A DNA stretch of 51,790 bases from Nanobdellota archaeon (GTDB taxonomy: Archaea; Nanobdellota; Nanobdellia; Pacearchaeales; GW2011-AR1), in assembly GCA_022563455.1 (NCBI GenBank), contig JADFNI010000002.1, positions 1 through 51,790 of the forward strand, in the 5' to 3' direction. Made by a program: the position numbers and the translations under genes. Positions 1-51,790 of this stretch are shown one piece after another; within the stretch, counting starts at the first letter, position 1, and each line of letters opens with the position of its first letter. The notes below the pieces were generated by a model. That model saw only the letters and a list, made by a program, of their open reading frames with translations, made no database searches and was not told the DNA's origin.

Positions 1-2120
1 ATTCTGCTAATTCTAATATGGATTCACAAACTTTAGTTGTTAGTCCGATTGCGTCTTTTACTTCTCTTTCTTTTGATGTTTCTAGTCCTCAAGACTTTGG
101 GGTGGCTATAACTCCAACTTGTTCTGTTGTTAGTGGAGATGGAAGTGCTGTTTTGACTTTGGATGGGGTTGTTATTAGTTCAGGAGTTTCCTTAACTCCG
201 GGAGCTGGATCTTTATCATTCAATTGTAGTTTGAGTGCTAGTCAAAATTATAGTTCGTCTGAGAATGTTTCTGTTTATACAGTTAGTCCGATTTCATCAA
301 TTGTTAATTTGACTTTGAATTCTAGTTCTTCAGATATTACAATCTTTGCTGGAGATTCTATTAATCTAGGTTGTTCTGTTGTTGCTGGAGATTCTTTAGC
401 AGTAATTGAGATGTATCGAGAAGGATTATTAATTAATTCCGGAAATTCTCCTGTTAATAATTTAACAACATTTAGTATTGTTCAAGTTGAGAATGTTACT
501 TGTAGTTATAAGAACTCGCAAAACTATACGACCAGCTTTGAGACTTTCTTTGTTAATGTGACTCCTGTTCCGGACACTACTCCTCCTGTATTTACAACTA
601 TTCCATTGGATGCGAATATTAATTATGGGGATCTTTTGAGTGTTGACTTTGATGCTAGCGATGAGACTTTGTTTGATTCGTTTTTGATTAATTGGAGTGA
701 TACGTTTAGTATAAATTCTGCTGGGTTGTTGGTTAATGTTAGTCCATTATCTGGTGGGAGTTATTCTATTAATGTTTCGATTAATGATTCTTCTGGGAAT
801 GTTAATTGGACTATTTATTCTGTTACTGTGAATCCAATTAGTCCATCATTGAGTTTTGTTTTAACCCCTTCGAACTCTGAGGATTATGGGATTACTGTGA
901 CCTCAACTGGAAGTGGTTGTCCTTCTCAGTTAAGTTGTGTTCTTTATAGGGATAGTGTTGCGGTTACGAATGGGGAAAGTGTTTCGTTATCAGCTGGATC
1001 GTATAATTATGATTATAATACGACTGGAAATGTGAATTATACTAATGGTTTTGCTTCAGACACTCTAACTGTTAGTCCTGTTAGTCCTGTTGGAAGTTTG
1101 ACTAATTCTACTTCTTGGACTGTTGATTATGGAACCTTGATTACTGTTGGGTTAGTTGAAAGTAATACTGGGGACTTTGATGTAACTTATACTATTTATC
1201 GTGATGGTGTTAGTGTTGAAACGGGAGAAACTGTTTCGTTATCAGCCGGAACTTATAATTATATTTTGAATACAAGTGGTGGGGTTAATTATTCTGCTAA
1301 TTCTAATATGGATTCACAAACTTTAATTGTTAGTTTGATTGCGTCTTCAACTTCTCTTTCTTTTGATGTTTCTAGTCCTCAAGACTTTGGAGTGGCTATA
1401 ACTCCCTCTTGTTCTGTTTTGGTTGGTGATGGGAGTGCTGTTTTGACTTTGGATGGGTCTGTTATTAGTTCTGGGGTATCTATAACTCCTGGGGCTTCTT
1501 CAATGTCCTTTAATTGTAGTTTGGCAGCTAGTACAAATTATGGTTCGTCAGAAAGCATTTCAATTTATACAGTTAATCAGGTTTCTTCTGTTGTTAATTT
1601 GACTTTGAATTCTATTTCAGAAGATATTACAATCTTTGCTGGAGATTCGATTAATCTTGGGTGTTCTATCGTAACTGGGGATTCTTTGGCTACTGTTGAA
1701 CTTTATCGAGAAGGTAGTTTGATTGATAGTGGGGTTTCTCCTCTGAACAACTTGACTACATTTAATATTGTTCAAGTTGAGAATATTACTTGTAGTTATG
1801 TTAATTCAGCGAACTATACAACTAGTTTTGAGACTTTCTTTGTTAATGTGACTCCAGTTTCTGATACTACACCTCCGTTCTTTACAACTATTCCAGCAAC
1901 TGCTAACATTAACAAAGGAGAAATTTTAAGTGTTGACTTTGATGCAGCGGATGATGTTTTGTTTGATTCGTTTTCGATTAACTGGACTGATACATTTTCG
2001 ATTAATTCAGTTGGTTTACTTGTGAATACTAGTCCGTTATCTGGTGGGAGTTATTCGATTAATGTTTCGATTAATGATTCTTCTAGTAATATTAATTGGA
2101 CTTTGTATTTGGTTGTTGTT
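1..2120 (+). repeat. In-frame tandem duplication, period 1,290 nt (one full unit 1-1290 plus a partial unit 1291-2120)
   Basis: The string attctgctaattctaatatggattcacaaacttta occurs at nt 1 and nt 1291. Translated copies align over ~275 aa (MDSQTLVVSPIASFTSLSFDVSSPQDFGVAITP.. vs MDSQTLIVSLIASSTSLSFDVSSPQDFGVAITP..). Confidence 0.9.
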
Positions 2121-3380
2121 AATGAGATCTTTATTGAAGAGGAGATCTCAGGGTGTAGATCATTAAATGTAGCTAATACTTCTTATTACTTGATTCAGGA
2201 TATCATAGCTACTGAAGATTGTTTGATTGTTGGTGCTGAAAATATCACTATTAATTTTGGAGGATATAATATAACTGGAAACAGTTCTGGAAATGGAGTT
2301 TATAGTATCGGTCAAAATAATTTAATAATTAAAAATGGTGAAATTTATGATTTTGAAAATGGGATTAACATCGTCGGTGGAAATCAAAATCAAATAGAAA
2401 ATATGATTTTAACATCTAATCCTTATGGGGTTATTCTTTCTTCAGTTATAGATACTATTTTGATAAATAATGTAATAACAAATAGCGCTGAAAATGGGAT
2501 TAGAATTTTTGGAGGAAGTAATAACTCTTTATCTGGAAACAATTTTTCTGGAAATTCTATAGACTTTTCTTCTAGTCCTGGATCTCTTAAGATATTTAGC
2601 CTGAATGATATTAAACTGGAGATGTCCACATTGGACATTAAGATTGTATGGGATGATAGATTAAACTTTACTTCAAATAATCTTGGTGATGCAATCGAAA
2701 TTTCTCCTAATAGATTATTCGTTAATTCTTCTCTAATTCCTTCCTTAAATCGAAGTGCTAGAATTAAAATAAATAATACTGATTCATTGAATTTTGTTGA
2801 TAGAATTTCCCTAATCAATGGAGCGATTTGTCCTTCTTCAATTTGTGTAGAAGTTAGTGACGCCGATATTTATGTGTTTGATGTTGCTTATTTTTCAGAT
2901 TACATTTATAGTATTGGTGAGGGTAATATAGGTGGAGAGAGCTCTGGTGGAGGTGGAGGACCAAGTGTAAGTTCTGGAGGTCAGGCGAGTATAATAGAAA
3001 CAATAATCAATAAAAATCAAAGAGAAGAAGTATGTTTACTGTGCTCAAAATCTTTAAAAAAACATATACAACGTAGAGGAAATATTGATTATGACAGTGA
3101 GGAATTAGAAACTTTAACTCTTGAGATAAATAGAGAAATAAAAAGTCCAGTTACAATGGAAGAAATTAATTTTGTTTTGCAAAATTTTGAGGAAGAGTGT
3201 GATTCTTACCTTCCCCTTTTTGGAGGTTTAGCTATTGGAAGATCCAGGGAATTATCTACAGTAGTTGTCTTTATTTCTGCATTCTTTGTTTTATTATTTT
3301 TTATCTTCCTCTATTTTGCACTTAGAAAAATCAGAAAAATTAAATCTTCCAGATTTAAAAGAAAGGAAAAGCGAAAATAA
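1..3380 (+). CDS. Large cell-surface protein, 5'-truncated by the window edge: tandem ~430-aa Ig-like repeat unit, right-handed parallel beta-helix (NosD/CASH-like) region, Gly-rich linker, C-terminal TM anchor
   Basis: The frame is open from nt 3. The SANSN residues before the first Met equal the repeat junction at 1291, so the gene continues upstream. nt 1-830 recur at 1291-2120. Beta-helix-type motif run: NITINFGGYNITGN..NGINIVGGNQNQIENMIL..NGIRIFGGSNNSLSGNNF. The C-terminal hydrophobic stretch VVVFISAFFVLLFFIFLYFAL is followed by the basic tail RKIRKIKSSRFKRKEKRK. Confidence 0.8.
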   Translation, partial: SANSNMDSQTLVVSPIASFTSLSFDVSSPQDFGVAITPTCSVVSGDGSAVLTLDGVVISSGVSLTPGAGSLSFNCSLSASQNYSSSENVSVYTVSPISSIVNLTLNSSSSDITIFAGDSINLGCSVVAGDSLAVIEMYREGLLINSGNSPVNNLTTFSIVQVENVTCSYKNSQNYTTSFETFFVNVTPVPDTTPPVFTTIPLDANINYGDLLSVDFDASDETLFDSFLINWSDTFSINSAGLLVNVSPLSGGSYSINVSINDSSGNVNWTIYSVTVNPISPSLSFVLTPSNSEDYGITVTSTGSGCPSQLSCVLYRDSVAVTNGESVSLSAGSYNYDYNTTGNVNYTNGFASDTLTVSPVSPVGSLTNSTSWTVDYGTLITVGLVESNTGDFDVTYTIYRDGVSVETGETVSLSAGTYNYILNTSGGVNYSANSNMDSQTLIVSLIASSTSLSFDVSSPQDFGVAITPSCSVLVGDGSAVLTLDGSVISSGVSITPGASSMSFNCSLAASTNYGSSESISIYTVNQVSSVVNLTLNSISEDITIFAGDSINLGCSIVTGDSLATVELYREGSLIDSGVSPLNNLTTFNIVQVENITCSYVNSANYTTSFETFFVNVTPVSDTTPPFFTTIPATANINKGEILSVDFDAADDVLFDSFSINWTDTFSINSVGLLVNTSPLSGGSYSINVSINDSSSNINWTLYLVVVNEIFIEEEISGCRSLNVANTSYYLIQDIIATEDCLIVGAENITINFGGYNITGNSSGNGVYSIGQNNLIIKNGEIYDFENGINIVGGNQNQIENMILTSNPYGVILSSVIDTILINNVITNSAENGIRIFGGSNNSLSGNNFSGNSIDFSSSPGSLKIFSLNDIKLEMSTLDIKIVWDDRLNFTSNNLGDAIEISPNRLFVNSSLIPSLNRSARIKINNTDSLNFVDRISLINGAICPSSICVEVSDADIYVFDVAYFSDYIYSIGEGNIGGESSGGGGGPSVSSGGQASIIETIINKNQREEVCLLCSKSLKKHIQRRGNIDYDSEELETLTLEINREIKSPVTMEEINFVLQNFEEECDSYLPLFGGLAIGRSRELSTVVVFISAFFVLLFFIFLYFALRKIRKIKSSRFKRKEKRK

Positions 3381-3430
3381 TAAAATAAAGGAAAAAATTA
3401 AGGTAAGTTTTTAAACTGATCCGACTTTGG

Positions 3431-3808
3431 TTGAATACAAAAATGGTGAGTAAAAAAATAGATTTTAGCTGGTGGCCTTTTGGATTTTTTTTCGGGGTTT
3501 TTATAGTTTTTATTAATATTATGATACTTTATAATGGTGGTTTTTCTCATTCTGTATTTCATATGATTTTCCACGCCTTGATTGCTTTTCTTTGTTTTGG
3601 AATTTTATTATTTTCATTAAGATTAAATGAATCTGCAATAAAATATATTTTCGCAGGAGTTCTGATTGGAATAATTGTTGAAACTTCTTCGTTTATATTA
3701 CATCTTTTTGGAGAATACTACTTTTTGTCCTCAAATCCTCTTAAAGGGTCAATTTGGATAGTTTCTATATTATTAATTATGGAAGGTTTTAAGGAGGCTG
3801 TAAAATGA
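3431..3808 (+). CDS. Small multi-pass membrane protein, unknown function
   Basis: Four hydrophobic segments (FGFFFGVFIVFINIMILY, ALIAFLCFGILLFSL, IFAGVLIGIIVETSSFIL, IWIVSILLIMEGF). The track start is TTG, with an in-frame ATG at 3443. The stop overlaps the next start (ATGA at 3805). Confidence 0.55.
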   Translation: MNTKMVSKKIDFSWWPFGFFFGVFIVFINIMILYNGGFSHSVFHMIFHALIAFLCFGILLFSLRLNESAIKYIFAGVLIGIIVETSSFILHLFGEYYFLSSNPLKGSIWIVSILLIMEGFKEAVK

Positions 3809-4056
3809 ATTTATTAGTTCAAATTTCTATACTTTTAATAATATCACTTATAGTTTTGACAAAAAGTGCTTTAAATATGATCACTGAAAAAAGAATAGGT
3901 ATTTTTATTCCTTTTTTTGGATGGGGGATTTCTTTTTGTCTAAGTGCTGGATTAATGTTTTATGGTTTTTTTGACTTAGCCAATGAAGTGATTCTTATAA
4001 CAACTTTTATATCAGTTTTAGCGATATTTTATATTATAATGGAGGCAACTAAATGA
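3805..4056 (+). CDS. Small membrane protein, unknown function
   Basis: Three hydrophobic helices in 83 aa. ATGA start/stop overlaps with both neighbours suggest translational coupling. Confidence 0.55.
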   Translation: MNLLVQISILLIISLIVLTKSALNMITEKRIGIFIPFFGWGISFCLSAGLMFYGFFDLANEVILITTFISVLAIFYIIMEATK

Positions 4057-4547
4057 TAGATAATGAAATTATTAATGCTCTTGGATTAAGTGTCTCTTTT
4101 ATGGGGGTAATGTTGAGTATTGTTTCCATTGGAATAATCTTCTTTATATCTAGAACTTCAAAGAAAAGTAAAAAAGAACTAATCAAAATTAGTTTCTTGA
4201 TTATTTCTTGGTCGACTTTTATAATTTTAAATACTTTCTTTAACGTTGGCACAGAAAATAATGCTCTAGTTTTTTTGAAATATTCCTTTGTACATGTCTC
4301 AATTATTTTATTTGGTGTTATCATTGTTTTAGCATCATTACTTATGCTTTCACATTTATCTAAGAAATTCGAAGAGGGTTTATTGATCATTGCTTTGACT
4401 GCTGCAATCGTTTCCATATTTGAAAAAATAATTTTCCCATTTTTTTGGAATCCTCTTATCGGTTTAATAAACCAAATTATAATGATCATTCCTATATTGC
4501 TTGGTTTTTTTATGATTATATTAAATGTTATTAATGATAAAAATTAA
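4053..4547 (+). CDS. Multi-pass membrane protein, unknown function
   Basis: Five predicted hydrophobic helices. Same strand as, and overlapping, the upstream gene. The antisense ORF 4049..4489 is its shadow. Confidence 0.55.
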   Translation: MIDNEIINALGLSVSFMGVMLSIVSIGIIFFISRTSKKSKKELIKISFLIISWSTFIILNTFFNVGTENNALVFLKYSFVHVSIILFGVIIVLASLLMLSHLSKKFEEGLLIIALTAAIVSIFEKIIFPFFWNPLIGLINQIIMIIPILLGFFMIILNVINDKN

Positions 4548-4548
4548 A

Positions 4549-5139
4549 ATGGAAAACACGAATAAAAAGAAAAAACTTGAAATAGTTATAATTATAATTT
4601 TGATGATATTCCTTTTAACTGTCCCGTTAATTATCTTTAAGGAAAATAATAAGTTTGATGGTTCAATTACTTTGCGAAACCTTGAGGGTAGAGCAATTTA
4701 TGAAGTATCAGTTACACAAGTGGAAAATTTTGGATTAGAATTAGCCGTAGAAGTTCCGGAAAAATATCAAAGTGTGAAGCCTGGAGAAACACTTCGATTT
4801 CAGATTACTATAAAAAACTTGGAAAGGGCGGGAAGATATGATATACAATTAGATTATTATATTAAGAAAAATGATATAATACTCGTAAATCGAAGAGAGA
4901 TTAAGGCAATTGAAACGCAAGCATCTTTTTTAAGTTCGATTAAAATTCCGGAGAATATTCTTCCAGGAATATATAGTATTGTAGTTGAGATTGATGAAGA
5001 AAGAAAGGCTATAGCTACATTTTATATTAAAAGTTCTGAGATAAACCAGATTAAAATATACCTTGCAATTTTGATTATAGCAATATTAGTAGTTGGAGGA
5101 CTAATTTCTTTTGAACTTCATAGACTTGGAAGCAAATAA
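4549..5139 (+). CDS. Bitopic membrane protein with an extracytoplasmic Ig-like/CARDB-like beta-sandwich
   Basis: The ATG at 4549 lies 1 nt after the upstream stop, whereas the track start 4525 would overlap that gene. N-terminal TM LEIVIIIILMIFLLTVPLIIF and C-terminal TM IYLAILIIAILVVGGLISF. Paralog of 49999..50490 and 51614..51790 (shared VPEKY..V..GE..F.I, ETQASF, PG.Y). Confidence 0.6.
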   Translation: MENTNKKKKLEIVIIIILMIFLLTVPLIIFKENNKFDGSITLRNLEGRAIYEVSVTQVENFGLELAVEVPEKYQSVKPGETLRFQITIKNLERAGRYDIQLDYYIKKNDIILVNRREIKAIETQASFLSSIKIPENILPGIYSIVVEIDEERKAIATFYIKSSEINQIKIYLAILIIAILVVGGLISFELHRLGSK

Positions 5140-5179
5140 CTAAATTTAAATACTAAAAAGCATTTTCATATAAAAGAGA

Positions 5180-6094
5180 ATGAAAATTAGCACTTTACTT
5201 GCAGTTGTATTTTTCGTCATAGCCTTGCTTTCGAGTACTGGTGGTACGGCATATTATTATAAACAATCAACCTCGATAGTTAAACAACAAATTTTTGAGA
5301 ATTTAGAAACTCTTTCTCAACTGAAGTTACAAAGTATTGATTATTTCTTTGATGGACAACAGGATAAGATAAGGATAATCTCAATAAGCAGGGGATTAGA
5401 TAATTCTGATTTGTTAAATCTTGTAAATATAAATAGACAATTTTATGAATTGTTTATTTTAGATCCTGGCGGAATAATAATTGCCTCTTCGAATGAATTG
5501 CGTGTTGGATTAGACATGTCCAAGAAAGATTACTTTGTTAATGCTAAAAATACAATTTATGTTACTGATGCCTATTATTCTAAGACAACTGGAAAGAATA
5601 ATATTTTATTCTCTTTGATTAATAATGATAATAATATATTGGTTGCGAGAATAGAGTTAAATGCTTTGGATGAAATTATGTTGGATAGGGCTGGTCTTGG
5701 AGATAGTGAAGAATTCTATTTAATAAATTCTGAAAAATATATACTGACTCCACAATTATTTGAGGATAATGCTCCATTAGGTGTTGTTATTGATACACTT
5801 GGAGCGAGAAGATGTTTTGGGAATTCTCTTGGAGAAAATAATGGAATGTTAACATATAGAGATTATAGGGGGGAGAGGGTTATTGGGGTTTCTTATTATA
5901 TTGAGGAAAGGGATTGGTGTCTATTGGTAAAGATTGACGAAACAGAAGTTTTAGGTAGTCGAGAAAAGGCATTTCAAAAAACTTCACTGTCTATTATAGC
6001 AATTTTTATAACTTCAGTTACATTATTTGGATATATTATTGGATTATTTCTTGATAAACTAATTGTTCTTAGGAAAAATAAGAGGAAATTTTAA
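5180..6094 (+). CDS. Cache-like (PDC-fold) extracytoplasmic sensor domain between two TM helices, with no cytoplasmic output domain
   Basis: N-terminal TM (LLAVVFFVIALLSS). Motifs shared with the five proteins at 44554-51617: GLGDSEEFYLINSEKYILTP, YRDYRGERVIGVSYYI, DWCLLVKIDETEVL. A second TM (LSIIAIFITSVTLFGYIIGLF) leaves only 13 residues before the stop. Confidence 0.65.
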   Translation: MKISTLLAVVFFVIALLSSTGGTAYYYKQSTSIVKQQIFENLETLSQLKLQSIDYFFDGQQDKIRIISISRGLDNSDLLNLVNINRQFYELFILDPGGIIIASSNELRVGLDMSKKDYFVNAKNTIYVTDAYYSKTTGKNNILFSLINNDNNILVARIELNALDEIMLDRAGLGDSEEFYLINSEKYILTPQLFEDNAPLGVVIDTLGARRCFGNSLGENNGMLTYRDYRGERVIGVSYYIEERDWCLLVKIDETEVLGSREKAFQKTSLSIIAIFITSVTLFGYIIGLFLDKLIVLRKNKRKF

Positions 6095-6136
6095 TTTTTT
6101 AAAGTAAGATTTAAATCATTATGAAATAAGGAACTT

Positions 6137-6268
6137 TTATTCCTTATAATCCTTCTCTTCAATAATCTTATTAATTATTTCTCTATCTTGTTCATCTAGT
6201 TCTTTTCCTCTTGTTAATTTGTAAATTATTACTTTCAATTCTCCAATTTCCTGTGTTAGCTCTTCCAT
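6137..6268 (-). CDS. Unannotated 43-aa mini-ORF, member of the IIYKL..DR.II peptide family
   Basis: Hand translation: MEELTQEIGELKVIIYKLTRGKELDEQDREIINKIIEEKDYKE. GAGGTG lies ~13 nt upstream of the ATG. The motif is conserved in the ORFs at 6789..6896 and 16900..17166. Confidence 0.5.
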   Translation of the reverse strand: MEELTQEIGELKVIIYKLTRGKELDEQDREIINKIIEEKDYKE

Positions 6269-6374
6269 TTACCGTTTTTCCCACCTCATGGATATTAGAA
6301 AGAAAATCTTATATAAACTTTTGGTGACCAACTTTATTATGTGTTTGTACAGCCATCTATACTTTTGGAAAAAA

Positions 6375-6677
6375 TTACTCGAACATTCTCTTAAAAAAAT
6401 TTTTAGATTTTCCAGAAGAAATAAATTTTGCATATTGCAAGAGAAAAAATTTCATAAATCCGGCATGTGTTTCATCTAATTTTCTCATTAAAAATTGCAT
6501 TCGTGTTTTGTTATCAAGTTCTTCACGTTTTTCATTCCATAATAAGTAATCAAAGAAAATAATCTTTCCTACAAGTTCAGAGTAACTTCCTACTGCGCCA
6601 TAACCATTTGACCTTAGTTTATCTAACAATAGCTTAAATTTCTTTTTATTTAATTTTATTACAATTTGACTTGTCAT
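6375..6677 (-). CDS. Hypothetical protein with a possible N-terminal ribbon-helix-helix (CopG/Arc-like) DNA-binding motif
   Basis: QIVIKLNKKKFKLLLDKLRSNGYGAVGSYSELVGKII fits a beta-strand, helix, G-x-S-x-S-E, helix pattern. Flanked on both sides by the two mini-ORFs on the same strand. Confidence 0.45.
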   Translation of the reverse strand: MTSQIVIKLNKKKFKLLLDKLRSNGYGAVGSYSELVGKIIFFDYLLWNEKREELDNKTRMQFLMRKLDETHAGFMKFFLLQYAKFISSGKSKNFFKRMFE

Positions 6678-6788
6678 TTTATTAAAAACAAATAAAGATC
6701 TATTTGTGTCATTATTAATTGAACTAGCTTAAAATATATAATTTGTGTTGATTTTTGAAACTATTTTCAAGAATTTAGGTTTAGAATG

Positions 6789-6896
6789 TTAATAATCTTT
6801 ATTTTCAACTATTTTATCTATAAAATCTCGTTCTTTATCGTTTAAATCTTCGTCTTTTACTAATTTATAAATAATTAATTCTTTTGGATTGGACAT
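6789..6896 (-). CDS. Unannotated 35-aa mini-ORF, member of the IIYKL..DR.II peptide family
   Basis: Hand translation: MSNPKELIIYKLVKDEDLNDKERDFIDKIVENKDY. Paralogous to 6137..6268. Divergent from the wHTH gene at 7012. Confidence 0.5.
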   Translation of the reverse strand: MSNPKELIIYKLVKDEDLNDKERDFIDKIVENKDY

Positions 6897-7011
6897 ATTC
6901 TTCTTATCTTCTTAAAATTTAGTTACTTTAAAGCTAAATTTATCTTATATTTAAACATTTCGGTATAAATTCAGTGTAAACCTTTTTTATACTGAATTAG
7001 TCCTGTTTTTT

Positions 7012-7257
7012 ATGGAAAAAGACTATTATTGGGTTATTAGAGGGTCACAAAAAAAGAAAATAATTAAAGTGATGGATAAACCAAAAATTCCTACAGAAAT
7101 AAAAGAAGAGACTAATCTTAGTTTGAATAATGTTAGTGATATTTTACAGGAATTTAAGAAAAAGAAAATTGTTAAATGCTTAAATCCTGGGGAGAAAACA
7201 GGAAGATTATATACATTAACACCTAAGGGAATGAAAATTAGAGAGATGGTTGAATAG
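7012..7257 (+). CDS. Small winged-helix (ArsR-like) transcriptional regulator
   Basis: KIIKVMDKPKIPTEIKEETNLSLNNVSDILQEFKKKKIVKCLNPGEKTGRLYTLTPKG gives an HTH plus a wing (GRLY.LT..G). Paralog of 16542..16805. Confidence 0.7.
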   Translation: MEKDYYWVIRGSQKKKIIKVMDKPKIPTEIKEETNLSLNNVSDILQEFKKKKIVKCLNPGEKTGRLYTLTPKGMKIREMVE

Positions 7258-7280
7258 TGATAAAATTAGAAATTTATGAA

Positions 7281-7952
7281 TTAAATCATTTCTTCCTCCT
7301 TCAAACTAACAAACTTTCCTCCACCAATTATTATATGATCCAATATTTGTATTCCTAATAATTCTCCGGCTTTGATTAATTCTTTTGTGATTTTAATATC
7401 AAAACTACTAGGAGTTGAGTCTCCAGAAGGGTGATTATGGAGTATAATTATTGCAGCTGCATTTTCTTCTATTGCTATTTTGAAAATCTCACGAGGATGA
7501 ACGATAGATTCATTTAAGGATCCAATAAAGATGGTTTCTTGTTTGATTATTCTTCTTCTCGAATCTAGATAAACCCCTATAAAATGCTCTTTTTCTAATG
7601 AATTCATTTTAGGAATGAATATATTTGCTATATCTTTTGCACTTTTTATTTGGGGCTTTATTTCTTCTTTAAATGCAGATAATCTTTTTCCCAATTCAAA
7701 ACAAGCCATTATTTGACATGCTTTAGCATCTCCGATTCCTAATTGTTTTTTTAAAGTTGATGTTTTTAATCTAGATAAAGATTTAAGATTATATTTTGTA
7801 AAAAACTTGTTTGATAGTTCAAGAACATTTTCCTTTTTATTTCCTGTTCTTAGAATAATTGCTAGAAGTTCAGAATTTGTTAATGATCTTGCTCCATGTT
7901 TGAGGAGTTTTTCTCTTGGTCTTTCTTCAGATGGTAGTGTTTTTATGTTCAT
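7281..7952 (-). CDS. radC: RadC-family (JAMM/MPN-like, UPF0758) protein
   Basis: N-terminal ERPREKLLKHGARSLTNSELLAIILRTG and the C-terminal JAMM motif ILHNHPSGDSTPSSFDIKITKEL..LDHIIIG. Confidence 0.9.
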   Translation of the reverse strand: MNIKTLPSEERPREKLLKHGARSLTNSELLAIILRTGNKKENVLELSNKFFTKYNLKSLSRLKTSTLKKQLGIGDAKACQIMACFELGKRLSAFKEEIKPQIKSAKDIANIFIPKMNSLEKEHFIGVYLDSRRRIIKQETIFIGSLNESIVHPREIFKIAIEENAAAIIILHNHPSGDSTPSSFDIKITKELIKAGELLGIQILDHIIIGGGKFVSLKEEEMI

Positions 7953-7986
7953 AGTCTAGACAAGAAAAAGTTGTTTAAATAATTTA

Positions 7987-8529
7987 TCAGGTGAATAACT
8001 CTTCAATTTCATCTAAGTAGTTAGAGAATAATTCTTTACATTCTATTTTAAACCAAGGACTATATTTTTCAGGATTATTTTTGATATCTTCTTGTAATTC
8101 TTTTATGTTTACCCATTTAAAGTTGGAAACCTCTTCGGGATTTGGATTTAATTTAATTTCATCATTTAATTTACCAATAAGAACTGAGCATATTTCATTT
8201 TCAGAACCAACATCATTATATTTGGCTGAATATTGAAATTTGTAAAGATTTTTTAATGTACAAGAAAACCCAAATTCTTCTTCTAATCTTTTTTTTGTAA
8301 TATCTAGAAGTGGTTCCCTTAACCTTTGGTGACTACAACAAGTATTGCTCCAAAATAGTGGCCATAATCTTTTAAGATTACTTCTTTGTTGGATTAATAA
8401 CTGTTTTTGATTATTAAAAATAAATATTGAAAAAGCTCTATGTAAGATTCCATCCCCATTATGGCACTCTTCCTTTCCAATTGATCCAATAATATTATCT
8501 TGTTTATCAACAACAATTAATTCATCCAT
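7987..8529 (-). CDS. idi: Isopentenyl-diphosphate delta-isomerase, type 1 (Nudix fold)
   Basis: LHRAFSIFIFNNQKQLLIQQRSNLKRLWPLFWSNTCCSH and a downstream E-rich segment (ENEI) match the type-1 IDI signature, including the catalytic Cys in NTCCSH. Confidence 0.85.
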   Translation of the reverse strand: MDELIVVDKQDNIIGSIGKEECHNGDGILHRAFSIFIFNNQKQLLIQQRSNLKRLWPLFWSNTCCSHQRLREPLLDITKKRLEEEFGFSCTLKNLYKFQYSAKYNDVGSENEICSVLIGKLNDEIKLNPNPEEVSNFKWVNIKELQEDIKNNPEKYSPWFKIECKELFSNYLDEIEELFT

Positions 8530-8533
8530 GATT

Positions 8534-9646
8534 TTAAATCTCCCTTTCTACCATTATTTGAAACATCTCTACGATCTCTTCTTCCGAAAAAACAGTTCCT
8601 TGAGACATCGAATTTGATTTAACTTGTTCTAACATCTTTACATATTCATCTTTAGTAAATTTATCTCCAAATAAATATTTTAAACCACTAGTTCCTGAGT
8701 GTTTTCCAAATAAGATTCTTCTTTTTTCCCCAATTATTCTTGGATCAAAATTCTCATAATTTCTTGGATATTTTATAATACCATCCACATGGGTTCCTGA
8801 TTCATGGGAAAAAGCATTTTCACCAGAGATAGGTTTATGCCTTTGCAATTTAGCTCCAGAATACTGTTCAACTAAGCCACATAATTCCCCTAATAATCTA
8901 TAATTTAATGGAAGTTCTCTTCCATACTGGTATCTAAGGGCCATTACAACTTCTTCTATTGGTGCATTTCCTGCTCTTTCGCCTATTCCGGTAAAAGTTC
9001 CTGAAAATAAATCAGCTCCTGCCTCGATTCCAGCTAAGGTATTTGCTGTTGCCTGGCCAAAATCATTGTGAATATGCAAGCCAATCTTACAATTTGTTTC
9101 TTGTTTTAATTTTCCAATAAATTCATATGTTTGTTTTGGTGTTAAAATTCCTAGAGTATCACATGAAAGAAAATAATCAATTTTACCTTCTAACGAATTA
9201 ATAAATTCAACTAAGTAACCTAAATCTGCTCTTGAAGAATCTTCTCCTGCGAAACTTACTCTTAATCCCCTTTCCCTTGCATATTCAACGTGCCTTATAG
9301 AATTCTCTAAGTTTTGTTGTCTTGAAATTTTTAATTTCTTACCTAGATGAATATCAGAAATTGAAGTAAATAAAGTTACGTTAGACATACCAATAGACTC
9401 TGCAAGATCAATATGTTCTCTTCTAGATAAGGTTGAGGCTGTTAGTTTATCATTCATTCCAATGCCAACTAAATATTCTGCAACTTCTGTTTCATATTTG
9501 GATATTGCTGGCATAAGTTCTATAATATCAACTCCAAATTTGGATATTTTTTTAGCTAAATCGATTTTTTGGCTTTTGTTAAAGATAACTCCTGGCATTT
9601 GTTCACCATCTCTTAATGTCGTATCAGATATTAGTATTTCACTCAT
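8534..9646 (-). CDS. HMGL-like aldolase-family synthase (homocitrate / 2-isopropylmalate / citramalate synthase homolog, short form without the LeuA regulatory domain)
   Basis: The N-terminal DTTLRDGEQ motif, plus HIHNDFGQATANTLAGIEAGA and GIGERAGNAPIEEV. Substrate specificity cannot be read from the sequence. Confidence 0.8.
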   Translation of the reverse strand: MSEILISDTTLRDGEQMPGVIFNKSQKIDLAKKISKFGVDIIELMPAISKYETEVAEYLVGIGMNDKLTASTLSRREHIDLAESIGMSNVTLFTSISDIHLGKKLKISRQQNLENSIRHVEYARERGLRVSFAGEDSSRADLGYLVEFINSLEGKIDYFLSCDTLGILTPKQTYEFIGKLKQETNCKIGLHIHNDFGQATANTLAGIEAGADLFSGTFTGIGERAGNAPIEEVVMALRYQYGRELPLNYRLLGELCGLVEQYSGAKLQRHKPISGENAFSHESGTHVDGIIKYPRNYENFDPRIIGEKRRILFGKHSGTSGLKYLFGDKFTKDEYVKMLEQVKSNSMSQGTVFSEEEIVEMFQIMVEREI

Positions 9647-9647
9647 T

Positions 9648-10130
9648 TTATTCTCCTAGTATGCTTACTAGATACTCTCTTGTTCCCTTATGTCTTCTAG
9701 GGCAAGGACCATCAAATTCTGCAAAAAGTATTCTTTGATATTGCCCAATTTGAAGGCTTCTTTCATATAATATTAGAGATACTGAATGATTTGAGTAAAG
9801 AGCCGCTTTAATGTGGCTGTGTCCGTTTTTTGGCTCATCAGGAGGACAGTCTCTTTCAGCAATGTTATCATGCCTATATTTTCCCTGAATTTGAGGTGCT
9901 TGATCATTTAAATGTCTGATTAAATCTTCAATTAGGAAATCTTCAAATTCATTACAATATACTCCTGTTGTAGTATGCATTGGCTGAACTAGAACATGGC
10001 CATCACTAAACTTTGATTCTTCTACTAATCTTTCAATAGAGGTGGTTATATCATAGATTCTTGTTGGTTCTCTTGTTTTTATCTCCACTCTTTTTAAAAA
10101 ATGCTTCATACAGGATATTATCAATAACAT
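9648..10130 (-). CDS. YjbQ/UPF0047-family protein (secondary thiamine-phosphate synthase-like)
   Basis: PMHTTTGVYCNEFED..L..D, HSHIKAALYSNHSVSLIL.. and QIGQYQRILFAEFDG match the family pattern. An alternative start is the Met at 10109 (MKHF..). There is a 1-nt gap to the downstream synthase gene. Confidence 0.7.
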   Translation of the reverse strand: MLLIISCMKHFLKRVEIKTREPTRIYDITTSIERLVEESKFSDGHVLVQPMHTTTGVYCNEFEDFLIEDLIRHLNDQAPQIQGKYRHDNIAERDCPPDEPKNGHSHIKAALYSNHSVSLILYERSLQIGQYQRILFAEFDGPCPRRHKGTREYLVSILGE

Positions 10131-10247
10131 GGGTTATATTTCTAATCTTTTGACAAGGATAATTTTTTGTAATTATTTTTTAATTTCTTTTATTCTTTAT
10201 CCTTTTTTGTTAATTAAGTAAAAAAATGACTATAAATATTTCTTATA

Positions 10248-11102
10248 ATGGGAAAGAGGGATAATAATTATTTTTTAAATTTATTGAAATCTATGAGAAT
10301 CTATAGATCTCTAATTCCCCTTTCTTTTATTATCCTTGTTGTGGGGTTTGCTAATCAATTAAGCAAAGAAATTATTATACTTTGTATCTCTTGCGTATTA
10401 CTATATGTATCTGGGGGAGTATTTAATGCAAAGATTGACAAGGATTTCAAAATAAAATATGTAAATATTTTCTTATTCTTAATCTTTATTACAACTCTTA
10501 TTCTTTCATTTTCGAACATAATAATATTTGCTGCGGTTTTATCTTGGATATTTTTAAATATTATTTACAGCAAATATTCTAGATTCGTTCTTTTTGGAGA
10601 TACTATCATTCTTGGATTTACTCATGTGATGATCCCAATTTTATCAGCCTCGTTACTTTTAAATTTAGATTATACTGTGACTATAAAATTAGCTAGTTTC
10701 ATGTTTTTTTCTATGATCTTAATCATGCCTATAAAAAATATTAAGGGAATAGATGAGGATAAAAAAAGAGGATATAAGACATTTTTAACGACTTATAGAA
10801 AGGGTAAGCAAATAACAATTGTTCTTATGTTCATGTATTTTACTTCCCTGTTTATGGCTTATTATGTATTTGATTTAGGAAATAAATTTTTACTTCTTTC
10901 TATTTTCTTTATTCCACTTTATATGGTCATGCATATGTGCATGATAAAGAAAATGGAAACACTTTCATATAAATGTAGTAGATTGTTGGTTTTATTTTTC
11001 TTGTTTGCAATTGTATTTGATCAAACCTCTAGAGTGGATTTTGTTGCTTTAAGCGCATTTCCAATTTTAGTATATCTTCCACATTTATTAACAAAAAATT
11101 AA
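10248..11102 (+). CDS. UbiA-family prenyltransferase (candidate archaeal lipid prenyltransferase)
   Basis: About 8 TM helices. Asp-rich loops FNAKIDKD and IKGIDEDKKRGYKTF resemble the two UbiA motifs, although the first is imperfect. Confidence 0.55.
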   Translation: MGKRDNNYFLNLLKSMRIYRSLIPLSFIILVVGFANQLSKEIIILCISCVLLYVSGGVFNAKIDKDFKIKYVNIFLFLIFITTLILSFSNIIIFAAVLSWIFLNIIYSKYSRFVLFGDTIILGFTHVMIPILSASLLLNLDYTVTIKLASFMFFSMILIMPIKNIKGIDEDKKRGYKTFLTTYRKGKQITIVLMFMYFTSLFMAYYVFDLGNKFLLLSIFFIPLYMVMHMCMIKKMETLSYKCSRLLVLFFLFAIVFDQTSRVDFVALSAFPILVYLPHLLTKN

Positions 11103-11103
11103 A

Positions 11104-12270
11104 ATGGAATATTATGATGTGATAATTATCGGAGGAGGTATTGCTGGTTGTGGCCTTGCGTATAATTTGAAAAGAATTGGATATACTGGAAGTGTTTTAA
11201 TGATTGAGAAAAATGAGATTGGATTTAATGAAAAGTATGGTACAAGAACAATGTTTGAAGAAATAATAAATGAGTATAATTTTAAACCACTTAAAACATT
11301 TAAAGGAATAAAAATAGGATTTGATGACGAACCATTTATAACCATAAAAACGCCAGTTTATTTAGTAGAGTATAAAAGGGCTTGTGAACAGCTTTTTAAA
11401 AAAAGTAATGCAAATTATAAAATGGAGTGTGTTGTTGATGTTAAAGGTGATATCATAGTAACAGAAAATAATTCTTATCATTCTAAATATATCATAGATT
11501 GTTCAGGAACCTCTTTTTTCCTTAGAAAGAAATTAAAATTGGCCCTCCCTTTTCGTTACTGGGTTGGTGATGTAAGTATACTTAGAAATAATATTAATAT
11601 AGAATCAGACCATATTTATTATAATTATGGGGATAAGCATGGGTATATCGAAGAGATTAACATCTCTCCCAAATATATAACTCATGGTTATTGGCAGTAT
11701 GTTAAAAATATAGACTTTTCTCAGATCAAACCACCAGAAAAAACTTTTTATAAAAAGCACTTAGTTAATACACAAATCATTAAAAAAGCTAAGGTAATAA
11801 TCCCAGCAACTCCAGTACTACCACTAGTTTATAAAAAAATTGCTTTTTTTGGAGATAGTTTTGGAATTGCTTCTAGTAGTACCGCTTATGGTACTGGTCC
11901 TATTCTTGACTCTTCAAAAATATTATCAATAGCCATAAAAAAAGGTGATTTAAAATATTTTGAAAGAGTATGGTGTAAAAAATATTTTAAATCTTATTTT
12001 AGAAGTATACTTTCTAAATATGATGGTTATCATGACTTAGATTCTAAATTCATACAAAAACTCAAAAAATATCCTAGTTTTTCTAAGCCAGCCAAGAGAT
12101 TCTTTACAATAAATAAAGGAGAAGATCTTCTCAAATTATTTAAGGATCCAACACATCAAATTAGAATGCCCAAGGAGGTTATAAAAATGTTTCCAAAAAG
12201 AAAAATAATCTTTTTGTCAATTTATTATATTTATTTAAAATCCAAGTATCTACTTATGAAGTTAAAGTAA
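11104..12270 (+). CDS. FAD-dependent oxidoreductase, possibly geranylgeranyl-reductase-like
   Basis: N-terminal dinucleotide-binding fold YDVIIIGGGIAGCGLAYNL. It starts 1 nt after the UbiA gene stop. The functional assignment rests mainly on context. Confidence 0.5.
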   Translation: MEYYDVIIIGGGIAGCGLAYNLKRIGYTGSVLMIEKNEIGFNEKYGTRTMFEEIINEYNFKPLKTFKGIKIGFDDEPFITIKTPVYLVEYKRACEQLFKKSNANYKMECVVDVKGDIIVTENNSYHSKYIIDCSGTSFFLRKKLKLALPFRYWVGDVSILRNNINIESDHIYYNYGDKHGYIEEINISPKYITHGYWQYVKNIDFSQIKPPEKTFYKKHLVNTQIIKKAKVIIPATPVLPLVYKKIAFFGDSFGIASSSTAYGTGPILDSSKILSIAIKKGDLKYFERVWCKKYFKSYFRSILSKYDGYHDLDSKFIQKLKKYPSFSKPAKRFFTINKGEDLLKLFKDPTHQIRMPKEVIKMFPKRKIIFLSIYYIYLKSKYLLMKLK

Positions 12271-13386
12271 AGTATATTGTAATTCTTTACTAAAATTATT
12301 TTTATCAAAAGAGATCTTACTTATTTGTAATTTTTTACCCAATATTTCTTCTAAGAATCCTTTAAGAGTAAAAACAACATAAGAGTATTTATAGCGTGAG
12401 ATAGGAGCATAAACAATGTTAACTATAATATGTTTATTATCTAATTTAAAGAAAAGTATTCCAAATCCAAGACCTGAAAACATATTTTTTAATAATTTTA
12501 ATTTTTGATTATTTTGTTGGAGTTGCCCTACTAAACTCTTTGCTATTTTATTTGAAGAGGAAGTTATGCTCTTCTCAAAGATGTCTTTTATTCCTTTCTC
12601 ATTATAATGTTTTGCAATTAATTCAAGACATCCAAATTCTATTGGAATAAGTGGCGCACCCATAAAATATGTTATGCCATTCTTATCAACCTGTATGTTC
12701 TTAAACTTTATTAATTCATCATATGAATAAACTCCTCTAGCAAATTTCGAATCATATTTGGGAAAATTCTTGTTATAATCCTTAAAAGGTTCTAGTTCCT
12801 TTTCATTTGGTATATACTTCTTCTTTATTTTTTTGTTTAGAATAATTCTACAATGACCATTAGGATAACACATAAATTCTGATTCAATATTTTCACCCAA
12901 TAAAAAACTTAGAATGCTGCTAATGAATCCACATATATAACTTGCATCTTTTGTCTTCCTTAATATGATACTATTTTTGCTAGATAAAACAAAATTATTA
13001 TAATCACTATCATAACTGAAATTTTCTAGTAATGTTAGTCCTGATGCTCGAAAACCAGTAAATACATGTTGTATAACCTCATTAAGCATAAATCTTGGAG
13101 GTCTTTTTGCTTTTCCAATTATTAGGTATCGAAGTCCTGCATCTTTTCCCATTTCATAAAAAAGCAGGGAGGTTTTCTCTTTTCCTAAAACAGTGATAGT
13201 ATTCATTTGTAAATCTGCAAAGGTGTCCTCGAAAAGATAAACTGTTCTGTTTTGAGCATAAACCCCCCCATATTTTCTACCTGATCTATTAATAATCACC
13301 CCAGGTTTATTTATAATAACTTTTTTTGAGAAAAATAACTTATCAAAAAGATAATTCCTAATATTAAAAATCTTCTCTTTTTCCAT
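12262..13386 (-). CDS. Hypothetical protein with V4R-like (4-vinyl reductase type) small-molecule-binding domain(s)
   Basis: ICGFISSILSFLLGENIESEFMCYPNGHCRIIL resembles the V4R signature (C.f..G...G......v.E..C...G...C.F). The second half looks like a degenerate copy. Confidence 0.45.
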   Translation of the reverse strand: MEKEKIFNIRNYLFDKLFFSKKVIINKPGVIINRSGRKYGGVYAQNRTVYLFEDTFADLQMNTITVLGKEKTSLLFYEMGKDAGLRYLIIGKAKRPPRFMLNEVIQHVFTGFRASGLTLLENFSYDSDYNNFVLSSKNSIILRKTKDASYICGFISSILSFLLGENIESEFMCYPNGHCRIILNKKIKKKYIPNEKELEPFKDYNKNFPKYDSKFARGVYSYDELIKFKNIQVDKNGITYFMGAPLIPIEFGCLELIAKHYNEKGIKDIFEKSITSSSNKIAKSLVGQLQQNNQKLKLLKNMFSGLGFGILFFKLDNKHIIVNIVYAPISRYKYSYVVFTLKGFLEEILGKKLQISKISFDKNNFSKELQYTLL

Positions 13387-13389
13387 TGT

Positions 13390-14730
13390 TTAATAGGCTG
13401 CCTTTATCTTGATCTTCTCACTCGCAAACAAAATCGTGGACGCAACAACAAGTGAAACCAAAGACAACTCCTCCCTTATAGGTGTTAAAATGGCAATGGC
13501 AAGAACTACAATTGGAGTTATCAACAGAGCATAGAAAACACTATTACTTTTAATTTCCTTAAATTGCATAATAATAATAATTGGGGCCAAGGTGATCATA
13601 GCAGCGGTAAAAATAAAAGCGAAGTTGACTATATCAGGGATTAATAATGCAAGAGTGACCCCTGTAATGGTTACAAAGAAAATTGATGACCTTGTAAGTT
13701 TTACTAGAGATTTTTTTGAAATGTTCTTAAAGCGAGAAAATATATCATTGGACAGGTTCATGCTCGCTAAAAAAATCAAGGTATCAGATGTTGACATAAT
13801 AGCGGCAAAAAGGATTATAATCCCTATCCATAATAGTTCTGGAGGCAGCAAAAAAGAAAACCCTTTAACCAACGCTTGGGCAGGATCAATGGAAGGAAAA
13901 TTAATTTTGGCAGCAATACCAATAAAAACAGCTAATAATCCAAAGATAATAGTAAGGAGGGCTGCAAGAGAAAACCCCTTTCTCATAACTTTTAAAGATT
14001 TAGCAGCATAAGCCCTCTGCCAAACGTCTCCTCCAATAATAACAAAAAACATTCCAAAAATAATAAATGCGATAATGGTTGGAATTTCTATTGAAGAAAA
14101 ACTTGCATCGGCAGGACTAATATTACTACTTAAAACAAAGAATCCAATAACCCCCATAAAAAAGAAAAGCATAAGATATTGTAATAAATCGGTTCTCACA
14201 ACAGCTCTAAAGCCTCCAAGATAAAGATAAATCATAATAATGAGTCCAATAACGAGTACAGACAATTGATAGCTTAGACCTATCAAACCACTTAAAATCT
14301 TTCCACCGGCAACAAACTGAATTATAATAAAACCCATAAAAAACAAAAAAAGCATTAAACCAATTAAAACTCCTGTCTTTTTATCAAATTTATTATTAAA
14401 ATAATCTGCCAAGGTATAAAATCTATTTTTATCAGAAGTCTCTTTTATGGACTTTCCAAAAATAGCAAATAAAACTAGCCCTAAAGACTGACCAAAAATA
14501 AGCCAGAGAGCAGGAATTCCATAAGTGTATGCAATGCCAATAAAAATTACTAAAAATCCTCCCCCTATAAAACCAGCATTTAAAGTCGCTGCAAGATGCA
14601 CAGATCCCAAGTTTCTATTCGCAATTAAAAAAGAATCTTCAGATTTTTTCTTAGAAGCTAAATAGCCAATGGTGACAACTAGAATAAAATAAAACAGGAT
14701 AACAAAAACTCCAAGACTTGTTACCTCCAT
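13390..14730 (-). CDS. Sodium:solute symporter (SSS) family transporter
   Basis: About 12-13 TM helices. The N-terminal FLIANRNLGSVHLAATLNAGFIGGG is typical of the SSS family. Confidence 0.8.
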   Translation of the reverse strand: MEVTSLGVFVILFYFILVVTIGYLASKKKSEDSFLIANRNLGSVHLAATLNAGFIGGGFLVIFIGIAYTYGIPALWLIFGQSLGLVLFAIFGKSIKETSDKNRFYTLADYFNNKFDKKTGVLIGLMLFLFFMGFIIIQFVAGGKILSGLIGLSYQLSVLVIGLIIMIYLYLGGFRAVVRTDLLQYLMLFFFMGVIGFFVLSSNISPADASFSSIEIPTIIAFIIFGMFFVIIGGDVWQRAYAAKSLKVMRKGFSLAALLTIIFGLLAVFIGIAAKINFPSIDPAQALVKGFSFLLPPELLWIGIIILFAAIMSTSDTLIFLASMNLSNDIFSRFKNISKKSLVKLTRSSIFFVTITGVTLALLIPDIVNFAFIFTAAMITLAPIIIIMQFKEIKSNSVFYALLITPIVVLAIAILTPIREELSLVSLVVASTILFASEKIKIKAAY

Positions 14731-14800
14731 AAAATATTAAGGAAAAATAGGTTCATTAAGTTAACTGTTGTTAACGGTGTTAATGATGATACTTGCTTAA

Positions 14801-15523
14801 TTATCCTAATTCTTCATCCTCAATAACTTGAATTCCAGCCTTTCCAATGTCATAACTCTTACTTTCTTTATATTGGTTTGTCCATCTCATTTTTGGAATG
14901 AAAATTCTTCTCTCAATTGTTCCGAGATCAAGAAAATCTAATTTGATCATGCCATCTACAAGATATGGGATGTTATAATCAAAACCATCTCCATATCCTT
15001 CGTTTTTTTCCAGAACTAATAAAGTTGTCAATTCATTTCTCCTCATAGTATAAAAAGAGTCTGTTATCATTTTTCTTACATTAATATTTGTAGCTAATGT
15101 ATGAGGATTGTCGATGGAACTAAAAAAGCAATTGAAACTGTCAATAACGAGTCTTTTTATTTTTTGGTCACTTTTTATCCTTTCGAGTAATTCAGTATAA
15201 ACTTTTTCATATTCTGGATAATCAAGGCATTTTATAATTATTAGTTCTTTTTTTTCTAAATCAAAAAATTCATCTGCAAAATCAAAATCTTTAATCATAT
15301 TGTCTATATTTCTTCTTGGTTCTTCTAAATTAATATAGATACACTTTTCTCCTTTTCTTGCACCTTCTAAGATAAAATGTAGACTAAAAATAGATTTACC
15401 AACACCTGGAGGACCTGAGAGTCCAATAACACTCCCATTAGGTAGGCCTCCTTGAATCATTGAATCAATTTGCTTTATTCCGAGACTTTTTCTTGTTAAT
15501 TTTTGTTCGTTTTTATTTTCCAT
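14801..15523 (-). CDS. KaiC-like / RecA-superfamily single-domain ATPase
   Basis: IDSMIQGGLPNGSVIGLSGPPGVGKSIFSLHFILEGARKGEKCIYINLEE (Walker A) and a Walker B-like RLVIDSF. Confidence 0.8.
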   Translation of the reverse strand: MENKNEQKLTRKSLGIKQIDSMIQGGLPNGSVIGLSGPPGVGKSIFSLHFILEGARKGEKCIYINLEEPRRNIDNMIKDFDFADEFFDLEKKELIIIKCLDYPEYEKVYTELLERIKSDQKIKRLVIDSFNCFFSSIDNPHTLATNINVRKMITDSFYTMRRNELTTLLVLEKNEGYGDGFDYNIPYLVDGMIKLDFLDLGTIERRIFIPKMRWTNQYKESKSYDIGKAGIQVIEDEELG

Positions 15524-15531
15524 TTTCTTGG

Positions 15532-15834
15532 TTAAATTTTAACCTTATTTACAACAAATATAAATAAAGTTCTCGTATCTGTTTCTATTTTTTGACATTT
15601 AACCTCTTCATCAAATTTTAAGTTCTCTCTTAATTCACGAGGTATTAGGAAGTATTTTGTTGCTTCCTTTGATCCTCTTTGAGACAGGTTTGATTTAATA
15701 TTTGCTGCATCTTCTGAAAAAAGATGTATATTCTTTATATGCCCTTTTAATTTAAGAGATTCTTCATAATCTATCTCCACTTCAAAGATTATCTTATTAT
15801 CTTTAGTTGTTTTTGTTCCAAGTATTCTTCCCAT
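15532..15834 (-). CDS. Small conserved protein, unknown function, co-oriented with the KaiC-like ATPase (8-nt gap)
   Basis: Paralog of 16048..16326 (shared HI.N.HLF.ED, RG.K...KYF.IP..LR, QKIET...T.F). The KYFLIPRELR segment is faintly AbrB/SpoVT-like. Confidence 0.55.
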   Translation of the reverse strand: MGRILGTKTTKDNKIIFEVEIDYEESLKLKGHIKNIHLFSEDAANIKSNLSQRGSKEATKYFLIPRELRENLKFDEEVKCQKIETDTRTLFIFVVNKVKI

Positions 15835-15925
15835 GTTGTTATTTTCTTAATTATAGTAGTTTCTTAGATTTTAAGAACCTTTCTAAATTTAATAAAAATC
15901 TTTATTATTTATTATTTGCTCTCTA

Positions 15926-15958
15926 ATTAGGATAAGTTTTTGCTAAAATTATCCTAAT
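15926..15958. promoter_or_regulatory. Perfect 10-bp inverted repeat ATTAGGATAA-N13-TTATCCTAAT in the divergent intergenic region
   Basis: Read directly: arms at 15926..15935 and 15949..15958. It lies between the divergently transcribed paralogs 15532..15834 (-) and 16048..16326 (+). Confidence 0.3.
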
Positions 15959-16047
15959 ATTCTTATAAGTAAGGTTTATAAGTTTAAAAGATGACTTAAG
16001 ATTGGAGACGATATAAAATCGGAAATATAATTAGAACAAAGGCTCTT

Positions 16048-16326
16048 TTGGATAAAATAATTTATAAAATTGAATTAAGTGAGGAGGAAGCACTTCAATT
16101 AAAAAATCATATAACAAATGTTCATCTCTTCGTTGAAGATTTATGTGATTCTAATGTTAAACTGATTGAAAGAGGAGCTAAAAAGGGGGCAAAGTATTTT
16201 ATAATTCCTTTAAATTTAAGATCAAGAAAAAAGAAGAGATATAGTAGTATCTCCTATCAAAAGATTGAAACTGGTGATAAAACTTTTTTTATCTGTGTTG
16301 TTCATAAAGATCCTTTGTTTAATTAA
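16048..16326 (+). CDS. Small conserved protein, divergent paralog of 15532..15834
   Basis: TTG start in the track. Alignable to the 100-aa protein over its whole length. Confidence 0.5.
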   Translation: MDKIIYKIELSEEEALQLKNHITNVHLFVEDLCDSNVKLIERGAKKGAKYFIIPLNLRSRKKKRYSSISYQKIETGDKTFFICVVHKDPLFN

Positions 16327-16405
16327 CCAAATCCCTTAATTTTTATCCCATATTTCTAATAAGTGTTATATATCTTATTTGATTTTGACTCTGGGAGAAT
16401 TGAAT

Positions 16406-16540
16406 ATGGCAAATTTGGATATTACACTAAAAGTGGCTAGAGAGATTAAGGAAGACTGTGATAAACTTAAGAAGGTTGGTGATTTAACAGAATATGGGGA
16501 GGGTCAATTAGGAATTGTTAATTTGATCTTGAAGAAATAG
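16406..16540 (+). CDS. Possible unannotated 44-aa ORF
   Basis: Hand translation: MANLDITLKVAREIKEDCDKLKKVGDLTEYGEGQLGIVNLILKK. GGGAG lies 8 nt upstream. No paralog is visible in the window, so support is weak. Confidence 0.25.
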   Translation: MANLDITLKVAREIKEDCDKLKKVGDLTEYGEGQLGIVNLILKK

Positions 16541-16541
16541 G

Positions 16542-16805
16542 TTAATTTTCTATTTTTTCTTTTACTAATTTTCCTCTTTTTGTTAATTGATAAACTCTTC
16601 CCAAGGTGTCTTTGGGGTTTAAACATTCTGCTAAGCCTTGATCCTTAAATGTTCTTAAAACCCTACTTGTTTCTGAAAGACCTAAATTAATTCTTTTTTT
16701 TATTTCAGTTACTGTTCTTGGGGTGTTCATTACCCTAATAACTATTTTTCTTTGTTTGCTTCTCATAACGAGGCTATAATCTCTCCAAAATTGTCTAATT
16801 CCCAT
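16542..16805 (-). CDS. Small winged-helix (ArsR-like) transcriptional regulator, paralog of 7012..7257
   Basis: KIVIRVMNTPRTVTEIKKRINLGLSETSRVLRTFKDQGLAECLNPKDTLGRVYQLTKRG. Confidence 0.7.
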   Translation of the reverse strand: MGIRQFWRDYSLVMRSKQRKIVIRVMNTPRTVTEIKKRINLGLSETSRVLRTFKDQGLAECLNPKDTLGRVYQLTKRGKLVKEKIEN

Positions 16806-16899
16806 ATTTATACTTAAGACTCAGATGTACTTAAATCTGTTTATTTTTTGTATATCTTTTGCATATAATCTATATAAATAGTAAAAAATTAATTTTTTC

Positions 16900-17166
16900 A
16901 TGGAAGCTAGTGAAGGGATTGTAGAAAAAGGAGATGAATCTGTTGTAGAAGATGTTGTAGAAGATGTTGTAGAATCTAGGATAGAAAATGTTGATAAAAA
17001 CCCTATTGATTCAAAGCTATTTGAAGATATAATTTATAAATTAGTTATGGATCATGATCTTACTGAAGAAGATAGAAAAATAATTGATGAGGTTGTTCTG
17101 AAAAAAGAAGGGGGTTATTATGATGACTCCGAGGGTAAAAATCTAAAAGAAGATAGTGAGTTATAA
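16900..17166 (+). CDS. Acidic 88-aa protein carrying the IIYKL..DR.II motif
   Basis: EDIIYKLVMDHDLTEEDRKIIDEVV matches the two mini-ORFs at 6137 and 6789. The N-terminus has the tandem VVEDVVEDVVE (DNA repeat gttgtagaagat). Divergent from the wHTH gene at 16805. Confidence 0.55.
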   Translation: MEASEGIVEKGDESVVEDVVEDVVESRIENVDKNPIDSKLFEDIIYKLVMDHDLTEEDRKIIDEVVLKKEGGYYDDSEGKNLKEDSEL

Positions 17167-17172
17167 AGATTA

Positions 17173-17703
17173 TTATTTTTTCCAATTAATTTTGGTAGAT
17201 TTTGTTCCGAGAGAATCTATTGCTTTATGTAAAAGAGATTTGATGTCGTTTTTTATTTGATTAGACAGTGGAATTCTTTCTACATTTAATCTTTCAAGAA
17301 TTTTATTTCCTTCGAGAGTAAGAGATTTTTCTTTTTCTAATGCTTCACATTCGTCTAAAGATGAACAAATTCTAGTAACTTCATAGGAATTGTTTCCTGT
17401 TGATAGACGAAGAACTGTAATATTATTCGGAATAGAGGAGATTTTATTTTCAATTTCTTCTTCATCAAGTTCTAAACCTTTTTGAGTTATTCCATACTTT
17501 GTAACTGAAACAGTATTTAGGCCTAGCATCTTCAAATCTAATTCGACGGTATAGGATTTAATTATATCTTCTTCAAGTTTTTTTCTGATTCTTCCAATTG
17601 CTTGGCTTGAAATTTTTAACTTATTTGCAATGGAAGTATCTGATAATTTTGCATCATCTATTAATAATTTCAACACTTTTTTTTCATTTTTGGTAAGCCA
17701 CAT
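17173..17703 (-). CDS. Lrp/AsnC-family transcriptional regulator
   Basis: N-terminal HTH NEKKVLKLLIDDAKLSDTSIANKLKISSQAIGRIRKKLEEDIIKSY followed by a ~90-aa RAM-like C-terminal domain. Confidence 0.7.
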   Translation of the reverse strand: MWLTKNEKKVLKLLIDDAKLSDTSIANKLKISSQAIGRIRKKLEEDIIKSYTVELDLKMLGLNTVSVTKYGITQKGLELDEEEIENKISSIPNNITVLRLSTGNNSYEVTRICSSLDECEALEKEKSLTLEGNKILERLNVERIPLSNQIKNDIKSLLHKAIDSLGTKSTKINWKK

Positions 17704-18015
17704 TTTACACCTCTTTTAAGTTTCAGACCTAAATTAATACATGCTTTAAGGTTAATATAACCATCGTTTCATATTGAATAATCTCTTCAAAAAAAGGATT
17801 CAAACTTAAATTTTTTGAGATAAATCTGTTTACAAAATGGATTATTACAGCGAGATATGAGAATTAGCTGTTTTTCTTAATATTTTTTTATGAACTATTT
17901 TGAAAACGAATAGTTTCAAATAATACTTTTATTGTAACTTTAAATTTCTTTTTAAACCATTTAATATTTAACGTTTTTTCCGTTAATAAAGTTCAATTTC
18001 CAAGAATAAATTTAT

Positions 18016-18057
18016 ATTGTAAATGATGTTGATTACATTGTAAATGATGTTAATTAC
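18016..18057. promoter_or_regulatory. Tandem 21-bp direct repeat (ATTGTAAATGATGTTGATTAC / ATTGTAAATGATGTTAATTAC) overlapping a TATA-like TTTATAT, 31 nt upstream of the wHTH start
   Basis: Read directly: copies at 18016..18036 and 18037..18057 with 1 mismatch. The 10-bp palindrome ACAACGTTGT follows at 18056..18065. Confidence 0.4.
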
Positions 18058-18087
18058 AACGTTGTTAATAAAAATGGTATCAAAATC

Positions 18088-18300
18088 ATGATTAAAAAAA
18101 GAGATAAGATTATTGAAGAAGTTCGTTCTACTTTGAAAAACTCCAATGGTTTGACAATTACAGAGATTGTTAAAAAAACAAAATTAAATCGCTCCTCTAT
18201 AAGAACTGCTCTTGCAAAACTCGATGGTGCAGATAAAGTTTCTATAAGAAAAATTGGAATGGCTAAAGTTTATTTGTTAAATGGAGAAAAAATGAAATGA
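18088..18300 (+). CDS. 70-aa winged-helix DNA-binding protein, first gene of the surface-protein island
   Basis: GLTITEIVKKTKLNRSSIRTALAKLDGADKVSIRKIGMAKVYLL gives an HTH plus a wing. Paralog of 43046..43264. Confidence 0.7.
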   Translation: MIKKRDKIIEEVRSTLKNSNGLTITEIVKKTKLNRSSIRTALAKLDGADKVSIRKIGMAKVYLLNGEKMK

Positions 18301-18638
18301 AAGAAATAGGCTCTAAAACATTAACAAAAACAGAAAAAGAAATTTTAGAACTAAGTAGAAAAGGATTGACTGTGTTTGCAATTTCTAAGAAATTAAATAT
18401 GCCAGAGTCTACAGTTAGTCACTGCTTAGATAATGTTAATAAAAAATTAAATAATGAGGAACTTGTTGAAGAAGATGTTTGTGGTGAAGAATCTTTGATT
18501 GATACAGGGCGTACTTCATTAGTAACTATTCTTTTATCATTATTTTCATTTTTTACCTTTTTGAATGTTCAACTATTGAGCCCGCAAACTTTGGTTGACT
18601 ATGATAATATTATGTTTAATTGGAGGGCAGATTTCTAA
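18297..18638 (+). CDS. Membrane-anchored LuxR/GerE-type HTH protein
   Basis: LTKTEKEILELSRKGLTVFAISKKLNMPESTVSHCLDNVNKKL fits the LuxR C-terminal HTH pattern. An acidic linker is followed by one TM (SLVTILLSLFSFFTFLNVQLL). ATGA overlap with the upstream wHTH gene. Confidence 0.6.
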   Translation: MKEIGSKTLTKTEKEILELSRKGLTVFAISKKLNMPESTVSHCLDNVNKKLNNEELVEEDVCGEESLIDTGRTSLVTILLSLFSFFTFLNVQLLSPQTLVDYDNIMFNWRADF

Positions 18639-18746
18639 TTCGTATTAAATGGAATGGAAGAAATAAAAAATGATTAGGAAAAACACTCAAACAAAAAGAG
18701 AAAAGAGATATTGTAATGCTCTTGCCGGTTGGAGGCTGGTTCTGCA

Positions 18747-21700
18747 ATGTTTGTAGGATGGAAACATAAACTTAATTTAAAAAAGGGTGGTGCGGAAGGT
18801 TTGTGTTTAAGGTTAGCTGGAGCTGGGTTTTTTAGAGGTAAAAAAGGAGATATTGATGTTAATAAAATCGGCTTTTTAGTTGTTGTATTATTTGCTATAA
18901 TTGGATTTGTTTATTTGGTTAGTGCTTTGCAGGAGATTACGACAGTTACTTTGAATTCTACATCTGGGACTAATTTGACAACTGAGAATTTGACTGCTTA
19001 TGTTAGTCCTTTGAATTCTAGTCAGAAGTATATTTATGATTGGAAGAAAGGCGGAAGTAGTATTGCTGTTTTGAATATGCCAATGGATGGCGGGGCCTTA
19101 GGAAGTGGAGGTACTGTTAGGGATTATAGTGACGGTGCAAATAATGGTACTATTAATGGTGCAACTTATAATGCAACTGGAGGATATGATGGAAAAGGGG
19201 CTTATGAGCTTGATGGTATTACCGCTAATAATCAACATATTCTAACAAGTGTGGATTTGGTTAATACTAGTGCGACTTTTTCTGCTTGGATGAATATTAG
19301 AAGTGATAGGAGTGGTTCAATCATTGGTTCTAGTGGTGGACAAGCTCAATGGAAAACTGGATTATATATTAGGGCAGGTGCAACTGATGATGTTGTTGTA
19401 TGGGGGTGTGATGTTGTTAATGGTATTCCTTTTGATGTTGCAGCTAATTTGAATACTTGGCATCATTTTGCTGCTGTCTATGATTATTCTGCAAAATCAG
19501 TAAGGCTGTTCCATGATGGAAATTATGTAACAACTGATACTTGTATTCTTCGTGATATTAATATGATTGATTTGACTATTGGAAGAGGGGTAGGGGATCT
19601 TTTTAATGGTACTTTGGATGAGGTTTTGGTTTTTAATAAGACTTTGAGTGACGAGCAAGTTAAAGCATTGTATGATAATAGAACTGATTTAATTGTTTCA
19701 CAGGAAACTACTGCCGGTGACATCTGGCAGGTTGAGGCAACTCCTAATGATGGAATTGAAGATGGGACAAGTGTGTTGAGTGGGAATTTGACTATTTCAA
19801 GCCAACCCCCAACAATTGATTCAGTTATTTTAAATTCAACTTCAGAAAATAATTTAACTTCAGAAAATTTAACTGTATATTCAATTAATGTTTCTGATCC
19901 AGAGAATGATAGTGTTAAAGTTATTTATGACTGGAAAAAAGATTCCAGTTCGATTGCTGTTTTGAATATGCCTTTTGAGGGTGGGAGTAACGGGACATTT
20001 ACAAAAGATTATTCTGATTCATCAAATAATGGTACTGTGATTAATGGAACAACTTATAATGCAATTGGAGGATATGATGGGAAAGGAGCTTATGAGTTTG
20101 ATGGTGTTGATGATTTTATTGACTTGGGAGATCCTGTGGATGGTAGTCTTGATTTTGGAGCAAGTGATAGCTTTACTATTTCTGTTTGGATTAAACCGGA
20201 TACTATAAATAATTATCAGAGGATTGTAGATAAGCATCAATCGGTTAACCCTGGATATATGCTCGTTAAATCTTCTGATAAGGCACATTTTTATACAGGT
20301 TCTTCGCTTACTGGATTAACAAGTCTTGTAGCAGGACAGTGGTACCATATTGTTAGTGTACGAGATAAGTCTGCAGGAGTAATACGAATTTATCTTAATG
20401 GTGTCGAGGATGCTACTCCAGTAACAGATACAAGTGGTGATTTGTCTAACACAAAAAGTTTGAATATTGGACGTAATGGTGCAGGAATTCAAAATTTTAA
20501 TGGAACAATTGATGAAGTTATGATATTTAATAGGGCATTAAGTGCTGAACAAATTCTTGCTCTTTATAACAATAGAACTGATTTGATTGTTAGTTCTGAA
20601 ACTACTTTTAATGATGTTTGGTCAGTTGAGGCCACACCTAATGATGGTAGTGCTGATGGAGTGAGTGTGTTGAGTAATAATGTAACCATTCTACAAGCAT
20701 TAGATACTGTTATTTTAAATTCAACACTTGGAACTAATTTGACAACTGAGAACTTAACTGCGTATCCAAATTCATTAGCTGATGGAAAAGTTATTTACAA
20801 TTGGAAGAAAGATGGAAGTTCAATTGTTGTATTGAATATGCCTTTTGAAGGGGGAACTTTAGCTGAAGGAAATACTAAGGTAAAAGATTATTCTGATGGT
20901 TCAAATAATGGATCTGTAATTGGTGCAATTTATCAATCAACTGGAGGCCGCGACGGAAAAGGAGCTTATAATTTCTCTGCAGTTGATAGTGGGCAGATTG
21001 TGATTGCTCCGAATAGTGTTTTGGATTTTGGAAAGAGTAGTTTTAGTGTATCCTTCTGGATGAAATCTGCATCTTGTCCTAGTTCTGAACAGATTGTAGG
21101 AAAGTCTGTTATTTCTAGAGGATGGGCGGTGAAAGTTCAGGGTGGGGGCATCATGTTTATAACTTCTGATAATGCCAATGATTTTGATCAGACTGCTACA
21201 AGTACCAACCCTTGTGATAATTCATGGCACCATATTGTTGCAGTCAGAACTGATGAGGGTAGAAAGAGAATTTATATTGATTCAGTAAATTCTCTTGATT
21301 ACATTGTAGGTGTTATAAGGAATGTCACTCAACCAACAGGAAACTTTACTATCGGTGGAGTTGGAACTACTGATTTTAATGGTTTAGTAGATGAAGTCAT
21401 GGTATTTAATAGGGCATTAAGTGCGGAACAAATTCAAGCAATGTATAACAATAGAACTGATTTGATTGTTAGTCAGGAAACACGTGGGGGAGAAACTTGG
21501 GAAGTAGAAGCAACTCCAAATGATGGAACTAGTGATGGGACTAGTGTTTTGAGTAATAGTTTGACAATTGAATTGCCTTCAATTGATGCTGTTATTTTAA
21601 ATTCAACATCTGGAACAAATTTAACTAATGAGAATTTAACTGCTTATGCGATTAATTTAAGTAATATTTTTGATGGCAAAGTTATTTATGATTGGAAAAA

Positions 21701-24700
21701 AGATTCCAGCTCAATTGCTATTGTGAATATGCCTTTTGATGGAGGAACTTTGGCTGAAGGTAATACTAAGGTAAAAGATTATTCTGATTTTGGAAATAAT
21801 GGTACTGTTAATGGATCAACTTATAACGCAACTGGAGGGTATGATGGGAGAGGGGCTTATGAATTTGATGGAGTTGATGATTACATTGACTTGGGAGATC
21901 CTGCAGATGGTAGTCTTGATTTTGGAGCAAGTGATAGCTTTACTATTTCTGCTTGGATTAAACCGGATGATATAACTGTTTATCAGAGGATTGTAGATAA
22001 GCATGGGGGGGTTAACCCTGGATATATTCTCGCTAAAAGTTCTTCTGGTAGAGCAGAATTTTATACAGGTACTGCGATTGTTGGATCAACAAATCTTGTA
22101 GCAGGACAGTGGTACCATATTGTTGGTGTACGAGATAAGTCTGCAGGAGTAACAAGAATTTATCTTAATGGTGTTGAGGATGCTACCCCATTAATAGATA
22201 CAAGTGCTGATTTGTCTAACACAAAAAGTTTGAATATTGGACGTAATAGTGGAGGATCTCAACATTTTAATGGTTCTATTGATGAAGTTATGGTATTTAA
22301 TAGGGCATTAAGTGCTGAACAAATTCTTGCTCTTTATAACAATAGAACTGATTTGATTGTTAGTCAAGAGACTAATGTAAGTGATGTTTGGTCTGTTTCA
22401 GCAACACCTAATGATGGAACTAGTGACGGGGCGAGTGTGTTGAGTAATAGTTTAACAATTGCTGCTATTGGCGTGAACTTTACTGACCCAACTCCTGCGA
22501 ATGCAACAAGTATTAGTGTGAATAACACATTGATTAATGTGTCTATTAGTGGCAGTTTAGATCAGGCTATCTTTAACTGGAATGGGACTAATTATACTTG
22601 TTACAATAACTTGACATGTGGGGGGACTTCTGATACGGTGCTTACATTAACAAATGCATCGTTGGTTGATTGGAATTTGCTGGTGAATAAAACGAATTTA
22701 ACAAATGCCACTTACACATATTTTGCCTTTGCTAACGAAACTGGAGGAGAGACAGCACAGACAGAAACGAGGTTTTTGACAGTTGATACTGCTCAACCAG
22801 TTGTCAGTTTAGTAAGTCCTATAAATGGAGCGAACTTTGCCGCTGCTCCAAGCAATATTACCTTCACTTGTAATGCGACGAATACAGCTTTGGCCAATAT
22901 TACACTTTATCACAACATTGGTGGAAGCTTTATTGCAAATCAGACGATTAATATAACCGGAACGTTTAATCAAACAAATTTTACTGTAAATAATGTTGCA
23001 AGCGGTACATATACATGGAACTGTTTGGCATCTAATACAGTTGGCAATAACGCCTTTGCCCCGGCTAATTTCACGTTTATTGTTGGCATTACGCTTCCAA
23101 TATATACTAATTTCAATCTAACTTATGGAACTACTAACTTCTCTGCTGTTTCAAATATCTCTAATGTTACTGGAATGGTTTTGGGAACTCAATATGGTAA
23201 AATAGAGTGGCCATCTACCTATAGTGTTAATGCTAAAGGACAGGATTATGATATAAATGTGGAAGTTGGAGAAGTTTTTATTAGTGCGAATACTTCAGGT
23301 TTGCATTCAACCTTTGATGCTTTAACTAATATTACTTTACAGAATGCTGATTGTTCCAATGCCACTGTTTATTATGGAAATAATGTTTATACTTCCAGAC
23401 AGGATATAATAATAGAAAATAATGTTTGTAATGCTACAACTAGTCCTTCATGTACAAATATTGCTTGCAGTGCAAATACTTTAACATTCACGGCATCTGG
23501 TTTTAGCGGCTTTGCTTCAAATGCCTTTTCTAATTTAACTATCTGGGATGAAAATGATGCAAATATGCCTTTCGCTAACTTTTCAAGAAATGTTAATGAA
23601 AATGTAAGTTTCTTTGTTAACTACACTAATATTTCTAGTGAGATAATTTTAAATGCAAATTGTCAGATTGCAATCAATGACACTGCAATTGTAAATAATA
23701 TGACTTATAATTCTTCAATTAGTTTATATAATTATAAAAGAACATTTAATTCCACAGGAATTTTTGATTGGGATGTAACTTGTAATAAGACGGGCTTTGG
23801 AACTTTAACCACAAATGATACAATCTCCATAAATGATGTGACTATTCCAAGTGTGTTTGATTTGTTGCCTATTAGCAATAGTACATTTAATGTTTCAGAC
23901 GTAATTGAAATAGCTGCCAATGTCACAGACAACCTTGCTGTAGATATTGTTTTAGCAAATATAACTCTGCCAAATGGAACCATAAATCAACTTACTCTGG
24001 TGAATACATCAGTAATTACGAACAATGTAACAGATAAATTTAATGTTAGTTTTGTAATACCGAATGTTACTGGGCAATATAATATTACTTTCATAGCAAA
24101 TGATTCTTCAGGTAATGTTAATTCAACTGAGACAACATTCTTTGTCGGAGAGGACGAAACTTCTCCTAGTGTGTTTGATTTGGTTCCTACTGAGAACAGT
24201 ACTTTTAATGTAACTGACGTGATTGAGATTGGAGCTAATGTTACAGATACTTTCGGAGTTGATGTGGTTTTGGCTAATGTAACTTTGCCGAATGGAACGG
24301 TTGAACAATTACTTTTAAGTAATGTAAGTGATTTCTATAATAACAGTTTTACTATTCCGGCATTACTTGGACAGTATAATATTACTTTTATTGCTAATGA
24401 CACTTCTGGAAATGTTAATTCAACTGAGACAACGTTCTTTGTTGGAGAGGACGGAACTTCTCCAAGTGTGTTTGATTTGGTTCCTGTTGAAAATTCGACT
24501 TACAATGTTAGTCAAGTAATTGAAATTGGAGCAAATGTTACAGACAACATTGCTGTTGATATTGTTTTAGTCAATATTACTTTGCCTAATGGAACAATCA
24601 ATCAACTTATTTTGAATAATGTTTCAATTATTAGTAATGATGCTAATGATACATATAACAATAGCTTCATAATCCCTAATATTACTGGACAATATAATAT

Positions 24701-27700
24701 TACGTTTATTGTAAATGATACAAGTAATAATATTAATTCAACTGAAACAACATTCTTTGTTGGTGAAGATATTGTAGTGCCTAGCGTGTTTGATTTAATT
24801 CCTGTTGCTAATAGTACTTTTAATGTCTCAGACATAATACAAATCGGTGCTAATGCAACTGATAACGTTGCTATTGATATCGCCTTTGCAAATGTTACCT
24901 TGCCTAATGGAACTATCCAAAGAGTTGATTTGAATACTTCATATCTTGGTGAAGTTGCAAGTAATGATAAAACTGTATTTACTGTAGTCGTTGAAGCTAA
25001 GAACTCAAGTCATCCACAAAATGGAGTTGGAGATGCTAATGGATATAAAGTTGATGGCGTACAAGGTAAAGAATTAGTTCTTCTTCGTGGAGCTACATAT
25101 AATTTTAGTGTAACAAGTGGAGGTACACACCCATTTTATATTGGAACGAGTCTTGTTGGGCAAGGTGCGGGAGCTTTGACTTCACAGGTTAGTGACGGTA
25201 TACTGTCATTTACACCTAATGCAACAACACCGGATTTAGTTTATTATGCTTGCGGAGTTCATGCAAATATGGGTTGGCAGATTAAAATTGTTGATTCTTT
25301 TGAGATTCCAGCCTTGGTAGGACAGTATAATGTAACATTTGTAGTTAACGATACTTCTGGAAATGTGAATAATACTGAGACTACATTCTTTGTAGGTCAA
25401 GATATTGTTGCTCCGAATGTTGTTGATTTAATTCCATTCAGCAACTCAACATTCAATCAAACATTTACTGTGAATACCAGCATGGAAATTTCAGCTAATG
25501 TAACTGACAATGTATTTGTAGATGCTGTTCTTGTAAACATAACATTGCCTAATGGAACAATTAATCAATTAACTTTAGCAAATGTATCAGTAATCATAAA
25601 CAACGTTATAGGTAAGTTTAATGCTAGTTTCAATGTTCCACTACTAGCTGGGAGATATAATATTACATTTATAGCAAATGACACTTCTGGAAATGTTAAT
25701 TCAACTGAGACAACGTTCTTTGTTGGAGGAGATGGTACGGCTCCGAGTGTATTTGATTTAGTACCTATTGCAAATAGCACATTTAACGTCTCAGATACGA
25801 TAGAAATCGGAGCTAATGTAACTGATAATATTGCTGTTGGAATTGTTCTTGCAAATATAACACTACCTAATGGAACTTCTCAGTTGTTGACCTTGAGTAA
25901 TGTTTCAGTTATTACAGGAAATAATACTGATAGGTTTAATGATAGTTTTGTTATCCCTAATATGACTGGACAATATAATATTACATTCATTGCAAATGAC
26001 ACTTCTGGAAATATTAATTCAACAGAAACTACTTTCTTTGTAGGTCAAGATGTTGTTGCTCCGAATGTTGTTGATTTAAGACCTCTTGCTAATACAACTT
26101 ACAATGTTTCTCAAGTTATTGAGATCGGAGCAAATGTGACCGACGACATAGCCGTGGACACGGTTCTTGCAAATGTAACTTTGCCTAACGGAACTGTTGA
26201 AGAGTTGATCTTAAGTAATGTTAGTGATTTCTATAATAGTAGCTTCACCATTCCTTCATTGGTTGGACAATATAACATAACATTTATCGCAAATGATAGC
26301 TCTAACAATATTAACAGTACAGAAACTACATTCTTTGTTGGAATAGATGTTGTTGCTCCGAATGTTGTTGATTTAAAACCCGTAGCTAACTCAACATTTA
26401 ATGTAAGTGATGTAATTGAAATTTCCGCAAATGTAAGCGATAATATTGCCGTTGATACAATAACGATTAATATTACACTGCCAAACACCACTGTTCAGCA
26501 GTTTAGTTTGCAGAATGTTAGCGTTGTTATAAATAATGTTAGTGATAAGTATAATATAAGTTATACAATCCCTGCATTGCTTGGCCAGTATAATATTACT
26601 TTCATAGCGAATGATACCTTTAATAATTTGAATATAACGGAGACGACTTTCTTTGTTGGCGTTGATAATATCCCTCCAACATTTACAAATGTAAGTTGTG
26701 TGCCAAATCCTACAGGCATTAATTCAACTATAGATTGTAATGCAACGATAACTGATAATCTTGCTGTTGGTAGTATATTTGCCAATGTTACCTTGCCAAA
26801 TAGTTCTGTTTTGGTACAGGGTGTATCTAATGTTGGGGAGAATTATACTTTTAGATTTAATACAACAGAAGAAGTCGGAATTTATAATGTGTTATGGGTT
26901 GCAAATGATTCTAAAGGAAATAGTGCAAATGCGACTTCTAGTTTTGAGATTATGAATCCGATAATTGTTATTTTGGGATGTGCTCCAAATCCAGCAAATA
27001 TTTCTCAAAGTGTGGAATGTTTGACTAACATTACTACAGGCACTTCTCAGTCATTGGACAGTGTCTTAGCGAATATTACATTACCAAACGGAACTGTCTT
27101 ATTTCCAAGTGTGACAAATGTGAGCAGTATTTATAATGTTACATTTAGTAATACAAATTTGGTTGGATTCTATAATGTAACTTGGTTTGCGAATGATTCA
27201 GTTGGATCTATTTCAGTAAAGAACGAGAGTTTTAGAGTGATTGAATTTACAAAGCCTTCAATTTTTGGTTTAATTCCTATAGCAAATAGTACATTTAATG
27301 TTTCACAAACAATTGAAATTGCAGCTAACGCAACAGATGACACTGAGATTGCATCTGTATCGGCAAATATTACACTTCCGAATGGAACAGTCACACAACT
27401 TATATTAAGTAATGTATCTGTTGTAACAAATACAAGTTCTGATAAATACAATGCAAGCTTTTTAATTCCCACAGTTAGTGGGCAATATAACATTACTTTT
27501 ATTGCAACAGATACTTCAGATAATGTTAATAGCAGTGAAACAACATTCTTTAATACAGTGTCATCATTTAGCGTTGGAAATATACAATGCAGTAATGATA
27601 CGGCGAATTACTTTGGCTGTGATACATTAAGTTATGGAACAAATATTACTCATATAAGAGCAACATGTACAAATCTTGCTGCAAATATAGATGAAGTTAG

Positions 27701-30700
27701 ATTTACATTGTTTAACGAAGAAGATAATGTAAATTATGTTAACAATGTATCATCGACATTTAATGTTTCAGAGATATTTACTTATAATTCTTCATTTGTA
27801 TTACAAGATTCAGGTAATTGGACATTGAGTGTTAGTTGTAGTTCTGGAGGCAATTTGGAAAGTAGTGCTGTGAACTTTAGCTTACCATTTGGTAATATTA
27901 GTATTGCACTTCTTGACCCTTTGGCTGATATGAGTGTTTTATTAAATGAGTTCTTTACTTTCAGTGCGAATGTAACTTGTGTTGGTGGAGAGTGTGGAGT
28001 TGTGAATGTTACTTTGGATCCTGAGGAGGTAATTTGTAGCGAAGTTGAAACTTGTGAGAATGTTTCAAATATGAATTGTATTAATGAAACCACCAAGAGT
28101 TGTGAGACTGTTTGTAATAATCAGACAGTAATAGATTGTACTTCAACAATAGATGAAATTTGTATTGATGTGTGTATTGAATATGAAACCATCAATGGAA
28201 CTTCGGGAGATTGTTTGAGTTATGCACCGCAGTGTGATAATGTTACTAGTGAAATTTGTAATGAAACGGTAACTGAGGTTTGTGAGAAAATTAATTGTAC
28301 AAAAGAGGTTGTAGAAAATTGTACTGAGATAATTGAAGAATCTTGCACTGTTGAAGAGGTTTGTACGACTATAGAATTTGATGAGGAGAGTTCTGTAGAA
28401 ATGGGTTCTATTGAAATTATTCTAAATTCTAGTATTGGAGACGCTAAGATAGTTCTTGATCAAAATGTGACCGTCTTGAATAAAGAATTAATTATTACTG
28501 GGGAGCTTGGTCTTGGTATATCTACAGCAAGCGTTGAAGATAAAGAATTTACTTATCGAACTCCAATTTTGGCTGTCGAGTTAGAAAATGATACTGGAGC
28601 AATGGTTACATTACCGAAGTATTTAGAAGATGATTTAGAAGTCATAATAAAATGTGACGATTGGAACTTTACTGGGGAGCGGTGCAGCAGCGAATGGTAC
28701 GTTTACGCAACGGTTGATGAATTAGAACAGAATATTGACAGCGTAACATTCGCTGCTGATTCTTTTAGTGCTTATGCTGGTGGAGATGTAACTGGAGGGG
28801 ATACAGCATTCTTGATAATATGGGATGAGAATGATATTGGTATGCCAAACAGCGTGGCTGATACTACAAGTGTAAGAATTGTAAATGAAAATGCCACCTT
28901 CTATGCAGATTATAAGATCGCAACGAACGCAACTTCGATTAGTGACGGTACTTGTACAATTGATATAAATGGAACTAGCAATAATATGATTTACTCATCT
29001 GGATATTATAATTATGTTCGGAACATGACTGTTGAAGGGGCATATGGATATACTATTAGCTGTACTTCAAATACCTATACTGATTTGAATGCAAGTGACT
29101 CTATTGTTATAGGAAAATTAAGTAATGAAACTAAGGGTGCTATTTCAACTATTGTTGGAGATATACCATTTTATACTACTTCAAATAACCCTTTCGTTAC
29201 AAGTAATTTATATGGTGGAGGAAATGAGGTTGTTAGTTGGAATGTGAATGCAACTGGAGTTTTGAATAAAGTCTATGACTTCTTTATTGAATTAATTGGA
29301 ACTTATGTACCTTTAACTAACTCGACTCATGTGAACATTGGGATTACTGCTAATGATACAACCTCACCAGTATTTATTTCGAGGACTATATCTCCAGCAG
29401 CGGTTATTAATGGCTCGAGTGCGATAATAAATGCTGATGTAAGTGATAACATACAAGTAGATGAAGTTTGGGCTAATGTGACTCTTCCGGATAATTCAAC
29501 TGAGGTTATAACTGCCGGTTCTTTGCCTTATAATTTTACTAATACTAGTTTGATTGGAATCTATAATGTAACATTCTATGCAAATGATACTTCGGGGAAT
29601 AATGCAACAACTACAAAGACATTTGAGGTTGCATTGCCATTAAATCTGACAATGAATGTTAGTGTTGATGTGAATGTATCTGTCAATGTTTCCACAAATG
29701 TTAATTTCATTGCCTATGTTGCGGGAACAAAAGATATAATTGAAGAAAGACTAAATATTACAGGTTCTGAATCAGTGCAATTGCCGAATGTTCCTGTCGA
29801 TTTGTTCTTCGATGCAACTTTTAATAATTCAAATCTTCTAACTACTTTGTTTGAAATTAATTTAAGTGACAATGAAAATACTTCTGTTACATTTGGGAAT
29901 CCTACTGTAGCTGGATTTTTAGTTACTTATGGTATTGAAACTGATTTTAATTTTACAAATGCACAATCTGAATTCTCTTATTCTGGAACTAGTTTCACGA
30001 TAGAGAGTAACTTACAATTACATAAGTGTGATAATTTTGCTATTGGTTCTGGGACATGTGTAGGTGGATTTAATGATATTACTAGTAGTGCCCAGCAAGA
30101 TACAGTTAATGACAAATTTATTTACAATACTACTTCATTTAGTGGATTTGGTATTGTGGAATTTACTGCTACCACTACTCCAGAATCAGATAGTGAGGGT
30201 GAGGGTGGAGGCGGTGGAGCTCTTGTAATCCTTGCAAAAGAAGAAGTTGAAGCAGTTGAAGCACTCCCTGAGCAGCTATTCGATATTACATTCAACTTAG
30301 ATGATACTACAATTCAAAATATTGGTGAACTTTCAGGGATTCTTACGTTTGAGAGTTTCGGTACGGTTCCAACTCCAGTGGACTTAACGTTTACTATTTT
30401 AGATGCGGCAGGACGCGAGGTTTATCGAGAGAAGGGAAATATTACAGTTACAACTGAAGAAATTTTGAGATGGAATTATGAAGAGAGGGGACTTGGTGCT
30501 CTTGTTGATGGTAAATACGTGGCAGTTCTTACTACCTTGTATAATGTGGATGTAAAAGACGAGTTTAGAATTGAGTTTGAGATTGGGACTGAAAAGGGAT
30601 TTTTCTCACTTATTACTGGTAATGCTATTAAATGGATTGGAGGAAATGGTAAGTGGTGGCTAACTGGGATTGCAGGTATTATCTTGGTTATTGGTTTAGC

Positions 30701-30749
30701 TTGGTGGTTAATTGTTATGAGGAAAGGAAGTGAGGGGATGAAAGGATGA
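18747..30749 (+). CDS. Giant (~4,000 aa) modular cell-surface protein. Order of parts: N-terminal TM/signal anchor, 4 LamG (concanavalin-A-like lectin) modules, Ig-like domains, ~12 copies of a ~98-aa Ig-like repeat (one carrying a cupredoxin-like insert), a Cys/Glu-rich module, further beta-sandwich domains, a shared C-terminal anchor module and a TM
   Basis: Single uninterrupted 12-kb ORF. ATG 18747 has GGAGG 11 nt upstream; the track start is TTG 18729. Hydrophobic IGFLVVVLFAIIGFVYLVSA near the N-terminus. LamG modules each contain GGYDGKGAYEFDG...W.H......IY.NG.....FNG.IDEV.VFNRALSAEQI. C-terminal TM LTGIAGIILVIGLAWWLIV. Confidence 0.9.
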   Translation: MFVGWKHKLNLKKGGAEGLCLRLAGAGFFRGKKGDIDVNKIGFLVVVLFAIIGFVYLVSALQEITTVTLNSTSGTNLTTENLTAYVSPLNSSQKYIYDWKKGGSSIAVLNMPMDGGALGSGGTVRDYSDGANNGTINGATYNATGGYDGKGAYELDGITANNQHILTSVDLVNTSATFSAWMNIRSDRSGSIIGSSGGQAQWKTGLYIRAGATDDVVVWGCDVVNGIPFDVAANLNTWHHFAAVYDYSAKSVRLFHDGNYVTTDTCILRDINMIDLTIGRGVGDLFNGTLDEVLVFNKTLSDEQVKALYDNRTDLIVSQETTAGDIWQVEATPNDGIEDGTSVLSGNLTISSQPPTIDSVILNSTSENNLTSENLTVYSINVSDPENDSVKVIYDWKKDSSSIAVLNMPFEGGSNGTFTKDYSDSSNNGTVINGTTYNAIGGYDGKGAYEFDGVDDFIDLGDPVDGSLDFGASDSFTISVWIKPDTINNYQRIVDKHQSVNPGYMLVKSSDKAHFYTGSSLTGLTSLVAGQWYHIVSVRDKSAGVIRIYLNGVEDATPVTDTSGDLSNTKSLNIGRNGAGIQNFNGTIDEVMIFNRALSAEQILALYNNRTDLIVSSETTFNDVWSVEATPNDGSADGVSVLSNNVTILQALDTVILNSTLGTNLTTENLTAYPNSLADGKVIYNWKKDGSSIVVLNMPFEGGTLAEGNTKVKDYSDGSNNGSVIGAIYQSTGGRDGKGAYNFSAVDSGQIVIAPNSVLDFGKSSFSVSFWMKSASCPSSEQIVGKSVISRGWAVKVQGGGIMFITSDNANDFDQTATSTNPCDNSWHHIVAVRTDEGRKRIYIDSVNSLDYIVGVIRNVTQPTGNFTIGGVGTTDFNGLVDEVMVFNRALSAEQIQAMYNNRTDLIVSQETRGGETWEVEATPNDGTSDGTSVLSNSLTIELPSIDAVILNSTSGTNLTNENLTAYAINLSNIFDGKVIYDWKKDSSSIAIVNMPFDGGTLAEGNTKVKDYSDFGNNGTVNGSTYNATGGYDGRGAYEFDGVDDYIDLGDPADGSLDFGASDSFTISAWIKPDDITVYQRIVDKHGGVNPGYILAKSSSGRAEFYTGTAIVGSTNLVAGQWYHIVGVRDKSAGVTRIYLNGVEDATPLIDTSADLSNTKSLNIGRNSGGSQHFNGSIDEVMVFNRALSAEQILALYNNRTDLIVSQETNVSDVWSVSATPNDGTSDGASVLSNSLTIAAIGVNFTDPTPANATSISVNNTLINVSISGSLDQAIFNWNGTNYTCYNNLTCGGTSDTVLTLTNASLVDWNLLVNKTNLTNATYTYFAFANETGGETAQTETRFLTVDTAQPVVSLVSPINGANFAAAPSNITFTCNATNTALANITLYHNIGGSFIANQTINITGTFNQTNFTVNNVASGTYTWNCLASNTVGNNAFAPANFTFIVGITLPIYTNFNLTYGTTNFSAVSNISNVTGMVLGTQYGKIEWPSTYSVNAKGQDYDINVEVGEVFISANTSGLHSTFDALTNITLQNADCSNATVYYGNNVYTSRQDIIIENNVCNATTSPSCTNIACSANTLTFTASGFSGFASNAFSNLTIWDENDANMPFANFSRNVNENVSFFVNYTNISSEIILNANCQIAINDTAIVNNMTYNSSISLYNYKRTFNSTGIFDWDVTCNKTGFGTLTTNDTISINDVTIPSVFDLLPISNSTFNVSDVIEIAANVTDNLAVDIVLANITLPNGTINQLTLVNTSVITNNVTDKFNVSFVIPNVTGQYNITFIANDSSGNVNSTETTFFVGEDETSPSVFDLVPTENSTFNVTDVIEIGANVTDTFGVDVVLANVTLPNGTVEQLLLSNVSDFYNNSFTIPALLGQYNITFIANDTSGNVNSTETTFFVGEDGTSPSVFDLVPVENSTYNVSQVIEIGANVTDNIAVDIVLVNITLPNGTINQLILNNVSIISNDANDTYNNSFIIPNITGQYNITFIVNDTSNNINSTETTFFVGEDIVVPSVFDLIPVANSTFNVSDIIQIGANATDNVAIDIAFANVTLPNGTIQRVDLNTSYLGEVASNDKTVFTVVVEAKNSSHPQNGVGDANGYKVDGVQGKELVLLRGATYNFSVTSGGTHPFYIGTSLVGQGAGALTSQVSDGILSFTPNATTPDLVYYACGVHANMGWQIKIVDSFEIPALVGQYNVTFVVNDTSGNVNNTETTFFVGQDIVAPNVVDLIPFSNSTFNQTFTVNTSMEISANVTDNVFVDAVLVNITLPNGTINQLTLANVSVIINNVIGKFNASFNVPLLAGRYNITFIANDTSGNVNSTETTFFVGGDGTAPSVFDLVPIANSTFNVSDTIEIGANVTDNIAVGIVLANITLPNGTSQLLTLSNVSVITGNNTDRFNDSFVIPNMTGQYNITFIANDTSGNINSTETTFFVGQDVVAPNVVDLRPLANTTYNVSQVIEIGANVTDDIAVDTVLANVTLPNGTVEELILSNVSDFYNSSFTIPSLVGQYNITFIANDSSNNINSTETTFFVGIDVVAPNVVDLKPVANSTFNVSDVIEISANVSDNIAVDTITINITLPNTTVQQFSLQNVSVVINNVSDKYNISYTIPALLGQYNITFIANDTFNNLNITETTFFVGVDNIPPTFTNVSCVPNPTGINSTIDCNATITDNLAVGSIFANVTLPNSSVLVQGVSNVGENYTFRFNTTEEVGIYNVLWVANDSKGNSANATSSFEIMNPIIVILGCAPNPANISQSVECLTNITTGTSQSLDSVLANITLPNGTVLFPSVTNVSSIYNVTFSNTNLVGFYNVTWFANDSVGSISVKNESFRVIEFTKPSIFGLIPIANSTFNVSQTIEIAANATDDTEIASVSANITLPNGTVTQLILSNVSVVTNTSSDKYNASFLIPTVSGQYNITFIATDTSDNVNSSETTFFNTVSSFSVGNIQCSNDTANYFGCDTLSYGTNITHIRATCTNLAANIDEVRFTLFNEEDNVNYVNNVSSTFNVSEIFTYNSSFVLQDSGNWTLSVSCSSGGNLESSAVNFSLPFGNISIALLDPLADMSVLLNEFFTFSANVTCVGGECGVVNVTLDPEEVICSEVETCENVSNMNCINETTKSCETVCNNQTVIDCTSTIDEICIDVCIEYETINGTSGDCLSYAPQCDNVTSEICNETVTEVCEKINCTKEVVENCTEIIEESCTVEEVCTTIEFDEESSVEMGSIEIILNSSIGDAKIVLDQNVTVLNKELIITGELGLGISTASVEDKEFTYRTPILAVELENDTGAMVTLPKYLEDDLEVIIKCDDWNFTGERCSSEWYVYATVDELEQNIDSVTFAADSFSAYAGGDVTGGDTAFLIIWDENDIGMPNSVADTTSVRIVNENATFYADYKIATNATSISDGTCTIDINGTSNNMIYSSGYYNYVRNMTVEGAYGYTISCTSNTYTDLNASDSIVIGKLSNETKGAISTIVGDIPFYTTSNNPFVTSNLYGGGNEVVSWNVNATGVLNKVYDFFIELIGTYVPLTNSTHVNIGITANDTTSPVFISRTISPAAVINGSSAIINADVSDNIQVDEVWANVTLPDNSTEVITAGSLPYNFTNTSLIGIYNVTFYANDTSGNNATTTKTFEVALPLNLTMNVSVDVNVSVNVSTNVNFIAYVAGTKDIIEERLNITGSESVQLPNVPVDLFFDATFNNSNLLTTLFEINLSDNENTSVTFGNPTVAGFLVTYGIETDFNFTNAQSEFSYSGTSFTIESNLQLHKCDNFAIGSGTCVGGFNDITSSAQQDTVNDKFIYNTTSFSGFGIVEFTATTTPESDSEGEGGGGGALVILAKEEVEAVEALPEQLFDITFNLDDTTIQNIGELSGILTFESFGTVPTPVDLTFTILDAAGREVYREKGNITVTTEEILRWNYEERGLGALVDGKYVAVLTTLYNVDVKDEFRIEFEIGTEKGFFSLITGNAIKWIGGNGKWWLTGIAGIILVIGLAWWLIVMRKGSEGMKG
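18940..22465 (+). repeat. Four tandem ~880-nt coding modules (LamG domain plus the conserved NRTDLIVSQET..GD.W.VEATPNDG..DG.SVLSN.LTI tail)
   Basis: Modules start near 18940, 19810, 20700 and 21582, each opening with V(I/T)LNST.G.NLT.ENLT.Y. Modules 2 and 4 are near-identical at the DNA level. A fifth copy is in the next gene (~32695..33590). Confidence 0.85.
23838..27555 (+). repeat. Array of 11 tandem ~290-310-nt coding repeats (Ig-like ~98-aa units); a 12th divergent copy lies at ~29350..29640
   Basis: Recurrent P(S/N)V(F/V)DL.P..NSTFNVS..IEI.ANVTDN.AVD.VLANITLPNGT......GQYNITFIANDTSGNVNSTETTFFVG.D. Confidence 0.85.
24927..25297 (+). other. Cupredoxin-like (type-1 copper site-like) ~123-aa domain inserted into Ig-like repeat 4
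   Basis: The repeat is split. Its first half ends ..ANVTLPNGTIQRV and its second half resumes FEIPALVGQYNVTFVVNDTSGNVNNTETTFFVG. The insert contains GGTHPFYIGT (His codon 25128-30) and LVYYACGVHANMGWQIKIV (Cys 25251-53, His 25260-62, Met 25269-71), a C-x2-H-x2-M spacing. Confidence 0.5.
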
Positions 30750-30760
30750 AAGGATGAAAA

Positions 30761-33700
30761 ATGATGAACAAAGATATAAGGAGGATTGGAGTTTTCGCAA
30801 TTTCTCTGGTTGTAATAATGGCATTTTCTTCTGCTAGTAATTTTACAGAAGGAATTGTAGAAGGATGTGAAGTAGTTGAGACTTGCGAGGATGTGCTTGT
30901 TGGCGTTTTGTGTGTGAATAAGACTATAGAGACTTGTGAGGACGTTTGTAGTATTGAGGTTGTCTCTTTATGTCACGAGAAAATTAGTGAAGTATGTGAG
31001 GACGTTTGTTTCGAAACTTGTGAAAATATAGAGAATTGTGAAACCCAATGTAGTGGAGAGGGAGCAGAAGGGGAAGAGATTTGTGGAGAAGTTTGTGAAA
31101 CTGAATCGGTTTGTGAAGAAGTTTGTAGTGAGCAATGTAATGAAGTGATTAATGAGATTTGTAAGGATGCCCAGAAAAAGATTTGTGAACATATCAATTG
31201 TTTCGAGGAATTTATTGAAAGTTGCGACGGTGTTATTGAGCAAAAGGAATGTGTAAGTGAAACTATTTGTAATGTTCCAAATGCTAGAAGTGTTAATAAT
31301 GAAAATGAATCAGATAGGACTTCTCTTAGGAGATCAGACTTGATTAAAACAACTCTAGATCTTATTATGGATAAAATTGAGTCTTTTGTTGAGAGCATTG
31401 TTACACTTAGTGCTACTTTAGTTGATGGAAATAATACGCCAGTTTCTGATAAAAAAATAGAGTTTTATTCTTATGAGACAATTATTGGAAGTGAGTTTAC
31501 AAATATGGATGGTATCGCGAAGATTGATTGGAACACATCCCTGTTTCAAATTGGAGTGTATCGTGTTAGTGCGAGATTTTCAGAAGATAGATTATTCGAG
31601 AATTCTTCTATGAGTTTAAATATTTTAATTGAGAATTTTGATGGTTCTAATAAATATAAATATTCTAACTATTCTGAGGTCAATGAAAGTTTGAGGCTTA
31701 TTAATAACAATAACAATAACAATAACATAACTTTGAATAATATAAATAATATAACTAATAATATAACTTTGAACGTAACCATTACAAACGAAACTGGATC
31801 ATTTTATTGGAATCATGAAATTGTTAATGAATATGGAGATGTTAATGAGAGTGTTAGGGTTAGATTAAAAGTTCCAAAGAGGTTAAAGCAGATAACTGAT
31901 GAGATTGATTTTGAGAAAATTAAGTCAAATAATACTCGTGATAAAGAAAAAGTTAGGCTATTAAAAGAGATTTTAGAAGAAGAATTAGAATTTGAATATG
32001 AGAAAGTCGAGTTTATTTCTGAAATTAGCGCAATTGAAAAAATTGAATTTAACGATTTGGAAATAATTGACTATACAATCTCTTTAGGTATTGAAGAGGT
32101 AAATGATTCTAATTTTGTTCAGAGTTATGCAATTGATCCCTCTCAACTGAACTTTACAGATGCTGTGGTTACTGTAATTGCTAAGGGTACAGAGTTGTAT
32201 AAATGTAAGGACTGGAATTTTTCTTTGGGGGAGTGTTATGGAGAATGGAAGCTTTTTAAGACAGGATTAGTTCTTGGAGAGGAATATTCATTTATCTTAA
32301 CTGCGAATGATCCTGGATTTGGAGAGATTATTGCTATTGATGCTGTACATTTAGATTCTAATTATAGTTTTATTTCTAATGTTTTTGAAGAAGTTAGGGA
32401 GAAAGATAATTTTTGGTCGGAGACTATTTCTGATGAGCACTATGTGAGAGTTACTTATGAAAAAAACTTGACTAATGGAAATGTTATTGATGTTTTTGTT
32501 AGAGGTGGTGGAGGATTTGAAGTTTATGAAAAAGACAAAAATTTAAGTTTGGGAAGTTCTAGCGAGATTGATTCTTTTAACGGTGAGTGGAAATATATTA
32601 CTTTGGAAAATGTGGTTGGATCCAGTGATATTTTTGATTTTAAGATTAGTGGAAGTTTGGAATTTGATTATATCCATGATGCTCCACCTAATTTAACTTC
32701 AGTTGTTTTGAATTCAACTCTTGGAACAAATTTAACAACAGAAGATTTGACTGTTTATACAGATCAGGATGATAATAGTTCTTTGAAGTTGATTTACAAC
32801 TGGAAAAGAAATAGCAGTTTTATTACTGTTTTGAACATGCCTTTTGAGGGGGGGAGTAATTCAACTTTTACAAAAGATTATTCTGATAATGCAAATAATG
32901 CAACTGGTTTTAATGGTTCTTTATGGCAATCTAATGGGGGATATGATGGCAAAGGGACATATAAATTTAATAGAAGTGCAGAGACTTATTTTTCAGTTCC
33001 TGATTTTGCTTATTCAGATAATTTTACAATTAGTTTTTGGGTTAAAATTCCGGCACTTTCAGGATCATCTTGGCATTATGTATATAGCCATGGTACATGG
33101 AATTCATTTAATAATGTAAGAATTTATTTTGCAGAATCAAATGGAAATTTATTTGCACAGATGAGGGATTCTGATGATGATGCTGCAATGAGTTTGATCA
33201 AAGGAGGTCTTGACGATGGAAATTGGCATTTTATAACTTTAACTGTTGGGCAAGGCATAGGGGCTGCATTTTATGTTGATGGTGTTTTCGATAGTTCAAA
33301 TAATACAGTTGGCACAGACGCCTTTAATCCTGGAACAGATCTTTTTATTGCAAAAAGGAGTGATTTAGCTAATAGATATTTTAATGGCTGGGTTGATGAT
33401 TTAAGAGTTCATAATAGTATATTATCTTTGGACCAAATTATTTTATTAAATAATTCTCAACCTAATAAAATACATTCAAGTGAAACTTCTGTTGGAGATG
33501 TTTGGCAATCATGTGTAATTCCCAATGATGGAATTGAAGATGGAAATAAAGTTTGTAGTAATAATTTAACTATTTTAAGTCCTTCTTCGGGAAGTGTTTC
33601 TATCAGGATTATCCAGAGTAGTGATGATGCTGAGGAGGCAGTTGATGGTCCTTTTGTTGGAGATACTGAAATTGATAGTAGCGATTTGGAGATGATTGAA

Positions 33701-35758
33701 GACTTGGATTTTCAAGAGGGTAATCAAACAATAGGATTAAGGTTCCAAAATGTTGAAATTCCACAGGGCGCTGTTATAGATAATGCTTATATTGAGTTTG
33801 AAGTTGATGAAACAAATACTGTTACTACAAATTTAAGAATTTATGGTGAAGATGAAGATAATCCTGCCACATTTTTTAATGTTGATAATAACATAACACC
33901 AAGAACAAAAACTACTGCTTTTGCTTCCTGGGATAATATTCCTGCTTGGAATACTGTAAGTGAGAAACAACAAACCGTTGACATTAGCAATGTTGTTAAG
34001 GAGATAGTGGACAGATCTGGATGGTCTTCTGGAAATTCGATGGTATTTATTATTAATGGAACAGGTAAAAGAGTGGCCGAAGCATGGGATGGAGAGTCTG
34101 CGAATGCTCCTTTGTTAATTGTTAATTGGACTACGGTTTCTGACGACCCTGTTGTAAGTTTAAATTCTCCTGCAAATAGTGTTGTTCTTAATTCTTCACA
34201 GGTGGCTTTCAATTGTTCAGCTACAGATAATAATGGATTGCAAAATATGACTCTTTATTTATCTGAATCTAATGGTTCTAATGGTTCTGTTGAGTATCTT
34301 TCAAATTATTCTGTCTGGAAATACAATGACAGCAATATTTATCCTGCTGCTGATTGGTTCAATGAGGGTTTTGACGATTCTTCTTGGCCTAATGGTGCTG
34401 CGAGAATTGGTGTTGAGACTGTTAGTGGTTGGTTAAATACTACTTTGGATGGTGGAGGGGATACTTATCCTTCATATTATTTTAGAACTACATTTAATGT
34501 TAATTCTGTTTTAGATGTAATTAATATGTCATTTAATATTGATTATGATGATGGTTATGTTGTTTATTTGAATGGTTATGAGATAAACAGAAGTAATAGT
34601 ACTATAGGGGTTGATGAAACAAATCATTCTGCTTTAACTACTGCAACGCATAACTGGGCATGTGATGGAGACACTCCTCCTACTTGTACTCCTGGAGGAA
34701 ACAGTGATCCAGTTTGGCCAAAAATCACTCTTAATTCAACACATCTTAATTATCTTAATGACGGCGAAAATACTTTAGCTGTTTTAATTAAACAGAGAAC
34801 TGTAGCTAGCAGTGATTCTATGCTTATGCTTAATCTTTATGGTTATGAGCGACAGTATCCTGATTTACAGGCAAATGAAACTAAAAATATTTCTGGAACA
34901 AGCAATGAAAGTATTTTTACATTGAATCTGAATAACAGTTATTATTCCTGGAACTGCCTTGCTTATGATTCTTCTGGAAATAGTGATTGGGGAGATAGCA
35001 ACAGAAGTTTGAAGGTTAATTCTTCAAATAACTCTCCGCAAATAACTCAGATCCAACCTATTGGTGCTATAACATTATCCCAGTTTACTACAAAAAATGT
35101 AAATATTTTATTTAATGTTACAGATACAGACGGCTTTACTGATTTGAATGATTCAAAATCATGGTGTGCTTTAACTAAATCAGGAGAAGCGACAAGAAAC
35201 TCAACATCTTGTACTGCTCAAAATCAATCTGGAAATGATTTAGTTTATAATTGTTCTTTGGATATGCAGTTCTATGATGATGCTGGAATATGGAATGTAA
35301 CCTGTTTTGCAGAGGATATTAATGGAGCAAGTGATACTAATAATACAGAAACAGCAACGGTGAATGCTTTGAATTATGTAACTCAGAATTTATTAGATCT
35401 AAATTGGTCAAGTTTAACTCCTGGCAATAATAGTGAAGAGGCTCAATCTCCTCTGGTCTTTACTAATGGTGGTAATCAGAATTATCCTAACTTTAATATA
35501 AGTTCACAGAACGCTACCTTTAATTCAAACAAAATAACTCACGACCGATTTTTGGTTGATAATGAAACAAGCCAGTCATCTGGTCAGATTCCCTTGGCTG
35601 ATTCAGGAGTTATTTGGAATGATGGTTCTCTAACAAAATGTGTTTCTCCTTGCTCATCAAATAGTACTGAAGCTGCATATTTTTATGTTGATACTCCAAC
35701 AGGGATAATAGGAGGTGTTTATGCAAGCATTGCAAATTGGACAATCTTATTATCTTAA
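30761..35758 (+). CDS. 1,665-aa secreted modular protein. Order of parts: Sec-type signal peptide, Cys/Glu-rich module, Asn-rich low-complexity tract, one LamG module, an SSDDAEE-motif domain, Ig-like and W.Y..DDGYVVYLNG beta-sandwich domains, and a C-terminal domain paralogous to the next gene. No TM anchor
   Basis: Signal-like IGVFAISLVVIMAFSSASN. About 22 Cys between nt 30863 and 31273. The LamG module VVLNSTLGTNLTTEDLTVY..GGYDGKGTYKF..W.H..L.....AFYVDG. The C-terminal 240 aa align to the ORF 35844..36707. Confidence 0.9.
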   Translation: MMNKDIRRIGVFAISLVVIMAFSSASNFTEGIVEGCEVVETCEDVLVGVLCVNKTIETCEDVCSIEVVSLCHEKISEVCEDVCFETCENIENCETQCSGEGAEGEEICGEVCETESVCEEVCSEQCNEVINEICKDAQKKICEHINCFEEFIESCDGVIEQKECVSETICNVPNARSVNNENESDRTSLRRSDLIKTTLDLIMDKIESFVESIVTLSATLVDGNNTPVSDKKIEFYSYETIIGSEFTNMDGIAKIDWNTSLFQIGVYRVSARFSEDRLFENSSMSLNILIENFDGSNKYKYSNYSEVNESLRLINNNNNNNNITLNNINNITNNITLNVTITNETGSFYWNHEIVNEYGDVNESVRVRLKVPKRLKQITDEIDFEKIKSNNTRDKEKVRLLKEILEEELEFEYEKVEFISEISAIEKIEFNDLEIIDYTISLGIEEVNDSNFVQSYAIDPSQLNFTDAVVTVIAKGTELYKCKDWNFSLGECYGEWKLFKTGLVLGEEYSFILTANDPGFGEIIAIDAVHLDSNYSFISNVFEEVREKDNFWSETISDEHYVRVTYEKNLTNGNVIDVFVRGGGGFEVYEKDKNLSLGSSSEIDSFNGEWKYITLENVVGSSDIFDFKISGSLEFDYIHDAPPNLTSVVLNSTLGTNLTTEDLTVYTDQDDNSSLKLIYNWKRNSSFITVLNMPFEGGSNSTFTKDYSDNANNATGFNGSLWQSNGGYDGKGTYKFNRSAETYFSVPDFAYSDNFTISFWVKIPALSGSSWHYVYSHGTWNSFNNVRIYFAESNGNLFAQMRDSDDDAAMSLIKGGLDDGNWHFITLTVGQGIGAAFYVDGVFDSSNNTVGTDAFNPGTDLFIAKRSDLANRYFNGWVDDLRVHNSILSLDQIILLNNSQPNKIHSSETSVGDVWQSCVIPNDGIEDGNKVCSNNLTILSPSSGSVSIRIIQSSDDAEEAVDGPFVGDTEIDSSDLEMIEDLDFQEGNQTIGLRFQNVEIPQGAVIDNAYIEFEVDETNTVTTNLRIYGEDEDNPATFFNVDNNITPRTKTTAFASWDNIPAWNTVSEKQQTVDISNVVKEIVDRSGWSSGNSMVFIINGTGKRVAEAWDGESANAPLLIVNWTTVSDDPVVSLNSPANSVVLNSSQVAFNCSATDNNGLQNMTLYLSESNGSNGSVEYLSNYSVWKYNDSNIYPAADWFNEGFDDSSWPNGAARIGVETVSGWLNTTLDGGGDTYPSYYFRTTFNVNSVLDVINMSFNIDYDDGYVVYLNGYEINRSNSTIGVDETNHSALTTATHNWACDGDTPPTCTPGGNSDPVWPKITLNSTHLNYLNDGENTLAVLIKQRTVASSDSMLMLNLYGYERQYPDLQANETKNISGTSNESIFTLNLNNSYYSWNCLAYDSSGNSDWGDSNRSLKVNSSNNSPQITQIQPIGAITLSQFTTKNVNILFNVTDTDGFTDLNDSKSWCALTKSGEATRNSTSCTAQNQSGNDLVYNCSLDMQFYDDAGIWNVTCFAEDINGASDTNNTETATVNALNYVTQNLLDLNWSSLTPGNNSEEAQSPLVFTNGGNQNYPNFNISSQNATFNSNKITHDRFLVDNETSQSSGQIPLADSGVIWNDGSLTKCVSPCSSNSTEAAYFYVDTPTGIIGGVYASIANWTILLS

Positions 35759-35843
35759 AAGGAGAAAAGTGAAAACAAATCAAAGATTTTCATTCACACA
35801 AATGTGGATGAAGGTTAATTTTAATGAAAGGAGGTAAAAAGAC

Positions 35844-36707
35844 ATGAATAAAAAAGCAAGAAGTGTATTAGGAACTGTTTTGGTAGTTGCAACATTTATA
35901 TCTTTAATGATGTATTTTGTTGTAGCAGATACTGAGTGTACTGGTCAGGATTGTTCAGTGAGTACTTCTTTGAGCGTTGGAAATTCTGTACCAAATATAA
36001 CAAATGTTGAGGGTGGTCTTGATGTTACTTTAACTGAAGAGTCTTCAGTTACTAAGAATGTTACTTTCAATGTGACTGATAATAATGGCTTTGCTGATCT
36101 AAATGATTCAACAGCACAGTGCATTGGTTTTAAGACAGGAGAAGCTAATAGAACGTCTTCAAGTTGTACACCATTGACTCAAAGCGGAAATAATGCGTCT
36201 TATGATTGTGCAGTAGATTTTCAATATTTTGATGCAGCTGCTGCAGATTGGACGTGGAATTGTACCATATCAGATAATTCAGCCGCAAGTGCTACTAACG
36301 ATACTGTTAGTTTTACTATAAATAGCTTGAACTTTGTTGATGTAAACGTAACGACGGTTTCATGGGCTGTTGTTAATCCAAGTACAGACGATGAAGAGGC
36401 AGATGCTCCTATAAATCTTGACAATGGTGGAAACCAGAATTATGAGACAGCATTTGTAACAGCATACAACGCGACAGATGGAAGCAACGTTATTCCTGCA
36501 TCAGTGTTTTCTCTAAATAATTTGACAGGACAAACTGCAGGACAAACATATATGGTAGAAAACGTATCAACCAATATAACAAGTTTCTTCACATTGCCTC
36601 GTGGAAACGCGGCAAATGAAGATATATTTGTTTACGTAGACACGCCTGCTGTTCCTACTGGAAGCTACACTAGCACGAATAACTGGATAATAGAAATAAC
36701 TGCATAA
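35844..36707 (+). CDS. Secreted 287-aa protein, stand-alone paralog of the C-terminal domain of the 1,665-aa protein
   Basis: AGGAGG Shine-Dalgarno. Signal peptide ending VVA followed by DTECTGQDCSV. Alignable blocks: NVTDNNGFADLNDS..C......GEANRTSSSCT..QSGN...Y.C...QY/FYD.A..W.. and NGGNQNY.. and YVDTP...G.Y. Confidence 0.8.
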   Translation: MNKKARSVLGTVLVVATFISLMMYFVVADTECTGQDCSVSTSLSVGNSVPNITNVEGGLDVTLTEESSVTKNVTFNVTDNNGFADLNDSTAQCIGFKTGEANRTSSSCTPLTQSGNNASYDCAVDFQYFDAAAADWTWNCTISDNSAASATNDTVSFTINSLNFVDVNVTTVSWAVVNPSTDDEEADAPINLDNGGNQNYETAFVTAYNATDGSNVIPASVFSLNNLTGQTAGQTYMVENVSTNITSFFTLPRGNAANEDIFVYVDTPAVPTGSYTSTNNWIIEITA

Positions 36708-36736
36708 GTGACAATAGACAAACTGCATAAGTTTGA

Positions 36737-36748
36737 TTTTTTATTTTT
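36737..36748 (+). terminator. Oligo-T tract (ttttttattttt) 30 nt after the stop, a possible archaeal-type terminator
   Basis: Read directly. It lies in one of the few >100-nt intergenic gaps in the island. Confidence 0.3.
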
Positions 36749-36832
36749 AAGTTAAGAAAGGATCTTAGGGTCTTGGTAGCTAGAGCTGTCCCCCCTGTAA
36801 GAGAAAACTAGAGTGAAAGGAGGTATTAAAGA

Positions 36833-37387
36833 ATGATAATAAATAAGAACATAAAATTGCAAGAACTAGTTGTTTTAGTTAGCTTGGCTTTTTTACTTTT
36901 GCCTAGTGTGAGTGCTTTTGCAAATACCTTTCTCGAGGATAAAACAATGCATCTTTGGAAAGGAGAAATAGGAAAGTATTGTATTTACTTACAGAATACT
37001 GGAGAAGAAGATATTGTACAAGTTATTAGGATTTTCGAAGGAGAGGAATATATAAGGAACCTGGATGAAATTGATGGAGAGTTTGATGTTTCTGTCGGGA
37101 CAATTAGTGATCAGTTGCCTATCTGTATGAAATTAAAATTACCTAGGAGTGTCGAAAGGGATGAGAAGTATGCTATAAGTTACGGAGTGGCAGGTTCCTC
37201 GTCTAATAATGAGGAAGGATTGGTGTCTTTTGCACCAATTCAAATAAGAGAAACATTCTATCTAACAGAAAGATTAGATGAAAAACCGCGTTCTAATACA
37301 ATTTACGTTGTTTCTGGACTGACACTAATTACTATTCTAGGGATAGGATATTACTACAGACGTAGGAGGAAGAAATTAAGAATATGA
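36833..37387 (+). CDS. Signal-peptide protein with a single beta-sandwich-like domain and a C-terminal TM anchor (Arg-rich tail)
   Basis: AGGAGG Shine-Dalgarno. Signal LVVLVSLAFLLLPSVSA. C-terminal IYVVSGLTLITILGIGYYY followed by RRRRKKLRI. The stop overlaps the next start (ATGA). Confidence 0.65.
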   Translation: MIINKNIKLQELVVLVSLAFLLLPSVSAFANTFLEDKTMHLWKGEIGKYCIYLQNTGEEDIVQVIRIFEGEEYIRNLDEIDGEFDVSVGTISDQLPICMKLKLPRSVERDEKYAISYGVAGSSSNNEEGLVSFAPIQIRETFYLTERLDEKPRSNTIYVVSGLTLITILGIGYYYRRRRKKLRI

Positions 37388-38010
37388 CGAGCAAAAGAAT
37401 GATCTTTTTGGGCTTGTTAGTTATAGCTGTGAGTCTATCCACATTTGTTTCTGCGGATACAGAATGTACTAATGAGGATTGTTCTGTTGGATTTTCTCTT
37501 AATGTTGTAGGAAGTCCTAGTTCTTTTTTTGGTTTTGTTAAAGACTTATTTAATGTACCGATTAATGGAACACTCGTAGAAATCTTAGGAACTAATTACT
37601 CGAATATAACTGTCGCTGGATTCTACAACATAACCCAAGAATCATTTGGAGCCTTCGATTTGAAAGCATCGAAATCTGGTTTTCTGAGTCAAACCAAGAC
37701 TAATCAATTAGTGGCAGAGGGGGGCGCAAAGCAGGTCGATTTTGATTTGTCAAAGGTTGGGGGAATTGGAGGTAATGTGGTTGATCTATTTACTCTTTTG
37801 GGGGTTGAAAATGCGAACGTAACCCTAAAAATTTATGGGTTATTTTTAGATTCAACTTTGACGGATTCTACTGGTAATTATTCTTTTGGGAATTTAGTCC
37901 CTGGTTATTATGAAATAATTGTGACAGCAAGTGAGTTTTTGACTAACACAAGACCCGACATTCACGTTTTAGGGGGAGAAAACACAGTTGTTAATTTTTG
38001 GATGTGGTAG
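37384..38010 (+). CDS. Secreted protein with two carboxypeptidase-regulatory-like (prealbumin-fold) domains
   Basis: Signal peptide ending VSA followed by DTECTNEDCSV. GNVVDLFTLLGVENANVTLK......TDSTGNYSFGNLVPGYYEIIVTASEF is a textbook CarboxypepD_reg pattern. Confidence 0.7.
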   Translation: MTSKRMIFLGLLVIAVSLSTFVSADTECTNEDCSVGFSLNVVGSPSSFFGFVKDLFNVPINGTLVEILGTNYSNITVAGFYNITQESFGAFDLKASKSGFLSQTKTNQLVAEGGAKQVDFDLSKVGGIGGNVVDLFTLLGVENANVTLKIYGLFLDSTLTDSTGNYSFGNLVPGYYEIIVTASEFLTNTRPDIHVLGGENTVVNFWMW

Positions 38011-38011
38011 T

Positions 38012-39730
38012 ATGAAGATGATGATTATTTTATTGATGATGTTTAGTGTATTTTTGTTAGCTGGGTCTGTTCTTGTGTCTGGATCTGTTTGGTCAAGTTA
38101 TGTTCTTGATGAAAAATCTGGGGCTGGAATTTTAGAGGTAAATATTAGTGCTGTTCTTTCTCTTGATGGAACCATTATGAACTCTACGTTTACAGATACT
38201 AACGGTTTTTTTAGTATTTTTGTGCCATTAGTTAATAATGTAAACGAGGCATTTAGATTTTCTGCTTCTAAGACAAATTATAAAAATACATTGACCCAAG
38301 CATGGCCCAACATGGCCTCTGATTTCACCCTTCCTATGAATATTTCTTTAGGCAAATTATTGTCTGGAACTATAGCCGGAAGAGTTACAGATCCTAACAT
38401 GGATGGCATTGGGGGGGCAAGCGTTTTTGCAACTCAGGCAAATGTAATAATAAATTCTACCTTGACAGATTCTAATGGGAATTATTCTCTTAGCTTACTA
38501 GATGGTACTTATACCTTTTTGATAACTGCTTCAGGACACTTGAATCAAACTATAACAAACGTAGTTGTTCTTGAAAATACAACTAGTACACAGGATTTTA
38601 CTCCTAGTTTAGAAAATATTCCTCCAGTAATTTTTAATGTTGATGCAACTTTGATTGCTTCCTCTGGAGCGGTGATAATATGGCAAACGGACGAGCTGGC
38701 TAATTCAAGTGTTTTTTACAATACTTTGGGCGCATCTAGTTTGGTTTCTGATTCTTCAACGCTTGTGACTTCTCATTTAGTAAGATTAAGCAGTTTGTCT
38801 CCTAGCACTTTGTATTTTTACAATGTAAATAGTTGTGATGCTTTGGGAAATTGCAATAGTTCCAGCACGTATAATTTTACAACTTCTGCTGTAGTGATTG
38901 ATTCTTGCGGTGACAATGTTTGTAGTAATGAGGAAAGTTGTTCAAGTTGTTCTTTAGATTGTGGAGCCTGTGGAGGGGGAATTGCAGAGTTAACTAACAT
39001 GACAAGAATTTTAAGACAGGGGTTTAAAATAATGTTTATGATTGAAGGAGAGGTGTATTATCTTGAACTTGTCGAGTTAACAAATACAACTGCTGTGATT
39101 ATTATTTCCTCAGAACCTCAACAAGCCACATTGAAAATTGGGGAGAGAAAAGGATTTGAAGTTACAGGGGATGAGTATTATGATGTTTTAGTTAAATTAA
39201 ATAATATAGAAGATGATAGAGCTAATTTGACTATCTCTTATATTCATAAAAATATCCTTCCAGAAAGACTATTTGATATAAAATTAGAGTTAGAAAATAG
39301 TTTAATAAAAAGTTTTGATGAACTTGTTGTAATTGCTACTTTTGAAAATTTTGGGACAGAACCAACACCTGTTACTTTGCTATTTACTATTTTAAACAAG
39401 AACGGAGAAGAAGTTCATAGTGAAGAGCACACTATTATTGTAGAAACAGAGGAAGTTTTTAGGAGAAGCTTTGCAGATGTTGATATTGACTTGCCTAACG
39501 GGAAATACACTTTTATTTTAACAACGCTATATAATGTGATTGTTGTAGATGAATTCAGACAAGAATTTGAGATTGAGAAAAGTGCTATAGTTAGAGTAAT
39601 TGAACAAATTAAAATTTGGCACATCTTTATGGTTTTTATTGTTATTTCGATATTTGCCTGGTATTTTATTTATAGGTTTAGAAAATTGAGAAGAATCCCT
39701 AAAAGTAGCAAGGGAGGGTCAAAGAAATGA
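38012..39730 (+). CDS. Anchored surface protein: 2 CarboxypepD_reg-like domains, an FN3-like domain, a CGD..C Cys knot, and the shared C-terminal tripartite module (ELT.TTA domain, LFDI..FENFGT domain, TM)
   Basis: ATG 38012 lies 1 nt after the upstream stop; the track start is TTG 37988. GRVTDPNMDGIGGASVFA....TDSNGNYSLSLLDGTYTFLITASGH. DSCGDNVCSNEESCSSCSLDCGAC. C-terminal TM IFMVFIVISIFAWYFIY with a basic tail. Confidence 0.8.
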   Translation: MKMMIILLMMFSVFLLAGSVLVSGSVWSSYVLDEKSGAGILEVNISAVLSLDGTIMNSTFTDTNGFFSIFVPLVNNVNEAFRFSASKTNYKNTLTQAWPNMASDFTLPMNISLGKLLSGTIAGRVTDPNMDGIGGASVFATQANVIINSTLTDSNGNYSLSLLDGTYTFLITASGHLNQTITNVVVLENTTSTQDFTPSLENIPPVIFNVDATLIASSGAVIIWQTDELANSSVFYNTLGASSLVSDSSTLVTSHLVRLSSLSPSTLYFYNVNSCDALGNCNSSSTYNFTTSAVVIDSCGDNVCSNEESCSSCSLDCGACGGGIAELTNMTRILRQGFKIMFMIEGEVYYLELVELTNTTAVIIISSEPQQATLKIGERKGFEVTGDEYYDVLVKLNNIEDDRANLTISYIHKNILPERLFDIKLELENSLIKSFDELVVIATFENFGTEPTPVTLLFTILNKNGEEVHSEEHTIIVETEEVFRRSFADVDIDLPNGKYTFILTTLYNVIVVDEFRQEFEIEKSAIVRVIEQIKIWHIFMVFIVISIFAWYFIYRFRKLRRIPKSSKGGSKK

Positions 39731-39733
39731 AAA

Positions 39734-40630
39734 ATGATTAAAAAAAGAAGTACAATAAAAAAAGGGATGATTAGTTTACTATTAATGTTCTTAATTCTTG
39801 GTTTTTTGCCACAAATTTATGCAGGAGAGGTCAGTTCTGCAGGAATTACAACCATTACAGAGGGTCTAGATGAGGGTTCGATTTTTGATTCAATTGAAAA
39901 AATTTACGAGATAAGTCCTTCACGCTTAAAAAAAGGATACTCCACAATATTAAATGAAAAGGAAGCATTTAGAATTCAAGTTGATGGAAGAGATTATTAT
40001 ATAATTCTTTGGGATGTTCTAGATGAGGGATCTGTAAATCTAATTTTTCCAAAAGAGAGACAATTAACTCTTGAAATTGGAGACATAGTTTTAGTAGATG
40101 TAAATAAAAATAATAAATTTGATGTTAGGTTGGAATTAAAACCAATTGAGGATATTAATTTAAATCAGAGCAAGAAAGCGAATCTTTTTATTAAGGAATT
40201 TGTTGAAAGTGAATTAATTCCAACAGGAGACTATTTCGAACTGTTTGACGTTACAGTCATATTAGTGGAGAAAGAAATTTATAATGCTCGAGAATTAGGT
40301 GCACTCATAACTTTTGAAAATTTTGGAGAAGGAGCGTCCGAAATAGAAATTGTTTATTCAATTATAGATTCAGACAATTTAGAAGTTTATCAGGGAGTAG
40401 ATTCTCTAGTTGTACAAACTGAAGACAGTGTGGTTAAGAATTTTAATTTTTTAGAATTGCCTTTTGGAAAATATATTTTAAGAACTGAGATATTTTATGG
40501 ACAAAATCAAACTGGAGAAAGTGAACAAGATTTTGAAATAGTCGAAGTACCCGTTTTTTTAATACTAAAAGAACCTTTATTCTTTATTTTGATAATTATT
40601 ATTCTATCAATGATCATTGGATATGTATGA
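39734..40630 (+). CDS. Anchored protein consisting almost only of the shared C-terminal tripartite module
   Basis: Signal/TM LLLMFLILGFLPQIYA. Divergent ELT.TTA-type domain (DGRDYYIILWDVLDEGSVNLIF..LTLEIGD). The FELFDV...ITFENFGEGASEIEIVYSIID domain. C-terminal TM LFFILIIIILSMIIGYV. Confidence 0.7.
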   Translation: MIKKRSTIKKGMISLLLMFLILGFLPQIYAGEVSSAGITTITEGLDEGSIFDSIEKIYEISPSRLKKGYSTILNEKEAFRIQVDGRDYYIILWDVLDEGSVNLIFPKERQLTLEIGDIVLVDVNKNNKFDVRLELKPIEDINLNQSKKANLFIKEFVESELIPTGDYFELFDVTVILVEKEIYNARELGALITFENFGEGASEIEIVYSIIDSDNLEVYQGVDSLVVQTEDSVVKNFNFLELPFGKYILRTEIFYGQNQTGESEQDFEIVEVPVFLILKEPLFFILIIIILSMIIGYV

Positions 40631-40668
40631 AGAGTTTCTAAAAGAGATATGGAAAAATTAAAGGAGAT

Positions 40669-42837
40669 ATGAAAATAGATATTTTAATAGTAGAAACCAT
40701 TAAGCGGATTTTTATCATTGGAATATTTTTAACATCCCTTAGCATGGTATATGCACAATCGATAAATATTACTAATCCATTGGGGGACGTAAATATTACT
40801 GCAGGGAATACTTTTAATATTGATTGGACTGGAGAAGATAATGACCATCACAAAATTGGTTACAGTACAGATCCCAGTGCAGCTTGTAGCGGCTCCTCTG
40901 GTTCTAGTGGGGAAGTGACTGGGTGGAATTTGATATGTCATCAAAGTTCTTGTAGCTCTCCTAAGAATATTTCTTTAGAACTTAATAGCTCGACGGTTAG
41001 GGTTAAAGTTACTGGACATAATGCAGGCCATACATCTATATCTGTAGATTGTTCAGATTTTTTCACAATTGCAAGTATACCCTCAGTTCCTACAAATTTA
41101 ATTTCTTCTGTTATTAATATAACTGCAACTAATCTTAGTTGGGATGCAGAATTATCTAGTGAACTTGTATCAAAATATTTAATATTTAGGGATAGCATTA
41201 ATATTGCAAATACGACTGATAATAATACTCTTAGCTATTTGGATACTGGTCTTAATTCATCACTTTATTATAATTATACAATTAGGAAAAATAATCCTAT
41301 TGGAGATTCTAGTTTTAGTAATTCTGTTAATGTGTCAACTTCTGCTGATGTAACTGCACCGGGAATCATTAGTAATTTAACTGCAATTGAAATTGGAGAT
41401 AATCATATATTTTGGAATTGGACTAACCCTAATAACGAAGACTTTAATCATACTTTAATATATAGAAATGGGGTTTTTCTTACAAATGTTTATTCTCCTA
41501 ATTCTTCTTATAACATGACTGGTCTTGCCACAAATACACCTTATACAATTTCCATAAGGACTGTAGATAATCTAAGCAATGTAAATTCAACTTATGTGAA
41601 TTTGAGTGCTACAACGACTGGTTCTTCTGGGGGAGATCCTGATCCTGGTGGAGGGGGTGGAGAAAGTGTAACTGTAAGCTCTCCCAATGGTGGTGAGACT
41701 TTAGAACCTTCTAGTTCTCATGATATAATTTGGAGCTCTTCTAATATTGATCATTTTGAAATATATTATTCTACTAATAGCGGGTCTAGTTGGACACTTT
41801 TGCAGTCTCATCCATATGGAAATTCTTCAACTATATCTTATTCTTGGACGTTGCAAGATTTTGAATCTTCTACTATGAGAGTAAGAGTTGACGGCCATGA
41901 CGAGGATCATGTCGTTAAAGCGACTGATAGTTCTAACTCAGATTTTTCTATTACTACTTCTTCAACTTCTGGTGGTGGTTCTGGTAGCGGGGGTGGTGGC
42001 ACTGAAAGTGTAAGTGAAACAACAGAAGTTGCTCCGACAATCTGGACTAAAACTTATGAAGAAGATGATACAGAACTGAGTGAAAAAGTTTTCGTTGAAA
42101 AAGTATTGGGGGAAAAGGAAAGTGTAAATGTTAAAATAAATGGTGAAACTCATACTGTTGGGGTAGTTGAATTAACAGAAACGACGGCATTAATTGAAGT
42201 TTCGTCTACTCCACAGCAGGTAACCTTGAATATTGGAGAAGAAAAAAAGTTCGAAGTTACTAATGATTCTTATTATGATATTTTAGTTAGTTTAAATAAT
42301 ATTACAAATGGAAAAGCCGATATTTCTATAATTTATATTCATGAGAAAATTCTTGAACCAAGTCAGCTATTTAATATAAAATTTGAATTGGAGGAGAATA
42401 CTATTAAGAGCATTTTTGAGCTTGTAGCAATTGTTACATTTGAGAATTTTGGTACAGTTGCAACTCCTGTGAATCTGACATTTATAATTTTGGATGAAGA
42501 AGGACGCGAAGTTTATAGGGAAGTCTCAAATATTACTCTGGAAGTTGAAGAAGTTTTGAGGTGGGATTATGGTTACATTGAAATTCTTCCTGAAGGAAAA
42601 TATATAGCAATCTTAGAGACTTTGTATGATTTGAATGTATCTGATGAATTCAAAGTTGAGTTTGAGATTAGTGAAAATGGATTCTTCTCATTGATTACTG
42701 GTAATGTTATTAAATTGCTTGGTAGGGAGGGTAGGTGGTGGTTAAGTTTGGTTGTTGGTCTTTGGATTACCTGCGTTATTTTTATTTTGATAAAATTAAG
42801 AAAAAGTAAAATCAAAATTATAAATAAAAGGAGGTGA
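40669..42837 (+). CDS. Anchored surface protein: two small beta-sandwich domains, two FN3-like domains, Gly-rich linkers, and the shared C-terminal tripartite module
   Basis: FN3-like PSVPTNLISSVINITATNLSWDA and APGIISNLTAIEIGDNHIFWNWTNP. HTVGVVELTETTALIEVSSTPQQVTLNIGEEKKFEVTNDSYYDILVSLNNI. LFNIKFEL..VTFENFGTVATPVNLTFIILDEEGREVYRE. GFFSLITGNVIKLLGREGRWWL followed by a TM. Confidence 0.85.
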   Translation: MKIDILIVETIKRIFIIGIFLTSLSMVYAQSINITNPLGDVNITAGNTFNIDWTGEDNDHHKIGYSTDPSAACSGSSGSSGEVTGWNLICHQSSCSSPKNISLELNSSTVRVKVTGHNAGHTSISVDCSDFFTIASIPSVPTNLISSVINITATNLSWDAELSSELVSKYLIFRDSINIANTTDNNTLSYLDTGLNSSLYYNYTIRKNNPIGDSSFSNSVNVSTSADVTAPGIISNLTAIEIGDNHIFWNWTNPNNEDFNHTLIYRNGVFLTNVYSPNSSYNMTGLATNTPYTISIRTVDNLSNVNSTYVNLSATTTGSSGGDPDPGGGGGESVTVSSPNGGETLEPSSSHDIIWSSSNIDHFEIYYSTNSGSSWTLLQSHPYGNSSTISYSWTLQDFESSTMRVRVDGHDEDHVVKATDSSNSDFSITTSSTSGGGSGSGGGGTESVSETTEVAPTIWTKTYEEDDTELSEKVFVEKVLGEKESVNVKINGETHTVGVVELTETTALIEVSSTPQQVTLNIGEEKKFEVTNDSYYDILVSLNNITNGKADISIIYIHEKILEPSQLFNIKFELEENTIKSIFELVAIVTFENFGTVATPVNLTFIILDEEGREVYREVSNITLEVEEVLRWDYGYIEILPEGKYIAILETLYDLNVSDEFKVEFEISENGFFSLITGNVIKLLGREGRWWLSLVVGLWITCVIFILIKLRKSKIKIINKRR

Positions 42838-42839
42838 CT

Positions 42840-42938
42840 ATGAAAAACAAAACATGCAAAAAGTGTAATGAGAAATTTTGTCCTAAGTGTGGCAGGGGAT
42901 GTAAATGTAAATCTTGCACATGTAAAAAAGTAAATTAG
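42840..42938 (+). CDS. Unannotated 32-aa Cys/Lys-rich mini-protein (zinc-finger / metallothionein-like)
   Basis: Hand translation: MKNKTCKKCNEKFCPKCGRGCKCKSCTCKKVN, with 8 Cys and 10 Lys. GGAGG at 42830-34 lies 5 nt before the ATG. The ATG is 2 nt after the upstream stop. Absent from the ORF track (too short). Confidence 0.5.
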   Translation: MKNKTCKKCNEKFCPKCGRGCKCKSCTCKKVN

Positions 42939-43045
42939 GGTAAAATGTTTCATTTTAAAACTAATTTCCGTTGATAAGTTTCAAATTTCAAACTTAAGTT
43001 TATAATAATATGATCATTAGTGTTAACGTTAATGGGTTGTCAAAA

Positions 43046-43264
43046 ATGAGAGAGGAAAAGATGGAAAAGATTATTGAAGTTTTAAAGAAAGAGCCTACCA
43101 GAGGATTTACTATAACCGAGATGGTAAAAAGTTCTAATTTATCTCGTCATATTGTGTTAAAAACTCTAACGCGATTGGAAGGGGCTGAAAGAGTTTCGAT
43201 TAGAAATGCTGGTATGGCTAAGATTTATTCGTTGAAAAAAAGTTCAACAGGCAGGCGAAAATAA
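43046..43264 (+). CDS. Winged-helix DNA-binding protein, paralog of 18088..18300, closing the island
   Basis: MREEKMEKIIEVLKKEPTRGFTITEMVKSSNLSRHIVLKTLTRLEGAERVSIRNAGMAKIYSL aligns end to end with the 70-aa protein. The track start 43010 adds 12 unaligned residues and would cover the palindrome TTAACGTTAA (43023..43032). Confidence 0.7.
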   Translation: MREEKMEKIIEVLKKEPTRGFTITEMVKSSNLSRHIVLKTLTRLEGAERVSIRNAGMAKIYSLKKSSTGRRK

Positions 43265-43425
43265 AATATCTCACTCTAAAGGGAGAGATATCTAAATAAA
43301 ATAAATAAACAAAATGCGATCACAAATAAATTCAAGATTGAGAAGAAGAATAGAATTAAATTTTATAAGGAGGACAGCGATTCTTCACTCGGTTTGAAGG
43401 TTGAAGTATCCTTGCTGTAGATGTA

Positions 43426-44547
43426 ATGAAAGACAATAGTTTTAATTTAAACAGGTTTTTATTTGGAAGCACTAAAAAAAAATTGATCTTAGGTTTTTTA
43501 ATAATTATTTTGTTAGTTGGAGTTGTATGGTATGTAGATTCTACCAAATTATTTGGAGTAAAAGAAGTAGCCATCCAGCAAGAAAAGGTGAGAGAGGTAG
43601 TTTTGTATAATTGGGAAGAATATACTGATCTTTCTATATTGGAGGATTTTGAAAAGGAGTATGGGATAAAAGTAAGGCTGGAGGAATATGGCCAGGCATT
43701 TGAGATGACTTCCTCACTTTATTCAGATTCTTCCAGGTATGATATTGTTGTCACAGACGGTCATTCCATAACAGCTTTGGCTAAAGCAAGGCTCCTTGCT
43801 GAATTAGACTTTGATAAGTTACCTAATTTTATCCATATAAACCCTGAATTTAAAGATCTTTATTTTGATCCGGAAAATAAATATTATATTCCGTATTTAT
43901 TTGGAACAACAGGCTTGGGTGTAAATACTAAATTCGTAACTGAACCAATAACAAGTTGGAATGACCTCTATGATCCAAAATACAAAGGAAAGATTGCTTT
44001 ACTAGACGACCCTCGTGAAGTTATGACTGTAGTATTGCAGTCTATGGGTGTATCAACAAACACAAGAGATGTACAGGTATTGAAGGACGCAGAAAAGAAA
44101 GCGAATCAGTTAAAGGAAAATGACGTTATTCTCTCAGACTACTTTCCTTTGCAACAAGAACTGATAGACGGAGATAAGTGGATTGTGATGGCGTACAGTG
44201 GAGATTTATTGAAAGCAACGCAGGACAATCCTGAAATAGTTTATATTCTTCCAGAAGAAGGATCAACTAAATGGCTTGATAACTATGTTATTTTGGCACA
44301 ATCAAAGAATATTGAATCAGCACATCTGTTTCTTAATTTTGTGATGAGACCTGAGATCGCAGCAAGAATTTCGAACAGCCAATTTTATGCAAGTCCGAAT
44401 AAAGATGCGAAAAGCATGATTAATTCAGATATATTGTCTAATCCGATAATTTATCCGTCAGAAAGTGAATTACGAAATAGTGAATATATTCTTGATGCGG
44501 GGGAATCACAAAGCGAATACAATAGAATTTATAGTCTGATAAAATAA
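43426..44547 (+). CDS. PotD/PotF-like polyamine-type solute-binding protein, N-terminally TM-tethered
   Basis: VVLYNWEEYTDLSILEDFEKEYGIKV, YDIVVTDGH, YYIPYLFGTTGLGVNTKFV, ITSWNDLYDPKYKGKIALLDDPREV. N-terminal TM LILGFLIIILLVGVVWYV. No permease or ATPase gene is nearby. Confidence 0.75.
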   Translation: MKDNSFNLNRFLFGSTKKKLILGFLIIILLVGVVWYVDSTKLFGVKEVAIQQEKVREVVLYNWEEYTDLSILEDFEKEYGIKVRLEEYGQAFEMTSSLYSDSSRYDIVVTDGHSITALAKARLLAELDFDKLPNFIHINPEFKDLYFDPENKYYIPYLFGTTGLGVNTKFVTEPITSWNDLYDPKYKGKIALLDDPREVMTVVLQSMGVSTNTRDVQVLKDAEKKANQLKENDVILSDYFPLQQELIDGDKWIVMAYSGDLLKATQDNPEIVYILPEEGSTKWLDNYVILAQSKNIESAHLFLNFVMRPEIAARISNSQFYASPNKDAKSMINSDILSNPIIYPSESELRNSEYILDAGESQSEYNRIYSLIK

Positions 44548-44553
44548 GTCACA

Positions 44554-45501
44554 ATGGTAAAAAGACTACAGGCCAAAATATTATTTTACTTTTTTATTAT
44601 TGCACTTGTTCCCATCATCATCATAGCTTCTTTGGCTGTAATTCAATCCAAAAAAGCAGTAGAAAATGGAGTAACTCAAGATTTTAAACAAATAGCAGAA
44701 GGATTATATGCTAACATAAACAGGGACGTTCTTAAAGGTTTTGAGGATATTGAGCTTCTGGCAACTAACCCCATAATTGCAGTAGAGAATATAGAAGCTG
44801 GAGAAAAGAGAGAGGAGTTATTCAAATTAAAGCAAATTTTTAGGGTATATGAAGATATAACATTAATTGATGTGGAAGGAAAGGTTATTACTTCTACAGA
44901 TTACAACTTTCGTGGTGCTTGGAGATATAAGGAAGGGTTCCAGGAAGCATTAAGTGGCTCTTCTGTTATCTCCAATGTTCATATAATACCTAATCCTTTT
45001 AAAGTAATAATTAGTTTTACAGCTCCTGTAGTTGATAAAGACTTCAACATTATCGCCGTTGTATCTGCACAACTAAATATGGAAAACATCTGGGAAATAA
45101 CAGATAGCGTCAAAATTGGTGAAACTGGATTTTCTTTTGTGCTAGATGAAAATTATAGGATTATAGCTCATCCTGATAAGGATAGGATTCTTAGTAATGT
45201 AGGTGAGGATGTGGTAATGCTTATTTCTGACAAAGCAGATTTTATGAAGTATACTGACAATGGTGATAATATTATTGGGAATTATTTTTTGAAAGATAAA
45301 CATAAAGATTATAGAAAACTATCAGCCCCATCTGTAGGTTGGACAGTAATGGTTGTTCAGAATGAGAAAGAAATTTTTTCAACAGTAAATGAATTAAAAA
45401 ATCAAATTATCTTATTTAGCGCACTGTTGCTTGTTATTGTAATACTCTTGAGTTTAAGTTTATCCCATTCCATCTTAAAACTCATTAAAGGAGGAAAATG
45501 A
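44554..45501 (+). CDS. Output-less Cache-like sensor-domain protein (TM, extracytoplasmic domain, TM)
   Basis: N-terminal TM ILFYFFIIALVPIIIIASLAV. IGETGFSFVLDENYRIIAHPD and GWTVMVVQNEKEIF. A second TM (IILFSALLLVIVILLSLSL) leaves ~13 residues before the stop. Confidence 0.6.
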   Translation: MVKRLQAKILFYFFIIALVPIIIIASLAVIQSKKAVENGVTQDFKQIAEGLYANINRDVLKGFEDIELLATNPIIAVENIEAGEKREELFKLKQIFRVYEDITLIDVEGKVITSTDYNFRGAWRYKEGFQEALSGSSVISNVHIIPNPFKVIISFTAPVVDKDFNIIAVVSAQLNMENIWEITDSVKIGETGFSFVLDENYRIIAHPDKDRILSNVGEDVVMLISDKADFMKYTDNGDNIIGNYFLKDKHKDYRKLSAPSVGWTVMVVQNEKEIFSTVNELKNQIILFSALLLVIVILLSLSLSHSILKLIKGGK

Positions 45502-45506
45502 AAAAA

Positions 45507-45530
45507 ATGAAAATGAAAATGAAAATGAAA
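45507..45530 (+). repeat. (ATGAAA)x4 hexanucleotide microsatellite inside an 18-codon mini-ORF (45498..45554) between two Cache genes
   Basis: Read directly. The mini-ORF MKKMKMKMKMKEKSKELI starts in an ATGA overlap with the upstream stop. The first 15 nt (atgaaaaaaatgaaa) are identical to the start of the next gene at 45560. Confidence 0.8.
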
Positions 45531-45559
45531 GAAAAATCAAAGGAACTGATCTGAAAAAA

Positions 45560-46597
45560 ATGAAAAAAATGAAACTAAAAACAGCACTTTTTTTAGTAGT
45601 AGCTTTAGCATGGCTTATAGGCGCATCAGGAGTTTTATATTTTTATCTTAGTTTAGGGGAAGTTTTAACAGAGAAATCTATAGATCATCTACTAACAGCA
45701 GCTGAATCAAGAGCAGATCATATCAACACATTTTTAGATGGAAAAAAGAATATTGCAGCTGAGTTTAGTTCTGATTCATTTATTAGGGAGAGTCTGGTTT
45801 TGTTGAAAAATGAAGAAAATTATGCTCAAATTAGCGATAATTTAAGTCTGTATTTGCTTCTGAATAAGATTGTGATAGATAAGGATGCTTATCAAGTTCA
45901 TGTCTTAGATACTAGGGGGACTGTTGTTGCTGGATCAGATATAAACGGGAAAGGCCTTGGAAAAAATAGCTTAAAGAGTGAATCATTTGTCAATGGAAAG
46001 ATTAAACCATTTATCAGCGGTATTTTTTATGACGAGGAATTCAATAGAAATGCTTATGCTGTGTCTGCACCAATACGTTCAGGAGGAGCATTTTTAGGAG
46101 TTATTGTGATTAAGATGGATTTAGAGACATTGTTTCGTATAACTACCGATAGAACGGGGCTAGGAAAGACTGGCGAGATCTATATTATAAATGAAGAAAA
46201 TTATCTTCTTACTCCTTCGCGGTTTTTAAGAGGAGAAAATAAGGGAATTTTAACTCAAGTTGTTGATACGGAAAATTCTAAAAAGTGTTTTGAAGGTATT
46301 GGGCGCTATGGGGCATTTGATGATGAAGAATTAGCAGAACACAGTAAGACAAGCGAAGAGGTTATTTTTGAAGATTACAGAGGGGAAGATGTTTTGGGAG
46401 TACATAGTCATATAATAAGCCAGCCTTGGTGTTTAATCGCAGAAATAGATAAATCAGAAGCATTATCAGCTCCACGAAAGAAATTATTAATCGTTTCTTT
46501 ATTTATTTTATTTGCCATGTCTTTTTTGTATATCTTACTTGCACATTTTTCTAGAAAGCTTTTGGATAAAGAAGAAAAATCTTGGGGGAAAAGGTGA
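45560..46597 (+). CDS. Output-less Cache-like sensor-domain protein (TM, extracytoplasmic domain, TM)
   Basis: RTGLGKTGEIYIINEENYLLTPSRF, KKCFEG, FEDYRGEDVLGVHSHI, PWCLIAEIDKSEAL. The second TM (LLIVSLFILFAMSFLYILLA) has a ~20-aa tail. Confidence 0.65.
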   Translation: MKKMKLKTALFLVVALAWLIGASGVLYFYLSLGEVLTEKSIDHLLTAAESRADHINTFLDGKKNIAAEFSSDSFIRESLVLLKNEENYAQISDNLSLYLLLNKIVIDKDAYQVHVLDTRGTVVAGSDINGKGLGKNSLKSESFVNGKIKPFISGIFYDEEFNRNAYAVSAPIRSGGAFLGVIVIKMDLETLFRITTDRTGLGKTGEIYIINEENYLLTPSRFLRGENKGILTQVVDTENSKKCFEGIGRYGAFDDEELAEHSKTSEEVIFEDYRGEDVLGVHSHIISQPWCLIAEIDKSEALSAPRKKLLIVSLFILFAMSFLYILLAHFSRKLLDKEEKSWGKR

Positions 46598-46621
46598 AAA
46601 ACAAAATATGGCAAGAATAAA

Positions 46622-47530
46622 ATGAGGAAATTGATTTTTAATGTTATGATTTTGAGCCTTTTGATTTTTGTTAGTTGGGGCAGTTTTATGATTTATAATA
46701 ATTATTCAGGCAATGGTGCTTTAGAAAATGAAGTTTATTCTTATTTGGAAAGTGTTGCTGAGTCTAAAGCGAATAGAATTGGTTTTTTCTTAGATGAAAG
46801 AAAAGACGATTTAGTTTTTTTGGCTTCATCAAAAGAGGTAGCTGATTTACTGAATGAGGGGCAAATAACAAAATCTATTGATGATAAACTAACCTTTTTC
46901 CAAGAGGTGAATAATTATTTAGATTTAATTTTAATGGATGTTAATGGAGAAGTTTTGTGGAGTGCAAAACAAAAAGAACTTATTGGGATTAATTTAAGTG
47001 GGGACGAAAGTACAAAGTTGGGTGAGGTTTATAATAAGGTAAAAAATGATTTTGGAGTTGGAATTTTTGATTCTGGATATTATAGTGGAAATGAAAAATT
47101 GTCTGTTTTTGTTACAACTCCAGTTTTAGTTGATTCTTTGAGTGTAAGCGGGAAAAAAGACATTCTTGGGATAATTGCTTTACAGATTGATAATTCTCAA
47201 ATTGAACAAAGGATTCAAAGTGATGTTGGCTTGGAAGAATCTGGGAAGATTTACTTAGTCAATAGGGATGGAACTGTAACTGCTGGACTTGAGGGGATAG
47301 TTGAAATTAATACTCAAATGTATAAGGATTGTTTTAAAGATTATAATAATTATTATTTTGAAAGAGCGGGGCAAGAGATTGAGCTTATTGATGGCAGTGG
47401 AATTTATGAAAATTATAATGGGGATAGTGTTTTTGGGGCACATCAGTATATTCTAGAAACTGGTTGGTGCGTGATGGTTGAAATTGAAAAAAATAAATTT
47501 TATGATTCTTTGGGGGGAAAGGGAAAATGA
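46622..47530 (+). CDS. Cache-like sensor-domain protein with an N-terminal TM only (no second TM)
   Basis: VGLEESGKIYLVNRDGTV, KDCFKD, YENYNGDSVFGAHQYI and GWCVMVEIEKNKF, then only 9 more residues. ATGA overlap with the downstream SBP gene. Confidence 0.6.
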   Translation: MRKLIFNVMILSLLIFVSWGSFMIYNNYSGNGALENEVYSYLESVAESKANRIGFFLDERKDDLVFLASSKEVADLLNEGQITKSIDDKLTFFQEVNNYLDLILMDVNGEVLWSAKQKELIGINLSGDESTKLGEVYNKVKNDFGVGIFDSGYYSGNEKLSVFVTTPVLVDSLSVSGKKDILGIIALQIDNSQIEQRIQSDVGLEESGKIYLVNRDGTVTAGLEGIVEINTQMYKDCFKDYNNYYFERAGQEIELIDGSGIYENYNGDSVFGAHQYILETGWCVMVEIEKNKFYDSLGGKGK

Positions 47531-48669
47531 AGCTATCAATACTTTTGCCAATTATCTTTTTATTTGTTGGTTTGGTTGGAGGTTATATCTTTTTTAGTTT
47601 TGTATCTGAGAGTTATGAGAGTTCACAACAACCATTAAATAATGTCGGTGAAAAAGAGCCATTATCTTTATTTCTTGATATATGGGCCGGATATGCTCCG
47701 GCAATTATTGCTCTTGAAAAAGGATTTTTTGAAAAAAGAGGAGTAAATGTAAACATAAATGTAACATCTGACTATTCTAACCTACCTGATAAGCTAAAAA
47801 GGTATGATGGTTTTTTTGGAACATATCCCCGTGCAATTTTACTTAATGGTCAGGGAACCCCTGTCAAAGTAGTTTATGTTAGTGATTTTTCAGACGGTGC
47901 AGATGTTATAGTTAGCAAACCTGAAATTAAAAATGTAAAAGATTTAGAGGGTAAAACAATAAGCGTTGAGGAGCTTGATACATATTCTCATTTATTTGTG
48001 ATATCTTTATTAAATAAATTTGGAGTAGAAGAAGCAAGCGTTAATTTTGTTGAAATTCATCCCAGCAAGATAATAGAGGCCTTAGAAGAAGACAGGATTG
48101 ATGCAGGACACACATGGGAGCCAACACAAACACAAGCTATTGATATGGGTTACAAATTGCTTATTACTTCGGTAGATACTCCAAGGATTATTACTGATGT
48201 TTTAATTCTAAATGAAGACGTTGTAAAGAATAGGAATAATGATGTTAGAATGATAGTTGATGGTTTGTTTGAAGCCCTTGAATTTATAGATAAAAATCCT
48301 GATGAAGCGCATATTATTATAGATAAGAAACTTGGTATTCCTAAGAAAGAGTTTGAGAATTCTGTTAAATGGTTGAAATTTCCAAATAGAGAAGAAAATG
48401 TGCAGGCCTTTACTGAATTAGAAAGTGATTATGATCTGACTTCTTTATATGAAAGTGGTAAATTTATTTCTGAATTTTATGTTACGCGTGGTTTAATAAA
48501 TGGTTCTGTGGATGTAAATGCTTTATTAGACTCTAGATTTGTTAGAGGAGACGAGAATCCCATAAAAATAATTTCTCCTATAATCGTTGTTATTTTGATT
48601 TTGATTTTGATTTTATCCGGATTTTTTATTGGTAGATATTTTGATTTATTTAAGGAGGGAAGAAAATGA
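47527..48669 (+). CDS. NMT1/THI5-like (nitrate/sulfonate/bicarbonate-type) solute-binding protein, anchored by both an N- and a C-terminal TM
   Basis: IWAGYAPAIIALEKGFFEKRGVNVNI, VKDLEGKTISVEE.DTYSHLF, IDAGHTWEPT. TMs LLPIIFLFVGLVGGYIFFSF and IISPIIVVILILILILSGFFIG. Confidence 0.7.
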   Translation: MKLSILLPIIFLFVGLVGGYIFFSFVSESYESSQQPLNNVGEKEPLSLFLDIWAGYAPAIIALEKGFFEKRGVNVNINVTSDYSNLPDKLKRYDGFFGTYPRAILLNGQGTPVKVVYVSDFSDGADVIVSKPEIKNVKDLEGKTISVEELDTYSHLFVISLLNKFGVEEASVNFVEIHPSKIIEALEEDRIDAGHTWEPTQTQAIDMGYKLLITSVDTPRIITDVLILNEDVVKNRNNDVRMIVDGLFEALEFIDKNPDEAHIIIDKKLGIPKKEFENSVKWLKFPNREENVQAFTELESDYDLTSLYESGKFISEFYVTRGLINGSVDVNALLDSRFVRGDENPIKIISPIIVVILILILILSGFFIGRYFDLFKEGRK

Positions 48670-50006
48670 TTAAAGACAGTAGTTTATTTTTTATGATTTT
48701 TGTCGTCAGTGTTTTTATGGTTGTAGAATTTCAGATTTATGTAAGTGTTTTTTCTTCTGACAATGATTTTGATAATCAAGTTGAAAATCACTTGATTAGT
48801 ACTGTTCAAATTAAGGGAGAGAGAATCAATGATTATTTTTTAGAAAGAAAACATGATGCTTTAGTTTTGGCTGATTCGGTTGAGGTCAAGAAATTATTGC
48901 AAGGAGATGTTGGAATGGGAGTTGAAATTATTGAAAAGAATATTAAAAATGATTTGGATGTTATTTCTAAACAAATTGAGATTTTTGTTGGTAAATATCC
49001 GAAATTGAGTTTTTCTGAATTACAAGAAGATTTTGAGTTTCAGAATATTGTATCTAGAGGACTAGGCGAAACAGGATCTACTTTTCTTGTAGATTTTAAC
49101 AGTTTTGATAAGGGAGAATTTGATTATTATAATTCAGCGAGTGTAAGGACTAGTGACGAGGTATTGTTAGGTGTTGCAGCAAAAGTTAACTTAAACGAAT
49201 TTAAAATTTTAGATAATCCTCCAGTTGATTTAACAAATTCTATGGAAAGATTTAGAGAAATTTCTGATTATAAAAATTTAATTTTAATTAATCCTGAAGG
49301 ATATGTTATTTATGAAGTTGATAGTGGAAGTGAACTTGGGACTAATTTGAATTTTAATGCATATAATAAACTTCCTTTGGGAAAAGCTTATTTCGAAGCT
49401 AAAGATTCTAGAAGTGTAATTGTTTATGGTCCTTACTTAGGGATAGGGGAAACTGAACTTGTTCTTTTGTTTTTAGCTAAGGTTTACGAAGGAGAAAGAT
49501 TTCTTGGAATGATTGTATTACAAGATTCGATGAATGCTGTTAACATTATCTCTACAGAGTCAGCTGGTCTTGGAAAAACGGGAGACTCTTATATTGTTGA
49601 TGAAAATAAATTTTTAATTACCTCTTCTAAAATGGGTGGAGCTGACTTACTTATACAGGAAGTTAAAACAGAAAATACAAAAAGGTGTTTTGCCGAAACT
49701 ATTGGAAAAATTTCATATTTTGAGGATTTTAAAGGGGATTTTGTTATTGGAACTTATGTAAATATCTTGGAAGTTGAGTGGTGTTTAGTTGCAGAAATCA
49801 GCGAACAGGAAGTTTTTGATACTCCAAAGCAAGGAAAAATTAGGCAGGATTTAGCGGTTATTATTATATTGAATTTAGCCTTGTTAATTTTTGGATGGAT
49901 TTTTACGAGGAATTTAACTATAAATGACACTACTTTAAGTACGAAAAAAAGGGTGGAGGAGAAAAAGATGGAGGGGGAAGAAAGGGTGGAGGAAGAAAAT
50001 GAATAA
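48666..50006 (+). CDS. Output-less Cache-like sensor-domain protein (larger, probably double module)
   Basis: SAGLGKTGDSYIVDENKFLITSS, KRCFAE, FEDFKGDFVIGTYVNI, EWCLVAEISEQEVF. Second TM LAVIIILNLALLIFGWIF, followed by a ~45-aa Glu/Lys-rich tail. Confidence 0.65.
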   Translation: MIKDSSLFFMIFVVSVFMVVEFQIYVSVFSSDNDFDNQVENHLISTVQIKGERINDYFLERKHDALVLADSVEVKKLLQGDVGMGVEIIEKNIKNDLDVISKQIEIFVGKYPKLSFSELQEDFEFQNIVSRGLGETGSTFLVDFNSFDKGEFDYYNSASVRTSDEVLLGVAAKVNLNEFKILDNPPVDLTNSMERFREISDYKNLILINPEGYVIYEVDSGSELGTNLNFNAYNKLPLGKAYFEAKDSRSVIVYGPYLGIGETELVLLFLAKVYEGERFLGMIVLQDSMNAVNIISTESAGLGKTGDSYIVDENKFLITSSKMGGADLLIQEVKTENTKRCFAETIGKISYFEDFKGDFVIGTYVNILEVEWCLVAEISEQEVFDTPKQGKIRQDLAVIIILNLALLIFGWIFTRNLTINDTTLSTKKRVEEKKMEGEERVEEENE

Positions 50007-50490
50007 ATTATGTTTAATAATTATAATTGGGATAATATTCTTTAATTTTATTGGTATTGCGTCTGTTTCGGCACTTAGTATAACTGTTCATGTGCCTGAA
50101 AAATATAATGAGGTGAATGCTGGAGAAAGATTTTATTTTGAGATTTCAGTTAAATATCCTGAGAACCCTACGAGAATTGATTTAAGATTAACTTATGAAG
50201 TTGTTGATGCGAATGGAGAGGTTATTGCTTCTGCTAAGACTTTGAAAGCGGTGGAAACTCAAGCATCTTTTATTGATTTTATTGTTCTTCCAGATGAAAT
50301 GGAATTTGGTAGACATGAAATTGATATCTTGGTAAGAGATTATGGAGACTTAGATGAAAAGGTAGGTTCAAGTTTTAATGTTACAAGGAATAGAGTTGAT
50401 ACGCTTTTCACATATGTTTATATTTTAATTGGAGCTGTTGTCTTACTTTTAATATTAATTATTGTAGTATTGTTAAGGAGGGGAAGATGA
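49999..50490 (+). CDS. Bitopic Ig-like/CARDB-like membrane protein, paralog of 4549..5139
   Basis: ALSITVHVPEKYNEVNAGERFYFEISVKYPENPTRIDLRLTYEVVD..AVETQASFIDFIVLP. C-terminal TM YILIGAVVLLLILIIVVLL. Overlaps both neighbours. Confidence 0.65.
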   Translation: MNKLCLIIIIGIIFFNFIGIASVSALSITVHVPEKYNEVNAGERFYFEISVKYPENPTRIDLRLTYEVVDANGEVIASAKTLKAVETQASFIDFIVLPDEMEFGRHEIDILVRDYGDLDEKVGSSFNVTRNRVDTLFTYVYILIGAVVLLLILIIVVLLRRGR

Positions 50491-51617
50491 ATAATAATCT
50501 TTTAAATAAAAAACTCCTGTATGGAGTGATTCTTTTACTTTTTGCGATACTATTTCTTTTTCTTATCTTTGACGGTTATTTTGAGTTAGACCGAGATATA
50601 AGAATCTATTCAGCAGAGGCTGTAGACATTATTGATCAAAGAATAACATCTCTTTTATTTGAAGTGAATGTTTTTCCCCAATTTGCAGGAGATGATCTTA
50701 TTTTCCTTAGTAAGTTATCTAGTTTTAAAAAAGTAGCATACTCAACAGAAGATAGTAATGTTAATTTAGTCGATTTGGAAAATGATTTTTTAGCATTTTT
50801 AAAAGAAAGCACGGCATATTATCAGCTTGGTTATATCGACGGTCAAGGAAATGAAATTGTAAAGGTAGAATATGATAGAAAAAATTATATGGTAATCACA
50901 AAGGAACATCTAGGCAACGAGAAAGATGAGTTTTATTTTACTGAGGCATTTAATTTTGATTATAAAGATTTTTATATTTCTAGAATTAGCTTAAATGTGA
51001 AGGACGAAGAAATAGAAAATAGGGGTACAATAGAAAATCCAGAGTATGTTCCTATTGTTTTAGTTGCTACTCCTGTATTTGATGAAAACAAGAAAAAAAT
51101 GGGAGTTGTTTTCTTGAGTTTTTATGCTGATTATTTTTTGGCTGATATTAGAAATTTTCAGAGGGAAGGGGAAGAGATTTTTTTAATTAATGAAGGGGGA
51201 GATTATCTTGCTCACTCAAACAGGGAAAAAGAATTCGCTTTTATTTTTGGAGGGGATGAAAATATTTATAAGGATTATCCGGAGATTACCCAAGAAATTC
51301 TGTTTGATTATTATGAGAGGAGATTCGAAACAAGTGATTTAATTTTTTCTTTTAGATATCTTTATCCAACGATTGGAGGCTTTAGGGTTAATGAATTTTC
51401 TGAAAACACCTTTGGAAGGAATCCTGAAGAGAGTAATTTTTGGGTTTTAGTAAGTGTTTCAGATAAAAGTGTAATAGATAACACTGTTAAAGAGTTAAAG
51501 AGTAAATATCTTTACTTTTTATTATTTTCAGGGTTAATTGTTTTTATAATTATCCTTTTGATATTTGTTGCTGTCTTCAAAGGGTTTGATAGTAAATCTT
51601 TTAGGGAGAAAAAATGA
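50487..51617 (+). CDS. Output-less Cache-like sensor-domain protein (divergent)
   Basis: N-terminal TM LLYGVILLLFAILFLFLIF. Periodic Cache-like pattern (YQLGYIDGQGNEIVKVE, PIVLVATPVFDENKKKMGVVFLSF, EGEEIFLINEGGDYLAHSN, FWVLVSVSDKSVI). Second TM LYFLLFSGLIVFIIILLIFVAVF with a 13-aa tail. Confidence 0.55.
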   Translation: MNNNLLNKKLLYGVILLLFAILFLFLIFDGYFELDRDIRIYSAEAVDIIDQRITSLLFEVNVFPQFAGDDLIFLSKLSSFKKVAYSTEDSNVNLVDLENDFLAFLKESTAYYQLGYIDGQGNEIVKVEYDRKNYMVITKEHLGNEKDEFYFTEAFNFDYKDFYISRISLNVKDEEIENRGTIENPEYVPIVLVATPVFDENKKKMGVVFLSFYADYFLADIRNFQREGEEIFLINEGGDYLAHSNREKEFAFIFGGDENIYKDYPEITQEILFDYYERRFETSDLIFSFRYLYPTIGGFRVNEFSENTFGRNPEESNFWVLVSVSDKSVIDNTVKELKSKYLYFLLFSGLIVFIIILLIFVAVFKGFDSKSFREKK

Positions 51618-51790
51618 AAAAATTTGTAATTCTTATGGTATTATTATATATGTTAAATTTTATTGGCATGGCTTCTGTCTCTGCCTTAAGCATAGTTGTG
51701 CATGTTCCTGAGAAATATGTAGATGTACAGGCAGGAGAAAGGTTTTATTTTGAGATTGAGATTAAGTATCCTGAGAATCCTTCGAGAAGT
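51614..51790 (+). CDS. Bitopic Ig-like/CARDB-like membrane protein, 3'-truncated by the window edge
   Basis: Hand translation: MKKFVILMVLLYMLNFIGMASVSALSIVVHVPEKYVDVQAGERFYFEIEIKYPENPSRS. It is almost colinear with the N-terminus of 49999..50490. ATGA overlap with the upstream stop. Confidence 0.7.
   Translation, partial: MKKFVILMVLLYMLNFIGMASVSALSIVVHVPEKYVDVQAGERFYFEIEIKYPENPSRS

Follow-up and report, generated by a model that had tools for sequence, protein, structure and literature searches.

The stretch of DNA analysed here (the window; 51,790 nucleotides) carries on its forward strand a gene for a giant surface protein (18729..30749), which reads from a TTG start into 4006 residues, with an ATG at 18747 as an alternative start. 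The protein contains 247 N-x-S/T sequons, four LamG modules, an array of Ig-like repeats and a C-terminal membrane anchor. A hydrophobic segment near the N-terminus (KIGFLVVVLFAIIGFVYLVSALQ; 18864..18932, forward strand), located by a Kyte-Doolittle scan, may be a signal peptide or an anchor, while the C-terminal transmembrane anchor (WLTGIAGIILVIGLAWWLIVMRK; 30657..30725, forward strand), found by a hydrophobicity scan, is followed by a short basic tail. Alignment of the repeats gave eight tandem Ig-like (E-set) copies of about 100 residues each, R1 to R8 (23841..26660, forward strand), all closing with TETTFFVG, and a ninth copy, R9, at 27246-27557 on the same strand. R3, a repeat without interruption, was modelled with a pLDDT of 94.2 as a seven-stranded domain, for which Foldseek returned Ig-like accessory modules and the HPI S-layer protein of Deinococcus. 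A DNA-level search for tandem repeats detected nothing in the array, as the repeats have diverged at that level. Judged from its sequence, the protein is probably a stalk that resembles an adhesin, is built of Ig-like and LamG modules and could be heavily glycosylated.

An unusual feature of the array is that repeat 4 is collinear with the other copies (R1-R9) on both flanks except for one large insertion in the alignment of the nine repeats, which bears out the preliminary description of a large foreign segment at this point. With the insert included, repeat 4 spans residues 2013-2223 (24765-25397). From the repeat alignment and the strand map of R3, its N-terminal part comprises strands A-D and the D-E loop (68 residues; 24765..24968), and its C-terminal part, SFEIP...TETTFFVG, supplies the rest of strand E together with strands F and G (34 residues; 25296..25397). 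Between the two lies a domain of 109 residues (residues 2081-2189; 24969..25295), assigned by family score, model and ligand alignment as an inserted cupredoxin of the Pfam family PF25489; all three segments are on the forward strand. The insertion falls where the D-E loop ends, a region that varies in length and has the lowest pLDDT in the R3 model, and with the host repeat continuous on both sides of a break inside a loop, the insert qualifies as a nested domain. The boundaries proposed earlier have to be revised. Translation of 24927-25297 reproduces the peptide that had been quoted, but its first 14 residues (DLNTSYLGEVASND) are the repeat's own loop, which reduces the insert from about 123 residues to 109. 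Nor is the repeat split exactly between its two halves, as had been thought, since the break falls two-thirds along, after 68 residues and before the last 34, and the end coordinate 25297 lies 2 nt past a codon boundary.

Repeat arrays misassemble easily, alternative joins occur elsewhere in this one in run X1 (24485->25656 and 24719->24403), and the insert has its closest relatives in bacteria, all of which could be taken to mean that a fragment of a bacterial cupredoxin gene was chimerically joined into a repetitive archaeal gene during assembly or annotation. It is extremely unlikely that the insert arose in this way. A 904-nt Logan contig, assembled separately and by a different assembler from a marine-sediment run, covers 24531-25434 and spans both junctions, with no differences and even depth; the reading frame is continuous through repeat 4 and the insert, with both parts of the repeat intact; and the GC and GC3 of the insert lie inside the host gene's own window distribution. 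A recent horizontal transfer of the insert was rejected on the same match in GC and GC3.

The survey of orthologues that had been suggested for the insert was carried out with a 1000-aa segment of the stalk as query, and none of the 120 DPANN stalk homologues recovered carries the domain. A scan of genome contigs yielded one Woesearchaeota locus only (L002), which is 38% identical and does not have the insert, and a scan of metagenome contigs found no close orthologues. Within the window there is a single PF25489 copy. As the domain is missing from all 120 homologues, we interpret the insert as a lineage-specific gain, which would by now be compositionally ameliorated.

The insert alone was modelled by AF2 as an eight-strand sandwich with high confidence (pLDDT 98.1, pTM 0.89). 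A Foldseek search of the PDB with this model returned, at E<=0.01, only cupredoxins and domains of the multicopper-oxidase type, with moderate TM-scores (0.45-0.63). Rusticyanin comes first (E 2e-4, TM 0.60-0.63), followed by SufI, laccases, plastocyanin, nitrosocyanin, the purple cupredoxin of Nitrosopumilus and pseudoazurin. The eight strands and the likeness to solved cupredoxins show a cupredoxin fold, in agreement with the preliminary description, which had named the prediction of a different fold as grounds for abandoning its proposal.

Family searches lead to the same group of proteins. The insert scores 41.8 bits (E 1.2e-10) against PF25489, catalogued as "At5g54830-like domain", where the curated cutoff is 27, and the score within the full 4006-aa protein is 30.9 bits. 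When the insert alone was used as query, a word-indexed homology search returned no matches, whereas an exhaustive phmmer search found 1540 representatives (clusters at 50% identity) at E<=1e-3, of which 290 reach E<=1e-10, the best at 3.7e-95. Sequence comparison of these two kinds confirms that the resemblance is not due to chance. Many members are 48-58% identical to the insert, and they share the consensus ...RG.TY.F......HPFYI.T...G......FTP....P..LYYQC..H.NMGW.I.IV. Elsewhere the domain forms stand-alone proteins of 140-200 residues (P0153, P0154 and P0156 are stand-alone), is repeated in tandem within surface proteins of the T9SS or GPI type, or is fused with DOMON, DM13 or globin domains; in the T9SS proteins a MopE copper-binding motif follows each PF25489 copy. 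At the loci L003, L005 and L006 a PF25489 gene forms a conserved pair with a beta-propeller gene. The earlier view that a domain of this type is an unusual graft on a surface stalk therefore holds only in part: PF25489 is commonly a module of giant surface proteins, with 2-4 copies in those of the T9SS type, while the nesting of the copy described here and its uniqueness among the 120 homologues do set it apart.

None of the classic copper-protein Pfam models is reached by the insert, and PF00127 (Copper-bind, the plastocyanin/azurin family; threshold 21.2 bits) gives no match to it even at E<=1. One relative (P0013) does reach PF00127, with 23.5 bits against the gathering threshold of 21.2, and JGI names some PF25489 members "plastocyanin". 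The two families are thus bridged through P0013, but the copy in the window is not a PF00127 member by that model. Searches of the PDB sequences by phmmer and by profile gave no real match, so that no structure of a PF25489 member is detectable by sequence; the top profile match, PDB 8a14, was rejected as it had matched an "ENLYFQS" TEV tag. The family takes its name from Arabidopsis At5g54830, a cytochrome b561 / DM13 / DOMON protein. In our literature searches no paper was found that mentions PF25489, those citing At5g54830 contained nothing on the PF25489 domain, and none linked a cupredoxin with both DM13 and DOMON. PF25489 is a large, catalogued family with a purely descriptive name, and we found no characterised member.

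The predicted copper ligands of the insert are His54 (residue 2134; 25128..25130), just ahead of strand 5, Cys95 (residue 2175; 25251..25253), the thiolate at the end of strand 7, His98 (residue 2178; 25260..25262), in the loop that joins strands 7 and 8, and Met101 (residue 2181; 25269..25271), the axial ligand in the same loop, all on the forward strand. In the model, Cys95, His98 and Met101 occupy the canonical positions in the secondary structure, and the set as a whole matches the type-1 arrangement of a His followed by Cys-Xn-His-Xm-Met. The H...C-x2-H-x2-M motif had been noticed previously and likened to that of amicyanin, correctly so, as the amicyanin sequence (1AAC) reads C92-T-P-H95-P-F-M98 and the four residues align one-to-one with its ligands (His54/His53, Cys95/Cys92, His98/His95 and Met101/Met98). 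The C-x2-H-x2-M loop is aligned without a gap by hhalign, although the match to this single amicyanin sequence has a probability of only 27.6% (E 6.5e-4). With plastocyanin, the His, Cys and His are matched, His54 aligning to His37. Plastocyanin and amicyanin usually have Asn after the first His, a position taken by Pro in the insert and by Asp in a subgroup of PF25489.

Loss of the H/C/H/M residues among homologues had been put forward as an argument against a copper site, and the opposite was found. Over 206 PF25489 copies the four positions are 94-97% conserved (His54 in 199/205, Cys95 in 197/205, His98 and Met101 each in 193/205), and no other polar positions of the family are as well conserved, with all four ligands retained in 183 of the 206. 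A fifth conserved His, His15 (residue 2095; 25011..25013, forward strand), lies in the loop after strand 1 within the motif K-x3-H-P-x-F-G-x-G and is kept in 145 of the 173 copies that have this segment. Sequence and model together give good support for the insert being a cupredoxin that carries the ligand set of a type-1 site.

At least one ligand is lost in about 11% of the copies, for example in P0029, which reads "YYASLLNLNVGW", and the fold can accordingly persist without the site. This, the adhesin-like character of the host stalk with its Ig-like and LamG modules, and the lack of partner genes in the window would suit a structural or adhesive module that works independently of metal, with an ephrin-like binding surface and with its ligands as relics. 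We consider such a module quite unlikely here, where all four of these highly conserved ligands are intact. Moreover, Cys2175 is by Cys census the only cysteine between residues 1685 and 2657, and a sole cysteine in about 970 extracellular residues is hard to explain without a role as a ligand.

If copper is bound, the domain might serve to capture or buffer it, sequestering, storing or handing over copper at the cell surface with no electron transfer. MopE-type proteins have been linked to copper acquisition, and PF11617 "Cu-binding_MopE" motifs alternate with the domain in its closest relatives; in addition, the domain stands alone in a distal position, and no redox partner is visible. Against this, a His2-Cys-Met set on a cupredoxin scaffold with an amicyanin loop is a signature of electron-transfer centres, whereas the copper-trafficking proteins CopC and CusF have Met/His-rich sites without a buried thiolate. 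Fusions to DOMON, DM13 and globin domains likewise suggest redox chemistry, and we regard copper capture as unlikely.

A redox function raises the question of where the electrons go. The preliminary description had proposed copper capture and redox sensing, both of them conjectural, as well as extracellular electron transfer. A domain that is both extracellular and of a redox type is in keeping with a conduit between the environment or a host and the cell's own membrane. However, the protein and the window contain only this one copy, about 1780 residues and many Ig-like modules away from the membrane anchor. No CxxCH motif occurs in the 4006-aa protein or in any ORF of at least 80 residues in the window, so that a chain of multiheme or other cofactors was rejected; neither the protein nor the window has a second C..H..M or other cofactor motif, and no redox partner genes are encoded in the window. 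Since biological electron tunnelling reaches roughly 1.4 nm between centres, a single centre could not bridge the stalk. Transfer to the own cell is hard to reconcile with these findings, and such a conduit is very unlikely.

Of several possible explanations for the interrupted repeat, we favour, and think probable, one in which a complete PF25489 cupredoxin with the type-1 ligand set His2134/Cys2175/His2178/Met2181 was gained once and acts locally. The lineage, that of a Woesearchaeota-like DPANN archaeon from marine sediment, would have acquired the domain in a single event, by insertion into repeat 4 of the Ig-like array at its flexible D-E loop; the giant surface protein that received it is anchored at the C-terminus and could be heavily glycosylated. 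That the insertion lies in the loop which varies in length and is modelled with the least confidence is consistent with this. The domain would bind one copper ion and cycle between Cu(II) and Cu(I) as a one-electron centre. Its termini are probably opposite the metal end, as in other cupredoxins, and nesting would therefore leave the copper site facing away from the stalk. As the protein offers only this cofactor site, so far from the membrane, action may well be local. The partner, which could be on another cell or be a mineral or a solute, would exchange an electron with the domain or be bound by its copper-site face, with no electron wiring back to the own membrane. It is thus more plausible that the domain has a redox role, or a copper-dependent one in contact, at its own site than that it wires electrons to the own cell.

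DPANN archaea generally have no respiratory chain, and attachment to the host is attributed to their giant surface proteins. If the domain does bind copper, a mononuclear blue-copper centre would be added to the surface equipment known from these organisms. The PF25489 signature, the model and the partners of the family (DOMON, DM13, globin and MopE motifs) all suggest extracellular copper redox chemistry. A much bolder reading, to which we give little credence at present, is that PF25489 is a large and so far unrecognised class of blue-copper modules (1540 or more clusters at 50% identity, in bacteria, eukaryotes and DPANN) that are displayed on giant surface proteins and perform one-electron chemistry outside the cell, the copy of this DPANN episymbiont being a contact-dependent redox interface with a host cell or mineral. 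Electrons would then be taken from or given to, for example, a surface protein of the host, which would be a new mode of interaction between a metabolically reduced symbiont and its partner. Apart from its function, the insert offers a clean example from nature of a domain nested in an Ig-like loop, and the inserted unit is small and well-bounded.

Among characterised proteins, amicyanin of Paracoccus denitrificans has the same ligand order and loop (His...Cys-x2-His-x2-Met) and nearly the same size (105 residues compared with 109), but the likeness is at the profile level only, the Asn after the first His is replaced by Pro, and amicyanin is a soluble periplasmic carrier whereas the insert is a nested module. 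With no phmmer match in the PDB and no gene resembling methylamine dehydrogenase (MADH) in the window, the insert is amicyanin-like at the ligand loop but is not a member of the amicyanin family. Rusticyanin of Acidithiobacillus ferrooxidans (1RCY), the best structural match, is only about 16% identical in sequence. It is an extracytoplasmic type-1 copper protein that, like the insert, does without the usual Asn after the first His. With 155 residues and an N-terminal extension, it has a Cys-x4-His-x4-Met loop, as against Cys-x2-His-x2-Met in the insert.

The closest relatives of the insert in sequence (53-57% identity, E down to 3.7e-95) occur in giant surface proteins of the Bacteroidota-type T9SS (P0001, P0002, P0003 and P0005), which are built from units of a SprB repeat, a PF25489 domain and a MopE motif. 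These proteins, secreted by means of a Por_Secre_tail, carry 2-4 copies of the domain in series, with a MopE motif behind every copy. The copies are not nested and the proteins are not archaeal; the protein in the window has no MopE motif. PF25489 members elsewhere are stand-alone, tandem or fused, whereas the copy described here is single, nested within another domain and found in a DPANN archaeon. A CuA loop of the Cox2/NosZ type (C-x3-C-x3-H-x2-M) is not present in the insert, which has a single Cys. Marine DPANN archaea have been described with orphan extracytoplasmic cupredoxins of the CuA type (nosZ/Cox2-like) in genomes that lack the rest of the respiratory chain (PMC10936187). Those cupredoxins are binuclear (C-x3-C-x3-H) and are separate small proteins, in contrast to the insert, which carries a mononuclear type-1 set inside a giant stalk.

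The fourth Ig-like repeat of the giant surface protein (aa 2013–2223, nt 24765–25397, + strand) matches the other repeats over its full length, except for one foreign block that has no counterpart in the repeat alignment. This block comprises 109 residues (aa 2081–2189, nt 24969–25295, + strand). The preliminary description had correctly recognised an insert at this position but made it ~123 aa long; 14 of those residues form the repeat's own loop, and the end coordinate overshot the codon boundary by 2 nt. Both junctions are real: the region 24531–25434 is reproduced without any difference, at even depth, by a separate 904-nt contig that another assembler had built from a marine-sediment run. 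In run X1, some Logan contigs link different repeats within window 24400–25800 (24485 to 25656, and 24719 to 24403). These alternative joins point to repeat-number variants or to assembler collapse elsewhere in the array, leaving the insert-bearing stretch unaffected.

The interrupted protein is the 4006-aa product of a single, very long ORF (18729..30749, +), with a hydrophobic segment at its N-terminus, a transmembrane segment and then a short basic tail at its C-terminus, and 247 N-x-S/T sequons. Along its length, Pfam recognises four LamG modules as well as members of several bacterial Ig-like families. Eight tandem repeats of ~100 aa, each closed by TETTFFVG, occupy aa 1705–2644, and a ninth copy is found at aa 2840–2943. 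At the N-terminal end (window 18900–22500), the four LamG (Laminin_G_3) modules, each preceded by a conserved segment of ~60 aa (…VILNSTSGTNLTTENLTAY…IYDWKKDGSSIAVLNMPF…), make up another repeat unit, larger than the first. While the repeat array is devoid of cysteine except for Cys2175, an acidic stretch at aa 3084–3212 (window 27978–28364) contains 18 Cys at a spacing of ~8 residues (…CENVSNMNCINETTKSCETVCNNQTVIDC…); a Pfam search with this stretch matched no family.

The window, which originates from a marine sediment sample, also encodes KaiC, a UbiA prenyltransferase, an FAD-dependent oxidoreductase and a homocitrate-synthase-like protein, a context that fits an archaeon. Just upstream of the giant gene is a GerE/LuxR-type HTH gene (18297–18638). 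Directly downstream and on the same strand, window 30761–42837 holds a gene for a large surface protein of 1665 aa with weak, sub-threshold Big_3_5 and LamG matches, as well as genes for two CarboxypepD_reg proteins and a 722-aa fn3 protein, together forming a surface-protein gene cluster. Six paralogous dCache_1 sensor-domain proteins (~300–450 aa), mostly in tandem and interleaved with solute-binding proteins (SBP_bac_8, NMT1), are encoded at 5180–6094 and 44554–51617, an unusually dense array for a DPANN-like genome.

An uninterrupted repeat, the third, was modelled with 43 natural repeat sequences, giving a seven-strand sandwich (pLDDT 94.2; strands at repeat residues 7–12, 24–32, 37–45, 51–55, 68–75, 82–91 and 101–105). 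Foldseek matched this model to Ig-like/E-set accessory modules and to the Deinococcus HPI S-layer protein. The only weakly predicted part is the D–E loop (residues 59–67, block pLDDT 72), and it is here that repeat length varies, with repeats 2 and 7 being shorter by 7 aa. The insert enters at the equivalent of residues ~69–71, the end of this loop, taking the place of the initial residues of strand E; the strand continues after the insert as SFEIP. The insert is therefore nested within a tolerant loop or at its margin, two-thirds along the repeat, rather than exactly between the two halves as had been proposed.

The insert itself is a complete cupredoxin with a type-1 ligand set, carried by the extracellular portion of a stalk that is anchored in the membrane; computation supports this reading of its structure and ligands well. 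It matched none of the classic copper-protein Pfam models but is an ordinary member of the already catalogued family PF25489, “At5g54830-like domain” (41.8 bits; cutoff 27 bits), which a literature search found mentioned in no paper. When 1.84 billion cluster representatives were searched exhaustively with phmmer, 1540 relatives were found at E<=1e-3, of which 290 reached E<=1e-10; many of the relatives have 2–10 copies of the domain. An AlphaFold2 model based on a 51-sequence family alignment has eight beta-strands (pLDDT 98.1, pTM 0.89), and its top Foldseek matches in the PDB are exclusively cupredoxins and multicopper-oxidase-type domains: rusticyanin (E 2e-4, TM 0.60–0.63), SufI, laccases, plastocyanins, nitrosocyanin, the Nitrosopumilus purple cupredoxin and pseudoazurin. 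Sequence searches of the PDB with the insert and its family detected no solved structure. The best profile match, 8a14_A, is a false positive caused by an expression tag, in which ENLYFQS followed by GSHMTMG resembles the family motif LYYQC..H..MG.

Ligand conservation was assessed in 206 copies of the domain, extracted from the top 150 proteins. Among aligned copies, His54 (insert numbering) is conserved in 199/205, Cys95 in 197/205, and His98 and Met101 in 193/205 each, with all four kept in 183 of the 206. In the model, Cys95 ends strand 7, His98 and Met101 lie in the loop between strands 7 and 8, and His54 directly precedes strand 5, a predicted placement that corresponds to the canonical cupredoxin arrangement. 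Fold and ligand conservation thus both favour the cupredoxin reading of the preliminary description. A fifth conserved histidine, His15 (window 25011–25013), is located in the loop after strand 1; of the 173 copies with the N-terminal extension (motif K-x3-H-P-x-F-G-x-G), 145 have it, while the segment is entirely missing from a short form of the domain.

A six-frame scan of the window with the family HMM found exactly one copy, and related loci contained none. A search with a 1000-aa segment yielded 136 stalk homologues, the named ones being from Woesearchaeota, Nanoarchaeota or Aenigmarchaeota; none of the best 120 has a PF25489 domain or a C..H..M motif. The nearest species-representative genome, a groundwater Woesearchaeota MAG, encodes a similar repeat array (38% identity) without the insert. 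In GC content (0.385) and GC3 (0.156), the insert falls inside the distribution found for windows of its own size along the gene (0.344±0.03 and 0.21±0.046). We infer a single, lineage-specific and non-recent acquisition. A bacterial source may be considered on circumstantial grounds, as the closest relatives (53–57% identity) reside in giant proteins that combine SprB repeats with a T9SS Por_Secre_tail. In four such T9SS-type proteins (P0001, P0002, P0003 and P0005), each PF25489 copy is preceded by SprB repeats and followed by a PF11617 “Cu-binding_MopE” motif, P0002 additionally having a CHRD domain; our searches found no earlier description of this three-part repeated unit.

Other relatives are fused to DOMON (P0040), a DM13 “electron transfer” domain (P0026) or a bacterial-like globin (P0034), and the copies in P0013 pass the threshold for PF00127, the classic Copper-bind family (23.5 bits; cutoff 21.2). 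Stand-alone members (140–200 aa) are mostly annotated as “hypothetical”, with a few named “plastocyanin” by JGI. In three otherwise different neighbourhoods (L003:5031–6444, L005:4954–6438 and L006:4946–6438), a ~320-aa beta-propeller protein (315–329 aa; Vgb_lyase/SGL matches) is immediately followed downstream, on the same strand and after a gap of 23–73 bp, by such a stand-alone protein (145–147 aa). The pair may represent a dehydrogenase and its cupredoxin electron acceptor. By association, the architectures, annotations and gene neighbours of these relatives suggest copper and redox chemistry.

The insert probably binds one copper ion and would act as a centre for one-electron chemistry. 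In solved cupredoxins such as plastocyanin, the copper site and the two chain termini lie at opposite poles, so that a domain inserted into a loop would point its copper face outward from the stalk. Extracellular electron transfer to the cell, as suggested previously, is disfavoured: a single centre cannot relay electrons across the ~1780 residues that separate the insert from the anchor, which makes a conduit back to the cell's own membrane unlikely. A scan of the 4006-aa protein found no CxxCH and no second C..H..M motif, and Cys2175 (Cys95 of the insert) is the sole cysteine across ~970 residues. Our preferred reading is that the insert acts locally, at a surface of contact, where the copper site would exchange electrons with a partner or mediate binding to it; the main rivals are copper buffering and a metal-free adhesive role.

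What is new here is the nested position of the domain and its occurrence in a giant surface protein of a DPANN archaeon. The likeness to amicyanin, noted in the preliminary description, holds for all four ligands: in a profile comparison with the family (E 6.5e-4; reference 1AAC, an exact match), His54, Cys95, His98 and Met101 pair with His53, Cys92, His95 and Met98, the C-x2-H-x2-M loop being ungapped. In the alignment with poplar plastocyanin (1PLC, likewise exact), His37, Cys84 and His87 are matched, and the plastocyanin loop is longer by two residues. Orphan extracytoplasmic cupredoxins have been reported from marine DPANN (PMC10936187); those are of the CuA type, whereas the insert carries a type-1 ligand set.

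Follow-up and report, generated by a model that had tools for sequence, protein, structure and literature searches.

The window, a stretch of 51,790 nucleotides from a Nanobdellota archaeon, ends in nine genes for membrane-tethered extracellular ligand-binding and accessory proteins (43426–51790), which raise the question of what partner, if any, receives their ligands or signals. The best reading is that these genes open a longer surface-receptor operon of this DPANN archaeon, which spans about 16 kb and has about 15 genes. As in the original prediction, all of them (eight complete, one cut) lie on the + strand and mostly overlap: the distances at the junctions from g1 to g9 are +6, +58, +24, −4, −4, −8, −4, and −4 nt, giving an overlap of 4–8 nt at five of the eight junctions. 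The genes encode a PotD-like SBP, five dCache-type proteins, an NMT1 SBP, and two small anchored beta-sandwich proteins. The domains and topologies assigned earlier agree with the Pfam matches and hydropathy, respectively, and the Cache and SBP folds are supported by profiles, matches to PotD in the PDB, and the AlphaFold/Foldseek analysis of g3. Topology was assigned from hydropathy. g1 and g4 have an N-terminal TM helix alone, and g2, g3, g5, g6, and g8 have a TM helix at either end with about 9–30 residues beyond the second one. In g7, the N-terminus resembles a signal peptide and a TM helix is found at the C-terminus. The short tails of the Cache proteins and the lack of a second TM helix in g4 hold as described earlier.

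g1 (43426..44547) is a PotD-like SBP of the polyamine type with one N-terminal TM anchor. It matches Pfam SBP_bac_8 (107 bits), NCBIfam PotD (199 bits), and solved PotD structures in the PDB with E-values of 1e-54 to 4e-62. Most residues that contact polyamines in PotD are retained (W, E, Y; D, E; W, D; Y), and the changes at the contacts are S83D, Y85H, and W229Y. g5 (47527..48669) is an NMT1/SsuA-TauA-like SBP with a TM helix at each end. It matches Pfam NMT1 with 80 bits and SsuA_fam with 114 bits, the latter under the cut-off, and is distantly related to TauA (E 8e-9).

Pfam dCache_1 (cut-off, 45 bits) matches g2, g3, g4, and g6 with 66.9, 67.0, 64.3, and 46.4 bits, respectively. g2 (44554..45501) and g3 (45560..46597) are bitopic dCache proteins with cytoplasmic tails of about 10 and 14 residues, and the N-terminal TM helix is the sole anchor of the dCache protein g4 (46622..47530). 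g6 (48666..50006) is a bitopic Cache protein that has a helical extension at its N-terminus and ends in a charged tail of 30 residues. g8 (50487..51617), also bitopic and Cache-type, matches HK_sensor_dom_bact (PF21623) with 58.2 bits (cut-off, 27 bits) in addition to a sub-threshold dCache_1 match. The AF2 model of g3 (pLDDT 92.4) is closest by Foldseek to the dCache ligand-binding domains of Mlp24, PctA, and DctB, with E-values of about 1e-13 and target TM-scores of about 0.7. Inspection by eye shows that the amino-acid motif of dCache_1AA is absent from g3. The homologs of g3 (n = 47) are mostly Cache-only proteins of 300–350 aa.

The two small anchored proteins are tentatively Ig-like. g7 (49999..50490, 163 aa), MG2/CARDB-like, carries a signal peptide and is anchored by a TM helix at its C-terminus. 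g9 (51614..51790) is cut at the window end but is complete on the near-identical contig L001 (11128–11616), where it has 162 aa and 53% identity to g7. The window contains a third such protein of 204 aa (4525..5139, + strand), which shows 31–41% identity to g7, g9, and their orthologs. The Ig-like label is a weak one, as it comes from weak profile matches: Big_8 for g7 (E 0.06), and MG2 (E 1e-5) and CARDB (E 1.5e-3) for the paralog at 4525–5139. g7 is the most conserved component, with 50–62% identity to paralogs and orthologs, and 46 related loci were found.

The absence of a cytoplasmic output domain from the nine genes is confirmed, since Pfam searches of the array genes give no match to HAMP, HisKA, HATPase_c, MCPsignal, or GGDEF even at E ≤ 1. 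The operon continues past the window end on L001, which is 99.9% identical to the window over 11.3 kb. No gene for an ABC permease, ABC ATPase, histidine kinase, or MCP is found in the 7.6 kb downstream there, and in about 50 related loci none of these recurs among the 149 genes that neighbour the arrays in the same direction. The original prediction that the array has no partner is nevertheless wrong, because polytopic membrane proteins fused to Cache and SBP domains lie beyond the window. L001 adds two further Ig-like genes, g11, a gene for an 86-aa protein with three TM helices (T3), g12, and then two Fic genes. g11 is the sixth Cache protein of the operon and is fused to a 4-TM bundle (T4). 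g12 consists of a 5-TM bundle (T5), a linker TM helix, and a second PotD-like SBP.

An unfused T4-T3-T5-Ig-Cache set is present within the window itself at 3431–6094, all on the + strand. It consists of a stand-alone 4-TM T4 protein (3431..3808) homologous to the C-terminal bundle of g11, a T3 protein of 83 aa with three TM helices (3805..4056; 45% identity to L006 3401), a 5-TM T5 protein of 164 aa (4053..4547) homologous to the N-terminal domain of g12 by a local HMM, the third Ig-like protein, which closes this minimal cassette, and its partner, a bitopic dCache-only protein of 304 aa (5180..6094). The last is the sixth such protein of the window; it matches dCache_1 with 45.5 bits and is 36% identical to the Cache proteins of L006, a locus in which unfused T4, T3, and T5 genes also adjoin Ig and Cache genes. 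Local HMM families contain 22 members of T4 and 21 of T3, T3 always lying between T4 and T5; T5 has 26 cluster representatives among 1.84 billion.

We regard T4-T3-T5, a 12-helix membrane module of three proteins with short, basic cytoplasmic loops, as the candidate for the partner that seemed to be missing. None of the three proteins matches a Pfam family or, in a sequence search of the PDB, a transporter family. The AF2 model of T5 (pLDDT 88) has no significant fold match in the PDB, the top one being the SatP acetate channel (E 0.48, TM-score 0.48). Glycines are the only invariant residues in T4 and T5, and invariant polar residues are almost nil. This would be odd for a channel, transporter, or enzyme, and the alignments fit a passive scaffold equally well.

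The arrangement recurs widely. The cassette [Cache-]T4, T3, T5[-SBP], Ig is found in about 20 DPANN loci. T4, T3, and T5 occur together in 17 of 52 loci and one or two of them in 7 more, while the module is absent from about half of the Ig-marked loci. A Cache gene lies within 10 kb of the Ig marker in 40 of the 52. As read from gene maps, 21 of 22 T4 genes are fused to or adjoin a Cache gene, T5 is fused to SBP_bac_8 only, and 19 of 58 small Ig genes follow T5 and 12 a Cache gene. g6 and the Cache-T4 fusion g11 are paralogs that share 24% identity over 425 aa (E 5e-32), and L003 contains an ortholog of g6 (37% identity). g4, with 52% identity to its L003 ortholog, is the conserved first member of a cassette of g4-type protein, bitopic partner, and Ig; g8 opens a pair of g8-type Cache and Ig, and its orthologs in L004 and L006 (52–62% identity) are likewise followed by an Ig gene. 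The SBPs of related arrays belong to the PotD, SsuA/TauA, PstS-like, LivJ-like, ABC_sub_bind, and SBP_bac_3 families. In CPR bacteria, a related cassette encodes a large Ig protein, an N-anchored dCache_1 protein as the counterpart of g4, a TM protein with a cytoplasmic PAS domain in place of the bitopic Cache protein, and a small Ig protein. In P0053, a Nanoarchaeota relative, a g11-type Cache ectodomain is followed by one TM helix and PAS. Gene order is conserved across many genomes, indicating that the array is more than a chance assembly.

These features tentatively point to a kinase-free receptor array in which SBPs and Cache ectodomains couple via TM helices to the membrane-only T4-T3-T5 module, a reading that we hold at somewhat less than even confidence. 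Ligands would be captured by the tethered SBPs, the PotD-like one for polyamine-type cations and the SsuA/TauA-like one, and by the N-anchored dCache protein. By analogy with LuxP/LuxQ, BasB/BasT, and NspS/MbaA, these proteins may dock on the bitopic dCache proteins. Since the bitopic proteins have no cytoplasmic domain, a signal can only travel sideways through their TM hairpins, and the conformational change would pass in this way to a membrane-embedded partner. This change would be received by the module whose genes close the operon, where T4 is fused to Cache and T5 to a PotD-like SBP. The output would most likely lie within the membrane: the module might gate or modulate a path for ions or solutes, or make lateral contact with another membrane protein. 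The small Ig-like proteins at the end of each cassette are probably structural or stalk subunits. The idea of outputs supplied in trans through TM-TM contacts thereby gains support, and a pure surface trap is neither excluded nor favored.

No description of this system was found in the literature searched, though parts of it resemble known ones. In Vibrio cholerae, the PotD-like NspS and MbaA form an SBP-activated receptor pair. Other dCache receptors activated by SBPs are LuxP/LuxQ, HptA/HptS, and Halobacterium BasB/BasT and CosB/CosT, and an SBP gene adjoining a dCache-like receptor gene is a known signature of such activation, including in the archaeal pairs (PMC8050422). The array shares this adjacency with a bitopic dCache-ectodomain gene, which argues for a receptor, as well as an SBP tethered outside the cell and a PotD-family SBP outside an ABC operon. 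However, those receptors all bear a cytoplasmic transmitter (kinase, MCP, or GGDEF/EAL), whereas the array has a tail of 9–30 residues or a membrane-only bundle, many Cache paralogs per operon, and Ig-like subunits. A second precedent comes from prokaryotic ligand-gated ion channels, in which Cache and PBP domains either are fused to the channel or share an operon with it (Tasneem et al. 2005; PMC549065). Further analogies are class C GPCRs, ionotropic glutamate receptors, and the calcium-channel alpha2-delta subunit. In the channels and the array alike, Cache/SBP-type domains are coupled to a membrane effector without enzymatic output, and stand-alone Cache/PBP genes share its operon. In contrast, T4, T3, and T5 show no likeness in sequence or fold to the Cys-loop, glutamate-receptor, or 7TM families, the effector is split over three small proteins, and a pore-lining motif is not evident. 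YycH and YycI, accessory to the WalK kinase, are likewise anchored extracellular PDC-like proteins without an output domain that contact their partner through TM helices. Their partner is a classical histidine kinase, though, they have no sequence relationship to the array, and they lack SBPs, Ig-like subunits, and a 12-TM module. Stand-alone Cache domains without a fused signaling module are also known in sCache_heme (PMC12889525) and dCache_1AM (PMC10589655), which their authors deem atypical; these are single soluble or periplasmic domains, not bitopic multi-paralog operons with dedicated membrane partners.

An uptake apparatus, in which the tethered SBPs pass polyamines, sulfonates, and the like to ABC transporters encoded elsewhere or to T4-T3-T5, is rather unlikely. 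T4-T3-T5 would then be a new SBP-dependent secondary transporter or channel, with the Cache domains as gates or regulators. DPANN archaea depend on imported metabolites, the lineage fits the premise of a scavenger, and uptake-type SBP families in the arrays suit scavenging as well as sensing. g1 and g5 share fold, family, and TM tether with the SBPs of archaeal ABC importers (PotD of PotABCD; SsuA/TauA), g1 keeps most ligand contacts, and TM tethering of SBPs is normal in archaea (PMC8050422). The exclusive fusion of T5 to PotD-like SBPs resembles binding-domain/permease fusions, the L009 array closes with a fusion of a Cache domain and a Cons_hypoth698/YeiH-type transporter, and the window's array has no cytoplasmic signaling domain. 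Unlike the SBPs of such importers, g5 has an anchor at either end, and a 5-TM bundle of non-ABC type is joined to one PotD-like copy. Against uptake, the operon, the rest of the window, and the 7.6 kb downstream of it contain no permease or ATPase gene, and none recurs in the related loci. T4, T3, and T5 lack transporter matches in Pfam, PDB sequences, or fold (T5), and conserved polar intramembrane residues are missing from T4 and T5. Transport alone hardly explains five to six Cache proteins per operon, and PAS or HAMP in the equivalent slot of relatives (CPR, P0053, and the nearest bacterial homologs of g3) argues for sensing.

A surface coat without transduction, with the Cache, SBP, and Ig-like proteins as metabolite traps or host-surface adhesins or receptors and T4-T3-T5 as a raft or anchor, seems to us improbable. 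This was the reading preferred in the original prediction. Every component is extracellular or membrane-embedded by hydropathy, the few conserved residues in T4 and T5 suit a scaffold, the operon lies in an island of anchored surface proteins, and the Ig and Cache cassette is common to DPANN archaea and CPR bacteria, ultra-small and likely episymbionts. The two-TM hairpin of the Cache proteins, however, is the signaling topology of MCPs and kinase sensors and is superfluous for anchoring, the repeated, specific Cache-T4 and T5-SBP fusions imply a stoichiometric functional link, and a trap unable to deliver its ligand has no obvious benefit; the PAS or HAMP of relatives also speaks against it. 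That the Cache-only genes are functionless, truncated remnants of bacterial histidine kinases or chemoreceptors is strongly disfavored and barely credible. The nearest bacterial homologs of g3 do bear HAMP, with or without a kinase, and more than 90% of Cache domains are fused to outputs (PMC12889525). Yet about 40 homologs from many samples keep a constant length of 300–350 aa and both TM helices, orthologs of 35–62% identity are intact and in order across genomes, the model of g3 has high confidence, and the tight 4–8-nt overlaps are retained.

The unit that we read as a receptor operon probably starts upstream of 43426, with a 722-aa anchored protein and a winged-helix protein, both on the + strand. 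The 722-aa surface protein (40669..42837) contains Pfam fn3 and ends in a 150-aa beta-sandwich and TM anchor module, which also ends the large Ig proteins opening related cassettes. By BLASTP, its residues 564–716 show 37–55% identity to the C-terminal ends of two other proteins of the window (4006 and 580 aa) and, in the same range, to large Ig proteins in about 40 loci, including CPR L035, L037, and L041. The operon belongs to a co-directional island of 38 kb that encodes anchored surface proteins (4006, 1665, 580, 298, and 722 aa), several of which have this C-terminal module in common, and a local HMM relates the small Ig-like proteins to it. The 84-aa winged-helix DNA-binding protein (43010..43264) gives weak Pfam wHTH matches; its orthologs (47–54% identity) immediately precede the Cache arrays of L003, L004, and L007, and its local HMM has 14 members, including a second copy at 18088 of the window. 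It is probably the local operon regulator. Between the two genes, a small Cys-rich ORF of 32 aa, MKNKTCKKCNEKFCPKCGRGCKCKSCTCKKVN (42840..42938, + strand), is directly preceded by a GGAGGTGA motif, and similar Cys-rich ORFs adjoin the arrays in L007, L026, and L022.

The region 43426-51790 contains nine plus-strand ORFs (g1-g9), of which the first eight are complete and the ninth is truncated where the window ends. The window has an AT-rich composition (G+C about 31%) and, from 18 kb onwards to its end, is nearly all coding on that strand. The successive junction spacings from g1 to g9 are +6, +58, +24, −4, −4, −8, −4, and −4 nt. The products of g2 (44554-45501), g3 (45560-46597), g4 (46622-47530), and g6 (48666-50006) match Pfam dCache_1 (PF02743) with 66.9, 67.0, 64.3, and 46.4 bits, respectively (cut-off 45). 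g8 (50487-51617) matches HK_sensor_dom_bact with 58.2 bits (cut-off 27) and the related dCache_1 with 33 bits. The substrate-binding proteins (SBPs) g1 (43426-44547) and g5 (47527-48669) match SBP_bac_8 (107 bits) and NMT1 (80 bits). g7 and g9 are Ig-like paralogs with 53% identity, and both give weak matches to β-sandwich profiles. A third paralog at 4525-5139 (+) matches MG2 (1e-5) and CARDB (1.5e-3). The Ig-like profile has no match among PDB sequences.

Judging from hydropathy, the sole basis of the TM calls throughout, g2, g3, g6, and g8 have TM helices at both ends, so that the Cache domain lies extracytoplasmically between two helices, with 9-30 residues after the second helix. g4 has the first helix and lacks the second. 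HAMP, HisKA/HATPase_c, MCPsignal, GGDEF/EAL, and PP2C domains are absent from all nine proteins in Pfam and NCBIfam searches at E ≤ 1. The gene coordinates, domain assignments, and lack of output domains in the original prediction are borne out by the ORF calls and profile searches, and hydropathy gives the same topologies. The predicted Cache and SBP folds agree with the profile matches of the Cache genes, g1, and g5, and for g3 also with an AlphaFold (AF2) model examined by Foldseek. The output-less array of Cache, SBP, and Ig-like genes is confirmed. g3, the sole array Cache protein modelled (pLDDT 92.4, built on 50 sequences), is predicted to have a double PDC (α/β) fold on a long N-terminal helix, and the model resembles the ligand-binding domains of Mlp24, PctA, and DctB (E about 1e-13, target TM-score about 0.7). 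No amino-acid (dCache_1AA) motif is recognisable by eye in g3, and an Rfam scan of the window gave no riboswitch or RNA leader that might name a ligand. At the C-terminal anchors, sorting by sortase, archaeosortase, or PGF-CTERM was rejected, since PGF, PEP, and LPXTG motifs are absent by eye; a lone Gram_pos_anchor match has an E value of 0.29.

The two SBPs are, judged by their profiles, members of ABC-importer families. g1 scores 199 bits against NCBIfam PotD (cut-off 582) and matches solved PotD structures with E values of 1e-54 to 4e-62. g5 scores 114 bits against SsuA_fam (cut-off 163.5) and matches TauA (E 8e-9). Both scores are below the cut-offs, which are set at the equivalog or subfamily level. 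In an alignment of g1 to 7xjm read by eye, the polyamine-contact positions, in E. coli PotD numbering, appear to be kept at W34, E36, Y37, D168, E171, W255, D257, and Y293 and substituted at three sites (S83D, Y85H, and W229Y). No cognate permease or ATPase is found in the window or in 7.6 kb downstream on a second contig (L001, described below), and none recurs in related loci. Class III (pilin-like) signal peptides carry [KR][GA] followed by a hydrophobic stretch; no N-terminus of g1-g8 fits this motif in translations checked by eye, and no type-IV-filament (TFF) ATPase or platform gene occurs among the window ORFs scanned. Because g1-g8 by eye lack class III signal peptides and the scanned ORFs lack TFF genes, an archaeal bindosome or pilin-like SBP array (bioRxiv 10.64898/2026.04.22.720090) was rejected.

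ENA contig k141_123342 (L001) also encodes the g8 protein and differs from window 40487-51790 at 13 of 11,304 nt. The source is therefore a near-identical strain, and the genes beyond the window end are described from this contig. There, g9 encodes a complete Ig-like protein of 162 aa and is followed by a 32-aa ORF and by g10 (183 aa, Ig-like). g11 (610 aa) consists of a Cache ectodomain paralogous to that of g6 (E 5e-32), one TM helix, and a 4-TM bundle. An 86-aa gene with three TM helices lies between g11 and g12, and g12 (522 aa) consists of a 5-TM bundle, a basic loop, a sixth TM helix, and a second PotD-like SBP with 31% identity to g1. Two Fic-domain genes (L001 16110-17006 (+) and 17272-18513 (−), about 56.6-59.0 kb in extrapolated window positions) directly follow the operon. 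Downstream on L001, ABC permease, ABC ATPase, and kinase genes are absent, and Pfam finds no transporter domain in g11 or g12. The cognate permease, ATPase, or kinase genes whose presence immediately downstream would have refuted the original prediction are therefore not there. The wider claim that the array has no partner does not stand, since the polytopic membrane proteins g11, the 86-aa product, and g12 follow on L001.

A second, minimal copy in which these parts are unfused is located in the window at 3431-6094 (+). Its five genes encode T4 (125 aa, 4 TM), T3 (83 aa, 3 TM), T5 (164 aa, 5 TM), the Ig-like anchored protein at 4525-5139 (+) (204 aa), and a bitopic dCache protein (304 aa). 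By locally built HMMs (E 1e-25 to 1e-40), T4 is a homolog of the g11 C-terminus, T3 of the 86-aa protein, and T5 of the g12 N-terminus. In these comparisons, the fused and unfused T4-T3-T5 forms jointly define a predicted module.

None of T4, T3, and T5 has a Pfam match at E ≤ 10 or a match among PDB sequences in profile searches, where an MrpF match (E 0.11) was rejected. TRAP/TTT membrane subunits (DctQ/DctM and TctA/TctB) are not recognised in T4, T3, T5, g11, or g12 by Pfam, PDB searches, or the T5 fold. In an exhaustive HMMER search, only 26 of 1.84 billion cluster representatives carry T5, each of them either as a stand-alone protein or joined to SBP_bac_8, and a word-indexed search with the g12 TM domain found one protein. 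The AF2 model of T5 (pLDDT 88, pTM 0.84) has five helices and a small hairpin and no structural neighbour in Foldseek at E ≤ 0.001; the SatP match (E 0.48, TM-score 0.48) is not significant. Cys-loop and glutamate-receptor channel domains are found neither by Pfam nor by Foldseek with T5 (E ≤ 0.001). Invariant polar residues are almost lacking in the alignments of T4 and T5, and the cytoplasmic loops, read from the sequences, are all short and basic.

The array is conserved. Most g3 homologs are Cache-only and 300-350 aa long; the single homolog with a named source comes from a "Nanoarchaeota archaeon", and in a few bacterial relatives HAMP is present, alone or together with a kinase. Around these homologs are arrays of Cache and Ig-like genes with NMT1, PBP_like_2, Peripla_BP_6, and ABC_sub_bind SBPs. 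Conservation is highest in the Ig-like protein (identity between loci up to 79%), which as a probe gave 46 loci in a one-genome-per-species collection, labelled as Pacearchaeota, Woesearchaeota, Nanoarchaeia, and several CPR phyla. In a census based on ORF calling and iterative HMMs, with family labels from locally built HMMs, three gene-order cassettes recur across related loci, which answers the synteny question raised with the original prediction. Cassette A is [Cache-]T4, T3, T5[-PotD SBP], Ig; all three T genes occur in 17 loci and one or two in 7 more. Cassette B is a large Ig-type protein, an N-anchored dCache (g4 type), a bitopic partner (g6 type), and Ig, and cassette C is a g8-type Cache followed by Ig. 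A Cache gene lies within 10 kb of the Ig marker in 40 of 52 loci, and the small Ig genes are downstream of T5 in 19 of 58 cases and of a Cache gene in 12 of 58. ABC_tran, BPD_transp, HisKA, and HATPase_c are absent among the families with two or more members in a Pfam census of 149 co-directional neighbours in related loci, though isolated cases may exist. In the Pacearchaeota locus L009, the last array gene (15526-17517) encodes a Cache ectodomain fused to a Cons_hypoth698 (YeiH/UPF0324-type) transporter domain (Pfam E 4.5e-36), a fusion that is unusual to our knowledge.

A variant of the array occurs in loci L032, L035, L037, L041, and L042, in the order large Ig, N-anchored dCache_1 (52-70 bits), bitopic protein, and small Ig. 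Pfam places a cytoplasmic PAS domain in the bitopic protein of L032, L041, and L042; the L035 counterpart has no Pfam match, and PAS is not called in L037. L035, on a 329-kb contig, is shown to be bacterial by its VanW and PG_binding_4 neighbours, and L037 belongs to a WWE3 contig of 715 kb. This Ig-Cache-PAS cassette is the only part that is securely bacterial, as judged from these two contigs. L053 (JAFCCB010000022.1), labelled Candidatus Dojkabacteria, encodes an archaeal-type uS2 with best PDB matches to archaeal S2P and then eukaryotic SA, and is probably a mis-binned DPANN contig. Mis-binning may also affect the CPR-labelled T-module loci L024 and L025; the L025 HisRS gives no information on lineage. 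An extension of the T module to CPR was not accepted, given these doubtful labels and the archaeal-type uS2 of L053. In Nanoarchaeota, P0053 (L008, GCA_043826105.1) has a g11-type Cache ectodomain, a TM helix, and PAS domains. Also encoded on the L008 contig are several multi-PAS proteins and a CheB-CheR fusion; chemotaxis-type signalling parts are therefore kept by some members of its lineage.

A small wHTH gene (43010-43264) precedes g1, and in several genomes its orthologs stand directly before arrays. The C-terminal 150-aa β-sandwich and TM helix of the 722-aa protein encoded from 40669 are common to the 4006-aa and 580-aa proteins of the window (55% identity for the 4006-aa protein) and to the cassette-opening "large Ig" proteins of about 40 loci. 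Since this module is common to cassette-opening proteins, the gene unit probably starts at 40669. Between the 722-aa gene and the wHTH gene is a 32-aa Cys-rich ORF (MKNKTCKKCNEKFCPKCGRGCKCKSCTCKKVN; 42840-42938 (+)), preceded by a GGAGGTGA motif. CxxC-rich mini-ORFs likewise adjoin arrays in L007 (5024), L026 (5157), and L022, and the g11 homolog P0049 has a Cys-rich insert in a cytoplasmic loop. Directly 3' of the stop codon of the wHTH gene, some 130 nt ahead of g1, is an imperfect hairpin (ATATCTCACTCT...GGAGAGATAT; 43266-43296) that could serve as terminator or operator. A second small wHTH copy (18088 (+)) and a LuxR/GerE-type HTH protein with a TM helix (18297-18638 (+)) precede the giant 4006-aa and 1665-aa surface proteins (region 18088-35758 (+)).

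How the array acts may be considered from its topology and neighbours. We tentatively favour, at somewhat less than even confidence, a kinase-free sensing array, because of the bitopic hairpin topology, the SBP-dCache gene adjacency, and the relatives with PAS or HAMP. SBPs and N-anchored Cache proteins would dock on the bitopic Cache proteins, and the signal would cross sideways via TM helices into T4-T3-T5. The T module has no cytoplasmic domain, and its output would therefore be a change in the membrane, for example in conductance or transport. The bitopic hairpin is the topology of transmembrane sensors. SBP genes adjoin bitopic dCache-like genes at g1-g2 and g5-g6, as in systems of the LuxP/LuxQ and BasB/BasT type, and SBP-Cache gene pairs are also found in L003, L004, L007, L015, L016, L023, and L024. 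Such adjacency is a signature of SBP-mediated receptor activation, including archaeal BasB/BasT and CosB/CosT (PMC8050422). Unlike Cache-input kinases, MCPs, GGDEF/EAL proteins, and Ser/Thr phosphatases, the array proteins have no cytoplasmic transmitter on the same chain. An origin as decayed receptors is contradicted by the conserved length, synteny, and fold and is highly improbable.

An uptake apparatus, which we regard as a lesser though real possibility, would fit the nutrient-type SBP families and the fusions of T5 with PotD and of Cache with YeiH. A static surface trap or adhesin coat is still less probable; it would be consistent with the island of giant anchored proteins around the array and with the weak conservation seen in T4 and T5. 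Returning to the sensing array, Cache/PBP domains fused to, or in operons with, prokaryotic ligand-gated channels provide a precedent (PMC549065). T4-T3-T5 might be a new three-subunit, 12-helix effector (a channel, transporter, or conductance regulator), confined mainly or only to DPANN, gated or fed directly by the fusion partners of T4 (a Cache domain) and T5 (a PotD-like SBP), with the satellite Cache/SBP paralogs as interchangeable inputs. We consider this specific proposal rather unlikely as it stands. If true, it would be a machine for chemoreception or uptake with neither kinase nor ATPase, and would explain host-metabolite sensing or harvest by ultra-small symbionts that have few two-component systems or none.

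Among the extracellular small-molecule binders of prokaryotes, Cache domains and SBPs make up the two largest classes, and their readout is almost always a kinase, chemoreceptor, cyclase, or ABC permease. The conserved operon family does without all of these, and its binders are linked to three small membrane proteins and Ig-like anchored subunits. The arrays occur in DPANN archaea, with the PAS-bearing variant in CPR bacteria, lineages thought to be host-dependent. Should the T module transduce or transport, it would represent a new coupling of extracellular ligand binding to the cell and give a testable handle on the perception or harvesting of host metabolites, polyamines for example, by these symbionts. 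If it is a scaffold only, several uncharacterised lineage-specific protein families and a C-terminal anchor module common to giant surface proteins would still be defined. Outputs are fused to more than 90% of Cache domains, and those that stand alone are termed atypical (PMC12889525). In a 2018 survey of archaeal two-component systems, none of the four completed DPANN genomes had more than one such system or more than one histidine kinase, and Cache-containing kinases were nearly confined to Methanomicrobia (PMC5847659). In full-text literature searched for Cache domains together with DPANN, Woesearchaeota, Pacearchaeota, Nanoarchaeota, or Patescibacteria, no account of these arrays was found. 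The domains are known, while their architecture appears to be undescribed, as do the T4, T3, T5, and Ig families, and the system could be of a new kind if the T module proves to be an effector.

Elsewhere in the window, housekeeping genes at 7281-17703 encode a RadC-like JAB protein, NUDIX, an HMGL-like synthase, UbiA, an FAD oxidoreductase, a sodium:solute symporter, and a KaiC-like ATPase. Apart from this symporter (13390-14730 (−)), which is unlinked to the arrays, no transporter is recognisable in the window. Fic genes adjoin arrays also in L024 (10595) and L053 (7393), and MMR_HSR1-type GTPase genes follow arrays in L007, L016, and L017; these Fic and GTPase neighbours may reflect chance or lineage synteny.
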